DNA of 62,921 nucleotides, counting the filler, from Reticulomyxa filosa (lineage: Eukaryota > Protista > Foraminifera), in NCBI GenBank assembly GCA_000512085.1. It is 11 parts of 11 records of this genome, joined end to end, with 100 filler letters (N's around TTAATTAATTAA, not from the genome) between each part and the next. Parts side by side here need not be neighbours in the genome. Positions count along the whole stretch, not along the records: positions 27,253 to 48,708 come from ASPP01006551.1; 10 more parts are not named here. One strand, 5' to 3'. The notes beneath the pieces were generated by a model. It was not told the DNA's origin, made no database searches, and saw only the letters and a program-made list of their open reading frames with translations. The stretch's first letter is position 1. Each line of letters begins with the position of its first letter. Below, piece after piece: positions 1-62,921 of this stretch. Both the position numbers and the translations under genes were made by a program.

Positions 1-600
1 ATCAGATCCAGAACACAAATATCTACCACCACTAAATGATGAAAGTTCAATACAATAAACAGGTTTAGTATAACAATCTAATATTTGTGATGTATTATTG
101 TTGAAATTCCAAAAACAAATTGTTTTATCTTCTGATGAAAAATAAATGACATTTTGATGATGATAATGATAATGATATTGTGAAAATTTCACACAATGAA
201 TGGTATCAAGATGTTTATATTCTTGAACTTGGCTGGTTGTCTCTATATCCCATATACGAACTGTATTATCAAATGATCCCGAACAAATGAATTTTTCGTC
301 AAATGTCGAATCGACATTAGTAATCTTGGAAGTATGTCCTGATAATATTTTAAATTGTCTTGAAGACAACTTAAAATTGTCGATCATTAATCTTATATTT
401 GTCTATATTAAAAAAAAAAATTTTAAAAAAAGAAAAAAAAAAAAAAAGGACATAACATAATTGACAACAATATTGTCAAATTCATGAATCCATCCAACTT
501 TGATTTGCAATGTTCGAGCCCAATGTTGTAAAATTACTTGAATCTTTTTTTCTTCAGTCTGTTTGTAAACAAATTAAATCTAATCAATAAACAAACAAAA
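1..600 (-). CDS. WD40-repeat protein of a lineage-expanded family (5' part; runs off window start)
   Basis: Minus-strand exons read ...IQVILQHWARTLQIKVGWIHEFDNIVVNY, then (intron ~404-455) ...LSGHTSKITNV...ICSGSFDNTVRIWDI...SSEDKTICFWN...GGRYLCSGSD, i.e. classic GH...SGSxD...WD repeats. Confidence 0.85.
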
Positions 601-849
601 AAAAAGAAAAAATACCAATTCTACAGCCTCCATTATTAATCAAATGATTAGTTTTTTTTTTATCAAGAACATCAGAAGGGGCTGACAAAAATACATTCAA
701 AATTTTCTTGTTATTAAATAAAAAATAAAATGAATAATATTTATTTGACTCTTTTATTTTATTTATGTTATACAAAAGAAATTTATGAAATCACTTGCTT
801 TTATAAATTTTCTTTTTTTTTAGAAAAAGAAATATGTTTCACAACTCAC

Positions 850-1060
850 TTTATTTAGTCAAAATTATTGAAACAAAGGCAAAATATCGAATATCGGTTA
901 GCATTATATAATCTTTTCTTCTTCAGTCTATTTTAAACAAATTATACATAATAACAAAGAGATATTAACAATGTTGGAGTTTCTATTGTTGATGAAAATA
1001 ATTGATTTTTTTTATCAAGAACAACAGAAGTTGTTGTCAAAAAATATTTTTGCAATATGA
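850..1060 (-). pseudogene. Degenerate tandem copy of the WD40 gene 5' region
   Basis: tcttcagtct.ttt..aaacaaatta and ttttatcaagaaca.cagaag...caaaaata occur both at ~550-695 and at ~920-1045. Confidence 0.5.
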
Positions 1061-1704
1061 AAAATATAGTTGAACAATACATGCTATTTTTTAAAAAAAT
1101 TTGTAGGGAAAGTCCCTGTAATGCAATTTTAAGTATTAAAGGAACGGTGGAGGTAAAAACCTTCTTCAAACACAACTTGCTTTCGTCTTGTTGTTTTTTA
1201 CTCGTTTTCCTTATTGTGTTGTAATTATTTGTCGTTAATCTAATGCTTTTTACTAAAATTGATTTTTGGAACTAAATTCCTTTCGTATTACACTTAGCCC
1301 GCCTCACTATCCCCAAGTTTGTGTTTATAATAAATTTTTTCACATAAATTTAATTTTTTTTAAGACTGCTTTCGTAACTTCCCGACTAGAACATCTCTTC
1401 TTCTATTTCATAATTTTAATATGCACAAGGCACTGGAGTTGTATTGAAAACAGTTTCTTTATTTTAAACAATAATTTTCAAAGTCTTGATAGCCCAAGTT
1501 TTTCAAAATGTCATTGCCTTTGGTCATAAAAAACTAAAAAAATATCGAAATTACTAAATATCTCTTTAGAAAGAGTACTAACTTTTTCTTGTATAGCTGT
1601 TTTCTAAACAATTTTTTTTTCTTTGAACTTCAATTTTTAACCCAAATAAAAATTTGGGGTTAACTTTTTTTGTTATTACTGTTGTTATCTGTTTTACTTT
1701 CGAT

Positions 1705-1801
1705 ATGGCACAAGCTCCTGAAACCAAAACACCAACATTCACTGGAACATGGGACGTAGAGTCTAGTGAAAATATGGACGAGTACTTAGACAAATCTGAA
1801 G
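1705..1801 (+). CDS. Fatty-acid-binding protein / lipocalin-like, exon 1 (rest lost in gap)
   Basis: MAQAPETKTPTFTGTWDVESSENMDEYLDKSEG matches the FABP N-terminal pattern FxGxWxxxxSENFDEYxxxG. It is followed by a GT donor and a T-rich intron start. Confidence 0.65.
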
Positions 1802-1837
1802 GTTTTAGATTTTTTTTGTTTTTTGTATGTGGTCAGC

Positions 1838-1937
1838 NNNNNNNNNNNNNNNNNNNNNNNNNNNNNNNNNNNNNNNNNNNNTTAATTAATTAANNNNNNN
1901 NNNNNNNNNNNNNNNNNNNNNNNNNNNNNNNNNNNNN
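1838..1937. other. Assembly gap linker (N44-TTAATTAATTAA-N44)
   Basis: Artificial 100-bp spacer with stops in all six frames. Confidence 0.98.
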
Positions 1938-3234
1938 TCATAAGCTTTAAATGATGATCGATGAATTTGTTCAATGACATACTATCAAATTTTTTGAATA
2001 AAAATTCAAAGTGTTTTGTTGTTAAATTGTGTGATATATCTTCCACAAGGTCTGCTCTATGCTTTTCTCACAAATATTTAATCACACACAAAATCAAGGA
2101 CATTGTGTTTGTGTTTTAATTGTAACTTCCAAAGCTATCCAAATGATAGATAAATAGTCAAGTGTTAAAGTACTATCGACACAAATAAATTTTAATATAT
2201 CCGTTGCTTGTTTCATCAATCGTTGATGTGATTTTGGTCCAAACAATGTTTCCATTAGCTTATTTTCTTCAATCCATTTCAACGAACTTGAAGAATGGTA
2301 TGCTCTTTGTGCATTTACACACACTCAATCGATATATTGTACTCCGTTGACACGTCTTTCAATAGTTTGTGCCAATTGAAAGGTTTCTGTAATTTGAGCA
2401 ACCTCTTCTTCAGTCTTTTCTCTTTGCAATAGCTCTTCCATTGATTGGACAATGCGTGTTAAAATTTCTTTTTTTAAATCACGCAACTTGACATCGATTA
2501 TTGACTTCAATGTTTTCCACACACATACGGTCATGCAAAGGTAATATAAATGTCTGATAAATACGACATGTTAATGCTTTCAATGACTTTGCAAGTGCTA
2601 TCAAAATGAGACTAATCATTTTGATATGCATGTTATGTTTGTGGTTATCCAGACGCTCCAACAGCATCTCAAAACCTCCAGCATGACCAAATTCATTCAA
2701 TGTAGCTACCACATGAAATGATACTTGCCCTAAGTCACCCTATCAAAAAAACAATAACAAAATGTAATTTATGATTGGATTGTTATCTTTATGTCTAATA
2801 ATACATAAAAAATATTTAAATTTCAAATTTGTACACACATCATTACCAGTACTGTTGCGACGATGACGAAGCGATTGGGTCCAACACCGTGAAAAATTGT
2901 CCTGATTGAGTTTCCAATTGTTTCACTTGCAACACTGTACCAGTATATATTCATATGTTGCATTTTTTTTTGTCCAAGATTTATTGAGCAAAAAACATTC
3001 ATTACTTAACTTTCCAACAATTTTCAAAAAAAGTAATCCAATTGGACATTTTCCCCAATTTTTTTTTGGAATTCTTCATATTCATCCACTTTTTCTTCAA
3101 TCAAAAGCGTACCTCTTTGTTGTTTCTATTGGATTGCGTAGTGTTTTACAAGTTTGCATATACGTGTATTCACATAAAAATTTCAACGACAAAAAAAAAA
3201 CATTGGAACACACCCAATCGTTGCCATATTCTTT
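1938..3234 (-). pseudogene. USP9/USP24/USP34-like deubiquitinase N-terminal helical region, disrupted
   Basis: LNEFGHAGGFEMLLERL, IERRVNGVQYI and WIEENKLMETLF...HQRLMKQATDILKFI...LTLDYLSIIW resemble the USP9X/24/34 N-terminal region. There is a frameshift near 2510 and an in-frame TGA at 2325-2327. Confidence 0.6.
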
Positions 3235-3334
3235 NNNNNNNNNNNNNNNNNNNNNNNNNNNNNNNNNNNNNNNNNNNNTTAATTAATTAANNNNNNNNNN
3301 NNNNNNNNNNNNNNNNNNNNNNNNNNNNNNNNNN
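3235..3334. other. Assembly gap linker
   Basis: N44-TTAATTAATTAA-N44. Confidence 0.98.
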
Positions 3335-6060
3335 AACTTGAAAGAAGCTATATCACTGAAAGGCTCTTCCCTAGCTACTGTTTTTTTTGAGTGGCGATCT
3401 TGTCAGCGACCACTTCTTTGAGACGAGAGAGGATGGAGGATGGAGAGGGGGGGGGGGGGGCTCGACTGCTGACATAAAATATTGCGCTTAACAGGGCCCA
3501 GCGCCACCAACACGTTGCAAATATCCAAGCTTTTGTTCGTTCGGCAAATAACGAAGCGACTTTTAAATCGTCGATCCATTATCGATTGGCACGACCTTGT
3601 TGCTTTTTGTGATGAATGGTGCAACAACATTACCTCTTTTCCGCGACACCATCAAACATTGGCGCACAACGCCAGTCCAATGTATTGAAGAAATTGATAA
3701 ATGAATAGAAGGAACATGGACTGCATTATCGTTGTCGTCGTCATTATCGTTGGACTGCGCTTGACATTGTCACACACCGGGCAGTAGCTTCTATTGAGGG
3801 GGCGCATTATGTAAAATCAGTCCATGTTAAGATTTGCATAGTCGCTACTGTAGGTGTGAAGAGCCATCCCTAATCAAAGTATTGTCTTTTTTTTTTAAAA
3901 AAAACAAACAAATCCAATGACGGTATGGCCTTGAATACTCTTTTTCTACGTCATCATCTTCTTATCATTTGCTAATGATCTTGACTTGAGTATCGCAAAA
4001 CTTGTCCACTAAATTGGAGCCACAACAACACTGGGAGAATGGTTCCATATGAGATTGCTTACTTGACCCCACATGTGATTTTTTTCTGTAACGCGCGCAT
4101 CTTCTTTTCTTTGTCTTCCATTTTTTTATTTCTTCGATCAATTCAGTCGTGATGTTGATATACATATACATATATATTTTGCGCCAAATCTTTCTTTCTG
4201 GATCTTGATGCTGCCTGACTACGAAAGCAAGCTTACCAAAAGAAATATTATCCGCGATTGTGAACTGGACAATTTTTTTTAACTATTCCATGCCTCATAT
4301 GATGGATAATTTTTAAATACAATGTTCATCCACTCTCGTCGCCCTTGTGATGATGGACACGCCTTGGCGTTGGATTATATGGTCGCATTTAAAAATTTCT
4401 GCATCCATCACGATGCACTCATTCGACAATATTTTGGATTGGCGATTCAATGAGGGAGGATACCTTCGTATTTTCTTTTTCATTATTGGACTATTCGTTC
4501 TTGAGTGCCATGATTCAACGATTTTTGAGTACGCCAAGGTCACTACGCGATTCAAAGTTTAAAACCACGTCGACTCGAATTCACTCAAATTGGGACCTGC
4601 ACTTCAATGTCCTCCAAGTACTGTGATAATGCAACCAATACAAAGTATTGCATCGCATCCAACACGCCAGTCTGTAGTTCATCGTTGATCACGGAGACTA
4701 TCACTGCAAGAGTCGAGTACTTTGCGTCTGTCGAATGAGCGCCGATGATCTTTGCCGAACTGAGACCAAAAAAATTCAAACAGTTCTATCTCTATTTCTT
4801 TTCACCATATGTCGCTCGCGATCTCACTATTTCTTCCATCAGCAGCACACACACACAATTAAAAATCTAAAGTTGCGAATATGCGCACGCTCACGACTAG
4901 TTTCGACACGAGTAGCTAGCGCTATTTTTATAACAATCGAGCTTTTCTTGTTCGTTAGAACATGTAAATCGCAGTCGACGTCCTCTTTGAGGATAATTGT
5001 TGGAGAGACAAAGCACCAGAGACTTGTGTGCACCTATGTTGACGGTCAAGTTCTTTCCAGTTGTTCGGGCTACCATTGCAAGGCATTTCCACACACTTAT
5101 TCATTGTCTTTGATTAGCGCGTTCTATGGAAAGATAATGCATGTATGGAAAACACTAAGTATTCACTCGCGGGTGTGAAGAGTCATATATAACAACACTT
5201 AGTAAATCTGGAGACGATTAAAAAAAAAAAACAGATCCAACGCGAGATTCTTTCTCATCCAAATCCTTCTCCTCCTTCTCATATTCATCTCCTTTCTTGT
5301 CAATGTCTTCACGGAGTTTCGCATAACTCCTTCACCAAGTTGAACCACTCCATATGGAACATTCTCCCAATTATTGCAATGAATAAGCATTTCATAACGA
5401 CTTTCACGTACTTTTCTTCATCGATTTCAGCTTCTTATCTGCCGCCGTTGTGACACCACAATGTATCTTTTCCACTTTTCGCGTATCATCACCTCTTTCT
5501 CTTTTTTCTTCTTGATGAGCTTTCTTTCGTTGTTTGGCACCAAGATCCAACTTTCCGGTATTGTTCTGGGAAAATCTTGTCTACCTGCTCCAAGATAACA
5601 GATGGACTTTGTACTTGAAAAAAATGGTATACCTTTCGATGATAGACACTTTGCGCGTGCATTTCCAGTACATCCAACGTTTGGATTGGCACTTTAATGA
5701 TTGAATAACTTTTTTTTTCTCATTCTTAGGCGTATTCGTTGAGAACGATTTCTCCCATCAGCTTATACAAGGTTCAAAACCAAAGTTGCGAATGTTCGTA
5801 CGCACACGACTAGTTTTGATTGTTCATGGACTCATAAAATTAGCGCCATAACGACTTAGTTTCACTTGTTTGTTGGCTCATGTAGTCAAAGTTCAAATTC
5901 GTCTTTGGTGATTTATCACTCCAACAATTATTTGATGAGGCTTGTGCGCCTAAGTTGATGGCAAATAAATTTTTCAATGTCTTGGATTGCCACTACTTGA
6001 ATCTTCAATTGGAGCGCGCTATGTGAAGTTAGTAGTTGCTCATATGCGCACGTACACGAA
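3335..6060 (-). pseudogene. Decayed coding-like relic with an internal degenerate duplication; product unassigned
   Basis: Higher GC than its flanks, many short broken ORFs, and two diverged copies of a ~200-bp segment (~4861-5050 and ~5776-5970). Confidence 0.35.
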
Positions 6061-6143
6061 CATTTTCAATAAAAACGATCAGTTTCCAATCTTTCTTTTT
6101 TTCATTTTTCTCTTTTTAATATTTTTTTCATTTTTTCCAACTG

Positions 6144-6519
6144 CCAATTTTTTTCATTTTTTTATTTTCTCATTCTTTTCATTTTCTTAAATAAAATTTC
6201 TACATTTTTTCTAATTCTTTTTAAACTTTTTTTCAAATATTTTCCCATTTTTTTACAATCTTTTTCTCATTTTTACATTTTCCCCTTATCTTTTCCCCAT
6301 TTTCACTATCTTTTTCACATTTTTCCCCTATCTTTTCACTATCTTTCCCCATTTTCACTATCTTTTTCATATTTTTTCCTTATTTTTTCCCCATTTTCAC
6401 TATCTTTTTTAAATTTTCCCCCATCTTTTCCCCTACTTTTTACTATTTTTTTCACATTTTTTCCAAATCTTTTCCCCATCTTTTCAAAACCCTTTTTCCA
6501 AAAATTTTCCCACCCTTTT
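6144..6519. repeat. G-free pyrimidine-rich degenerate tandem repeat
   Basis: No G on the + strand over ~375 bp. The unit CCCCATTTTCACTATCTTTTT recurs at 6295, 6347 and 6389. Confidence 0.8.
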
Positions 6520-6907
6520 GGCACCCTTTTCCTATCCATTTTTTTTCTCTCAAATATAAATAAAAAAATAAAATAAAATAAAATAAAACTTTCCAAATTA
6601 GCTTTGATCTTTACTCCTATTTACAAATCACAAAGTAAATTTTTTTCATTTTTTTTAAAAAAAAATAACATACTTTTGCTTGGAGCTCTAAGCTCTAATT
6701 CCAATATCCTATTTTTTTCCTTTTGACGGGGAGGGGAGTATGACAAACACTTTTTTTTTTTGATGGGGGCATGCCTATCCAAACACAAACATACTATTTA
6801 TAAAAAAAATAATAAAAAATAAAAAAATACAAACTTTTTTATTTTTTTTTGAACGATGGTTTTGCTTCAACCCCGAAGTTTTTGTTTGGAGGGAGGGGAC
6901 GTATAAT

Positions 6908-7007
6908 NNNNNNNNNNNNNNNNNNNNNNNNNNNNNNNNNNNNNNNNNNNNTTAATTAATTAANNNNNNNNNNNNNNNNNNNNNNNNNNNNNNNNNNNNN
7001 NNNNNNN
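6908..7007. other. Assembly gap linker
   Basis: N44-TTAATTAATTAA-N44. Confidence 0.98.
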
Positions 7008-7633
7008 GGGGGGGGGATTAGCTAACCTTTGCACGATCTATGACGTACCCGACGCTCTTGCACCCAAGGCAAAATTCAAGAAAGGACTGAGCCAATCTCT
7101 AAAAGGGAAGCCAGTACGTATACTGCAAGAACACGAAGCATACGTGAGTTGTTGTAAGTTTACGGACGAAAAACATGATAGTGACAGCCTCTGGAGATCA
7201 TACCAGTGATATCAATTGGTTAATAATAACAATATCAAAAAAAAAAAAAATTGATAAAAATAAATAAATATACTTATATGTTATGTGCTATTGTTTTGAT
7301 CAAGCGTTCAAACTATTTTCAAATAAACGTTCGTTTGCCACTGCTTCGGATGACTCAACTTATCGACTATTTGGCTTGCGTGCTTACTGGCAAATTGCCT
7401 CTTATTCAAGCAAAACACGCACTCTATTGCAATTTGTCGATACCTCTGTATCAGGATGCTACATATTTTTTGATGAGGAGGAGGAAAACTCAGTCATTGC
7501 TTTGGAGACAATCAGTGCAAGAGAAGTGTCTAAGTTATTGCATCTACAGAAAGTTCGATGTTTGCAGGTTTCTCCAAGTGGGCATGCCATTGCCACGGGA
7601 TCGTGGGATTACAATGTTCGTATTTGGGAGTAA
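7008..7633 (+). pseudogene. Heterotrimeric G-protein beta subunit-like, 3' part, disrupted
   Basis: GGLANLCTIYD...HEAYVSCCKF...IVTASGDHT, FATASDDSTYRLFGLRA and VSPSGHAIATGSWDYNVRIWE* follow the G-beta consensus. There is a frameshift near 7177 and an apparent internal deletion between WD3 and WD5. Confidence 0.75.
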
Positions 7634-8308
7634 GACTTACATAACTCAATCAATATACTTATTACATAGCTGCATAATTTTTTCCAAATCAAAAAAATTA
7701 TCTTTTTATATATTCCTTTTTATATAATATCCAATATTGAAATTTAAAAAAATAAGATTCACGCTTTGTCAATAAAAAATTGATATAAAACTAATTTCAT
7801 TAACCAAGAAAGGTCACATTGTTTAAAATATTTTTATTAATCTCTTTCAAAAAAAAAAACTACTTGTTAAATGTGTCTTTCCAGTTATAACCAAACATTA
7901 CGAGCGTGTGGATACCATAACACCACATTTCATAACTTTTTTATTTCAATATCACATTGCTATGACTGAAAAAATTTATAAAAGTTCTTTCAAATCAAAT
8001 ATAAATTGAAAAAAATATGTCTTATTGCTGTAATGTCTAAATATTTTACAAAATAAAACAATTATTTTTCATCACAAAGTTTACATTTAGAAATAAAGAA
8101 TTTTTATTGACCCTTAGTGACCTTAAAAAAATTAAAAAGCATCTTTTTCATCATCTTTGCATTATCAAAGATCATCTCAAGGAAAAAAAAGAAAATACTT
8201 TACCTTAGTAATGAAAGTTTCGTTTAAGTTGTTTTTTTTGTTTTTCTTATTATTTTTCTTATTTTGCTTTATGATTGAAACAGTCAAAAGAAGAAGAGAT
8301 CCAAATAA

Positions 8309-8408
8309 NNNNNNNNNNNNNNNNNNNNNNNNNNNNNNNNNNNNNNNNNNNNTTAATTAATTAANNNNNNNNNNNNNNNNNNNNNNNNNNNNNNNNNNNN
8401 NNNNNNNN
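8309..8408. other. Assembly gap linker
   Basis: N44-TTAATTAATTAA-N44. Confidence 0.98.
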
Positions 8409-10741
8409 AAAAAAAAAAAAAGTAAGGGTCACTTTTGTACGTATACGCAAAATTGGACTTAAATAACTTTGACTTCAATTGGTTCGTTGGCATTTTTCTT
8501 TTCTTCTTCGTCGTTGTTTTGCTCTTGCAATGCGATATCTTCTCTATTTTATTTTATTTTATTTTTTTTTTTTTGTTAAATGTGTTGAATTTTTCGAGAA
8601 ACGCTTATTAAAATTTTCTCTCCTTTTTCTTTCCTTCTTTCGACAGAGGGGACGTATAACCAAACTTGAAGGTATCCCAAATAAGATCAATGGTGGCCAT
8701 TAAGTCGGTCACATGAACCAATTTTTTATCTTCCACATATAACGTTGCATTACTTAATTTCTGCACAACTACGCGAGGAAGAGATTTCGCGTACTGCACA
8801 ATGTCCGTCCAAGCCCTTTTTTTTTTTTTTTTTTTGTAGGATTGACATACCCACATCATCACAATATATACATGTGTATATATTTTTTTTTTCAAGGTTC
8901 ATGCAAATGTATTTATTAAAAAAATAGATAAACTCTTTAAAAGGAGCATATCCAGTTTTGTCTTTATCAAGCCTTTGGAAAACCTGACGGATCACATCGA
9001 TATCTTCTAAGACAATATACTCCGAAGTTGCGACATCCAAGCTTGCTTTCTCTTGTTTCGGTTGTAATGTCAAGTCAAGCGTCCAAATCAAATTTAAATC
9101 TTCTTCAGACGCACTCGAGGCTAGGTGCAATTATTTGTCAATTATTATTTTTTTATTATCGTCGTGTCAGAGTTAATCAAAGAAATACAGAGAATAAAAG
9201 AAAACGGATATATTGGCTCCATTTTTTTTTTTGGGGGGGAGAGGGGGAAAAGAGATTATTCTTACCCATGGGTCGCATCAATTCCATTGTTTGGCTCTTC
9301 GTGTCTTCGCTTTTGCTCTGAAATCTCACCTCAAATGTTTCATTTATTTTGATAATTGTCAAAAACAAATCATTCCATTCGATAGTGCAATACACCTCGC
9401 CGGGTGTTACCACAGGTTTGATTATGAACGTATAATAAAAAGAACTTACATTTGCCATTTCGATGTCGTCCATTAATTGTAGTGTTTCAAACTATTTGCA
9501 ATTCATTAATTTTAAAAAAAAAAAAAAATTAACACTACACTAAATTGTAAACGTATACATAAAAATGGAATATATAGGAGGAGGTCACTAACTTCTTGTC
9601 CGCTGCGATCGCGAGACTTGTAAATTCGTAAGTAGGATTGTGAATCTAAATGCAAAATCTGGAATTTGAAGAGGTCTTTGGGAATAAACGCAAAGGCAGT
9701 GCTTAAATGCCTTAATTTACAATGTGCTGTGAATCCATAGCCTTCAATTTTGCTTAAAAAATATGAATTTGGAGCACGTATACATGCAACTGGAGGGACG
9801 CCGCCCGTGGCAATAAATGATTGCCTCGGTCTTCGAACTGTTCAAACACGATTTTGTGTGTAAGCATATCTTTGTTTTTTTTTTAAAAAAAAAAAGAGAG
9901 CCACTCAGAAAAACAAAAGATAAAAAAAAATCCCAAAACGAAAGCTAGCACGCGGAGCCGCTATGGAATTTCGTCTGCTCTTTGCTTCGGGGCCTTCGGC
10001 TGCTGATTCTGGTGCTTCGTTGACTTTGTTTTCTGTTGTGTTTGTTGCTTCGACTGCTTCGTTCACGACTTCTTTTGCTTCTTCGGCCTTGACCTCCGAC
10101 TGAGGCTCTACTTTTGTTACAGGCTCTATGATTTGGATAGGCGCTTGCGCTTCTACCACTTGAACTTCTACTATTTGAGCCTCTACTACTTGAGCCTCTA
10201 TTACCTGAGTTTCTACTATTTGAGCTTCTACCACTTGAGTCTCTGCTGCTTGAGCCTCTATCACTTGAGCTTCTACTACTTGAGCCTCTACCACAGTTGG
10301 TATGGTACACGCTTTGTCTGCTTCATTCTCTGAAACCGTGCTGATTTCCTCTTCTTGTGTGTGTTGGATTGCTGACATTTCGAGTCGAGGTGCTGTCGTT
10401 TCGATTGTAATTATTGTTTCTTTTCGCTCATTTGTCGTTTTTTGTAGTTCGTCTTCATGTTGAGGCTCGTTTTGATTTGGAGCCATTTCTTCCACTTTTA
10501 CTGCGTTGGGTTGGTCCCCCTCGTCTTTTTTTTCCAACAACTCAACGATGGCTTGAATATGTTCTGATGACATATCAACGGCTGTTGGAGTTTTCTCTTT
10601 GGCTTCTTCGGTTTGATCTGCCCTAGGGGAAGATGGCTCATCCGGAGCCGGTTGGATAGGGTGGCCAACTTGAAGGTCAGACATTGAACTTTGTTCTAGA
10701 AGGCTTGGAGTGTGAGACATTAACTTACTTGTCAATGACAA
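8409..10741 (-). CDS. Multi-exon protein with an acidic repeat N-terminus and an EF-hand (possibly disrupted)
   Basis: 278-aa Glu/Val-rich first exon, and EF-hand IRQVFQRLDKDKTGYAPFKEF at ~8935-9000. One in-frame TAG lies at 9646-9648. Confidence 0.55.
10144..10295 (-). repeat. 15-bp coding tandem repeat (VVEAQ)n, ~10 copies
   Basis: Recurring TGAGC(C/T)TCTAC(T/C)ACT units on the + strand. Confidence 0.9.
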
Positions 10742-11067
10742 GTCAAAATTACGCCAAAGGTAATATTATGAAACTTCAAAATGTAAAATTAATGGTATGT
10801 GCAATTCAGGTCACGAAAATAGTTGCTTCCATTAACGTCATTGAAAACAAACAACTAATGCCAAAAAGAGATAAGCATAACCATTGGCATTTACTTTTTT
10901 CAATTTTTTTATTATTCGTTTCATTGTTACCTTTTAAAAAATAAATGATATTAAAACAACTAAACTGTAACATATAAGTGAACTGTTGTCGTACAAGTTT
11001 GTGTCGGAGTTAAGTCGAAAAGGAAAAACTACATGATCCAAAAAAAAATCCTTAAAATAATAAATTA

Positions 11068-12787
11068 ATGTCTGAGACTCCACAAAACGAGATAAAATTG
11101 GTTGATCTAAATAAGTCAAAATCTGAGGAAAAAGGTTCAGAAAATCATGAGCATTTGTATGTTGGAAACTTATACAAGCCAACGGAAAGCCCTAATGTTT
11201 TTGAGTGGACAATGTTCCTCTCAACAAGTCCAGACGAATTTAAGGACCCTGTGACTGTGAAGGACGTAGTTAAGTAAGGTTTTTTGTTTTTTTTTTAAGG
11301 TGATGTTGTCTTGATGCAGTTTTTTCGTTCACATTTTTGTGGATCAATAGACATATCTGTTGCACCCATCCTTTCAAAACTCCCGTCGCTTCAAGGATTA
11401 TCCACCATTTTTTTTGAGATGTCGCGGTAAGCGGGTAATGGGCTAGTGAAAAGGGAGAGCGAGAAAAGGGGATTTAAAGAAAATAATTACCTTTTTTCCA
11501 TGATTATTATTCCTTTGTTTTAGCCTTCCATTTTAATAAATTTTCTTAAAAATGTACGTATAATACATTGAACGTATAGGTTGGGGCGTGTTTGAAATTG
11601 AAGTGGTGGTAACTTTCAAAGAAAAGGCAGACCGACCCGTTTTGCGAACAAAGCATATGTTGTCATTTGACTGTCCAGCCACGCTGACTGACACAGTGAC
11701 ACAAGTTCGTGTGAAACATGCGAAAGAGTGGATTCATCCGAATTTTCATTTAAGCCACGGAAAGCAACATGAAGATGGCTTTGTTGCTGTCACACGAGCT
11801 CGCTTAGAAAAGAATCTCGCAAAAGCGCCGGACAAAATCAAATTAAAAAAATTCAAGTGTTTTTTTTTTTTTTTTTTAAAAAAAAAATTATTATTATCAT
11901 TGGTATTGTGAATTGTTGATTACTTTCTTTCTTATCTCTTCTTCTTCTTCTCAATTGGAAGATACTTAGAATGCACTTTATGGAATGGAAACGCAACATG
12001 AAAAAGATTTGTTTAAACAGCCCATTGTTAAATGATTTGGTAATCCCTGATGAAATTCTAGATCTTATTGGATATCACGCTGTTGTATGCTATGTCTGTG
12101 TGATTTATGTGCATACATATATGTATGATATGGAAGTGTGTACATATAATTTTTCCCCCCCCTTTTTTGTGTATATGTGTGGTGCAGCTGTGGTATCCCA
12201 TACGTAATGTGATACCGGGTCAGGAAGTAATAATCGATGGTTGCCAAGATGGTGATGTCACAATTGAGTCAGAAAAATTCAAACTTTTAACGATTAAGAA
12301 TTGCTCCAATTTAATCATCCGTTTTCGTACAACCCTTGGCAGTGTGGAAATTCATCAAAGCCAAAACATTCAAGTTCAATTTATTTTTGTGTATGTGTGT
12401 ATGTTCAATTGGCAAAACTAGTGCTCTCCCTCTTTTTCCATACATACATATATATGCAACTAGATACAGTGCATGATGTTGTGCAACACATACCGATTTT
12501 ACCATTGCGCCAACTGCAAAGCAATATTTAATGACCTTGGCAATGTTGTGCAATTTTATTCATTTGACTCACTGAACACTGAACTATGTGCGCAAAATGT
12601 GCTGTGGGAAATAGACGATGCATTAAAACATCAAAGTTCTTCCAATTCAAATAACGAAGACCTGGCCACGAAACCAAAGCAAGTTACGTTTTCATCACCA
12701 ACTAATGAAGCTTCCAAACTGTTTACTATTCAGTGGCGAGGCACTGGATCTCCAGTGTTCACTCACAAACGCCTTCGTAATATGTAA
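11068..12787 (+). CDS. YEATS-domain protein fused to a C-CAP/cofactor-C-like beta-helix
   Basis: Spliced exons give LYVGN...FEWTMFL...V|TYLLHPSF...PPFFLRCR|GWGVFEIEVVVTF...HMLSF (YEATS). Later IIDGCQDGDVTIESEKFKLLTIKNCSNLIIRFRTTLGSVEIHQSQNIQV has CAP C-terminal beta-helix periodicity. Confidence 0.8.
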
Positions 12788-13329
12788 AATGTGCCACATC
12801 GCAAAAAACAAATATTGGATTCGATACTCCAAAACGCTTGGCCAGACACTAAAATTTAACTTATATTGAACGTGTATATTGTTACCTTCAAATTCAACAG
12901 TTTGCTTTCAATATTCTTGGAACTGTGATTTCAAAAAATGCAATTTTTGAATGTTTAGTCGTAAACCTTCTTTTTCTAAAACGCATATGTTTTCTCACAA
13001 CAGATATCGTGGTTCTAGTAGAAAACACACCAAAAGTACTAAGTATTGAAAATAATAACTCAAGCGATATGTTTCAAAAATCCAATGAAATAATTTCATT
13101 AAAATTTAAAGAATTCTTTTTAGAAATACAGTTAAACGATAAGAAAATCACCGTTTGTAAAATTTTAAAATTTTCTGAATTCTCCAATCAATTCAAATAT
13201 TATTGCTTCTAGATTTACAAAACCCAGACCCCCTTTTACAACATTTTGTGCCTACGGTAAAGAGTTTCGGAAACCAAAATAAACATTTTTTCAAATTAAA
13301 TTTCATCATTTTTTCAATTTTCGTGTAGC

Positions 13330-13850
13330 AACAATCTGTTCATCAATCACATTTGCCAATCGAAATACATCACAAAAAAAGCAAATTCATGTGGTTTACT
13401 TTAACACGCTCACCATCAACAAAAAGCGAAAGTGAGCACGTATGCAAACTCAAAGGGTTTCCTTATTGCTCTTGGCGTGGTAATGAGCCTTGCAGTTATA
13501 ATACAAAAATTGCACGGCTCCCATTCACGCCTTTCAATTGCGCAATTTTATTTCCTTTCTTTGCGTCAATTTTTTGGTTAAAAAACAACAAAAACTGTAA
13601 CATACTTCTCTTTGTAATGCCTGCCACAGGAAATGTTCAAGTGTCCTTTTAAAGCTTCTTGTCACGTGAGTGTCTGCATTCCGTTGCGCCACTACTCACG
13701 GTAAATCGCAGCATGCTGGCAGAACATTTTTCAAAACTAACACGTTCAACTTTTTTGAACAGAACGCAAATCGAGCAATTTTTGAGGTTTGCTAAACGGA
13801 GTTTGGCTGTTTTGGTACAAACGAGCGAAATTCTCCAACCAAACAAATGC
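13330..13850 (-). pseudogene. Decayed C-CAP beta-helix paralogue, convergent with the YEATS gene
   Basis: LANLKNCSICVLFKKVERVSFEKCSASMLRFTVSSGATECRHSRD aligns without gaps to the neighbour's IDGCQDGDVTIESEKFKLLTIKNCSNLIIRFRTTLGSVEIHQSQN. Downstream there are stop codons. Confidence 0.45.
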
Positions 13851-14204
13851 TCATATTTTTACTTTAATAGTTTGTCATTTTTATCGTAAAGAATTATTCA
13901 AAAAATAGTATTGCCTGTCACAACTAAGCGATTATAACAAAATTGCTCACTAAACTGCAAACACTTGAAAAAAAGGTAGTATTCGTTAAAGTAGTACGAC
14001 GGTTATGTCTAAGATAGTTGACAAAAAACTGGGTTGAATGTTGAGCCCGGCTGAGATTATTCAACATTATCGCAATTATATTTGGTCGGTTGGTATTTTG
14101 ATAACTTAAAAGCTATATCTTGTTCAAAAAAGTTATTTCCTTTTCACTCAAGGGGATCATTTCTCTATCTTACGAGTTATTCCTTACGAAAACAACGCAA
14201 AACA

Positions 14205-15413
14205 ATGCAAATGACAATAAAATACAGTGAATTTTTTCAACGATAAGAAAAGCAAGACGAAGAAATTCAAAGACATTACAGGCAATCTCTCTGATTCAAC
14301 GGCACAAAAAATTCTCGAAGCGAATGTTAATAGTTTTTCTCATTTTATTTTTTTTTAGAAACTTATGGAATATTCTTTCCTTCTTAAAAAAAAGCTTTTT
14401 TGAAATGGAGAGGGGAGGTTGTGCTTTATTTTACGTATGGAAACATTACGTGCACAAACAAATGAACAAAAAGTAGAAATGGGACGTTCAAGCAGCATTG
14501 AATGATTTCTTCAACAATGCAAGTAAGTATGAAGGTGAAAAGAAAATCGTTTCCAGTGCGCCAGACAAGATGACGACACTATTTGATAAATACGCAGATA
14601 AAGATGACAAAGAGATCATGTCTGAAGCTGGAACGCTTCAATTTTTCAAAGATATTGGCATAAACCCCAATGGTAAAAAACTAACAAATTACACACTTTT
14701 TTTTTTTTTTTAAGGAGAGAAAGTGAGAACGAAGATAATATGCAAAAAAAAAAAAAAAAGATCTAATAGTGAACGTATAAAAAAAAAAGGGTTTGAGACA
14801 TTAGCTGTAGCTTGGCTGTTAAATTCCAGTGAAATGGGACTGATCCAACGCAAAGAGTTTGTAGACGGGTTTTCAGGACAAGCGTGCCTTTCCACTCAGG
14901 ATATCAAATCAGTGGTTAAAGCGAAACTTGCTTCGCTTGAGACAGAGGTTCAATTTAGACAATTTTACAAGTTTTGCATTATGTTTATGTTATATTGGTG
15001 TTGTTCTGTATACGTTGTATATGCATATATTATGACCCGCACGTATGTTTTTTTTTAATCCTCTTTTTTTTTTTTTTTTTAAAAAAAAAAACTACACATA
15101 TGATATCATAAACGAAACTAGATGGGTGTTTCAACATGTAAAAGAAGATGAGAAAAAAAAGACAATTCCAGTCACTCTGGCAGTTCAAGTGTGGAAAATT
15201 GCATTGGGTAGCAAACAAAAAGAACTGCCTTTGTTAGAGAAGTGGATTGCTTGGTGCGAACAGTCGAAAGATGTTAATGTTGTTAACAGAGATGTTTGGG
15301 AACAAGTTTATGATTTTTTGAAAGAAACTAAAACTTTGAACACTTATGATGACAGTGGAGCGTGGCCCGTCCAGATTGACGAATTTATTGCATGGGCTAA
15401 AGAACAACATTAA
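14205..15413 (+). CDS. DCN1: DCN1-like cullin neddylation E3 (UBA-like plus PONY), 4 exons
   Basis: AQKILEAN|KWDVQAALNDFF (UBA-like), LFDKYAD...GTLQFFKDIGINP, VAWLL..SEMG...EFVDG, FRQFYK|WVF and RDVWEQVYDF...YDDSGAWPVQIDEF. Confidence 0.93.
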
Positions 15414-15864
15414 TTTTTGCCGTTTTTTTTCTTTTTTTTTTCCCCCTTGATTCTTCTATTTCTTTTATCTTGTTATTTTTTAAGTGTTGCCGTGCAACAT
15501 AAGTTTTTTTTTAGATACACTATGTTGTAGTATTGTGATTTTGTTTTTAATGTTGTCTAAACCTTACTATTCAATATCAAATACAATCATACAATTCCTT
15601 GAACGTGAAATCTTTACTATATCCTGCTCCAAACTGACTTGCATCTTCATTTTTTGATTTACCACTTTCTAAAATTGTTTATCAACGTTTCAAAAATATC
15701 CTATGAATTCGCTTTGTGATCAAGACACTTGGCACATATTTTTACTTTTTTCTATGTTTGTGTGCTTTGCCCTTTTTTTTTTTGAACTTGTACCAAATCC
15801 AAAAAGTGTTTCTTCGTGTGGAAGCTCTTTGAAATTTTGAGCTAAAAAAAAAAATTGCCAAATA

Positions 15865-16688
15865 ATGCCTGCTAGGACACGGTCGTTGTATTTCATTCCC
15901 TTACTAAACAGGAATGACAACTCTTCGAGAGACACCGAGAAGAGCGAGTTTGCAAGGTCACAAGAGTTTGGCAGCCTATCACTCTGGAAATCACGAAACG
16001 AACTGGAACGCGACTTGCGATACTTGCGCAGATCAACATCAAATCTGTACGACTGGACAAATGACGAGGGACTGTTGTACCCTCCCGATTTAAGCAGACG
16101 AATGTTGTTAACCACAATACTAATGCTCATACCGACTGCCTTGGCGTATTACTATTGTTTGACAGACATGTTCATTGGTTCTGGTATTGTGTTGTTTAAT
16201 AGGTAATTTATATTTGCCTTGGTTGGCACATATTAAAATGTTTTTTTTTTTCCTTCCCAAATTTGTGTTTCCGTGCATCACTTTTTTTTTTGGGCGGGGG
16301 GGGGGGGCACGATGAACATGTGAAAAGTTTGAACTTGTGGCGAAAACCCAAACTTGGATTTCGTCGAAACTTTGACATTGTTTGTGTGTTCGCAAGTGTC
16401 TGGTATCACATGTACGTATGCTTTACAGAAGTGTCGATAAATTTTCAGATATTTTATATGTGTATCGTGTTATGCGCAATTTTTAGTTATTCCCAGAGCA
16501 GTAAGTTTAGAGAAAAAGGTGATATCAACTTTGATTCACTTTTTCATTGCACACTGCATTTAATTGGTATAATCGGTAATACGACTTTTTATACTCAGTT
16601 GGTGGTGCATCGCACCCAACGTGGTGCTCCCAATGACTCTTGTCCTCTCGGCTCCTTTTGGGCATATTCCACAGGCCTCCAGCAATGA
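15865..16688 (+). CDS. Multi-pass membrane protein, CREST-superfamily-like putative hydrolase
   Basis: Hydrophobic helices with SLNLWRKPKLGFRRNFD and FHCTLH (HxxxH) motifs. One intron at ~16203-16327. Confidence 0.55.
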
Positions 16689-17314
16689 CTTTGCTTTATA
16701 ACATTATTTGTAAGAACTTACAGAAAGGGAGACAAGAAAAATATTCTTGGTTTTGTACGCTTTCCTTTTATTGATTTTCTTTTTTTTTTTTTTTAGTTGT
16801 GGTAAACGACCAATTCATCAATATAGCTTGTTGTTGTACTTTATTTTGGATTTTGCGGCTTCAATCTGATGTATTGCTCCTTATTAAGCTAATAACAAAT
16901 CAAACTAGATTTCTTTCCCTTTCTTTTCCCCTTTTGTAGAAATTCTTTTCCCGTGCATCTAACTCTTAACAATGTAATCGGCTAAAAAAAACTCTCAATT
17001 TTCTTTTTTCCAAAAGAAAAAAAAAGATCGTGAGACTTTGTCTTCTTCGACCAGGTTTTAATGTTATACAGTAAATACGTACTTAGTAAATTTTGCTGTG
17101 AGAGTGTTTGCCTTTTATGTAAAAAGAGAAACAACCACTCAAGCCAAAAATAAAGGTACATAACACCCATTATTAACTGACCTTTTTTTATTGTAAGGAA
17201 AGTTCTGCACAAACACATTGTCGGTGTAGTAGTAAAAAAAAAGTACAACTAATTTACAGCAAATTTGTATAATTGAGATAACTACTTTGAAATCAGTGAC
17301 ATAAATTTTTTGTT

Positions 17315-17480
17315 CTAAATTTTTCTTTCATTTAAAATGGACAGGAAAATTTGATGTTTTTTGTTAATACATTGAAAGTTTCTGGACGCTTTCTTAAAAA
17401 AAATCGATAAAACGATTTGAACATAACTTTGTGGCTCCAAAGTTTCAAAGTTTTGATTTATGCTCAACAAATCACGAATA
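17315..17480 (-). pseudogene. Fragment of a Kelch-family 5' end
   Basis: INQNFETLE repeats the start of the adjacent Kelch-like copy (INQNFQTLEE). Confidence 0.4.
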
Positions 17481-17739
17481 TTCATGTTATCATATGCAGT
17501 AGAATGCAAAAGAAAGTTGCTAAAGTGGCATATTATATAGATGATTTACACTATATTTTTCATACTAAAATATTTCATTGTTATTAATAGAAATAAGCTC
17601 AATTATTTTTCATTTTAAATCATCAAAGAAGATATTAAGCAAAAAACAAATAATAAAAAAAGTATTTATATCAACAAGGCAATAGAGATAAAATAAAAAT
17701 CATAATCAAAACCATAAGGTTTATAGATATTTAATTATG

Positions 17740-18919
17740 CTTATTCATCAAAAAATCAATTATATCTATATACTGTATTTAAAAATAATTTGATCTTTAA
17801 ATTTTGAACCCAATGTTCAACAATATATTTTATTTCATTTTTTGGCTGTTATTATTTGTCGATCATTTCATACAATCAAATTTATTTATGTTTCGTCAAA
17901 ACAAATAATACATAAACAAATCATTACCAACAGTGAAGGATCACATGAACGCACTATGGTCTTCATATGAGTTGATACTGTCTTTTCCTACAATAATATG
18001 TATATGATTGTCTTCTTCATTCAATATTGCGACACAATTATATAATGGACTGGGTAAAGCGTTTTCAAGTGTCACCTATTCGTTTTCTCGAATTGGATAC
18101 TTGTTCACTGATTTTAAATAAACGAATTCAATACCATTACAACTATTTCCACCAAGAACAAAATGACATCACTAATACATACACATGAATATTGATAAAA
18201 TGGTGCAATATAATCACAAACATGTAGACCATAAAATTGAAAATTGTTGTTATCTTCATCATATTCAATTGATAATCTTGTTTTTTGATGAAACAACAGC
18301 ATTTGATAATTTTGTTTATTTGTTTTCATCATTTCTTGTCACTTCCATTTTTTGACTTTGATACAAAGCAATGAAATTAAATATATCATTATTTGGTAAA
18401 GTATCATGTTTAATCAATTGAAATATATTTAAATCAAACACACTAACATATTTCTTGGATAAGTGATAAATAATAAATGTTGCTGATTCCACCAATCAAT
18501 GCACGCATTAATCGATAATTATCATTATATCTTCCAATGATAACTGGATAATTATGATTATATGTGAAAGGAACACATTGATTGTAATTGCTTAATTCAT
18601 TTGATTTGTTTGATATATTAATCCAAACACTTACATATTTCATAACTAATATATGTTTATTAGCTCCACCAAAAGACAACAAAGTGATTTGATTGCTATC
18701 TTTGTTGTTATTGTTATTATCTACCAGTTGTACTTTTAAGTCAACATCACTTGGATACTCACAGATAAACTTGTATTCGTTTTTGAGTGTATGACAAGAA
18801 CAACAAGCGCTTTCATCTTGACATCCACGAATGAGGATTTCGTGTTTGTATATCACACATTGAGATTCTGTCAGTTGAGTGGGCAACTCCTCCAAAGTTT
18901 GAAAGTTTTGGTTGATCAT
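17740..18919 (-). pseudogene. Kelch-like beta-propeller family member (lineage-expanded), disrupted
   Basis: MINQNFQTLEELPTQLTESQCVIYKHEILI...HTLKNEYKFICEYPSDV...QITLLSFGG...RALIGG and LSIEYDEDNNNFQF...YSCVCISDVILF, broken by frameshifts and stops. Confidence 0.8.
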
Positions 18920-20415
18920 GTTGTTAAGTTGACTAGTTCAGAAAGTGGAATTACATAAAAAATTATCTTCCTTCGAAGTAAAAAAGAATCCTTTTTGAGA
19001 TATATAGTTGTCTTGTATCATTTTTTTGAAAATAAAGTAGATAAATTCAAAAAATTATCTCGTTTGAGTTTACAATGAAAAACATATTGAAGGTTTCGAT
19101 TGTTCCAACCCATTTTTTTTTTTTTTATCTAACTATAAACTACAAAAAAAGCTAAGTGGACTTAACAAGACTAAAAAATACTGCATAAGGTGTTATAAAT
19201 CGCCAACAATCAAAAACTACTTTTAGAACGCAACCAGTTTCATTTTCTTATTTGACTTATTCATAGTTTTGTTTTTGTTACTCTATACAGTTATTTATTT
19301 AAAATCAAAAAATAATATCACAAAATCGATGAGTTGCAAAATGTAAAAATAAAAACTGTTTGTCTTGTATATAAGGTTCCCCTTAAAGAAGTCTGTAAGT
19401 GTTTGAATGCTATCTCGAGCGAATTTCCTCAAAACAAAAAGTTAATAAACTTGAAAAGGAGCTAGCCCCAAAGAAAACAGAGAGTTTTGGAAAAGAAGTA
19501 AGAGAAAAGTTTTTAGAAAAACGATTTCGACGTTCCACTTGAACTTTGTTAACCACAAGCAGGCCTTACCATACAGTATGGAGTAAAAATTGATTTATGA
19601 TACTTGAAAAATGTCCGATTGAATAACATGATTTTTTAAATAATTTTTCTTATTATTTATTTCAAGCGTGTGTGCAAATACACTCTTTATCAATTAACAG
19701 CATTCCGCTTTAAATCTAAGAATACATTGTTGCCTTTGATGATACTATTCTAAAGTGGATAATAAAAACAGAAGTGTTTATTCAACTTGAGTTTTGTCAA
19801 AAGATAAACTCCATAAACTGTTTCACTGTTTGTGTTTCGAACATTTGCAATAGCTGTGTTCAATAGTTTGCCATTCCAATCTTTGTTGTGATAATCAGAA
19901 ATTAAAAAGATTGCTCTTTCTTAAAAAAAAGAATGGTAATAACATCTTGACGAATAAGAATCAAGTAATTTGATTTTGTAAGAGGAAGCTACAGATCCGC
20001 ATAGACTGTTTTAAGTAAAATCCAAAACGGAACGTACCTGACGTATAACAAGTATCAATGGGGTGTACATATAATATTTGGCTTCACCTTTAATTGAGTG
20101 TTGATGCATTTTAAAATACGCATACACAATTTGGTAAATCAATACCAAAACTCAACAAACCAAATCTCCAATTGTTTTTGTTTTTTTGGGGGTTTTTTTC
20201 AATCAATGTCTACTGTTTGTGCCCAAGGGAATTTTATAAAAAAAAAAGTGCACCTCAAAATCAAAGAAAAAAAAAGACAACAAATTTACCACACTCTTTC
20301 TAACCTTCAGAAGATAAGGGAATGAACACAAAAAAACAAAAAGAAAAAAAGTAACAAAAAAAAAAAAAGGGGGATAGCACAGCACAAAAAAAAAAAAAAA
20401 AAAAAAAGAAAAACA

Positions 20416-20954
20416 TTATTGTTTGGGCTGTTGGAAAGCAGCCCCGCCTAAATGCAGGGACATTCCGCCAGTCTTGGTGCTACACGCAGGGATGGGAGTA
20501 GTCCTTGCGTTCTCAAGAGCGGGGCCATATTCGACCCCCCAAATATACTGTAAGAAGCGTGACATCGGGTTAAGTTTCAAGTTATCGTGTTCTTTTTGGG
20601 CGGCAATGACTGATTCTTTCAGTTGGGTAAGTTTCTGTTGTTCCCTGGCTTCCCATTGCATGCGCTCCATCAAATATCGTGAGAGATACTCGTACACACG
20701 CCAAAAAGGCAAGCGTTTTCCGCGGATCATTTGCAGCAAAGACTCGGACGAGACATCGACACTGGGATGCAAGATTTTCAGTGCAGCACAAGTCAAGTGC
20801 AAGTACTCCTCATACGCATCCGTGGATTGCTGTTGTTTTTTGCGTTGAGCTTTTTCAGCGTCATTGGCATTACGAATTGGAATTGGAATTGGAATTGAAA
20901 TTGGGTTTACATTTAGATTTAGATTTAGATTATTAGGATTAAAATTTGGATTTG
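20416..20954 (-). CDS. 3' end of an uncharacterised protein (Asn/Ser linker plus helical domain)
   Basis: Open frame from the gap to the stop: NLNL/NSNS repeats, then YEEYLHLTCAALKIL...LPFWRVYEYLSRYLMERM. Confidence 0.55.
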
Positions 20955-21054
20955 NNNNNNNNNNNNNNNNNNNNNNNNNNNNNNNNNNNNNNNNNNNNTT
21001 AATTAATTAANNNNNNNNNNNNNNNNNNNNNNNNNNNNNNNNNNNNNNNNNNNN
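20955..21054. other. Assembly gap linker
   Basis: N44-TTAATTAATTAA-N44. Confidence 0.98.
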
Positions 21055-22320
21055 ATTGACTATAGATTTGTTATTCGATAGAGTTAGTACCTTACTAACT
21101 TCGTTTGATTCGTGTTTCAGCAGAACACACAGTAGCTCTTTTCCTTTTGGTTGACTCAATTGAAAGGCATAATACTCCCCCACCATGGTTGGGTCAATCA
21201 TGAAACATTTGCTGTTCCAAATACTCTTCAATGTTGACCTTGGCCCAAACTCCGTTCGCTCTGCCAAGCATCGCGTTGCTCACTTCGTCTTCGGGCTTGG
21301 ATTCCGACTCCATTTTCCAACTTTGACTCATACTCGGACCACATATCCAAAGGCTCTTTTTTTTGGGATGCTTTATTTGTATTGGCGTTTACTTTGTCCT
21401 TTGGCAAAAGTAATGATAGTGTGAGCGAATGCGACCCAACGCTGTTTTGTCTATGCCCCTGTGGTATTCTCCTATGTGATTAATGCCAAGCCTTTGATTA
21501 ATCTTCAAACACGTAACGCACTCTATTATTTGACCATAGCCGCATATCAGACCATAATTCTTTAATAGCGCGTACATATTGTCATTGTCCATGTGTGAAA
21601 ATAGATTATTCAACCACCAAATTTTGTTCAATAGCATTTGCGCTTCGCTACCATTGGGATTGCGATTGCTGTTTTTCATTGCATCCACGACTCCGACGTA
21701 TTTTTGTAGAGTCAAGATATGGCTCTCCCAATAATTGTGAAATACAATAGTTGTTGATACACAAGATGCTCAAGACAGCAATGCATAACGTGATTATCTG
21801 CGATGCTCTGTCCATGTCGTTTGTGTCGTTTATATTGTTTGTTCGCATTATCTTTGTCTTGTTCGCAGTACAAGGCGATGAGTTTGTACAATTTTCGTTC
21901 TTTCCATCTTCTTTCTGACTTCCTCAATATTAAAACATTCATAGTGACAAAAGAGATTAATAAGGGCTTTTATTGTGATGAAGTTTGTTTTGTTACCTTT
22001 TTCTTCAACAACATTACTGGGACCTGGCTACTGGTTGTTTGGTTGTGGTGAAGTTTTGGCTGGAAGAGATATGTTATTGTTGCTTGAGTTGTTTCCATCG
22101 CCATGTTCAATTGGAATTGTGATAGATGGATCATGGCTCTTTGGTAATAGCATCAGTACTGGCTCTTTTTTTTTCTCCTGATACTTTTGCAGTTGCACTT
22201 TTAGTTCTTCATTATTCATGCGGCGATGCAAATAATTCATTGTTTCACTTTGGCCAAGTCATTCAACAATGTTCTCGCGCTGGTGTCCTTTCCACTCACA
22301 ATATAGCTAGATTGGAAGAT
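21055..22320 (-). pseudogene. Fragmented coding region, product unknown
   Basis: Chain of abutting minus-strand ORFs (22028-22240, 21712-21942, 21389-21715, 21055-21267) separated by stops and frameshifts. Confidence 0.45.
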
Positions 22321-22772
22321 TGTGATCTATTTTTTATTTCATATATTTTTTTGTAAGTATGTCTATTTGATTTTTTAAAAACATACAAGAAAAAAAAATA
22401 ATTAACTAATGTTGACATCCCACGCGGGATATAATCATTTTTTCAAATATTAAAAAACAAATTTAATAATAATTTCTTCTTCTTTTCTTTTTTTTTCTTT
22501 ATTTATTTATTTTCATTATATTCTTTTTTTTTTTTTGCATACTTTTTTCTTTTTTAATTTCATTTTTCCTTTTTCCTTTTTTCTTCTTTTTTTCTTTATT
22601 TATTATTCCATTTTTTTTATTAATATATTTTTTTCTTCAACAATTTTTTTTCTTTTTATTATTCCATTTCTTTTTTTTTTCTACTTTTTTCCCCATTTCC
22701 ATTAATAATTTCACCCCTTTTTCTACAAACCCACCATTTAAAGATACATAACATTTGGTACTTTTCTTGATT

Positions 22773-22872
22773 NNNNNNNNNNNNNNNNNNNNNNNNNNNN
22801 NNNNNNNNNNNNNNNNTTAATTAATTAANNNNNNNNNNNNNNNNNNNNNNNNNNNNNNNNNNNNNNNNNNNN
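22773..22872. other. Assembly gap linker
   Basis: N44-TTAATTAATTAA-N44. Confidence 0.98.
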
Positions 22873-22923
22873 GATAACAAGAACAAAAAGAATGAACAAA
22901 GCCACAGTCGTGGTATTAACAGC

Positions 22924-22956
<33 letters not shown>

Positions 22957-23184
22957 AACAATAGTAACAATGTCAAAAGTACTGGCTCTAGCAATAGTGC
23001 TAGTAGCAGTAATAGCGCTATAATGAGTGGTGAGCACCATCCTCCCACTCCCTTTTTAGACGATACATTGGCCAATGGAAACGAAAGTGATGTGACTAGT
23101 CCCAATGATCGCCAAACACAACAAAGGCCTAGTCTACAAATCATTTCTTCTGATAAAAGCATTAGAGAAGATGACACTGAATAA
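22873..23184 (+). CDS. Low-complexity Asn/Ser-rich C-terminus of a gene truncated by the gap
   Basis: Open frame DNKNKK...(AAC)n poly-Asn...SIREDDTE*, followed by a T-rich 3' region. Confidence 0.55.
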
Positions 23185-24715
23185 ATAAAAAAGAGGCTCT
23201 TCTTACTTAATTCACTCTTTTTATTGTCGTGTTTTTTTTGTTTTGTTTTTTTTTTGATCATTTTTATTTTTTTTATTAATAAAATATATATTAATATAAC
23301 AAAAAAGCGCCTTTGAAGTTGTTTATAATACATGTTTGTGATTATCTTTTTTAAATTTTTGTTGGTTTATTTTTGTGTTGTTGTTTTTGCTCTTTTTTTT
23401 TTTGTGGTGTTTTTCCCTTGTTTGCTCCCCCTCCCCTTTTTAGAGATGAGGGATGTCCAGATTGTTCTTGTTATTATCGCTTTATATTTTGGTGTGCTTC
23501 TTTTTATTTGGATGGTTGTTGTTCATACAGTCGTTTGTTTTTATTTCAGTTTGTGTCCGTTCCTAACGTCTTCAAATATTTGATTTTCTATTCTTTTTTT
23601 TTTCTTTTTTCTCCCATTTATTTTTTGTGGTTTTTTCATGTTTGTGTCTGTCCTAGTTTTTTTTCTTTTCCTTTTTTTTTCTGTCAAATGAAAAAAATGC
23701 ACATTTCTTTGATAGTGACTTGTTGATACAAATATTTGGTAGGTTGGTTAGTACAAACTTCACTTGGTCATTGTCAAAACCGGTTCCCTTTAAAAAAAAA
23801 TAATTGTCAAGTCTGTTCTGCAAGTTCTTTCTCAAATACAATTCAACACAGATCATTAAATTCAAAATAATTATTTCATTTTTTTATACATTTTTTCTTA
23901 TCGAGAGAATTTTTATTAAAAAAGAACAATATGAAAAAAAACATTGTCAGTATTAATCAACTAGTGCTTTAATTTCACCAAAAAGCAAGTGTTTTTGAGG
24001 AAATGAAAAGTTTGAAAGGGTTTTTCGTTTTGGAGTGAGTCAATCTAATTCAATATACTTTTTTATGTTACATAGTGCCTTGTACTATAAAAAAATTAAA
24101 CTGTGCTGTCGTTTTTCAAAAGCTGTAATCAATAAGCACTTTAGTTGCGTGAGCTCGCAGAGTTTCACTAAAATGTCAACCAAAAACTGCATCAATCATT
24201 GCTGTATACACTTCTCGAAATTTCTGTTACATTTGATTACATATTATTGTATAATTTGTAAAAACGGACTATAATTTTTACTTTTATTCGTTAGTTGAAA
24301 GATAACTACCCGTACTTGTTATCACAAAATGGAAGCATCTGCCATGTATCGTAATGTACTTTTTTGTACAAACTATTATTGTCTGTTGTAATTTTTTTTA
24401 TCATTTTTTTAACAAAAGTTAAATAATTTTAAATTTTAATTTTCTGTATTTAAAAATTTTTAAACTTGTAATTCTATTATTTTCTGTAGCGGCAATTTGC
24501 TTGAGCAGAAACACATTAAGAGTAGCAGAAATAACAAAAAAAGCCCAATGCTCTAACTAACTTTTTGGTGAGCTCAAACTGAGAAACTTGCAGTGTTTTT
24601 TCAGGAAAAAAAAATAAAGGGAAAAATATGATTCATTGAATTATTTGGGATTGTTGTTAGAGCAAAGAGGCAATAATTGTTTATCACAAATTTGCACAAA
24701 AAAATACCTCAAGAA

Positions 24716-25594
24716 ATGTCTGGCGACTTGAAGCACCGATTGTTGATTCCGTTAAACGAGTCTCAAGTCATTTTATTGGTTTCTAGCTTACAAAATGACT
24801 CGCTTCAATGTGAGCCATGTTCTATTTTCAGTCCTCACAATTTGCTTGTTGGATGTAGTAATTGCGCTCAGCCTGCAAATGTGACACCAAAGAATTACCA
24901 AAATTACCAAACGAGCCAAAGCAACCTGCCAAGTTCATGTGACATATGGTTCGACCAAGGTCTTGCAAACATCAATTTACCTGTGTCTGGTAGTGCTATA
25001 GCAAATGGTATTGAGTTTCTTCAACACGACCATTATCTACACCAAAGAGGTATACGTATCACTTCTTCAAGTATACGTTTTTTTTTTTATTAATATCTTT
25101 ATGAGCCCCCCTATACTTCTTCTGTGACTTTTCTTCGGTCATGCAATTAACTAGAGCACACAAATGTTACACTTTTTTTTTTTAATTAAAAAAAAAAAAA
25201 AAAAAAAAAAAAGAAATTGATGACAAATAACACGGTCAAGACAAACTAATGTTTGATTGAACAGAGGCATCAGCGATTATGAATGATTGGCACCAACCAA
25301 GCATGCCAATTATTAACCTAACCGAATTGAATGCAAAAAGCTGCGACATTTTCAATGTCCCGTTGGCGAAAATGCAGCGCGAAAAAATACTTCCAGCGCT
25401 GACCACGACGCCATTTAGCAGCAACAGCAGCGACAGCATCACTCATGATCAATCATGCGAACAAAAACCAGAGCCAAGATTGACCAACCCAATGGCCCTT
25501 TGTCCACCTATTCCACCTGTTATCCATCCTCTGAGTTTCGCAACAAAGCAAGCCAATTTTTTTTATTTATTATTATTTTATTTTTTTTTTATTA
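24716..25594 (+). CDS. Uncharacterised intron-containing protein, 5' part
   Basis: ORFs 24677-25093 and 25279-25594 are separated by a T-tract/A-tract intron-like segment. Confidence 0.45.
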
Positions 25595-25694
25595 NNNNNN
25601 NNNNNNNNNNNNNNNNNNNNNNNNNNNNNNNNNNNNNNTTAATTAATTAANNNNNNNNNNNNNNNNNNNNNNNNNNNNNNNNNNNNNNNNNNNN
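25595..25694. other. Assembly gap linker
   Basis: N44-TTAATTAATTAA-N44. Confidence 0.98.
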
Positions 25695-26483
25695 TATTGT
25701 TGTTATTGTTGTTATTGTTGTTATTGTTGTTGTTATTGTTTGTGGCGTTATTGTGATGGTGATGAAGTGACACTGCAGTCATAGGCTCGCGATCTCTTCG
25801 CGGTTGCTGTGCGGTCAACAACATGCTTCCTGGAGGAGGAGTATGGAAAACGCGAATACCACCCGCACTGTTACTATGAGGAGGATACGGATGATGGCCC
25901 TGGTTTCTTCCCTTCCCCTCGTTATTCTTTGATTTCGTTGCGTTCAGTATACGTTTGCCTAAAGACCTTGATTGCTCTCTTGTTGGTACATTTTCATTGC
26001 TGCTGGTCATACTTGCTGTGTCATCTGGAGAGTGTTGTGCAGACATATCTTCATTGTTTATTGGATAGGACTCAATTGGACTTGATTTTTGAACGTTCAT
26101 CAAAGATGGCTTTGTTAATGTCATGGATCGTTTTAACTTTATTCAGTAATATATGTACATGTATATATATATTTTTTTTTTTATTTTTTTTGGAGGTTCA
26201 ATATATGCATATTTTTTTTTCTTATAAACAACGCCCGAACAAACCATCTTTCTGTGTTCCTTGAATATTTGTCGTACTTGACTAAATTTTATCTCATTTA
26301 TTTTCAAGTTTTGCTTGCAATAGTTATACAATACCAGAGCATTTGCTGGACCGATGCCAAAATCTTGTTCATAACGGCTCCAGACATCTACAGTGAGCAA
26401 TGTTGTCATATGTCTGCACTGTTTCCCCCCTATTTTTGAGGAAAAGCTTCAAATTCTTTAATATTCTTTAGTGAAGTGTAGCT
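25695..26483 (-). CDS. Protein with an N-terminal SAM-like domain and a Ser/Asn/His-rich region (5' part)
   Basis: FEAFPQKIGGKQ..MTTLLTVDVWSRYEQDFGIGPANALVLY has SAM-like spacing. The next exon leads into poly-His/poly-Asn. Confidence 0.45.
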
Positions 26484-27152
26484 CAAAAAAAAAAAGCAAG
26501 CACAAAAACAAATCTTGTTCTAGTTTAAAAGGACATATGCTTTAAAAAAAATAACGAAAAATAGTTTATTCAAAATGAAATATTTCTCAATATATTCTTA
26601 CACATCGTAGAATCTTATACCTATTAGTGGTGTGTTGTGCAGAACAGTTTGCATCATATTATCATTATATATATGCAATTGCAATATCTTTTAATATTGA
26701 AAATTTCCATTTTTAAATTTTTAACAAACTTTAATTGAATGATTCTGTCTTTTTCGCTGAGAATTATGGTTGTTAATTAAGTTACGTTGGATTAAAATCT
26801 TTGGTTTCATCGTATGCTATTACTTTATTTGGCTAATAATAGTTTTGATGTCTAATTTTTGTGTTTGTGTAGTATCTTTTTAGCAGTTACTATTCAAGGT
26901 ATCTTTATTATTTAATCACTGTTTCGGACTTAATTGTTGTCAGCAAACATTTTTTCACATTACAATGAAACCAGTACTAGTTTAACTTTTTGAAGAAAAG
27001 TTCTTTTTGTTTGCAAAAAATGTACATAAAAAATATTATTTCACAGCTGAACGAAAATCGAAGTCAGGATGACTTTTGCCACTTTTATCATTTGCTTGCC
27101 AAAGTATGATGCAGATCAATTTTGCGTACAAAAATACCAAAAAAAAAAAAAA

Positions 27153-27252
27153 NNNNNNNNNNNNNNNNNNNNNNNNNNNNNNNNNNNNNNNNNNNNTTAA
27201 TTAATTAANNNNNNNNNNNNNNNNNNNNNNNNNNNNNNNNNNNNNNNNNNNN
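27153..27252. other. Assembly gap linker
   Basis: N44-TTAATTAATTAA-N44. Confidence 0.98.
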
Positions 27253-27284
<32 letters not shown>

Positions 27285-30268
27285 CAATAATAACAACAAT
27301 AATAACAAGAACAATAACAATCCTCACCATTTGGTCAATTTGCCAAGCAATTTGAGTAGTATTGCTTCGTCGGGCAAAGGAAGCAACAGCATAAAAGACC
27401 GCGACACACATGAGAAAAACAAGGACACGGAAAGCAGGTCGGCCCAACTAGGAAATGTCTCGTCTCGAGAAGATAACGCAAACAAAGAGCAGGAACAAAA
27501 ACAAGAACGACAACGAACAAGCATCGGCGAAATGGCGAATGGCAAAAGCAATCAAAGTAGCAATCATAGCAGTGCCAACGCCCGCAGTTTGGACGAAAGA
27601 ACGTCAAGTGTGCGAAATCGAGAAGAGGAGCGAGACGAGTTGTCACCACTGCCCAAAGACAGTTTCGCCAATTTGGGATTGACGTATCCTCAAAAGCCGA
27701 ACAAACACCATGAGAATGACCATGAAAAAGTTTTGCCAAAAAAAAAAAAAAAAAAAAAAAAATTATTTGTTTTGTTTTTATTAATTTTTTTGTTTTTTGT
27801 TTTTTATGTTTTAGACAGTGAAAGAAAAGCCAATAATACGACCACTGCCACTGAGCATTAGCAATGAGAATGAAAAAGCAGGAGGAGATAATGGGAAAAA
27901 GACTTCGCCCATATCGGATGGTTCGTCTTGCAGTAGCTGTGAAAGAGAACAGTTGGACCCACGAAGACCAAAGAAAGAAAAAAAAGCAGACAAGAATTTG
28001 AAAACGGGCCCTCGCAAGTGTCACGCGCATCAAAAACGGCGGAAAACGGTTGGTGAGGGGATCTATTCATCGAATCGTCATCACAGCAGCAGTCACAGCA
28101 ATTCTATCGATCACGGCGATGGACGAGAGGCCCATGGCGGGACGACGGATAACAACCGTTCAACGACGACAAGTCTATTGTATGAGACCATGGACGAAAA
28201 TATGTATCGCTATGTGTTTCATCGCATTCATCATAACAAAGCGACGTGGAAAGATGTATTCGATGATCCTGACTTGTATTATACGTTGTTGGCAGAATAT
28301 CCGGCCAATGGAAAGTTCATCGACTTCATTTATGATAGCGGCGATAAAGGGCAAATTCACCCATTTTCCTTGTACTTCCAACAATTGGAAAATCCAGTGT
28401 TTGAGTTTGGCCAAACAGATGACTTGGACAAACCTTTCCAAGTAAATCTCGAAAGAGAACAGGAGGAACAAAAAAAGGCCATCGATACAACCGATTCCAA
28501 AAAAAATACACAAACGATGGACGCCAGAGCATTGGCGAAGAAAAACTATTATGGAAATGCTAACGCTGGTAATGCAGATAGCAATGAGGAGGAAGAAGGA
28601 AAGGTTTCTTTTGTCACAGACGTTCAGGCCAATCAAATCCAAAACGATATGTACAGAAGTCCTTCCATTTCGACATTGGGACCTTCCGCTTCCATTTGTG
28701 TTAGTGTTGACGACGAAAACAATGATCACGGAGATGCTGATGAGGCATTGCACCGCTCCAACATCGTTCGTTCTGACACTGTCGATACTCCGTTGCTAAA
28801 CAAACTGTATCTGGACTTGTGTCATATTCGACGCAAGTACGCGGTTTTGATGGCCGTCCATTTGGACTTACTCAAAGAAGTCAAAGAAAAGAAAGAAGAA
28901 GCTTCCAAAAATCATCGTACTATTGCCGACTTAGAAAAACAGTTGGATCGTGCGAATATGCGGTTGAGAGACGCCGGAAAGACTGAAAAAGTTTCTTTTT
29001 TTTTTTTTTTTGCACCAACTTTTTTTTTTTAACATACTGTGCAAAAAAAAAAAAATTAATAATAATAATAATAATAAAGGTTCTTCGTGACAACTTGCAA
29101 ACCCATCAAAAGGGCTTGCAGCAAATGAAACAACGGAATGAACAGTTGGAAGAGACATTGCAACAATACAACCAGCAAATCATATCTCCGCAAGTTAGTG
29201 AAGCCAGTGGTGTACGCTCGCGAACGCCAAGCAATACATATTTTAAACGTGGAAAGATAGCGCAATCCAACTTACATCGCACATCAGTATTAAGTACTGT
29301 TGCTGTTGTCGGCACTGGAACTAGTCGAGAATCTCTAGTTTCGTTCGTTTGTTTGTTTGTTCGTTCGTCTGTTTTACGAATATCTTTGAGAGCCTACATA
29401 AATAAAAAGGGGAAGGAAAATAAAACAATAACAAAAAAAAAAATCCCTTTTTTATACGTTTGTTCTCCAAGATTCTGTGGCCCATGTCTTGTACCTACCT
29501 ATTGTAATATATACATTTACACAAATGTATGTGTACACGTGCATAAATGTGTAAAAGAATGAAAGAAATAATTCGAGCAGCGACGTGACGGGCAATGAAC
29601 TAAGTCAAATAATATCTCCATTGGCTCAATCGTCGCCGTCTCTCACATCCAATAACGCGAAATATCAGTTGCATGAAGAAATGGAAGTTGAAGTAGAACC
29701 GAATGATGTACTTCATCAGCCTCGTTCTCGTGATAAACGAGCTACATCTCTGCTTATTCGCAACCTCAGAAATGGTTCCCAGAAGGAACTACTGGAATCG
29801 ACAGCTAATGCTTCCGTCACTGGTGATGCCAGCGGGTCATCGAGAAGACAGAGTACTTCTCCAAATGATTCCTTCGCCTCTCCACAATATAACTGGCAAT
29901 CGGGGGATTCTCACCGACGTCTGTCCTTGCGGGCCACCTCTCAGGCCTCTGCGTCTATGGAGGATCTTTTCCATCGAACTGATCGACCGAAGCACTTTTC
30001 CAAAAATAGTGAAACGAGCCCTGTCATCAGTCCATTGGCGGATTCTATTACAAATGTACATTTCAACAACAACAATCATAATAACCGCAGCTCCAACCTT
30101 CGTGGTGTTGCTGGGGTTCCCAAAGGAAATGCCACTACCAATCGTAGCACTAATTCTACTGGCAAACAATTACTGAGATCACAAACAGCTGGCACACAGC
30201 AATACTTTTTTCAAAATAGCAAAGCCAAACGATCTCGGTCAGCACGTCCTTCCTCTGGGAATCAATAG
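27253..30268 (+). CDS. Large Ser/Asn-rich protein with a coiled coil, multi-exon (3' part)
   Basis: Long ORFs joined in frame by introns 27730-27814 and 28991-29079. Coiled-coil segment LLKEVKEKKEE...LEKQLDRAN...LEETLQQYNQQ. Confidence 0.7.
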
Positions 30269-31129
30269 TAAATTAGGGGAAAAAAAACAAAGACAAAAAA
30301 AATCAAAACTGTTGTATCAACCTTTGATCAATTCTCTTTTTTTTTTTGTTTTGTTTTTTTTTTATGCTTGGAAAGGTAGAAAGTAATTTTTTTTTTTTTG
30401 TTTATTTGTTTGTTTACTTTTGTTCGTTCATTTTCTTGCTTTGTCTTTTTATTTTCTATTCTTTATTTATTTTTTTCTTGTTTTTGTTTTTTAGTCATGG
30501 CAGTGGAACTTTTTTTTTTAATGTTTTGAAAAATAGCTTGTGATGTAATGTTCTTGTATGTTTGTTCTGTTTTTTCCTTTCCATGACCCCGTGAAATCGT
30601 TGCCACTCCTTTTGTATGGTAAAGAAATGTGCAGACACTTTTATGGATATCTTGGTGTTCATTTTTTTTTTGTGGTTTTGTTTGTTTTATCAAACATTGA
30701 AAAAGAAAAAAAAGAAAAATCCTTTCCTAAAGTTTTTGTTTCTTGTGGTTTGATTTCAGTTTGACAGGCGTTGCCTTCAACAAAAAGTAAAACTTGAATT
30801 TTTTTTAATGTGAAAAAATAACTCATTTGAAAATTTCAAAATGCCACACTGTTTCTCTAAGTTTATGCTCTAATATGAACATTCAGGCTGGATTGGACAA
30901 GAACGTCCATACTCCATTAAAGATTCAATTTAAATTGCACATCTTTTAATAACAAGATTAAAGACAAATATTTGAAGAAATATTTTTCATTTTAAAGCTC
31001 ACAACGTGTTTTTTTGATTGATCGCAAGATTATAGTCATCTTATCTGCACGTCGGCAGTACCTTTAAAAAAAATGTGGAAAAAAGAAGCAAAAAAAAATT
31101 AAAAAAATGCACAGTGAAATATCTATTGA

Positions 31130-33087
31130 ATTACAATCAAATCGGAGGTGCTCACAAACACACAAATGCTTATTTTCGGAAGTGGAGAAAGTAGAGTTAT
31201 CTTCAGAAAAACAGCTTATCCAAAACTTTGACAAGCATCAAAACTCACAAGGGAAAAAAGAAAATACTATTTTTCATCTGTGTGCAAAAGAATCATTCAA
31301 TAGAATTTGAGTAATTTTTTTGCAAGATTCAATTTGAAGTAACGAATTAATGACCCATCTATTCAAACAAAAAGTTAAGATGTTTTTGAAAATGAATAAT
31401 GTCTATATCCACACATATTCAAAAAAAAACAAACCTAAGAGAGTCCAATTGCAAAGCAGTGGATTGAACAAATAATTGTTTTGACAGTTTCAAATTTTCA
31501 ATTTCCTTTTGCAAAGTATCAATCCGAACTTGACTACTTTGAATGGTCCCTTCCAACTGGTTTAATAATTGATTCCTTTCCTTGTGCTTTTCCTCTAATT
31601 TTTCAGATAATTTTTTTTTCCCATTCTTGGTTATTCTTGATGATTTCATCTTCGATCATCGACTCAAGACTTCGTTCCATGTCCGTTATTTTTTGTGTCA
31701 TTTCATTTTCCGTATCTAAGCTGACACGTCTCCAGGTCTCTTTTTCTTTCCTCAATTTCGTTGAGTACTCAGATTGGATGTGTTTTCGGACCTGATCGCT
31801 CAAAGATGCTACTTCATTTGCGTGGCTCGTCTTCAACGCTTCGATTTCCTTCAAGTGGTTTGCCTTCACTGTTTTCAGTTCTTCTTCATATTTGTTCTTC
31901 AATGTTTCCGTATCTTCTATTCTCAACACGCCAATATATACATATATATATATTGTACATCAAAAATATGTCATATTTTGCCACTATTTTTGTGTATTCT
32001 CTTCTAAGTAAATAAATAAAGACATATATGCATATATATACAGAATATGTATTATGCAAATGATACCGTCAGAATGAGCCTCATCAGAAGACTCTTCTTC
32101 CAATGTTTTTTCATTTTCGTCCTCTTTTGTCGAACTAATAATACGGTCCCATGATTCCAGTTCTATCCATCACAAACCGTTTATACTATGTGATACACAT
32201 GCATATGTACGTATGCATATATGTATGTTCACGTAATGTAATATATGTGCATATGCAAGACCTGCAGTAATATGCTGCGACAATCTTCGAAATTGCTTGC
32301 CGATTTCTTCACCTTTCTGTTCATGTTTTTGTTCATTTTTTTTTTGAAGAGAGAGGGAGAGAGAGAAGACAAAAAACAAAGATTTTTTAATGACTTAAAA
32401 AAGAACTCAAACCAAAGATTTCAATAATTGTTCATATTGATTGAATTCTTGTTTCAATTGCTCCAAGTCTTGTCTTGACGGCAAACGTGTCACTATTTGG
32501 CTTTTGCTTCGTCTCAGCTCTTCGATCACTTCTTCATTTTTGCTTGACATTAGTTTGATTATTTGGTCTTTCTTTTGAAGTGAGGTGTTTGTGTTTTTCA
32601 GCTTTTCTACTAAGTCATTCTTTTCGTTTTGATATTGTCTCAGCGTTTGTTCTAATTGCGCTATTTTACTTTCCAATTCTCCTTTTTTTTTTTTTTTAAG
32701 AAGGGGGGGGGAAGGTGTAGCATTAAAAAAAAAAAACTTGCTTTGGAAATTATTTTGTTTATAACATAAAAATTAAGGCCCATATAATTTCAAACTGTAT
32801 TTTTGACTTTTTTGTTGCTCTCATAATTTTGATTTGAAATTTCCTGGCTTTTTTGATTTTCTTTCAATTTTGTCAAATGGTCCCGCAAACGATTGTTATC
32901 ATATTCGAACTGCTCAATTTTCGATTTATATGTGCCACCAATGGTGTGCAAATCACCTTCCAGGATCTCCTTTTCTTTTAGTAATCTGTCCTTCTGCTCT
33001 TTCAATGTTTTGCACTCATTTCGCAATTGTGCTAATTCCTCTGTTGTTCCAACCCAGCACTGACTTTGTTAAATTACTATTTTCCAT
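31130..33087 (-). CDS. Long coiled-coil protein, multi-exon
   Basis: Successive E/K/Q/L heptad-rich ORFs at 32790-33026, 32407-32676, 31603-31929 and 31419-31649, the last two joined by a homopolymer frameshift. Confidence 0.65.
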
Positions 33088-35156
33088 TTATCTTAACATG
33101 TTCATACAAAAGAAAAACATAAATTAAGACCATTCTGCTTCGAAATCACTTGATCTTGAGAAATTGCAGAGCTACTCATTTTTCAGCTTTTATTTTGCAT
33201 CCCTCCAAAAACAAAAACACAACAACTAGTTTCATTCAGATACAGTTTTTTAGTTTTCTTTGTAATGCACTACTGGCACTGCCTATGGTGAGACTAAAGA
33301 AATACAATATTTTCTCAACAGTCAATGTTACCCACATTATAAGATTATAAGTTGATAAGATTTTTAGCATTATATAATATCAACACAAAACAAGTTGTCG
33401 ACAATGAAAAATAAACAGTTATTTGAATTTAATCTATAATTATAAATTACGAGTTTGAGTTTGCAAAACATTGATCTTAAATTGATATATTTATATCAAT
33501 ATCAAATATTCGTAAAAATACTAGCAAATTAGTATAGCAATAATACTACAATAAATTGCGATGCAGAGAGATCACAGAAAAAAAGAATTATCTGCAAAAG
33601 CAAAATTAGACAAATTCCAGTCATTTTTTTTGTTACTCCGTTTAATTTATGAGATACGCATATTTAAATTTCAAGAATCAATACGTAATCTAACACTGTT
33701 GTACTGTAAGTAATACTAATCGGAACAATACGCTATAACTTGCTATGTGTTTATAATCAAAAATATTATAATCAACACCCAGTTCAATAACACTACATTC
33801 ACTTGCGTCTCGAAACTGATAGTTTTAGCATATCGGAAACACGAACAGTTTGGATATACAAATCATATAATAATCAAATTTCACTTCTTACACGTACCCA
33901 AATTTTTCAACTGTTTGTTTTTTTTAAAGTAACAAATTAGCAAAAGCAAATTTATGCTTTAGTTAACTTGACGAAATGTTTAATTTAAATGACATAATCA
34001 ACGATTAATATTCTATATACGTTTTGACAAATAATTTTGTGACATTATGATATTTTGATCATAACAGTGTAGTGATATATGAGTCATAACTGACTCCAGA
34101 GTTGTAATAACTCAACTCATAAAATAAGACACTATTTGTTTTCTTTTTTTTTTTTAAATTGTCTTGAACGTTTTTCGTTAGCTGAGCTCTTTCTTGCGTC
34201 TCTCTACAACAGCACGATATTGGACCAATTTTCAATGAAAACGAAACAACAGAACGAAAAAAAAAGAAAAAACATTTAAGACAAAAAATACAATAAATGT
34301 CTTCTCTTGCAGCATGTATTTCTTTTTTTAATATATTTCTAATGGAAGAGTACTGAATTCGGATTTGCAATATATTTCAGTATCGAATGTAGACTAATGT
34401 TGAATTTTACTATTAATGGAAGTGTATATCTTCTTGAAAGAAGTTAGTATCATATTTTCGAATCTGGAGTATTATAGTTAGTTCATTTCACTTAATTTTG
34501 TCAAGTTAGTGACTATAAAAATTAAACATGACATATCTTTGCAATTTGCTTGAGATAGAAGCTTCCAGAACAGTTAAGTAATAAAAAAATATATATATCT
34601 CTTTTGGATTATTTGACTTAAAAAGACTTGTTTTACTGTCAATATTATAACAAAATTCATCTAGCAAGGAGTATTTAACTCTTTCATCGTCTTTTTTAAA
34701 AAGAAATAATTAGTATTTTCTTTAAAAACAAAGTGACTTTTTTTCGATAGACTCAGTGTGTATACGTCAAATCAGGTTCTTTTCCAAAAAAAGTTCAAAA
34801 TAAATCAAAAAAGAACAACAAAAAACGAAGAAATGACCAAAAATAAAAAAATGACTAACAATAGCTTGCTGAAACTACAAACGATTAATTGATTTTTGTG
34901 TACTGAAAAGCAAGACAATTATGACTAACGACAAAGACAACATTATATAAAAGAAAATCTATGAGTTGAGAAATTTATTGTAGAAGCATTAATTTTTAGA
35001 TTTTAGCAATTATGAAAACGAACTATCCCGCTTGAAAGATTATAACATACTTGATTCAGAAGAAAAAAACTTGTTTTACATTCGGATATTCGAACATATG
35101 ACATGTCTATATGAGACTTGTAAGCTGTATCAAGTCACTTTGTGGTCATAGTGACG

Positions 35157-35817
35157 TAGTTATATACTTATTGGTTTAGAATATAACAGTATAATGCAAA
35201 GTAAAGTTGACACATAAAACGGTACCTTATATATATGATTGATTTTCTTCATGAAAAGACAACATTTATATCTAATTTTTTTAAAAAATCTATAAATCGT
35301 GTACTTTTTGAATATCATTTTGGTTTTTTATTGAATCTTTTGTAGGGCAAGTCACTATTATAAGTATCTGAACGTCAAGGGAACGGATGAATCCACAGTA
35401 GGTTAAACTTCATCAACAACTTACTTAATTTCATTTTGTTATTTTATTTTATTATTTAAATTACTTTCGTTTTACGAAACTCCGATTATCTTCTAAGTAA
35501 ATATCTATCGTATTACAGTTATTGCACCAATACTATCAGCAGACGTCCCAAACTTTACTAATATTTCAATATTTTATCCTTTATTTTTCTTTTTTTTTTA
35601 GCTAAGTATAGATATTCAAATTTTTTAAACAATTAGTAAATATATAAAAAACCAAAATGATATTTAAAAAGTCACTATTTGTAGATTTTTTTTAAAAAAT
35701 TAGATATAAATGTTGTCTTTTCATGAAGAAAATCAATCATATATATAGGTACCGTTTTATGTGTCAACTTTACTTTGCATTATACTGTTATATTCTAAAC
35801 CAATAAATATATAACTA
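35157..35817. mobile_element. Foldback/MITE-like element with ~175-bp inverted repeats
   Basis: 35157-35331 is the near-perfect reverse complement of 35645-35817, around a ~310-bp non-coding spacer. Ends read TAGTTATATA...TATATAACTA. Confidence 0.7.
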
Positions 35818-36361
35818 TCAAATTTTAGTCAATTGAACAACATAAGTTCAATATGCATGTAAAATTACAGACTTATAACTTAAGTATATTCAGATAAAAA
35901 ATAATAACTTTTTAAATAAACTGATTTTTCGGGTGGTGTTCACTTTTTTTGACGCTACTGTATAAAGTGTTGTAAATTCATCATAATCACTGTAGTAGCT
36001 GCTAACTATATATTGTTTTGATTTATATTGACCAACATTTCATAAGTGAAATTTTTTAATAAATTTTTAAAGAAAGCTAGTATTTGTTATTTTTTTTAAA
36101 AAATTAAAATCATTTTTTGTTATTTTAATCTTATATCACTGACCTATCATTAGATGTTCATGACCGAATTGAATCGTTTTCTTGTTGTATAAAAGTATGA
36201 TATTTCTGATATAGCGTCACTTAAGATAATTTTATGGTTGTATCCAGAGCATAAGGTAAATAGTATACCGTTTAATTGAAACTAAAAGAAAATGAAGCAA
36301 ATTTAAAATGGTAATTGATTCAATGATGTGCGATGATCAAAACAGACAAAGACAGTAAGTC

Positions 36362-38793
36362 TTAAATAGTTGGAGCATGTTCCACAGCAACGTGTGCAAT
36401 CAAGTCCATTCCGCTTTTGAAAGCTTTACCGCACATGTCACATTTTTGCAAACAGTGTAAATTGTAGTCTTTATTGACACCAGTATTATGCTGATTGCCA
36501 GCGTTTGTGTTATCACCATGGCCACTTTCAGAAGCAGCATGTTTCAAAATCTTGGAAGCCAAGTGTTTTTTGGTAATATGTTTGTTTAAGTTACTCAAAA
36601 TGGTGTATTTTTTATTGCAATGTGGACAAGAGTATGGTTTGTTTGTTTTGGAATTGGACGACACGGACAAAACGTCTTTCAACATCTGTTCGTTATTGCT
36701 ATTGTTTTCTTCAATCATCAAACCCGAAACAAAGGGCTGTAAGTTTTGACAATTGTGATTATTCTCATCAATCTCATTCCTAACAGATGACGGAACGTTA
36801 TTGCTCTCAACATGGTGCGTCCCCCAACTGTCGTTTGAAAGATTGCTCTCTTTTGAGTGTTTTTGAGGCAACAAATGAAAAAAGTGTGTTTGTGCCAATA
36901 ACCCTGGCAAGTCAACTTTGTGAATTTGCAACAAATGACTGAATAGCGACTGATAGTCTGCGAATCGGTCATTGCAAGTGATACACTGCCATGTATTATC
37001 ATTGGAGTTATAAAAGTTTGAAAAAAACCTGAGTTGTTCAATATGGAGGTTGGTTTGATTGTTGCTATTTTTCTGCATTACTATTGGCGTGTGACAGTCC
37101 AAAAATGAAATGCGAGTATCTTTTAAACTCTTTCCAATGTTCGGATTACTATCTTTTTTTTTAATAGGAGAGTTTATTGTGCCACTGTTTTTTTGCAAAC
37201 TGAAAGAACTCAGAGTTTTTCTGCTAGCAATGTCCTCTTGGCTTATAAAACAAGTTTTCAAGCTGGTTGATGGTAGTTGATTTTGTTGGGATTGCAAAAT
37301 GGAGAGACTATGGTTGGTAAGTGTTAAAGGCAAAAACACTTTGTGCACGATTGTCATATGTTCAACGCACGTGAGCTGACACTTAGTTAAAAAATTGCAA
37401 TAAAGACAACGATATGGGATCCAAGACGTGAACGACGCTTTGGCCTTTGTCTGGATTGATCCATTCTCACTGCTTGTACTTTCTCCTTTAAATTTGTTTA
37501 ATGTTGATATATCTTGTTGTAATAATGGCTTCAAAAATGTTACACGAGCTAATATTTCTTGTCGATGAACTTCAATGGAAACTCCTTTTTTTTAGTACAT
37601 ACAAACATTTTTCTTTACCTTGTCTTAATTTAATTTTATTTATTTATTTTGTTTTATGTTTTGATATTACCCAATGACTGCAAAGTTTTGTTGTCCATTT
37701 GTTCTAGCAAACGCCCACTAACTCCAGATCGGGCAAACTCTGTAATATAGCATTTGCCAGTAGGAAAAGAAGTCAACCATAACAAGACATCACTGACCCC
37801 CCAAGCGTGTAATGACGCCGGCTTTCGATTGACAGAGGAAGAAGAGTTGTTACCACATGATGTAACAATGGATCCTAGTGGATGTTGTTTCGCAGTTGTC
37901 AGAATTTTGGAGTGTAAAGAATGTAAGGGTAATTTATTATATTCAATTATAGTTCCAAGTATATTTGATCCAACATTATTCGATAGTTGCTTATATCTAT
38001 GCAACGCTTGTTGATATCTTTCATGATCTTTTTTTAATAACTTATCACTATTTTTATTGTCAATCATACTTTTTGTTATATCATCATAATTATGACTAGA
38101 CTGACCTTGAGAAACTGGTGATGTGTGGGTTGCACCAATATTTTTATTTATATTTATTGTTCTGTCTGAAAATTCACTATTTCCTTGCCCCAATGGAATG
38201 CAGTTTATTGCCATAGAGCAGCTCTACTTTTTTATTTGTTATAACTCTGACTCATCTTATGTTACAATGATCCGCAAATCACTCCAAAACACACCAAAAA
38301 AAAACAGAACTGAGTTTGCCAGTCGCAAAATTTTATGGGGTGGTGGATGAATATAGTCACTGGTTATGTGTTTGTAGCTCCTTGGATCTCCCTCGGCACT
38401 TGTTATCGGGCTGTTTACTGCATATGCTACTATTCGCTTGCAGCAATTTTTAAAAACCTTCTTTCGTTTTTTACCGATGATTTTATTTTCGTTGCTGGTT
38501 TTTTTACACAGCAACAAATTTTGAATTGAGTTTTCTTGCGGTGTTTAGAAAAAATTTAGTTAAACCGTTTGTTTTTTGTCAGCGACTTTTTTAAAGTACC
38601 CTTGTGAAAAATCATCCTCGCTGGTATCACCGTCGTCACTAGCATTTTCTAATTTTGGTGATATCATATATGTATGGATGTTGTTTTGCTTTGCTTTTGT
38701 ACTAGCTATAGTATTAGCGCCACAATACTGATTTTGTTCTGGTGAAGACACAGGTTCGAGTTTTACTTTCTTCAAAGAATCCATATTCAGCAT
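36362..38793 (-). CDS. SAM-domain plus four C2H2 zinc-finger protein (putative transcription factor)
   Basis: WGVSDVLLWL...FARSGVSGRLLEQM...LQSLG|VSIEVHRQEIL (SAM). Fingers CLYC..H..VH, CITC..H..IH, CPHC..H..KH and CDMC..H..EH. The 5'-most exon join is uncertain. Confidence 0.85.
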
Positions 38794-39653
38794 TTTGTCC
38801 GTTGCTTTGTGTTTGGGTTTTGTAGATCCAAAGTTTGAGCTTTTCCCTTAATTTATGTTTTCTCGGCATTTGAGCCAAAACAATACCAAGGAAAAAAAGA
38901 CATTAGAATAACCTAAGTTTGCTTCTACTTACGGTATTGCCGCTTTTGAATTTCTTTTCAAGCTTCTATGGCAAAAACATAATGAGAAGGCCAAATTATG
39001 ATGTCGTCATCAACAGGAGTTTGTAATTATGTTCTGGCTGTGTTCTTTTGTGTCTACGTCAAATTAGGTCATCTTGCAGAAAGAGTTTCTTTTGGTATTT
39101 CGTTTTGTTTTGTTTTTTGAGTGCCTTAAGTGTCCAGTTATAAATAACATTCGGATTTACTATAACAGCATATTATCGTTTCTGTTTTTTTTTAAAGCAG
39201 AGGAGCATAATTTGCCCAAAGAGCCGCTTAGCTTTGTGCTCACAAACAAAAATAAAATTACATTCGAATTAAAAAAAAGTAAAAATTTTGCCAACACAAA
39301 AGAAAGAGACGGTATGCAACAGCCAAAACGGTCAACATTAAAAAATGTCACCAAAACAACTTAAAAAAAAAGATCTATTTACTCAAAGCCAAGTCCTTGA
39401 GAATAGTTATTCGGGAACTGCAAAGGGCTTTACAAAGAAAAAAAAAAAGCACATAAAAACAAACAAAATCAACCACTTTCTCTCCTTGCCAAGGAATCTT
39501 TTGGCAAGGATGCCAATCATATATGATTTCAAAACGATACTATAAAAAGGGAGGAACAAAAAAAAAAAAAAAAGCAAAAACCAAATCAATTACACATAAT
39601 TTTACCATTCGGCATAATCTCCAGAAAACGGAGCGCTTCAAAGCTTAGAGAAA

Positions 39654-40912
39654 TTACGATGTTTGAATAATATTGACATCATTGACCATGGACACTTGTC
39701 TACTGCAAGAGCTAGTTGATTGTGTGCCCAAGGGGCGAAAAATGCAACGCTTGCACATGTGTCGATAAATCCAGTCGCCAAAGTCGAGCGACGCAAGTAG
39801 GAGAATTCCATTGAAGAACCCGTCCCAATAGGACAGCAATGTTCCAATACCGTAGCTGGAAAGTGACACAGCAAAGGCGAGCAGTGAGCTGGAAATTGCA
39901 GCGACGGCAATCCAGCAAGCTTTTCGTAAGGAGTACGTAAGTCGTTGATTATTTCCCCATATATCCTCACTGTCGTGTTTTGCTAAATAGTGCAGTCGGA
40001 TCACATATTGATAAGACAGAGCTAACATTAGTATGACAATATATACACCTGCTGCAGACAATGCGATAATCTCTGCGTCAAGATTCTCAAAATTGCATTC
40101 TTTTTTTTTTTTTTTTTTTTTTTTTTTTGTGTTTTGTGATTGGGTGAAATTTAAAAAAATAAATAAATAAATAAAAATAGTGAGTAGAGAGAGAGAGAGA
40201 GAGATGGGAGGGACAGGGATGTTACAGAAAATACATCGAAACGAATAGAGATATGAGGAACGGTCCTTTGGATTAAAAAAAAGAAAAAATCCCAGACTTC
40301 GGTTGGCAGTACACAAAAATTTGCAGATTGACCACTTGCAAGTAAAAAAAAAGCAATGGTCGCTGCAATGAAGCTAACAACAAATCCAACCAGAAATATC
40401 CATTGAAATTGCTTGCTTATTTCCAAAATGCTTTCACGAAACACCACTTCCAATCGAATGTACAAAAACAACAACAAAAGGTGATAGTATGAAAACGGCA
40501 ACCAGAGTCTGTACATAATTTCGATTCGACATTCCAATACTTTCATTGAAACGTTCGAACTTTGGTACCCTGCCATCATTGAAACATAACGCCTAATTTC
40601 CATATCCAAGTCAATCACCAAAATCAAATGATAACTCAACAACGAAAAACATAGCCATCGGTTTTGCACTTTCTTGAGATACAGACACTGATAGAAAGCA
40701 TAACACAGAATCACCAACTCCGCAATTCCCAGCAATATCACAAAGATTGTCTAAATCCACAAACAGACTGTCCGTCGGTACGTGCGCAAAAGTATACCAA
40801 CCCTCCTAACACTTTTTTCCCAATAAACACATATTTATTTTTACTCGTGTACACTTACCGCGGTCCCAAATGGAAGACGCTGGACAGTATCCAATTGTGG
40901 ACAAACTTTCAT
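39654..40912 (-). CDS. Seven-transmembrane GPCR-like protein
   Basis: Seven hydrophobic segments after splicing, a Cys before TM3, LFLYIRLEVVF at the end of TM3 and DGFFN in TM7. Confidence 0.65.
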
Positions 40913-41460
40913 TGATCACAGTCGACCAAAAAAAAATTTAATAGCTTTTTTAGAAAAAAACAGAATGTTCGATTTAATTGAGAAATAAATAATAGAATTC
41001 AATCTGTGAGTATACTCTTATTTGTAAACACTTTTTGTTACCTCGCAATAATAATTAATGTTTCATATCAAAGGTTGATCTATTTTGTCGCAACGAATAA
41101 CAAAAAAATATTGTATGTTGCAAAAAAAAAAAAAGCAAATGTAGATTTTTGTTTGTGATGTTGTTCTGAGATACTTATTAAGAGCTAGGACCGAGATACA
41201 TCCTCCAACTACCTGATTATGCTGGAAAAACTGCAACGGCATGCGTGCCAAGCAAAACGTTGAATCAAATAAAAACTATTGAAATTTTAAAATTAAGCAT
41301 TTTTCACCCCAAAAAAAGAAATAAAAAAGTTTAAAAATGTAATAGGTAAAGTGTACAGAGATAAGAACAATAAATATAAAAATATTTGTGTGTTTTTTTG
41401 TGGAGTGTCCGCTTTCACATTTTAATATTTCAATTGTCATAAAGACAAAATTTTTTCACC

Positions 41461-42907
41461 ATGGCCTATGTTCCGATTGTTTTTGTATCTGCTTTTATAT
41501 TATGGGTAGTAAGACAAGCTTTCAAGACTGTGATGGCAGTGTTTGGACACACAGACGATTATCCGGACAATTTTGATTACGCTCATAATCGTAGAAAAGA
41601 ATTATCGCAATTAGACGTAACCAATCTTCAAAAAACGCCCGATAATATCAAAGTTGAACAAGGCTATCACGAAAATGAAGAAGGTCACTTGCTGTTTTGG
41701 CGTTGTTTCATTCCTACCGACGTGAAAGCCCAAACAATGATATGTTTTTGCAATGGTTTGTATTATTGTTTGGTTTTTTTAAAAAAAAAAAGGCTTGTTA
41801 AAAAACGCATTTTAGCAAGTTAAACAAAAAAAAAAAATGGAAACATGGAAAGAGGCCAATATTTGATGGGAGGCACGGAAAGATTAAGAACATATTAAAA
41901 ATAAAACAGGATTTAACGGACATTGCGAATGGATCGAATATGACATAGGCCTGGAGTTGAGTAAGCGTGGATACATGGTGTTCATGTACGATCACATGGG
42001 ACATGGCCGAAGTTACGGAAAGTGGATGGCAATAAATGACTTTGAAATTCTAGTTGATGATGCAATTTGTATATTTGAATTTGGCAAGAAAAAGTTTGGG
42101 CATAGTGAGATGAATTACTTTTTGGTAGGAATGTCCATGGGTGGTGCTGTGGCTCTGCAAGTGTCACGAAAACAAGACTATCGCAGTGCCTCAGGCATAG
42201 ATAAAAATATCGAACTACAAACATTCAATCAACGATGGAATGGTTGTTTGTTGGCAGGTGATACTATTATTAGCATTTTTAATTTTTTTTATACACACAT
42301 ATAAATATATGTATATGCGTATATGCCTATATGAATCGAACTTTATTTGACTGGATTTTTGATTGATTGGAGGAATACAGCACCAATGGTTCAAATCCAA
42401 CAAGAAAATGTCACAAAACCATGGCTTATTACACTATTGTCAGTGCTATCGAAGGTAATCCCAGACGCACCATGGGTTCCTTCGAGAGATTTGCGAGACT
42501 TTTCATGCAAAGACAAAGCAATCATTAAATATATCAAATCCAAACCTGTAACTTGGGAAAAAAATCCAAGACTTGGCACAGCTATGCAATTCTTGCGACA
42601 ATGTCAAGATTTGCAAGAGCACTTGGAAGACATTCATATTCCTTTGCTTATCATGCACGGGAAACAAGATCGAGTAACAAGTTATGAAATGAGTATTCAA
42701 TGCTATGAAAAGGCTGGAAGTAAAGATAAAGAAATTAAAATTTATGAAAATGCATGGCACTTTCTATTTGTTGACCAATGGAAACAACAAGTCTTTGATG
42801 ACATCGATGCATGGATATCACAACGACAAGGGCACATATTCCGTGCCAGTCGATATCAAATGTTATCTTTGCAAGAAAAAAAACAACTTCAAACTCAAAA
42901 AAACTAA
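41461..42907 (+). CDS. Monoglyceride lipase/lysophospholipase-like alpha/beta hydrolase (Hydrolase_4), 3 exons
   Basis: DHMGHGRSYG, nucleophile elbow GMSMGG, catalytic Asp in HGKQD and His in YENAWH. N-terminal hydrophobic anchor. Confidence 0.9.
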
Positions 42908-43252
42908 AATGAGAGGATCTTTAAAAAAAAATTGAAAAATCATCATATTGTTTGGGAATGCAACTGAATTTCATGCACTTAAAACGATTTTTCCCAAAAC
43001 AACTCGTATTATACCTTTAAAAAATAGATTTTTTCCATTTCAGAAATAAAAGATAAAACAAAAGAACCTATTTAACAAAAACGTATTGCAGTTTGAATAG
43101 TGGTAAATTTGCCCTTTTTTTTCTTTTGTTACTTCTTGCAAAAGCAGGGACAAGAGAAAAAAACAAAAACAACACATAACAAAAAAACTCACAAAACAAA
43201 AAACTCATGACATCACAGAAGCGTAAAATTTCGATAAACGTACATAATCTTT

Positions 43253-45106
43253 TTAACGTTGGTCTGGTTCGTCGTCAGTGATCATGCTTGCCCCACGTAT
43301 GGTAATGGAAGTCATTTTATCAGTCTCGATTCCAAGTTGGGCAGCTCTGTCGTCGGCCAACAAAAGTTTGGTTTTGTCATCTTCACTACCACCTCCCTTA
43401 TACTCGATTTTATGTTTAATTTTGTCGTGTAATTCAGGCACTTGGGTGACGTTACTAAAAAATTGGTCATCCAATATCTGTGGATCTTCAGGTCCGTCGA
43501 AGATCAAAAAGAAAGTGACAAGAGCACCCAAAATGCTAACAATGCCGCAAAAGATGAAAGTGACATTGGAGCCATAGGCATCCTTTAAGGGATTGAACAT
43601 CGCGGCCCCCACAACAGCGCCCAATTTTCCCGAGGCAGCTGCAATTCCATGGCAAGTTCCTCGAATCTGAGTAGGGAAAATTTCCACAGGCAAGACGAAT
43701 GTGGTTGTATTGGGTCCAAAGTTGGAGAAAAAGAATGTCAATGCATACAGGATGACAAACAGCACCAATTGTTTTTTGATGGTGTCCCAGATTATTCCAA
43801 TCAATAAAAATAGTATTGCCATTATCACAAATCCTTGGATTTGCATTCGTCGTCGACCAATGGAGTTGATGGTGGCAACAGCAACAAAATATCCAGGCAA
43901 TGCACCTTTTGGTATTTTGTTTTTGCTTTTGTTTTTGTCTTACGCACAATGACATTGAGCGCACACACACACAACAAACCTAAAGCCAAAAACACATTTT
44001 TTAGGGATACATCAACCAGGTCATCAGAATCGTTTCCATTAGAGCTGACAGTGCTGAGGACGGAATCACTAAAGATGCCCTGAGCATAAAACACGACATC
44101 AAATAAAAACCATGCCACACTAGTCCCCAGCAACTCCTTCCAATAGAACTTTCCAATCAACTTATATTTATCTTGGATTGTTAAATGCTGATGCCAATTT
44201 TGGGATGCATTTGCCCCCTTTGAAAAGGCCTTTGATTCTTGCATTTTCATTCGAAAATAAAATATTCCTTTTTTTTTTTTTTTTTTGTTTTGTTCCCATT
44301 TAAATTGAATATTTATTAATCTTTTGGGAAGAAGGGGGAACCCGTTAAAAAAAAAAAAAAAAACGAACCAATACAAGGTACGGTTCCAATAAAAAATAAA
44401 GTTCTCCAAATGATATTCAAGTTTTCATTTTCATAAGGTTGATTGCGAGCATAAAGCTGACATAAAAGGTTTGCACTAAATGCGGCCAAGAAATTTCCCA
44501 AACCCTGCAAGGAAAATACCATCGCTACATTCGGTCCACGCTCCTTTGGTTTGTCCACGCTTTGTTCACTGGCACTGGCTGCTGCCAAAGGGTATTCTGC
44601 CCCTATGCCAAATCCTAATATTAATCTTGCTATTATCAACCACCATACCAATGATACTGAGCTTTCACTGCTATCCGTTGGAACCGCTTTTTATTATTAT
44701 TATTTTTTTTTTTGTCACTATTTGTAAATTTTTTTTTTTTTTGTGCAGATAAATATAGCTATTGAAAAAGAGGAAGAAAAATGTACAAACAATAGATCAG
44801 TTTCCTATCTCTTCTATCTTTTTAAGTTTACGTACCAGTGGTACATAAAATACCCCCAATGATCAACAGTGAACAAGACAAAATCATCATCAGACGTCTT
44901 CCTAGTTGATCTGCCAATGCTCCAATTATCACCTGGCCAAGGACGGCACCTATAAACACTGAAGTTGAAACTAATGTCTCTCTTGACTTGTACGCGTTAC
45001 CGTAACGATCTTCCATCACCACATTTACCATGTTCATCACGAACAATTGGTAAGCGTCATTAAACAGACCTAATCCTTTTACTAAGAGAGCCATTGGACC
45101 TATCAA
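43253..45106 (-). CDS. PHO84/PHT1/GIT1-family MFS phosphate or glycerophosphodiester transporter, 4 exons
   Basis: GLFNDAYQLF, GALADQLGRR, RLILGFGIGAEYPL, WFLFDVVFY and FFSNFGPNTTTFVLPVEIFPTQIRGTCHGIAAASGKLGA. Confidence 0.92.
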
Positions 45107-45578
45107 ATGTTTTTTTTTGCCTGTCCCTGTGAAAACTTTTTTTTAACTTAAAAAAGCTAACGGTTTAGGGAACAACCTAGTCGGAACGTTGTGTTTAAAG
45201 ATCAAAACAAAAATGTGCATAAAAAGAGAAGGTAAATTTTTCATTTTATAATACTGCTTCCAAAAAAAAAAAATGTATTTTTGGCAAATTTGAAGAATGC
45301 ATATCCAAAAAGGAGGTATGAAATATTGTGCTTGTTGCTCCTCCTTTGCAAACTAAAACAAAAAAGGAAGCATTTAAAAGTGATCAACACATAACAAAAA
45401 AAATATGAAATAAATAAAGCGAAACATTAATTAAACTGAAGTAATGAGTCTTTTTTTTTTATCCGACGCCTCCATGCCCTTGTTCAAAATGGTTCATATT
45501 TTTTTTTTTAACGGATCAAAAAAAAAAAAAACAAAAAAAGAAAGAGAAAGGAAGAGAAAAAAAAAAGAATTGGATCAA

Positions 45579-46430
45579 CTAATGTTTTTCTTTATTAAAA
45601 TAAAGTAGAATCTTCTTGAAGACAACAGGAAGCAAAGAAGCCAAGGCAAGTGCAAGAAGCATAACAATGTGTTGATTGGACAACACTAAAGTCCTTTGCT
45701 GTAGTGAGTCTCTTGAAATTTGCTGAATGGCTTGGCCCATATGGACATAGATGAAATTGGCAGGAATCAATCCCAAAAAAAGTGGCAAAGAGAAAAGTCC
45801 AGTAATTGATTTGAAAAATTGGACACACTAAATTGATGAACCAATTGGGGAGCAGTGGAGTGAGTCTCAAAAACAACAGGTAATAAAAAATATCTTTCGA
45901 ATTGGAATTTTTTGTCGGAAGTATATTTTCTTGAAATGTTTTTACATAGGTGGGGAAAAAATAATACACCACGTCATGTCCATAACAATACGATAAGCCA
46001 TAACATGCTGATGCTCCTATTGTGCTGCACAGTGTCACTAAAACCAGTCCTAGCCACACATTAAACAACGCCCCACTTAAGATACTTAAGAATAATGTTC
46101 CTGGAATCGCAAGTGTTTGCAATACGATATACACAGTACAAAATGCTGTGCATAAATGACTGAAATGCGATAATTGATATTTTGTTAATGCATTCGCTAC
46201 ATTTTCGACATCATTCAAATTTCGTGGAATCCGTATGCTCTCTTTCTCTTCCCTAATTTGTTTTGTTTCGTTCCGTTGCATTTTCTACACTTAAACCGTT
46301 TTTTAAAAAATTTAACACAATACTCAACTTGGGAAGCAATGACCACAGAAACACGACGATACTGAGAAAAAAGACAAATGCAAAAAAAATGCACAAGAAA
46401 ATTGCATTTGCTCTATTCATTTAATTATTT
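45579..46430 (-). CDS. TMEM41B: TMEM41/VTT (DedA, SNARE-associated) membrane protein; one homopolymer frameshift at ~45775
   Basis: YIVLQTLAIPGTLFLSILSGALF, FLRLTPLLPNWFINL and ATF/GLIPANFIYV. Confidence 0.88.
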
Positions 46431-47419
46431 GCAGGGATCTTTTTTTTTTATTCAAAAACTCCTTGAACTGTTTTTAAAAGTAAACACAGTTTTTGCAGTA
46501 GCAATTAACATAATCATTTTCAACATAGCGATACCACCACTAAATAAGACATTGCTTAAATGCAATTTTTTTGTACAACAAAGCACAGTGTTCTAGAATG
46601 TGCCCTTTTTTGTAATCAATGAAGTGCATAATTGTGGGCTACTTGGGCTCAGTACGAAGCAAGTACATATTCTAGGCACAGCTGTAACTGTTTTATCTTC
46701 ACAGAATTGATTTGCGTCGTGTTTTTACTTTTTTTTATTTTTTATTTTTAATCGAGAACTTTTTGGCAGTTGCATGACTTTAACGATCAAGCAACGGTTG
46801 AGCACTAGGAAGTGTAGAGAAGCTCACTGAACTTAGAAGGCTCCTTTTTATCAAAACTTGCATATTTACTTTTATTTTACCCTCTTTCCTTTGCGTGTTT
46901 TATTTTTGTCATTTTTCTTGATTTGATTTGATTTGTTTTCTTTTACTGAAAATGGCTCGAATGAGCACTTTTTCGTATTACACTTAGTCCTCAGTGACAG
47001 CTTGTCGTTACTCTTCTTGAAAAAACAAAGAATTTCTTACCCTTTCGTGGCGGAATATCGTAGAGTGACTTCACAGTTTTTGTTGTTTGTAAACTCAGCC
47101 AGTACCTAAGCAGATAATAAAAATTAACATTTTTAAAACATATTTACCAATTCAAAATTTAAGAATCGACAACAGCGGTAAGTTTAAATACCTGATAAAT
47201 GTCTAACTTCTGTCAAAATTTTCAAGAAAGGGAAGGTGTTGACTTTTGTTTCACGTATTTCCTCATTTTTATTTAAATAAATTTTTTAATTCATCAGTAC
47301 GTGTAGATATTATTTCAAAAAATGACGACTTTCATGAAATTACAAAGGTTAAGGAGCACTTCGAAGTTTTTTTGCGGTTGATTTCATTTTGAAGTTTTCT
47401 TCACAAAAACCAAAAGAAA

Positions 47420-48708
47420 ATGGCTGATCAAAGGAAAAAGTTTATGCGTGTGAAACGTATTGCGCAAGAACTGAAGGAAATGGCGAAAAACACTAATTAC
47501 GACGTACGTGAACAAAACCTCTTTTAACGCGTGGCTTTTTTTTTTTTTTGAACAAATAGAAATGAAATAAGACAATTAGATAACCAAAACAAAAGATTTA
47601 CTTAGAAAAAGCGAATGAGTTTGATACCGTGCTTGTGGTAATGCCTGGACCGTCAGAGAGCCTTTACGAAGGTGGTTATTACATAATCCGAATCCACTTT
47701 GGTCCTGATTATCCGTATAAATCACCCTCTGTTGGCATTCTAAACAAAATATATCATCCCAACGTTGACTGGGGTATTTTTTTATTATTTATTTATTTAT
47801 TTTTTTTTTGCTGTATTCAGTTGTAATTGAGCTTTGGTGCCCCTTTTTGGATTTTTCTGTTTTGGTGCAAAGGGGTCATTGTATGTGTGCTTTTTTTGTT
47901 TTAACAGCACAAACACGCACCTCAACATACATAAAAAAAAAAGATAATAATAATAAACTAACATAAAATAAATAAACATATAAATGTTTATATACACACA
48001 CATATAAAAAATATATATACATGTATAACAATGACATTTAACAACATGGAAAAAAAACAAGGCAGCGGAAGTGTGTGCTTAAATGCGCTAAATCATGACT
48101 GGAAAGAGTGTTATACATTGTACCAGATGATGACGACCTTATTACCTTATTTACTACGTACCCCAAATGGTAGTGACCCATTGAACCAAGAAGCAGGATC
48201 GATGTGTGAAAACTCTCCCAATGAATATGCATCACGTGTGAAAGAAATGGTGAAGAAATATGCACTTTTGCATCAACTGGAACCACTGTTGAAATCCACA
48301 CACGACTGGAGAACAAAGCAATCATACCGTTGTTCCGCCACTTCTTCCACTTCTTTTTTTTTTTCTTCTTCTTCTTCTTCTGCTTCTGCTTCGTCATCAA
48401 AAGAAAAATCAGGGAACGAACACGCAGCTGAAAAAAAGCAAAGCGCAATGGGAACAAAACATGCGTCATCGTCATCGCCCACCAATCAAAAAACGCAAAT
48501 GGCGAACGACAGTGATGACGGCATCGATGACAACGCTTTATTAGATTCTTCCGACAGTGACAACGACAACAACAAGGACAGCAAAAACAAGAACAGTAAA
48601 GCCAAGTCCAATGCCAGTCCAATGAATGGTGTCAGTCGTGTCGCCACAGACGGTAAAAAATTTATTTTATGTAAAACGAACTTAATTAATTTTTTTTTTT
48701 TTTTTTTT
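47420..48708 (+). CDS. UBE2H: Ubiquitin-conjugating enzyme E2, UBC8/UBE2H-like, with a Ser/Asp-rich C-terminal extension
   Basis: [10 protein letters not shown]...[24 protein letters not shown]|SGSVCL (active-site Cys)...[19 protein letters not shown]. Confidence 0.88.
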
Positions 48709-48808
48709 NNNNNNNNNNNNNNNNNNNNNNNNNNNNNNNNNNNNNNNNNNNNTTAATTAATTAANNNNNNNNNNNNNNNNNNNNNNNNNNNNNNNNNNNN
48801 NNNNNNNN
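48709..48808. other. Assembly gap linker
   Basis: N44-TTAATTAATTAA-N44. Confidence 0.98.
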
Positions 48809-48922
48809 TGCAATAAATCAAAAAATTGCACACGATTCATTTTTTTTTTTTTTGAAGAAGAAAAGTTGTGGAGAGGGAAGGAGGAAGAGAAGACAGAAAA
48901 ATATTTTATGAAAATTTTGAAA

Positions 48923-50350
48923 TTACAATTCTTCCCAAAACTTGGTTGTATACGTGGTTGTTTTTGTAACAAACTCCTTGTCGTTAAAAATTTTCATTTC
49001 TTGGCCACCAATGTGTCCGACACTGTTCTTCCGCCAAATGGAGAAGGTGTCCTTTGTACCCGGCCATTGAGGTAAATTGCACTCATAGATTTTATGATAT
49101 CTTCTGGCCAATTCATTTTGCACTTCGATTGATGTCGTGCGTCCACTTTTTTTTTTTTTTTAAAATAAAACGTAATCCATATAACCATATTAATGTATAT
49201 ATGCATATATATATGCATAGCTGTATATGCATATACATATATATATGTATACGTATAAATGCATATGATTATGTGTAGACAAACCATGGTTCGGTGGAAA
49301 AAGTATTGAGAAACAACTCTCCGAAATGGACGACAAACTCGCCTTGGAAATGTTTCAAAGTGAAGAGATTGAGCCGAATGAGTGCATTTCGAAAGGGATG
49401 TTGAAGCGGGACAGTGAGATCGGAGTGGCATTCTTGGGCGGTGACAGAGCGTGGCTGAGAAAAGTACGTGTGAAAGTAGTCACAATATTCCAACAACAGA
49501 ATGGTGGTATGTGAAAAGTCTTTCAAGATTGAGGCGAGCATGGTTTCCAAAGCGTCTTGTTTTCGACTCGTCACTTTGCTTTTGGACTTGTCTTCCTTTT
49601 TCTCGTCGTTCACATGTTTGTCGATTGTCTTGGCAAACCAACTGCCGTGGTCTGTCGCTTTGGTCGCGGCGTGAGGGGCGAGCTTCGTCGATTCGTGCAC
49701 TCGATAATGATTGAATGGGATTTGATACACTCGGTTTAACAAATATCCCCAAAACCCATCTTTTTTATTCGATATGCACATATTGACTTGCAACAGTTGA
49801 TATGAACGCGTTTTCGATAGTTTCAGCAGTGCTTGCAGGATCGCCTTCGACGGAATCGCGTAGCTATATTCCGTCATCAGTTGCATTCGCGATTTAAATG
49901 TTTGTTTCATTTCGTTCAGTATTTGTTTTTTTTTTTGGGCACCCAATCCATTGAAACTGTTTGGATTGGACATGTAAGGTGTCATTTGATTCCTATTTTT
50001 TTTTTTTTTATAAGTTTTTTTTTTTATTAAAAAAAAAAAAAAAAAAAAGGGGGAAACATCCTATCTCTCATCATCATCATCAAAACATACGCGTTCAGTT
50101 TGCTCATGATCTCATTGTATCGATCCCAATACTCGTTTTGAACCTTCACTTTCGATTTTTCAATCTTCCCTTCCAGCTCCTTTTTTAGCTTCATTCTTTT
50201 CTTCGTTACTTCTGCTAACAACTCCTTCGGCACACTTTGCGCCAAGGTCTCACGCAACTTTAACCTCCTTTTAGCCTTAGCATGCGAAATCTTTTGCAAG
50301 CTTTTATGATTTAAACCAAGTGCATCTGTGTAGCGTAGACGTTTTGGCAT
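48923..50350 (-). CDS. Uncharacterised class-I methyltransferase-fold-like protein, 3 exons
   Basis: YSYAIPS..IL, GFWGYLL, LKHFQGEFVVHFGE and LPQWPGTKDTFSIWR resemble an uncharacterised SAM-dependent MTase-like family. The glycine-rich motif I is not recognisable. Confidence 0.55.
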
Positions 50351-51129
50351 ATTTATTCGAGTATCTTTTAAAGAGATTTAATGTACTATGCACGTTTTTT
50401 GTACAGTTCGAGACCCTTCATCATTCACTTTTTCAAACGTTCGTCTACTACCTTTTTCATGCATGTTCAAAAAGTGGAAATGTGAAAAAATACGTAGTCT
50501 AATTGTCGTACTTTCGTTCAAAATATATCCTTCATTAAACAAGAACCACAGTATTTATAAGGGAAAAATTTGCTTTATTTGATTCATTCAAAAAAAAAGG
50601 ACTTTTTTGTAATTAAACAATGATACTATCCCCCAAATATAAAAAGAATCCTTGGTTGTGCCATAGCACCACAATTACGATCGTGAAGATTTCTTTTTTA
50701 ATTGTAAAAATACTCTATTTTCTGAGCCAGAACATATTACATCGAATTACCACTAACTACAATATTTTTACTACAAAAGTGAATATTCAAAAGTTTTCAA
50801 AATTTTTAATGTCCCAAAAAGTTTGTTAATAAAAGAGTTCAACAAATATAAATGAAAGATAATTTTTATAATCAAATATATTTTATTTTTTAATTTAAAG
50901 TTAATCCCATTTTGTGAATATCTTTTAACTATAATAAATAATACAAATTTTCAATATTATCATAAATGCAATTTTTTTTTGCATTAACAATCCCTCAATA
51001 TTATCAATTATTCCATTAATTTTCAATCTACACGAACTTTTTTTTGGAAGAAATAAACAAAGATGTATTTTTCTCCTTTCTTTAAAATTATCATAGATTT
51101 TTTTAAAAATTCGACAATAATTCAAGTGT

Positions 51130-51960
51130 TACGACATCAAAAAGTAATTCAATATTATAATCATTTTTTTGTAGATATAATGTTATCCTTGAATGATGAT
51201 ATCAAATTATTTGTAAATTATATTAAAAGTATTTGAAACATAAATCTTTATTTTTGATTTTATATAAAAAAACACTGGAATTGAAATCAAAATAAATGTT
51301 ATTTATTTCTTCATACAATAAAAGTTATTGTATATTCATTATCACCAATATGAATTTTACCATTAGTTAGCCACAACATACATAATTTTACATTTTTCTT
51401 TATTTTTCAATGATATAAATTTAATGCTTATTATTCTTTATTCACTTTCTGTATCAAGTTTATCACCATATATCATATGCAATGCATCGAATATCACAAA
51501 AATAAATTGTATTATCAAATACTCCATAACATATTACATTTGAGTCACCAAATTCATTATTTACTGCAAATAGTAAATATTCAACAATATGTAAATCATT
51601 TATGTGTACTTCAAATTTTTGAATTTCTTTACTAGATCGAATATACTATAAACAAACGATTTTATTCTATGATCCAGATAATATTGTGTTTACACAGTCA
51701 TATTTTCTAATTCATTTGATTCATATTTTACAATATTCACGTAATCATTATTGAATTTAGTTATTGTTTAGCTATTTCAATATCATAAGTTTCGTCAATG
51801 ATCCAAAATATAAATATAGATTACTATTGAATGGTAAAAATTAAATTCTATAAACACAATTTTTGTGCATATTTAATTCTTTCAATTGCCTTTATATTCA
51901 TTCGATATTCAAAAATGAATAATTTTGTCAATTGTTGCATAGCAAACGACATTACAATAA
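51130..51960 (-). pseudogene. Highly degenerate WD40-family copy
   Basis: Relics NTILSGS*NKIVCL*YIRSSKEIQKFEVH...VEY..F...NVICYGVFDN, with many stops. Confidence 0.7.
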
Positions 51961-52508
51961 CGATAGTAATAATGATATGATAAAAATTTCGCAACATACG
52001 CGTTGAAATAATAAAAATAGTTGATTAGTATGTATATTAAAGTTATAAATTGTTTTATTATAAAAACGTATTGATGAAATGTGTTTAAATAAATATTGTA
52101 AGAATTTGAATGAAAAACAAGTTAACAAAAAACTAACGTTATTGGAAACAAGTATGTGAAAATTGGAAAGTGATTTTGGTATTTTTTTAAAACTGGTTGA
52201 AAGTTTGAAATAGTTTTCTTTCGCTATTGCGTAAAAACGAAAAAGTTTTTTTGTGTAAAAAAGCGAAGGGGGAGTTGTCAAAATACTTTGATGACGTCAA
52301 CAAAAAAAAAAAGATTGAAATAAGAAAACGCTAAGACAATGCATTTACATAAGTAATTTTTGGAATGAATAAACTTATAAAATGATTGACAGAGGTTGAT
52401 TTTTGTTGTGAATGCGAAATTTCGGATTGGAAGCAAAAGGTGATTTAAAAATAGTTTTTGATTAGGAATGTATAAAATTTGTGTATAATACGAAGAAGAA
52501 GATTTTTG

Positions 52509-52608
52509 NNNNNNNNNNNNNNNNNNNNNNNNNNNNNNNNNNNNNNNNNNNNTTAATTAATTAANNNNNNNNNNNNNNNNNNNNNNNNNNNNNNNNNNNN
52601 NNNNNNNN
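52509..52608. other. Assembly gap linker
   Basis: N44-TTAATTAATTAA-N44. Confidence 0.98.
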
Positions 52609-55011
52609 AGTGGCCGATGCGGGATTTGTGAAAGATGAGGCGTTAAGTGAGATGTTGCTTTGAAAATAATAAATAAATATATATGTATATATATATATTT
52701 ATATATATATATATACATATATATACACATATATACATATATAATTAGAATGCCGTATTTGGTGGTGGCAAGGGTGTTTGAGAAGTTGGCAAAAACGACA
52801 AAGCGATTGGAGAAAATTGATATAATGGCATGTTTATTTCGATCGGTAATTCTGTTACGACCCACGGAATTGCTTGCAGTCGTGTATTTGTGTTGCAATC
52901 AAATCGCTCCTCCGTATGTTGGACTCGAATTAGGAGTCGGCGATCAAGTCATTATGAAGTCTTTGGGCGAGAGTACTGGACGAAGTTTGAATGATATTAA
53001 ATCCGATTTCACAAAAGCCGGAGATTTGGTTATTTGCATACATATACAATATATATATACATATATGTATATTGTTATTTTGCATTGTCTGTATGTATGT
53101 ATGTATGTATGTATGTATGTATGTATGTGTGTTGTTTTCAATATGCAAGGGAGTGGTCGCGGTAGCTAGTCGATCTCGACAATGCACGATCTTTGCACCG
53201 AGAATGCTGACAGTGCAAAGTGTGTTTTCCACGTTAATAAGTGTGGCGAATTCGGAAGGGAAACAGTCGATGACTCAAAAAGTCCGACTGATCCAGAGTC
53301 TGTTTGTAGCGTCACGTGAGACAGAAGCCAAGTTCATTGTGCGCCATTTGCAAGGCAAGCTGCGCATTGGCGTGAACGAGCAAACGGTGTTAGCGGCTTT
53401 GGGCCGAGCTTGCGCGTTTACGCCACCCGCAAAAGTGCCGCCGGTCGTTGACATGTCCAAAGAATTGATGAATAGCGAGCAAATGGAAGAGTTGGAATGT
53501 CACAACACGGCGTTGATAAAAAAGGCTGTTTGTGAACTGCCCAATTACGAATTGGTCATTCCAGCATTGGTTCGATATGGCATTGATCATTTGAATGAGC
53601 ATTGTCATATTTCGCCAGGTTTATTTATTTTTTTTTTTTTTTTTTGGGAGGGAAAATGAAAAAAAGAATGTAACACTATTGTATATGTATGTGTTCTTTG
53701 TAAAATGATATATTTCAAACAAGGCGTGCCAATCAAAGTAATGTTAGCGAAACCAACGAAAGGAATCGCAGAGATTTTAGAGAGATTCAAAAGTATGAAG
53801 TTCACACTGGAATTCAAATATGATGGCGAAAGGGCGCAAATACATATTCTGTCCGATGGCACCGTCAAAATATTCAGTCGAAATGCTGAAAACGCAACTG
53901 CGAAATTTCCAGATTTGGTCAACAGCATTCGCAAAGTTAAGTGCAATTGCAAAAAAAAAAAAAAAAGTGTTTTGATTTTACTCAACTCATAATTCAACCC
54001 ATTTATAAAACTGGTCTTTGTTCTTGTTGACAGCATTTGAAACCGGACATAACCTCGGCCATCATTGATAGCGAGGTCGTCGCCTACGACCGCAAAGAAC
54101 ACAAAATATTGCCCTTTCAACAATTGACCACGCGCAAACGCAAAGACGTGAACGAAGCTGATGTCACCGTGCAAGTTTGTGTGTATGCCTTTGATTTGCT
54201 GTTTATCAACGGCCAGTCGCTGCTGTCCGAGCCTTTCGAAGTGCGTCGCTCGAAGATGCATCAGGCCTTTGAGCCCAAACAAGGCGAATTTGCCTTTGCT
54301 CACTATAAAGACACCACCGACCCCGAAGAGATCCAACAGTTCCTGGACTTGGCCGTGGAGGCCTGCTGCGAAGGCATAATGGTCAAAACTTTGGATATCG
54401 ACGCCACTTATGAACCTGCTAAGCGATCTCGCAAATGGCTCAAAGTTTTGTAAAAAAACACATGGCTTATGTATTATACGTAACAACGTTTGTATAATAT
54501 ATACGCATACTTGTATAATGCACATTTTAAACAGTGCAAGAAAGATTACTTGGATGGCGTTGGTGATACATTAGATTTAGTGGTGATGGGGGCATTCCAT
54601 GGAACGGGCAAACGAACAGGTACTTATGGGACATATTTACTTGGCTGTTGCAATTCTGAAAATGACAACTTTCAGAGCTTGTGCAAATGTGCCACCGGCT
54701 TTTCCGATGAACAACTAAAAGAGCTAACTGATGTAATGAAAAATCATGTTGTTGGAAAAAAACCCTCTGAATACGAAACTCATATGGACTGTCCAATCTG
54801 GTTTGAACCAAAAATTGTGTGGGAAATCAAATGTGCAGATTTGACCATATCTCCGGTTCACTGTGGTGGTGTGGGTGTTGTTCACGAGTCGAAAGGAATT
54901 GGACTGCGTTTTCCAAGACTTGTGCGAAAAAGAGACGACAAAAGTGTCGATGATGCTACAAGTACTGATCAGGTTATTGAAATGTTTCAAAATCAAAAAC
55001 ATATGCAATAA
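52609..55011 (+). CDS. LIG1: ATP-dependent DNA ligase I (5' end in gap), multi-exon
   Basis: DBD ([17 protein letters not shown]), motif [34 protein letters not shown]|CKKDYL and [14 protein letters not shown]. Confidence 0.97.
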
Positions 55012-55590
55012 ATCATCCATCGAGATGGGCAAATGAGGGAGATTCGGGATTTGGGCTTAATGCTTTTTGCTTATTGTTGTTTTTGTTGCACTGTGCTTGA
55101 ATTTTTTTGAAAATTGAAAGGGTCGTGGGAGGGAAAATGGTCTTTTAAATTAATTGAAAGAGTAAAAACCGCAATTTATTTTTGTTGAAAATTCTGTCAA
55201 AAAAGAATTTACATTTTTCAAAAAATTAGAAAAGATACGATGCTTATTCATCTTTAGTGCGTTGTCTATACAACCTCATCTGCTTACCATATCATATAGG
55301 AGTGATTGCAGAGTATATCCGTCACTGGAAGTTGATTTTTTGTTAAGTTATTGTTGTTAAACAAACGAAAAAAGACATCAAGAGAGTTGGCCTGCGATCG
55401 TGTTAAGGTAGTTTGCAAACTAAAGGTAAACATTATTTAATTCTATAAAAAAAGTATGTTATAACTATTGCTATCATTGCAAAAGTGTTGTATGAGATGA
55501 ACATTTTTTGTAACATATTTGCAAATAGTTGACTCCTCTTCACCACCAACATTGTTGAGAAAAGAAAAATGTTATAGAAAAAAGTTTTTG

Positions 55591-56720
55591 TTACATCATT
55601 GTGCAGCTGACATTGGAGAACCAGCCATGTTGTAGATTGACACCATCAATTTGCATGTCATTTTTGAAGTCTTGCAAACTTTGTGGACTGTGCCAACCAC
55701 TCCAGTTTTCAATTTCGGGGAGCATTTCAATCAAAATGTGTTTATATACTTCCCGCTTTTGCAAGACATAGTTACCAATGACAAAGTATCTGCGTTTAGG
55801 TTTGTTGGTGTTACTAAAGAATTTGTTTTTGAATATTTTGATTTGAAAAAGATGGCTATTTTTGGAAAAGTCAGACAACATGTATTCCAGTTGCTCCGCG
55901 GCTTTTTTCGACTTTTCATCTGTTTTTTTCCTGCTTTCAAGATTATCATTAGTCGGATGTTGAAACACACTACTTCCGCTTAATGCCAGCAGCATTTCCA
56001 CCAATTCAATGGCGTGGTTTTTAATGCAACTGTCAAGCGCACTCTCACCGATTTGATTTTGTAACTGTGTAAATCGAGCGCCATGATAGATCAGCAACTG
56101 CATCAACATCAAGTCCCCTCCGTGCCATTTACCTTTTCTTATCACTTGTTTGTCTTTTTGCGTTTCTTGTGCGCCCTTTTTTGTCTCTGTTGCATCTTCA
56201 GTAACTGGATCTTTTTTTTTTTTTTTTCAATAGCATTGCATATTTTTGGTTTTGCATGCATACGTCCCCCCTTTTTTTTTTTTTTACGATTCTCAAATCT
56301 CAACCCCCCCCTTTTTTTTCACTGTCCAATTCAAGGCTTACCTGAAATTGGAATCCATGTTGCGTTTTGACGCCATCCAATCGTCGCCATTTGCGACCAA
56401 CAAAAGTCAACTTGGGTTTGCAAGTTTCCTATGTATTCCAAAACCACCGATGTTGTGTCGCGGTCCAGTGGAGAGTAGATCATTATCGTGTTCATTATTT
56501 CAGAGGCCAGTTCGAGCAGTTTCAGGGCCTTGTCGATATTTGAGTCCAGAATTGCCAAATATATGGGAGACAAACGAGGATCTTCCACTGATAAATCCAC
56601 ATTTAGGTTTGTATCTGTTGAAATTATAGTGAACATGATCAGAAAAAACTACAAGGGAGGAGACGAAAGAATCACAACACTTATCTCGTTTTGTCTTTAA
56701 CGCAATCAAATCATACTGTC
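55591..56720 (-). CDS. Ankyrin-repeat-containing protein
   Basis: LSPIYLAILDSNIDKALKLL and GGDLMLMQLLIYHGA...NQIGESALDSCIKNHAIELVEMLL. Confidence 0.65.
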
Positions 56721-57618
56721 ACTAGTTTTTTTTTGGATATCAAAAACTTTGCAGTTTTGGTCGTGGATTATTATCATGATCTTGGATTTTAATATCAACA
56801 AGACAGTAAATATTTGCTAAAAAAAAAAAAAAAAGTCGCTTCACTGAGCGTGCGTAATGTCAGTATTTGACGTCTTCTTTCTTTGAAATAGTACACTAAT
56901 CAAAAATAGTTTCTCTTGCTCCGCCCCCCCCCCTTGAATTTTTTTTGTTGGTCAACCGAACAGTTAAACAAATAAAGGCAGATTAAAATCGTTGTTAACA
57001 ATTTTCACAACAAAAAGATTGACCAGTTTTGAATAAATATTTCCTTGGTGATTTTTGTGTACACAGTGCAAGAGCAAAAGCAAGCAACAGTAATTTGAGT
57101 TTAAAATTCTGTGATTTGTTCTCCCCTTTTTTTCCCCTCTCTCTTTCTCTTTCTCTTCTTTTTTTCTTCTCTGTTTTTTGTTTGTTTTTTTTTTTTTGCC
57201 TTCTTCTACTCCAAAAAAAAATTGCTGCAATTTTTGTTTGTTTATTACTGTTGTCGCCCAAGTAGCGTCACTTTAACCCATAATTTGTTGTCTTGCACAA
57301 AAAAAAAAAGGTGATCATTGTGAAATTTTTGGACATTGGAAGAAAGAGACCAAGTAATGCATAGCCAAAACAATATTAAAGCCTTAAACTTTTTTATTTT
57401 TTTTTTTAAAAAAAAATAAAAAAAAAAATAAAAAAGTTTAAGTTTTATCTTTTCTTTGTATGTATGTATATACGTGTGTATGTGCAAGAAGAAGAAGAAG
57501 AAGAAAGCATTAAATAGCACATAAACATATCTAACGAAATTATTTAGAGCTTATTATTGAATAAAAAGCACGTGGAAGGAAAGTGATCGTGTGTATTATT
57601 GGAGCACTTGCACCCTAA

Positions 57619-60600
57619 ATGCTTCAAAGAACGGAGGAATCACCGGGATGGGAGCGACAGTGGCGTAGATATAATTGGGTATGGGACTTCCCAGTGACGA
57701 CAGTGCAGCAAGGCCACAAAGTGGTGAACAACAAAGAAAAAGAAGATGCACGTGACCAAGGAGCAAAGCTGACCTTTGGCGAAGTGTTGGACTGTGGAGT
57801 TTTGTTGGCGTTGCACAATCTTAATGCACGCCGTAAACGAGTGTTTCAAGACTTAGGAATGGGCTCTGGTAAAATGCTTCTTCAGGTATAAGAGTGTGTT
57901 TTTCTTTACGAAGCGATTTTTTTTTTTTTAATTGGCCAAAAAAAAAAAATTTTTTATTTTTTTTTTTTTTTTTTTTTTTGGCAAAGAGCATGCATGCACT
58001 GCATTTTTTTGTTTCGATGACACAAGAGTCAATCCCCCACCCCACACTAAACATATATTCATTCACACAGACTTTTTTGCACTGCACGAGTCTGACACAC
58101 TGTGTCGGGGTGGAATTGGCAAAAGGCCGATATGAATTGGCCGAAAAAAATCTCAAGCAGCTGTTAAAACTGGGATGGAGAAAGCGATCTTTTTTACGAG
58201 TCGAATACAAAAAGGGAGAGTTTATGGTATGTTATTATTATTATGTGTGCAAAAATTTTTTTTTTTTGTACGTATGTGGTGCGTATGTGCGTTTTTTAAT
58301 TTGGGAAAAAAAAAAAAGGGAGAGAAACAAAAAAAAGTGCATTCTTTTTTTTTATGTGTGTGTGTGGATGCAAAACTTGCAGAAAATTGTCGAACGCTTG
58401 CCCAACCAACATCCAAACAACGGCTGGAAAGTTGGTGACGAATGTGTCGCGTTTGTCCCAAATCTCAGAAACGACAAACACAAAATGATTTCGTACAGAG
58501 CACGTATAGTGCAGACTTATTACATCACGTCAAAAAGTAACCCGAGCAAAAGTGACACTCCAATGTGCAATGTGGTCGATGTGGAGTTGTTGGACTACGT
58601 AGGTGAGTCCTCCTCGGACGTAGTCAATCGTCCTCGACATTGGACATAACCACTTCATCGTCCTTGTCCTCCTCCTCCTCCTCTTCGCCCTCCTCTTCCT
58701 CCTCTTCCTCACCCCCCTCCTCTTCCTCTTCCTCTCCCTCTTCCTCTCGTTCCTCCAACATATTCACTGTCGCCACCACCTACGTATTTCTACCCACACA
58801 TGTTCGCACATTGGAAATTTGGCTTGGCAGCTTGTTCGACTACCGCACGCTTTTGTGCTGCAGACTTGTGCATTTTGGAAACAGACTTTCCCTCTGAAAT
58901 GCACCCGCTTTTGGTTCAAAAAATGTGTCAATCGCCAATTGGGTGTACGTTCTTGACGTATCACGACCTGAAGAGACTCGACTGCTTCAATTGGCAGCAT
59001 CTGCGACAACTAGACGTCAATGTCTACGATAGTGACAGATATATCACGAGTTGGTCGCAAGGATGGAAGTTTTATTTGTGGGAGCATGTTGACCCACTTC
59101 ATGCGCCATTTCGATTTTTAGTTACATAACAAAAAAATTTAATTTTTTTTTTTTTTGTGCAAAAAAAAAACTTTTTAATACGTATTTTCGTAACATGTAT
59201 ATATATATATACATATATGTATATATTATTAAATAAAATAATAATAGTAATTAACAAATGATAAAAATGCTTCCACATACAAACAACACTCACGCAAACA
59301 ACATTTTTTTTTTTCCCTTCCTTTCTCACGCACATGCACACATGCACACAGAATCGTCGCGTTCAAGATCTTTTTTATGGCTGCAGTATAGTGTTCTACG
59401 AAAATAAATCGCCCACACAATACCAATACGGTGAAGTAATGTACAACAATACAATTTCCAAAATGCTGTTCATCATGACTTCTGTGGTTACAATGCCAAA
59501 TGACGAAAACGTCAAAAATGATGACGATGATCAACGTCATACCTCCTCTTCTCCCGAATGCTACACCAAAATTATCACTGTCTCGTATCAATCCTCTCTC
59601 TCCAAAAAAAATAGTGCACCCGTGGGAACGCCAAAAAATAATGTGGATTTTCACATCAATGACCTCACCATCTTCTTGTCCAATCATCGCTTCCGGCTTT
59701 ACGAAAAAGTGTCGGCGTTCGTCCCGGCACGCGTGGCCGGAAAAAATTTGGGAAATGGAGACATTTTTGACTTGGAACGGGGCACAGTTGTTGGTATCTT
59801 GCCACAGGCTTTGAGCTACGTTGTTCGGTATGACGAATATTCCAATGAGTATACAACCCAACTATCTCAACAATATGTCTTCAAAGCACCAAGTTTGGTT
59901 TCAAGGAGAGAGAGATTTTTTATTTTTTTATTTGACATGAGGGGGGGGGAAAAAAAATAATAAATTAATATTAAAAAAAAAAAAAAAAATTGAACTTTTT
60001 TTGGTTCCCTTGCGTGGAGTTGCACAAAAGTAAATAAATATCCTGGCACATATACACAAGAGAACGTTTTGTGTTACTGCATTTTTTGCTTGAAAAAGAG
60101 ACACAATTTGCGGTCGGGGACGAAGTAGTGGCGTGCTGGCCAAGAAATGCTCAAAACAAAAACTGTTCTGAGCGATATCGTTTGTTTCCTGGATGTGTGA
60201 CTAACATTAATCCAGACACGACTTATCAAGTGGAATTTGAAATCCCGGAGACTATGTTGCATTCCCTTCTCACTCCAAAATGTATGAGTCTCACGGAAAC
60301 TGATAGTACTAGCAACAGTGCAAATGCAGCTGACCAAAGTAGCTTCGAAACGACACCACAGATCCAAAAAACACAAAAATGTTGTGTTCGCTACGTGCGA
60401 GAGATGTGGATAACATATCCTGATCGAAGAGATCATTACACGCCCTTCAATGATTCTTCTTTTAATGCACATGATGATTTTTATCAAAAATATCCCCCTC
60501 AAACAGTTATAAAATATATACATACATACATACATGCATACATGCATACATAAATATATATTTAAAATTACGTAGTGTTTTTTTTTTTTTTAACAAAATA

Positions 60601-61190
60601 AAAACGTGTACCTTGCACAGTGCTACAAATGGAACATTAACGTGATTTTGGAGTGGCTCAATTATTTGAGTTTGTATCAACTTGTAAAACATATCCGACG
60701 CAATCAATCTTGCACAAAAATCAATGGCAAACATTTATTGGATTTTAAAATAAATGAAAACAGCACCAGCCATAAGGATTCTTTGATATCACAAATTTAT
60801 TCTTTGTTTTTGTTTAATCACAGCAAAATATGCAACCAAGATAGCCCTTCTTCCAGTTCATTTCCAATGACGATGGATACTGATACCACTTCTGACTCCA
60901 AAACATCTTCTCCATCCTCAAACTTTTTAAAGGCAGACTCTTCTGATCAAGTCTCCATGGACGACGCGAGCTTGGATTCATTGAAATTGACATCGTTCGA
61001 ATTGAGGAATTTTTCATCTCAGGTGCAATATTTACAACAGTATCATTTTGTGTATTTTGGTTCTCAAAAGAGCAACGGGCTGAAAACTACCATCAAAAAC
61101 AAATTATTGGAATCAACAAAACCTTCTATCAGTCATTCAAAATTAAAATCGCTCACGAGGTTTATTGCTGACACAAAAGTTAGACATTAA
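57619..61190 (+). CDS. DOT1-like methyltransferase with inserted and appended Tudor/Agenet-like domains and a C-terminal SAM-like domain (frameshifts present)
   Basis: LTFGEV, VFQDLGMGSGKMLLQ, CVGVELAKGRYELA, ADLCIL, IGCTFLTY and TSWS (DOT1-type MTase). WKVGDECVAF, FRLYEKVSAF..YVVRYDE and FAVGDEVVACW..FPGCVT..YQVEFE (Tudor-like). WNINVILEWL...INGKHLL (SAM-like). Confidence 0.75.
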
Positions 61191-61832
61191 ATCTTGCTCG
61201 CTGAGAAAAGACAATTGTTGTTAAAAAATAACTTGACGCGCACTCTGTTCGCTTGAAGAACAGACATTGTTTGCTTCAAAGACATTTCATTTTGTGTTTT
61301 TCTAACAATGTTTTGACGATTTTTCAAAAAATTGGCTTAGAGTTAAATTAATTTCTCAAAGAAATATCAAACGCCATTTGACACACATGTCATATTGCTC
61401 AAAAAAAAAATATTTTAAATAACAATCTAGTGTTAAGAAAGATAGTGTCTTGGAAAATAATTTATATTTTAACAAATTTTTCAAATGTTTCTTAAAAAGT
61501 ATAAGTACTTTTTTTTTTTTACAATTGATATTAATTCGCTATCCTCAGTATAAAAAAGGACTATAGAGAGATCTAAAAAAAAAAAAAACGACAGCCCTAT
61601 GAATGGATGTCTATAATGGTTGTTCGATTATGTAAACTAGTATATTTTGACAATAACAATATGCAACTTTGATGAAGATTTCATGGCTTACAAAATCAAA
61701 ACAAATTGCACACTGCAATTTGATTTTTACAAGTTAAATAGTGATAAAAAAAAAATTAAAAATTGTGTCAACAAAAACAATAACACAAACACAACCGCAA
61801 CCACAAGCATTTTAACCAAAATTGTCTTCTTT

Positions 61833-62850
61833 TCACATGATCAAACAGTTTTTGCGAGTTCGAACCCTTTCAGGTAACATTTCACAAGAAATTTCAATTC
61901 TGGCAATTTCTTCGTCTCTAGGATCACATAGACGTGCAACTTCATCCTCGACGCCACTCCAAACATTTTCTTGCCACCATAGGTCATTGTTTGTTCTGAA
62001 TTCCGCACCACCGACAATTACTTTCAAACATTCGTCTGAAGCACAAAACAAAGAGTTGAGAGTTAATATACTACCTTGTTATCGTTGCTATATTTCTAAT
62101 GTGGATTTGTTTACATATGCATTGCAAAAGTGACTAACTTGGTGCAAGTGTGCGATCACCAGGCAATGAAAACTTTTTACTTTTATCGGCATTGGTGAGA
62201 TAAAAGCCTTTCAAATTGACTTGACCGTTACTTATATTTTGTATTTCCAACGTCGAACTACACAAGTCCATGGCCGAAAATTGAAGAGGACTCGACAGGC
62301 CCGGTGTCTAATTCAATATAATTTTGTATCCCATCTTTATTACTATCTCATTTTTTTTTTTTAGAAAGAAAAAAAAAATGCATGCACTAATATTATTATT
62401 ACGTCTGTCGTCAATCCAATGATTCTCAACTTCAAAAAACTCCAATATCGACTTTTGAGATTTGGTGGACTGATCAATTTCGTTTTGTTCAGGACTTTTG
62501 CGTTTGTGTGCCGAGTCCTTTCCAGATGATCCAGCGCCATTCTTTTGATTACTAAAATTGCTGCTGTTCTTGTTTTCATCATTTTCTTCGTCGCCACAAT
62601 TTTCGTCTACCTCATCCAGTTGTTGTTCCTTCTCTGTTTCCACAAAACCCTTTTCTTGTCCATTATTCGTACCACTTTTTTTCCCGCCACTTCCAGCGTT
62701 TGTCACTGTCGCGGTCTCTTTCCCCCACGTCGAGCCAGGAGTGATTTCATTGGGACTACCAGTGAGCATGCGTTTCTTACGTCCTGACCCAAATAAATTG
62801 GAATAGTATCCAGCTTCTTTTTCAGCTTCGCTTAATATACTGCGATACAA
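61833..62850 (-). CDS. Nuclear lamin-like protein, C-terminal part (rod end, NLS, lamin tail domain, CaaX); 5' end beyond window
   Basis: Exons 62850-62431, 62307-62139 and 62035-61833 splice in frame. They give LYRSILSEAE (IF consensus), GRKKR, LEIQNISNGQVNLKGFYL..KFSLPGDRTLAPNECLKV..LWWQENVWS..ARLCDPRDEEIA (LTD) and terminal CLIM*. Confidence 0.85.
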
Positions 62851-62921
62851 CTATAAGTGTTATTTTTTGAAATTTTTATACACCACACACACACACGTCC
62901 TTTTTCATAAAGGGGGGAGGG

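What the first reader, a model, noticed from the sequence alone, without database searches (positions are those of the whole stretch)
28991..29079. Hairpin-type intron: T-tract at the donor, A-tract at the acceptor, no polypyrimidine tract
Seen: this phase-0 intron restores the frame and reads GTTTC-T16-GCAC...GTGC-A13-TTAATAATAATAATAATAATAAAG. That is a perfect 17-bp stem with a purine-rich 3' end. A purine-rich acceptor, usually with T-rich sequence upstream, recurs in introns 14673-14789 (DCN1), 41756-41909 (lipase), 44268-44368 (transporter), 47774-48061 (E2) and 49993-50090, and at ~9865-9935, ~32681-32810 and ~56211-56341. Established: the canonical 3' splice site uses a polypyrimidine tract bound by U2AF65, and structured (GT)n/(AC)n introns in teleost fish can splice without U2AF2. 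Inference: this genome may use a structure-defined, possibly U2AF-independent, intron recognition mode in which U/A arms juxtapose the splice sites. This is the best candidate here for an undescribed system.
Basis: partly seen in the sequence, partly recalled or inferred. Interest (0 to 1): 0.85.

Follow-up and report, generated by a model that had tools for sequence, protein, structure and literature searches.

The report
Hairpin-forming intron in a foraminifer gene
A genuine 89-base intron in a gene of the foraminifer Reticulomyxa filosa can fold into a 17-bp T/A hairpin and, like most neighbouring introns, has an A-rich rather than pyrimidine-rich 3' end; the hairpin looks more like a by-product of repeat-rich DNA than a new way of splicing.

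Summary
The piece is contig ASPP01006551.1 of Reticulomyxa filosa (Foraminifera). 28991-29079 is a GT..AG, phase-0 intron with a T16 tract after the donor, an A13 tract, an (AAT)n-AAAG tail and a perfect 17-bp inverted repeat (28999-29015 / 29039-29055; -14.3 kcal/mol, z about -3).

A paralogue on another contig reads straight across the junction, which confirms the splice sites. That paralogue has no intron there but shares the next intron position. The intron is also flanked by a 9/10 direct repeat. It is therefore paralogue-specific and probably young.

Among 14 curated introns of the contig, the 20 nt before the AG are 56% A and 34% pyrimidine, against 37% and 48% upstream of random intergenic AGs (p about 0.001).

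The structural part is weak:
- Only 3 of 14 introns (27730-27814, 28991-29079, 44268-44368) have a helix that closes the intron.
- Nine of 14 fold no better than shuffles.
- Own arms beat swapped arms only marginally (p 0.03 and 0.15).
- T-run and A-run co-occurrence is not significant.
- Similar T..A inverted repeats occur outside introns.

No RNA run was listed, and U2AF independence could not be tested. The best reading is an ordinary spliceosomal intron made of simple repeats, in a genome with atypical A-rich acceptors.

The parts
28991..29079 (+). The intron of the finding (A2): 89 nt, GT..AG, phase 0
   Evidence: Sequence. The junction peptide is uninterrupted in paralogue P0002/L002. 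There is no internal AG.
28996..29011 (+). T16 tract, starting 6 nt into the intron, just past the region that U1 would pair with
28999..29015 (+). 5' arm of the perfect 17-bp inverted repeat (T13 + GCAC)
   Evidence: I2; minimum-free-energy structure
29016..29038 (+). 23-nt loop containing a second T11 tract (29020-29030) and a TTAAC branch-like motif, with its candidate branch A 47 nt from the 3' end of the intron
29039..29055 (+). 3' arm of the inverted repeat (GTGC + A13)
29056..29079 (+). Single-stranded AAT-repeat tail ending in AAAG. It is A-rich, has no pyrimidine tract, and contains a TTAAT branch-like motif 20 nt from the 3' end.
28988..28997 (+). Upstream copy of a 10-nt direct repeat spanning the 5' junction (AAAG-T-TTCTT)
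   Evidence: Matches the 3' junction at 9 of 10 positions. None of 182 swapped junction pairs reaches 9.
29076..29085 (+). Downstream copy of the direct repeat spanning the 3' junction (AAAG-G-TTCTT)
27815..28990 (+). Upstream exon of the host gene (no Pfam family; function unknown)
   Evidence: ORF; Pfam blank; residues 273-391 are 62% identical to P0002
29080..29337 (+). Downstream exon. It ends at a GTTTCG donor at the same place as the GTTTAT donor of the paralogue.
27730..27814 (+). Intron A1 of the same gene: A25 near the donor, then T-rich with a normal TTTTAG acceptor (the opposite order). An imperfect A/T helix closes positions 13-76.
44268..44368 (-). Intron F2 of the phosphate-transporter gene: GTTCG-T17 ... 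A18-G. The 17-bp T/A helix closes the whole intron, and an inner GTTCCC/GGGAAC pair is also present.
   Evidence: The exon junction is contiguous in homologue L003.
43906..43979 (-). Intron F3: GT-rich 5' end and A/C-rich 3' end. The spliced peptide matches L003 exactly.
44687..44835 (-). Intron F1: CT-rich tract in the middle, then A14, A11 and an AAT-repeat tail ending in AAAAAG
32682..32795 (-). Putative intron B1 (T12..C9..A15-G, 14-bp T/A helix next to the acceptor). The boundaries are uncertain because the reading phases conflict.
47774..48061 (+). Intron H2 of the E2 gene: T-rich 5' half, A-rich 3' half, acceptor A8-CAAG
   Evidence: Pfam UQ_con positions 25-76 and 78-139 abut across it.
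41756..41909 (+). Intron E1 of the lipase-like gene: GTTTGT donor, adjacent T7 and A11 runs, A-rich acceptor
37585..37670 (-). Intron C1 (SAM/zinc-finger gene): A-rich throughout, ending in TACTAAAAAAAAG. With this intron removed, the coding length equals the 588 aa of the deposited model.
40751..40858 (-). Intron D1: conventional GTAAGT ... GGATTTAG, with no A-rich tail (counter-example)

Best explanation
28991-29079 is a conventional GT-AG spliceosomal intron in a Reticulomyxa filosa gene of unknown function. It is paralogue-specific and probably young. It is built almost entirely of simple-sequence tracts: T16, T11, A13 and an AAT repeat. The 17-bp helix exists because a T tract and an A tract sit in one short RNA, with a 4-bp GCAC/GTGC clamp setting the register. 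T-run-then-A-run inverted repeats are a general feature of this genome's non-coding DNA, so the hairpin is most likely a by-product of how this DNA arises (insertion or duplication plus slippage) and not a required splice signal. Shown: the intron, the helix potential, its absence from the paralogue, the flanking direct repeat, and the A-rich acceptors. Inferred: splicing uses the normal machinery. A weak GTTTNT-type donor would be helped by the U-rich tract just downstream. A UUAAY-type branch site would be used. The first AG after an AG-free, A-rich tail would serve as acceptor. In this scheme any pyrimidine tract lies upstream of the A-rich tail and not next to the AG. The helix may shorten the distance between the 5' splice site and the branch region but is not essential.
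For: Organism and contig. Junction confirmed by the paralogue. The paralogue lacks this intron but keeps the next intron position. A 9/10 direct repeat spans both junctions, and 0 of 182 swapped pairs reach 9. The closest homologue of the transporter (L003) lacks all three R. filosa introns and has three others, which indicates fast intron turnover. Homopolymer runs of 9 nt or more number 49 in 21.4 kb, inside and outside introns. Perfect inverted repeats of 14 bp or more number 5 against 0.18 expected, and 2 of the 5 lie outside introns. Nine of 14 introns are no more structured than shuffles. The arm-swap test is marginal. T-run and A-run co-occurrence is not significant. Introns with the opposite order or conventional form exist in the same contig, one of them in the same gene. 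The sense and antisense strands of A2 and F2 fold about equally well, as expected for a DNA-level palindrome. A-rich, pyrimidine-poor acceptors are significant. Fully pyrimidine 15-nt windows are present in 6 of 14 introns but end 16-77 nt upstream of the intron's 3' end.
Against: Introns are somewhat enriched for structure beyond composition. Five of 14 reach p<=0.05 against 3 of 65 intergenic windows (Fisher p 0.004), although the rank test is only p 0.06. The two longest inverted repeats of the contig (17 bp) both lie in introns, and both start right after the donor hexamer. Both carry extra G/C-containing complementary blocks beyond the homopolymers. T-run followed by A-run is seen 5 times and the reverse order never (binomial p 0.06). 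No RNA data were available to show how these introns are actually processed. The sample is one 21-kb contig.
Confidence: 0.6

Rival explanations
1. Structure-assisted splicing in a subclass of introns. In about one fifth of R. filosa introns, a U tract just after the donor pairs with an A tract near the acceptor. This zips the intron ends together and reduces or replaces the need for a polypyrimidine tract and the U2AF large subunit, as (AC)m-(GT)n repeats do in zebrafish.
For: A2, F2 and A1 each have a helix that closes most or all of the intron. In F2 the helix runs from position 6 to the base before the terminal G. A2 and F2 rank 0-1 of 26 in the arm-swap test. F3 has a GU-rich 5' end and an AC-rich 3' end. 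Acceptor regions lack pyrimidine tracts. Introns are more often structured than intergenic windows (Fisher p 0.004). A tested precedent exists: PMC4691745.
Against: Most introns with A-rich acceptors (C1, E1, F1, H1, B2) have no bridging helix, so the helix cannot be what compensates for the missing tract. The F3 minimum-free-energy fold does not bridge the ends. Co-occurrence of T and A runs is not significant. All-A/U helices of about -14 to -18 kcal/mol are weak and would compete with proteins that bind U and A tracts (inference). The same repeats occur outside introns. In F2 the helix would bury the A of the acceptor AG and the tail next to it.
Confidence: 0.22
2. The intron is a copy of a mobile, introner- or MITE-like element. 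In this reading the inverted repeat is a pair of terminal inverted repeats, the flanking direct repeat is a target-site duplication, and the element brings its own AG while the duplicated target supplies the GT.
For: The intron is present in one paralogue and absent from the other. An imperfect direct repeat spans both junctions; it includes GTT(T)CTT at the start of the intron and GTTCTT at the start of the downstream exon. There are inverted-repeat arms near both ends. Introners with target-site duplications and terminal inverted repeats are documented in many eukaryotes (PMC9860276).
Against: No sequence-similar copy was found among the other introns or elsewhere in the 21-kb contig. The introns share a layout but not sequence, and a shared-looking C/T motif is not repeated. 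The arms are mostly homopolymer, which slippage alone can make. The introner papers I checked do not mention Rhizaria or Foraminifera in their main text. The rest of the genome could not be searched.
Confidence: 0.12
3. It is not an intron. It is an assembly or sequencing artefact, or an insertion that disables a pseudogene.
For: Homopolymer lengths in this assembly are unreliable. No RNA evidence was available.
Against: Exact GT..AG ends restore the frame. Both flanking exons stay open and are 62% identical to the paralogue right up to the junction. Many similar introns in conserved genes of the contig are confirmed by domain continuity.
Confidence: 0.03

Closest known systems
Teleost (AC)m-(GT)n bridged introns, which splice without U2AF2 (Lin et al. 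2016, PMC4691745)
   Same: Complementary simple repeats sit near opposite ends of a GT-AG intron and can form a bridging helix. Many such introns lack a polypyrimidine tract (61% in zebrafish). They are a subclass beside ordinary introns.
   Different: Here the repeats are U and A homopolymers, which give weak all-A/U helices, and not GU/AC dimers. Co-occurrence was not significant in 14 introns. A-rich acceptors also occur without any helix. No biochemical or RNA evidence exists. The organism is a rhizarian protist.
Euglenid nonconventional and 'intermediate' introns (PMC6221363, PMC4770533)
   Same: RNA secondary structure brings the two exon-intron junctions together. The 'intermediate' introns combine features of the conventional and nonconventional types with a stable secondary structure (abstracts).
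   Different: Nonconventional introns lack GT-AG borders and U1 complementarity. The R. filosa introns examined all have GT..AG, and only 3 of 14 have an end-closing helix.
Introners and other transposon-derived introns (PMC9860276)
   Same: The intron is present or absent between related genes, has short flanking direct repeats, and has inverted repeats near its ends.
   Different: No family of sequence-similar copies was found. The arms are low-complexity tracts.
Yeast intron stems that bring the 5' splice site close to the branch point (Goguel and Rosbash 1993 and others, cited in the introduction of PMC4691745)
   Same: In A2 the helix loops out 57 nt. That leaves 8 nt before the helix and 24 nt after it, including a TTAAT branch-like motif.
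   Different: The yeast stems are in long introns with strict branch-site consensus. Here the intron is only 89 nt, so shortening it is hardly needed.
Fungal introns with the pyrimidine tract upstream of the branch point (my recollection of Kupfer et al. 2004; not checked here)
   Same: Six of 14 introns have a 15/15-pyrimidine window that ends 16-77 nt upstream of the intron's 3' end, followed by a pyrimidine-poor stretch.
   Different: The stretch before the AG is strongly A-rich (56% A). I do not know of this being reported for fungi. Branch points are unmapped here.

Membership tests
U2-type GT-AG spliceosomal intron | GT at the 5' end and AG at the 3' end | tested here: met
U2-type GT-AG spliceosomal intron | Removal restores a conserved reading frame | tested here: met
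   The paralogue P0002 reads ...DAGKTEKVLRDNLQ... without interruption.
U2-type GT-AG spliceosomal intron | Polypyrimidine tract between branch point and AG | tested here: not met
   The last 30 nt are 73% A, 27% T and 0% C. Across the contig the last 20 nt are 34% pyrimidine.
U2-type GT-AG spliceosomal intron | Branch-site motif (yUnAy) 10-50 nt upstream of the AG | tested here: inconclusive
   TTAAT lies 20 nt and TTAAC 47 nt from the 3' end. In AT-rich sequence such motifs arise by chance, and no lariat data exist.
U2-type GT-AG spliceosomal intron | Spliced product seen in RNA | not testable with these tools
   No RNA run was listed, so read laying could not be used.
Bridged simple-repeat introns independent of U2AF2 (zebrafish type) | Complementary simple repeats at opposite intron boundaries that form a stable helix | tested here: met
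   Met for A2, F2 and A1, using U and A tracts.
Bridged simple-repeat introns independent of U2AF2 (zebrafish type) | The two repeat types co-occur within introns more than chance allows, and not elsewhere | tested here: not met
   Fisher p 0.58 for a T-run of 10 or more with an A-run of 10 or more. T..A inverted repeats also lie outside introns. Arm-swap p values are 0.034 and 0.15. The sample is small.
Bridged simple-repeat introns independent of U2AF2 (zebrafish type) | Splicing requires the repeats and does not require U2AF2 | not testable with these tools
   This needs minigenes, extracts or knock-down.
Euglenid nonconventional introns | Non-canonical, variable borders without U1 complementarity | tested here: not met
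   All 14 introns have GT..AG.
Euglenid nonconventional introns | Stable structure that juxtaposes both junctions | tested here: inconclusive
   F2 fits fully. The A2 helix stops 8 nt and 24 nt short of the two ends. Most introns do not fit.
Introner / transposon-derived intron | Many sequence-similar copies in the genome | tested here: inconclusive
   None were found within the 21-kb contig.
Introner / transposon-derived intron | Target-site duplication and terminal inverted repeats | tested here: inconclusive
   A 9/10 direct repeat spans the junctions and there is a 17-bp inverted repeat, but both are low-complexity and the arms are not terminal.
Introner / transposon-derived intron | Present or absent between related genes | tested here: met
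   It is absent from paralogue L002, which keeps the next intron. Whether this was a gain or a loss could not be decided.

The most novel reading that the evidence does not exclude
Reticulomyxa filosa, and perhaps foraminifera generally, recognises 3' splice sites without a pyrimidine tract next to the AG. The tail is A-rich, and any U/C tract lies further upstream. In a subclass of about one intron in five, a U tract just after the donor pairs with the A tract at the acceptor to zip the intron ends together. This would be functionally analogous to the U2AF2-independent (AC)m-(GT)n introns of fish, but built from homopolymers and found in a distant eukaryotic supergroup.
Probability: 0.2. Interest if true: 0.75.

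Novelty: new variant of a known kind. Interest (0 to 1): 0.45.

Why it matters
How the 3' splice site is recognised is thought to be broadly conserved: branch point, then pyrimidine tract, then AG. A free-living eukaryote whose introns mostly end in A-rich, pyrimidine-poor tails would be a natural test case for how far that scheme can drift and what replaces binding of the U2AF large subunit. I found no paper in the library that describes intron 3' ends in foraminifera. Published gene models on this contig miss or misplace several of these introns, so the feature also matters for annotation. The paralogue-specific intron with a flanking direct repeat adds a candidate case of recent intron gain in a lineage with very fast intron turnover. 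The hairpin itself, which was the headline of the finding, is the least secure part.

Tried and rejected
RNA evidence: the look-up of sequencing runs listed no run. 'None was listed' does not mean none exists.

Rfam gave no match on the piece.

I replaced it with coordinates read off the ruler.

Exons were searched separately by reference.

Introner-family idea: aligning five introns shows a shared layout (T run, C/T tract, A run) but no shared sequence. A C/T motif that looked shared between F2 and B1 occurs only once.

Length co-variation of T and A tracts: only four introns have both, and homopolymer lengths are unreliable, so this was not evaluated.

Boundaries of B1 (32682-32795) and of a second intron of the membrane-protein gene (ending near the A28 run at 40101-40128) could not be fixed because the reading phases conflict. 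B1 is kept as low confidence and the other is excluded.

No R. filosa paralogues were found for the lipase or the transporter. Helix conservation between paralogues could therefore not be tested, and the only paralogue of the host gene lacks the intron.

The R. filosa genome paper and the foraminiferal actin-intron paper are not held. Whether R. filosa has U2AF or SF1 orthologues could not be checked: one paper tabulates its spliceosomal proteins only in a figure.
Full report
**Source.** A protein encoded in the piece is recorded on contig ASPP01006551.1 (21,456 bp) of assembly GCA_000512085.1. A published paper names that assembly as Reticulomyxa filosa, a naked freshwater foraminifer in the Rhizaria. 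Window position 27253 is contig position 1. The piece is AT-rich: about 40% GC in coding parts and 23-35% elsewhere.

**Observation.** The sequence is as described.
- GT lies at 28991 and AG at 29078-29079.
- T16 lies at 28996-29011, then GCAC.
- A 23-nt loop follows, with a second T11 tract.
- GTGC plus A13 lies at 29039-29055.
- An AAT-repeat tail ends in AAAG.

The inverted repeat 28999-29015 / 29039-29055 is 17 nt and perfect. As RNA it folds at -14.3 kcal/mol. That gives z -2.7 with 3 of 200 dinucleotide shuffles as good, and z -3.7 and -3.35 in my own shuffles.

**Is it an intron?** No RNA run was listed, so I used comparative evidence. An exhaustive profile search with the upstream exon found one relative, P0002 (ETO09134.1, 'hypothetical protein RFI_28253, partial', R. 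filosa). It is 62% identical. It is encoded as one uninterrupted ORF on the 667-bp contig ASPP01024327.1. It reads ...DAGKTEK-VLRDNLQTHQKGL..., which is exactly the peptide made by removing 28991-29079 in phase 0.

That contig is genomic and not a cDNA copy. Its ORF ends at a GTTTAT followed by non-coding AT-rich sequence. This is the same alignment position as the window gene's next donor, GTTTCG at 29338. So the two paralogues share the downstream intron position but differ in whether the hairpin intron is present.

The two junctions of the hairpin intron carry a 10-nt direct repeat: AAAG-T-TTCTT at 28988-28997 and AAAG-G-TTCTT at 29076-29085. They match at 9 of 10 positions, and none of 182 swapped junction pairs reaches that score. 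Together these points suggest a gain by insertion or duplication in this copy. A precise loss in the other copy cannot be excluded.

**Other introns of the contig.** I fixed 14 introns by coordinates. All have GT..AG, and 11 are high confidence. Support is as follows.
- The E2 gene's 288-nt intron is bracketed by Pfam UQ_con positions 25-76 and 78-139.
- The lipase and transporter exons abut in their profiles.
- The three transporter introns interrupt sequence that is contiguous in the closest homologue. That homologue is a metagenomic eukaryotic contig, L003, at 55-65% identity. It has three introns of its own at other places, with ordinary T/G-rich 3' ends.
- The SAM/zinc-finger intron reproduces the 588-aa length of the deposited model.

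Donors are weak and varied: GTTTCT, GTTCGT, GTTTGT, GTACGT, GTATTT, GTAATA, GTGATA and GTAAGT.

**A-rich acceptors are real.** In the 20 nt before the AG, the 14 introns average 56% A, 25% T and 34% pyrimidine. Upstream of 625 AG dinucleotides in 6.7 kb of intergenic DNA (both strands) the values are 37% A and 48% pyrimidine. The Mann-Whitney p values are 0.0009 for A and 0.0002 for pyrimidine. Eleven of 14 introns have A>T there.

Windows of 15 nt that are entirely pyrimidine exist in 6 of 14 introns, but they end 16-77 nt upstream of the intron's 3' end. The typical layout is therefore donor, then a T or C/T tract, then an A-rich stretch of 15-60 nt, then AG. An AAT-repeat tail ending in AAAG recurs in 28991-29079 and 44687-44835. 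Two introns are conventional at the 3' end: 27730-27814 in the same gene, and 40751-40858.

**The structural hypothesis.**
- Folding against shuffles: z is -3.7 for the finding's intron. It is -2.3, -2.0, -1.9 and -1.6 for four others (41756-41909, 29338-29557, 44268-44368 and 43906-43979). It lies between -0.65 and +1.2 for the remaining nine.
- Intergenic control: 65 intergenic 100-nt windows average z +0.1, and 3 of 65 reach p<=0.05. Five of 14 against 3 of 65 gives Fisher p 0.004. A rank test gives only p 0.06.
- Arm swap: each intron's 5' half was paired with its own or another intron's 3' half. Own pairs average -13.8 kcal/mol and swapped pairs -11.5 (permutation p 0.034). With 45-nt ends the values are -9.9 and -8.7 (p 0.15). 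Only four introns (27730-27814, 28991-29079, 44268-44368, 43906-43979) rank near the top.
- Bridging helices: the minimum-free-energy fold closes most or all of the intron in three cases. These are 27730-27814 (A25 against a T-rich tract, the reverse order), 28991-29079, and 44268-44368. In the last, a T17/A18 helix runs from position 6 to the base before the final G, with an inner GTTCCC/GGGAAC pair.
- Co-occurrence: a T-run of 10 or more and an A-run of 10 or more in the same intron are not associated beyond independence (4 both, 1 T only, 5 A only, 4 neither; p 0.58).
- No helix in many cases: several introns with A-rich tails have no helix at all. Whatever allows splicing without a pyrimidine tract next to the AG cannot, in general, be the helix.

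**A genome-level feature.**
- The contig holds 49 homopolymer runs of 9 nt or more. Twenty lie in the 1.8 kb of curated introns and the rest elsewhere.
- Perfect inverted repeats with loops of 3-150 nt are enriched over block-wise dinucleotide shuffles: 10 against 4.1 at 11 bp or more, 5 against 0.18 at 14 bp or more, and 2 against 0 at 17 bp or more.
- Three of the five repeats of 14 bp or more lie in introns. Two do not: 34139-34270 in a 3-kb gene-free stretch, and 45396-45506 across the transporter's start region.
- A neighbouring T-run followed by an A-run occurs five times, and the reverse order never (p 0.06).
- The pattern T(n)...A(n) reads the same on both strands, so it does not in itself point to an RNA-level function.
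- The sense and antisense strands of 28991-29079 and 44268-44368 fold about equally well.
- Aligning the T/A-tract introns shows a common layout but no common sequence. I found no evidence for a mobile intron family within this contig.

**Mechanism.** I take the intron to be spliced by the normal spliceosome.
- The U tract begins six bases into the intron. It could act as a linear U-rich enhancer for a weak donor. This is inference from what is known of U-rich sequences next to weak 5' splice sites in other eukaryotes.
- A UUAAU motif 20 nt from the 3' end, or a UUAAC motif 47 nt from it, could serve as branch site.
- The AG is the only one in the intron.
- The helix would leave 8 nt before it and 24 nt after it. 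It might modestly help pair the ends, but an 89-nt intron hardly needs that.
- I put this reading at 0.6, a functional bridged subclass at about 0.2, and a mobile-element origin with a family of copies at about 0.1.

**Comparison with known systems.**
- The nearest tested precedent is the zebrafish (AC)m-(GT)n intron class. Those introns bridge their ends, often lack a pyrimidine tract, and splice without U2AF2 (PMC4691745).
- Euglenid nonconventional introns also pair their ends but lack GT-AG borders (PMC6221363, PMC4770533).
- Introners explain presence/absence polymorphism together with target-site duplications and terminal inverted repeats (PMC9860276). The two introner papers I checked do not mention Rhizaria.
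- I found nothing in the library on intron 3' ends in foraminifera.

**Limits.**
- The sample is one 21-kb contig with 14 introns, curated by frame and homology and not by RNA.
- Homopolymer lengths are unreliable. A VTT-domain gene breaks frame at a T7 run at about 45775-45781.
- Branch points and U2AF status are unknown.

Noticed in passing
window 45585-46281 (- strand), break at the T7 run about 45775-45781: An intronless gene with a VTT (TVP38/TMEM41/DedA) domain changes reading frame at a T7 homopolymer. Pfam VTT_dom positions 1-103 of 123 end exactly at the break. This is probably a homopolymer length error in the assembly, so tract lengths such as T16 and A13 should not be taken literally.
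   Followed up: partly
window 41461-42907 (+): The lipase-like gene (Hydrolase_4) is deposited as two separate genes of 233 aa and 173 aa. The 123-nt intron 42258-42380, which has a purine-rich acceptor, was apparently not modelled. Pfam positions 14-99 and 109-237 lie on either side of it.
   Followed up: partly
window 47420-48700 (+): The deposited E2 (UQ_con) gene model starts only at 48031, inside the 288-nt intron. It misses two upstream exons (47420-47503 and 47596-47773), which carry UQ_con positions 25-76.
   Followed up: partly
L003 1500-2900 (ENA ERZ893790, k147_6080219): This 35%-GC eukaryotic metagenome contig carries the closest homologue of the phosphate transporter (55-65% identity). 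It has three introns, none at the three R. filosa positions, and all have ordinary T/G-rich 3' ends. The organism is unknown.
   Followed up: partly
window 27253-48708, list: Neighbouring long homopolymers show an order bias. A T-run followed within about 125 nt by an A-run occurs 5 times (twice outside curated introns). An A-run followed by a T-run never occurs. The cause is unknown.
   Followed up: partly
window 40101-40128 (- strand transcript: A28): A 28-nt A run lies inside the second intron of a multi-pass membrane-protein gene, preceded by a long CT-rich tract. The acceptor could be the AG right after the run or one 14 nt further on. The phases conflict for the first option, so this intron was left out of the statistics.
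   Followed up: partly
window 27253-27320 (+): The contig begins inside an AAT/AAC repeat that reads as a poly-asparagine run in the frame of the host gene's first visible exon. The gene is cut off by the contig edge.
   Followed up: no
window 45396-45409 / 45493-45506: A 14-bp perfect inverted repeat containing non-homopolymer bases spans the annotated start codon region of the transporter gene (5' leader against the first intron).
   Followed up: no
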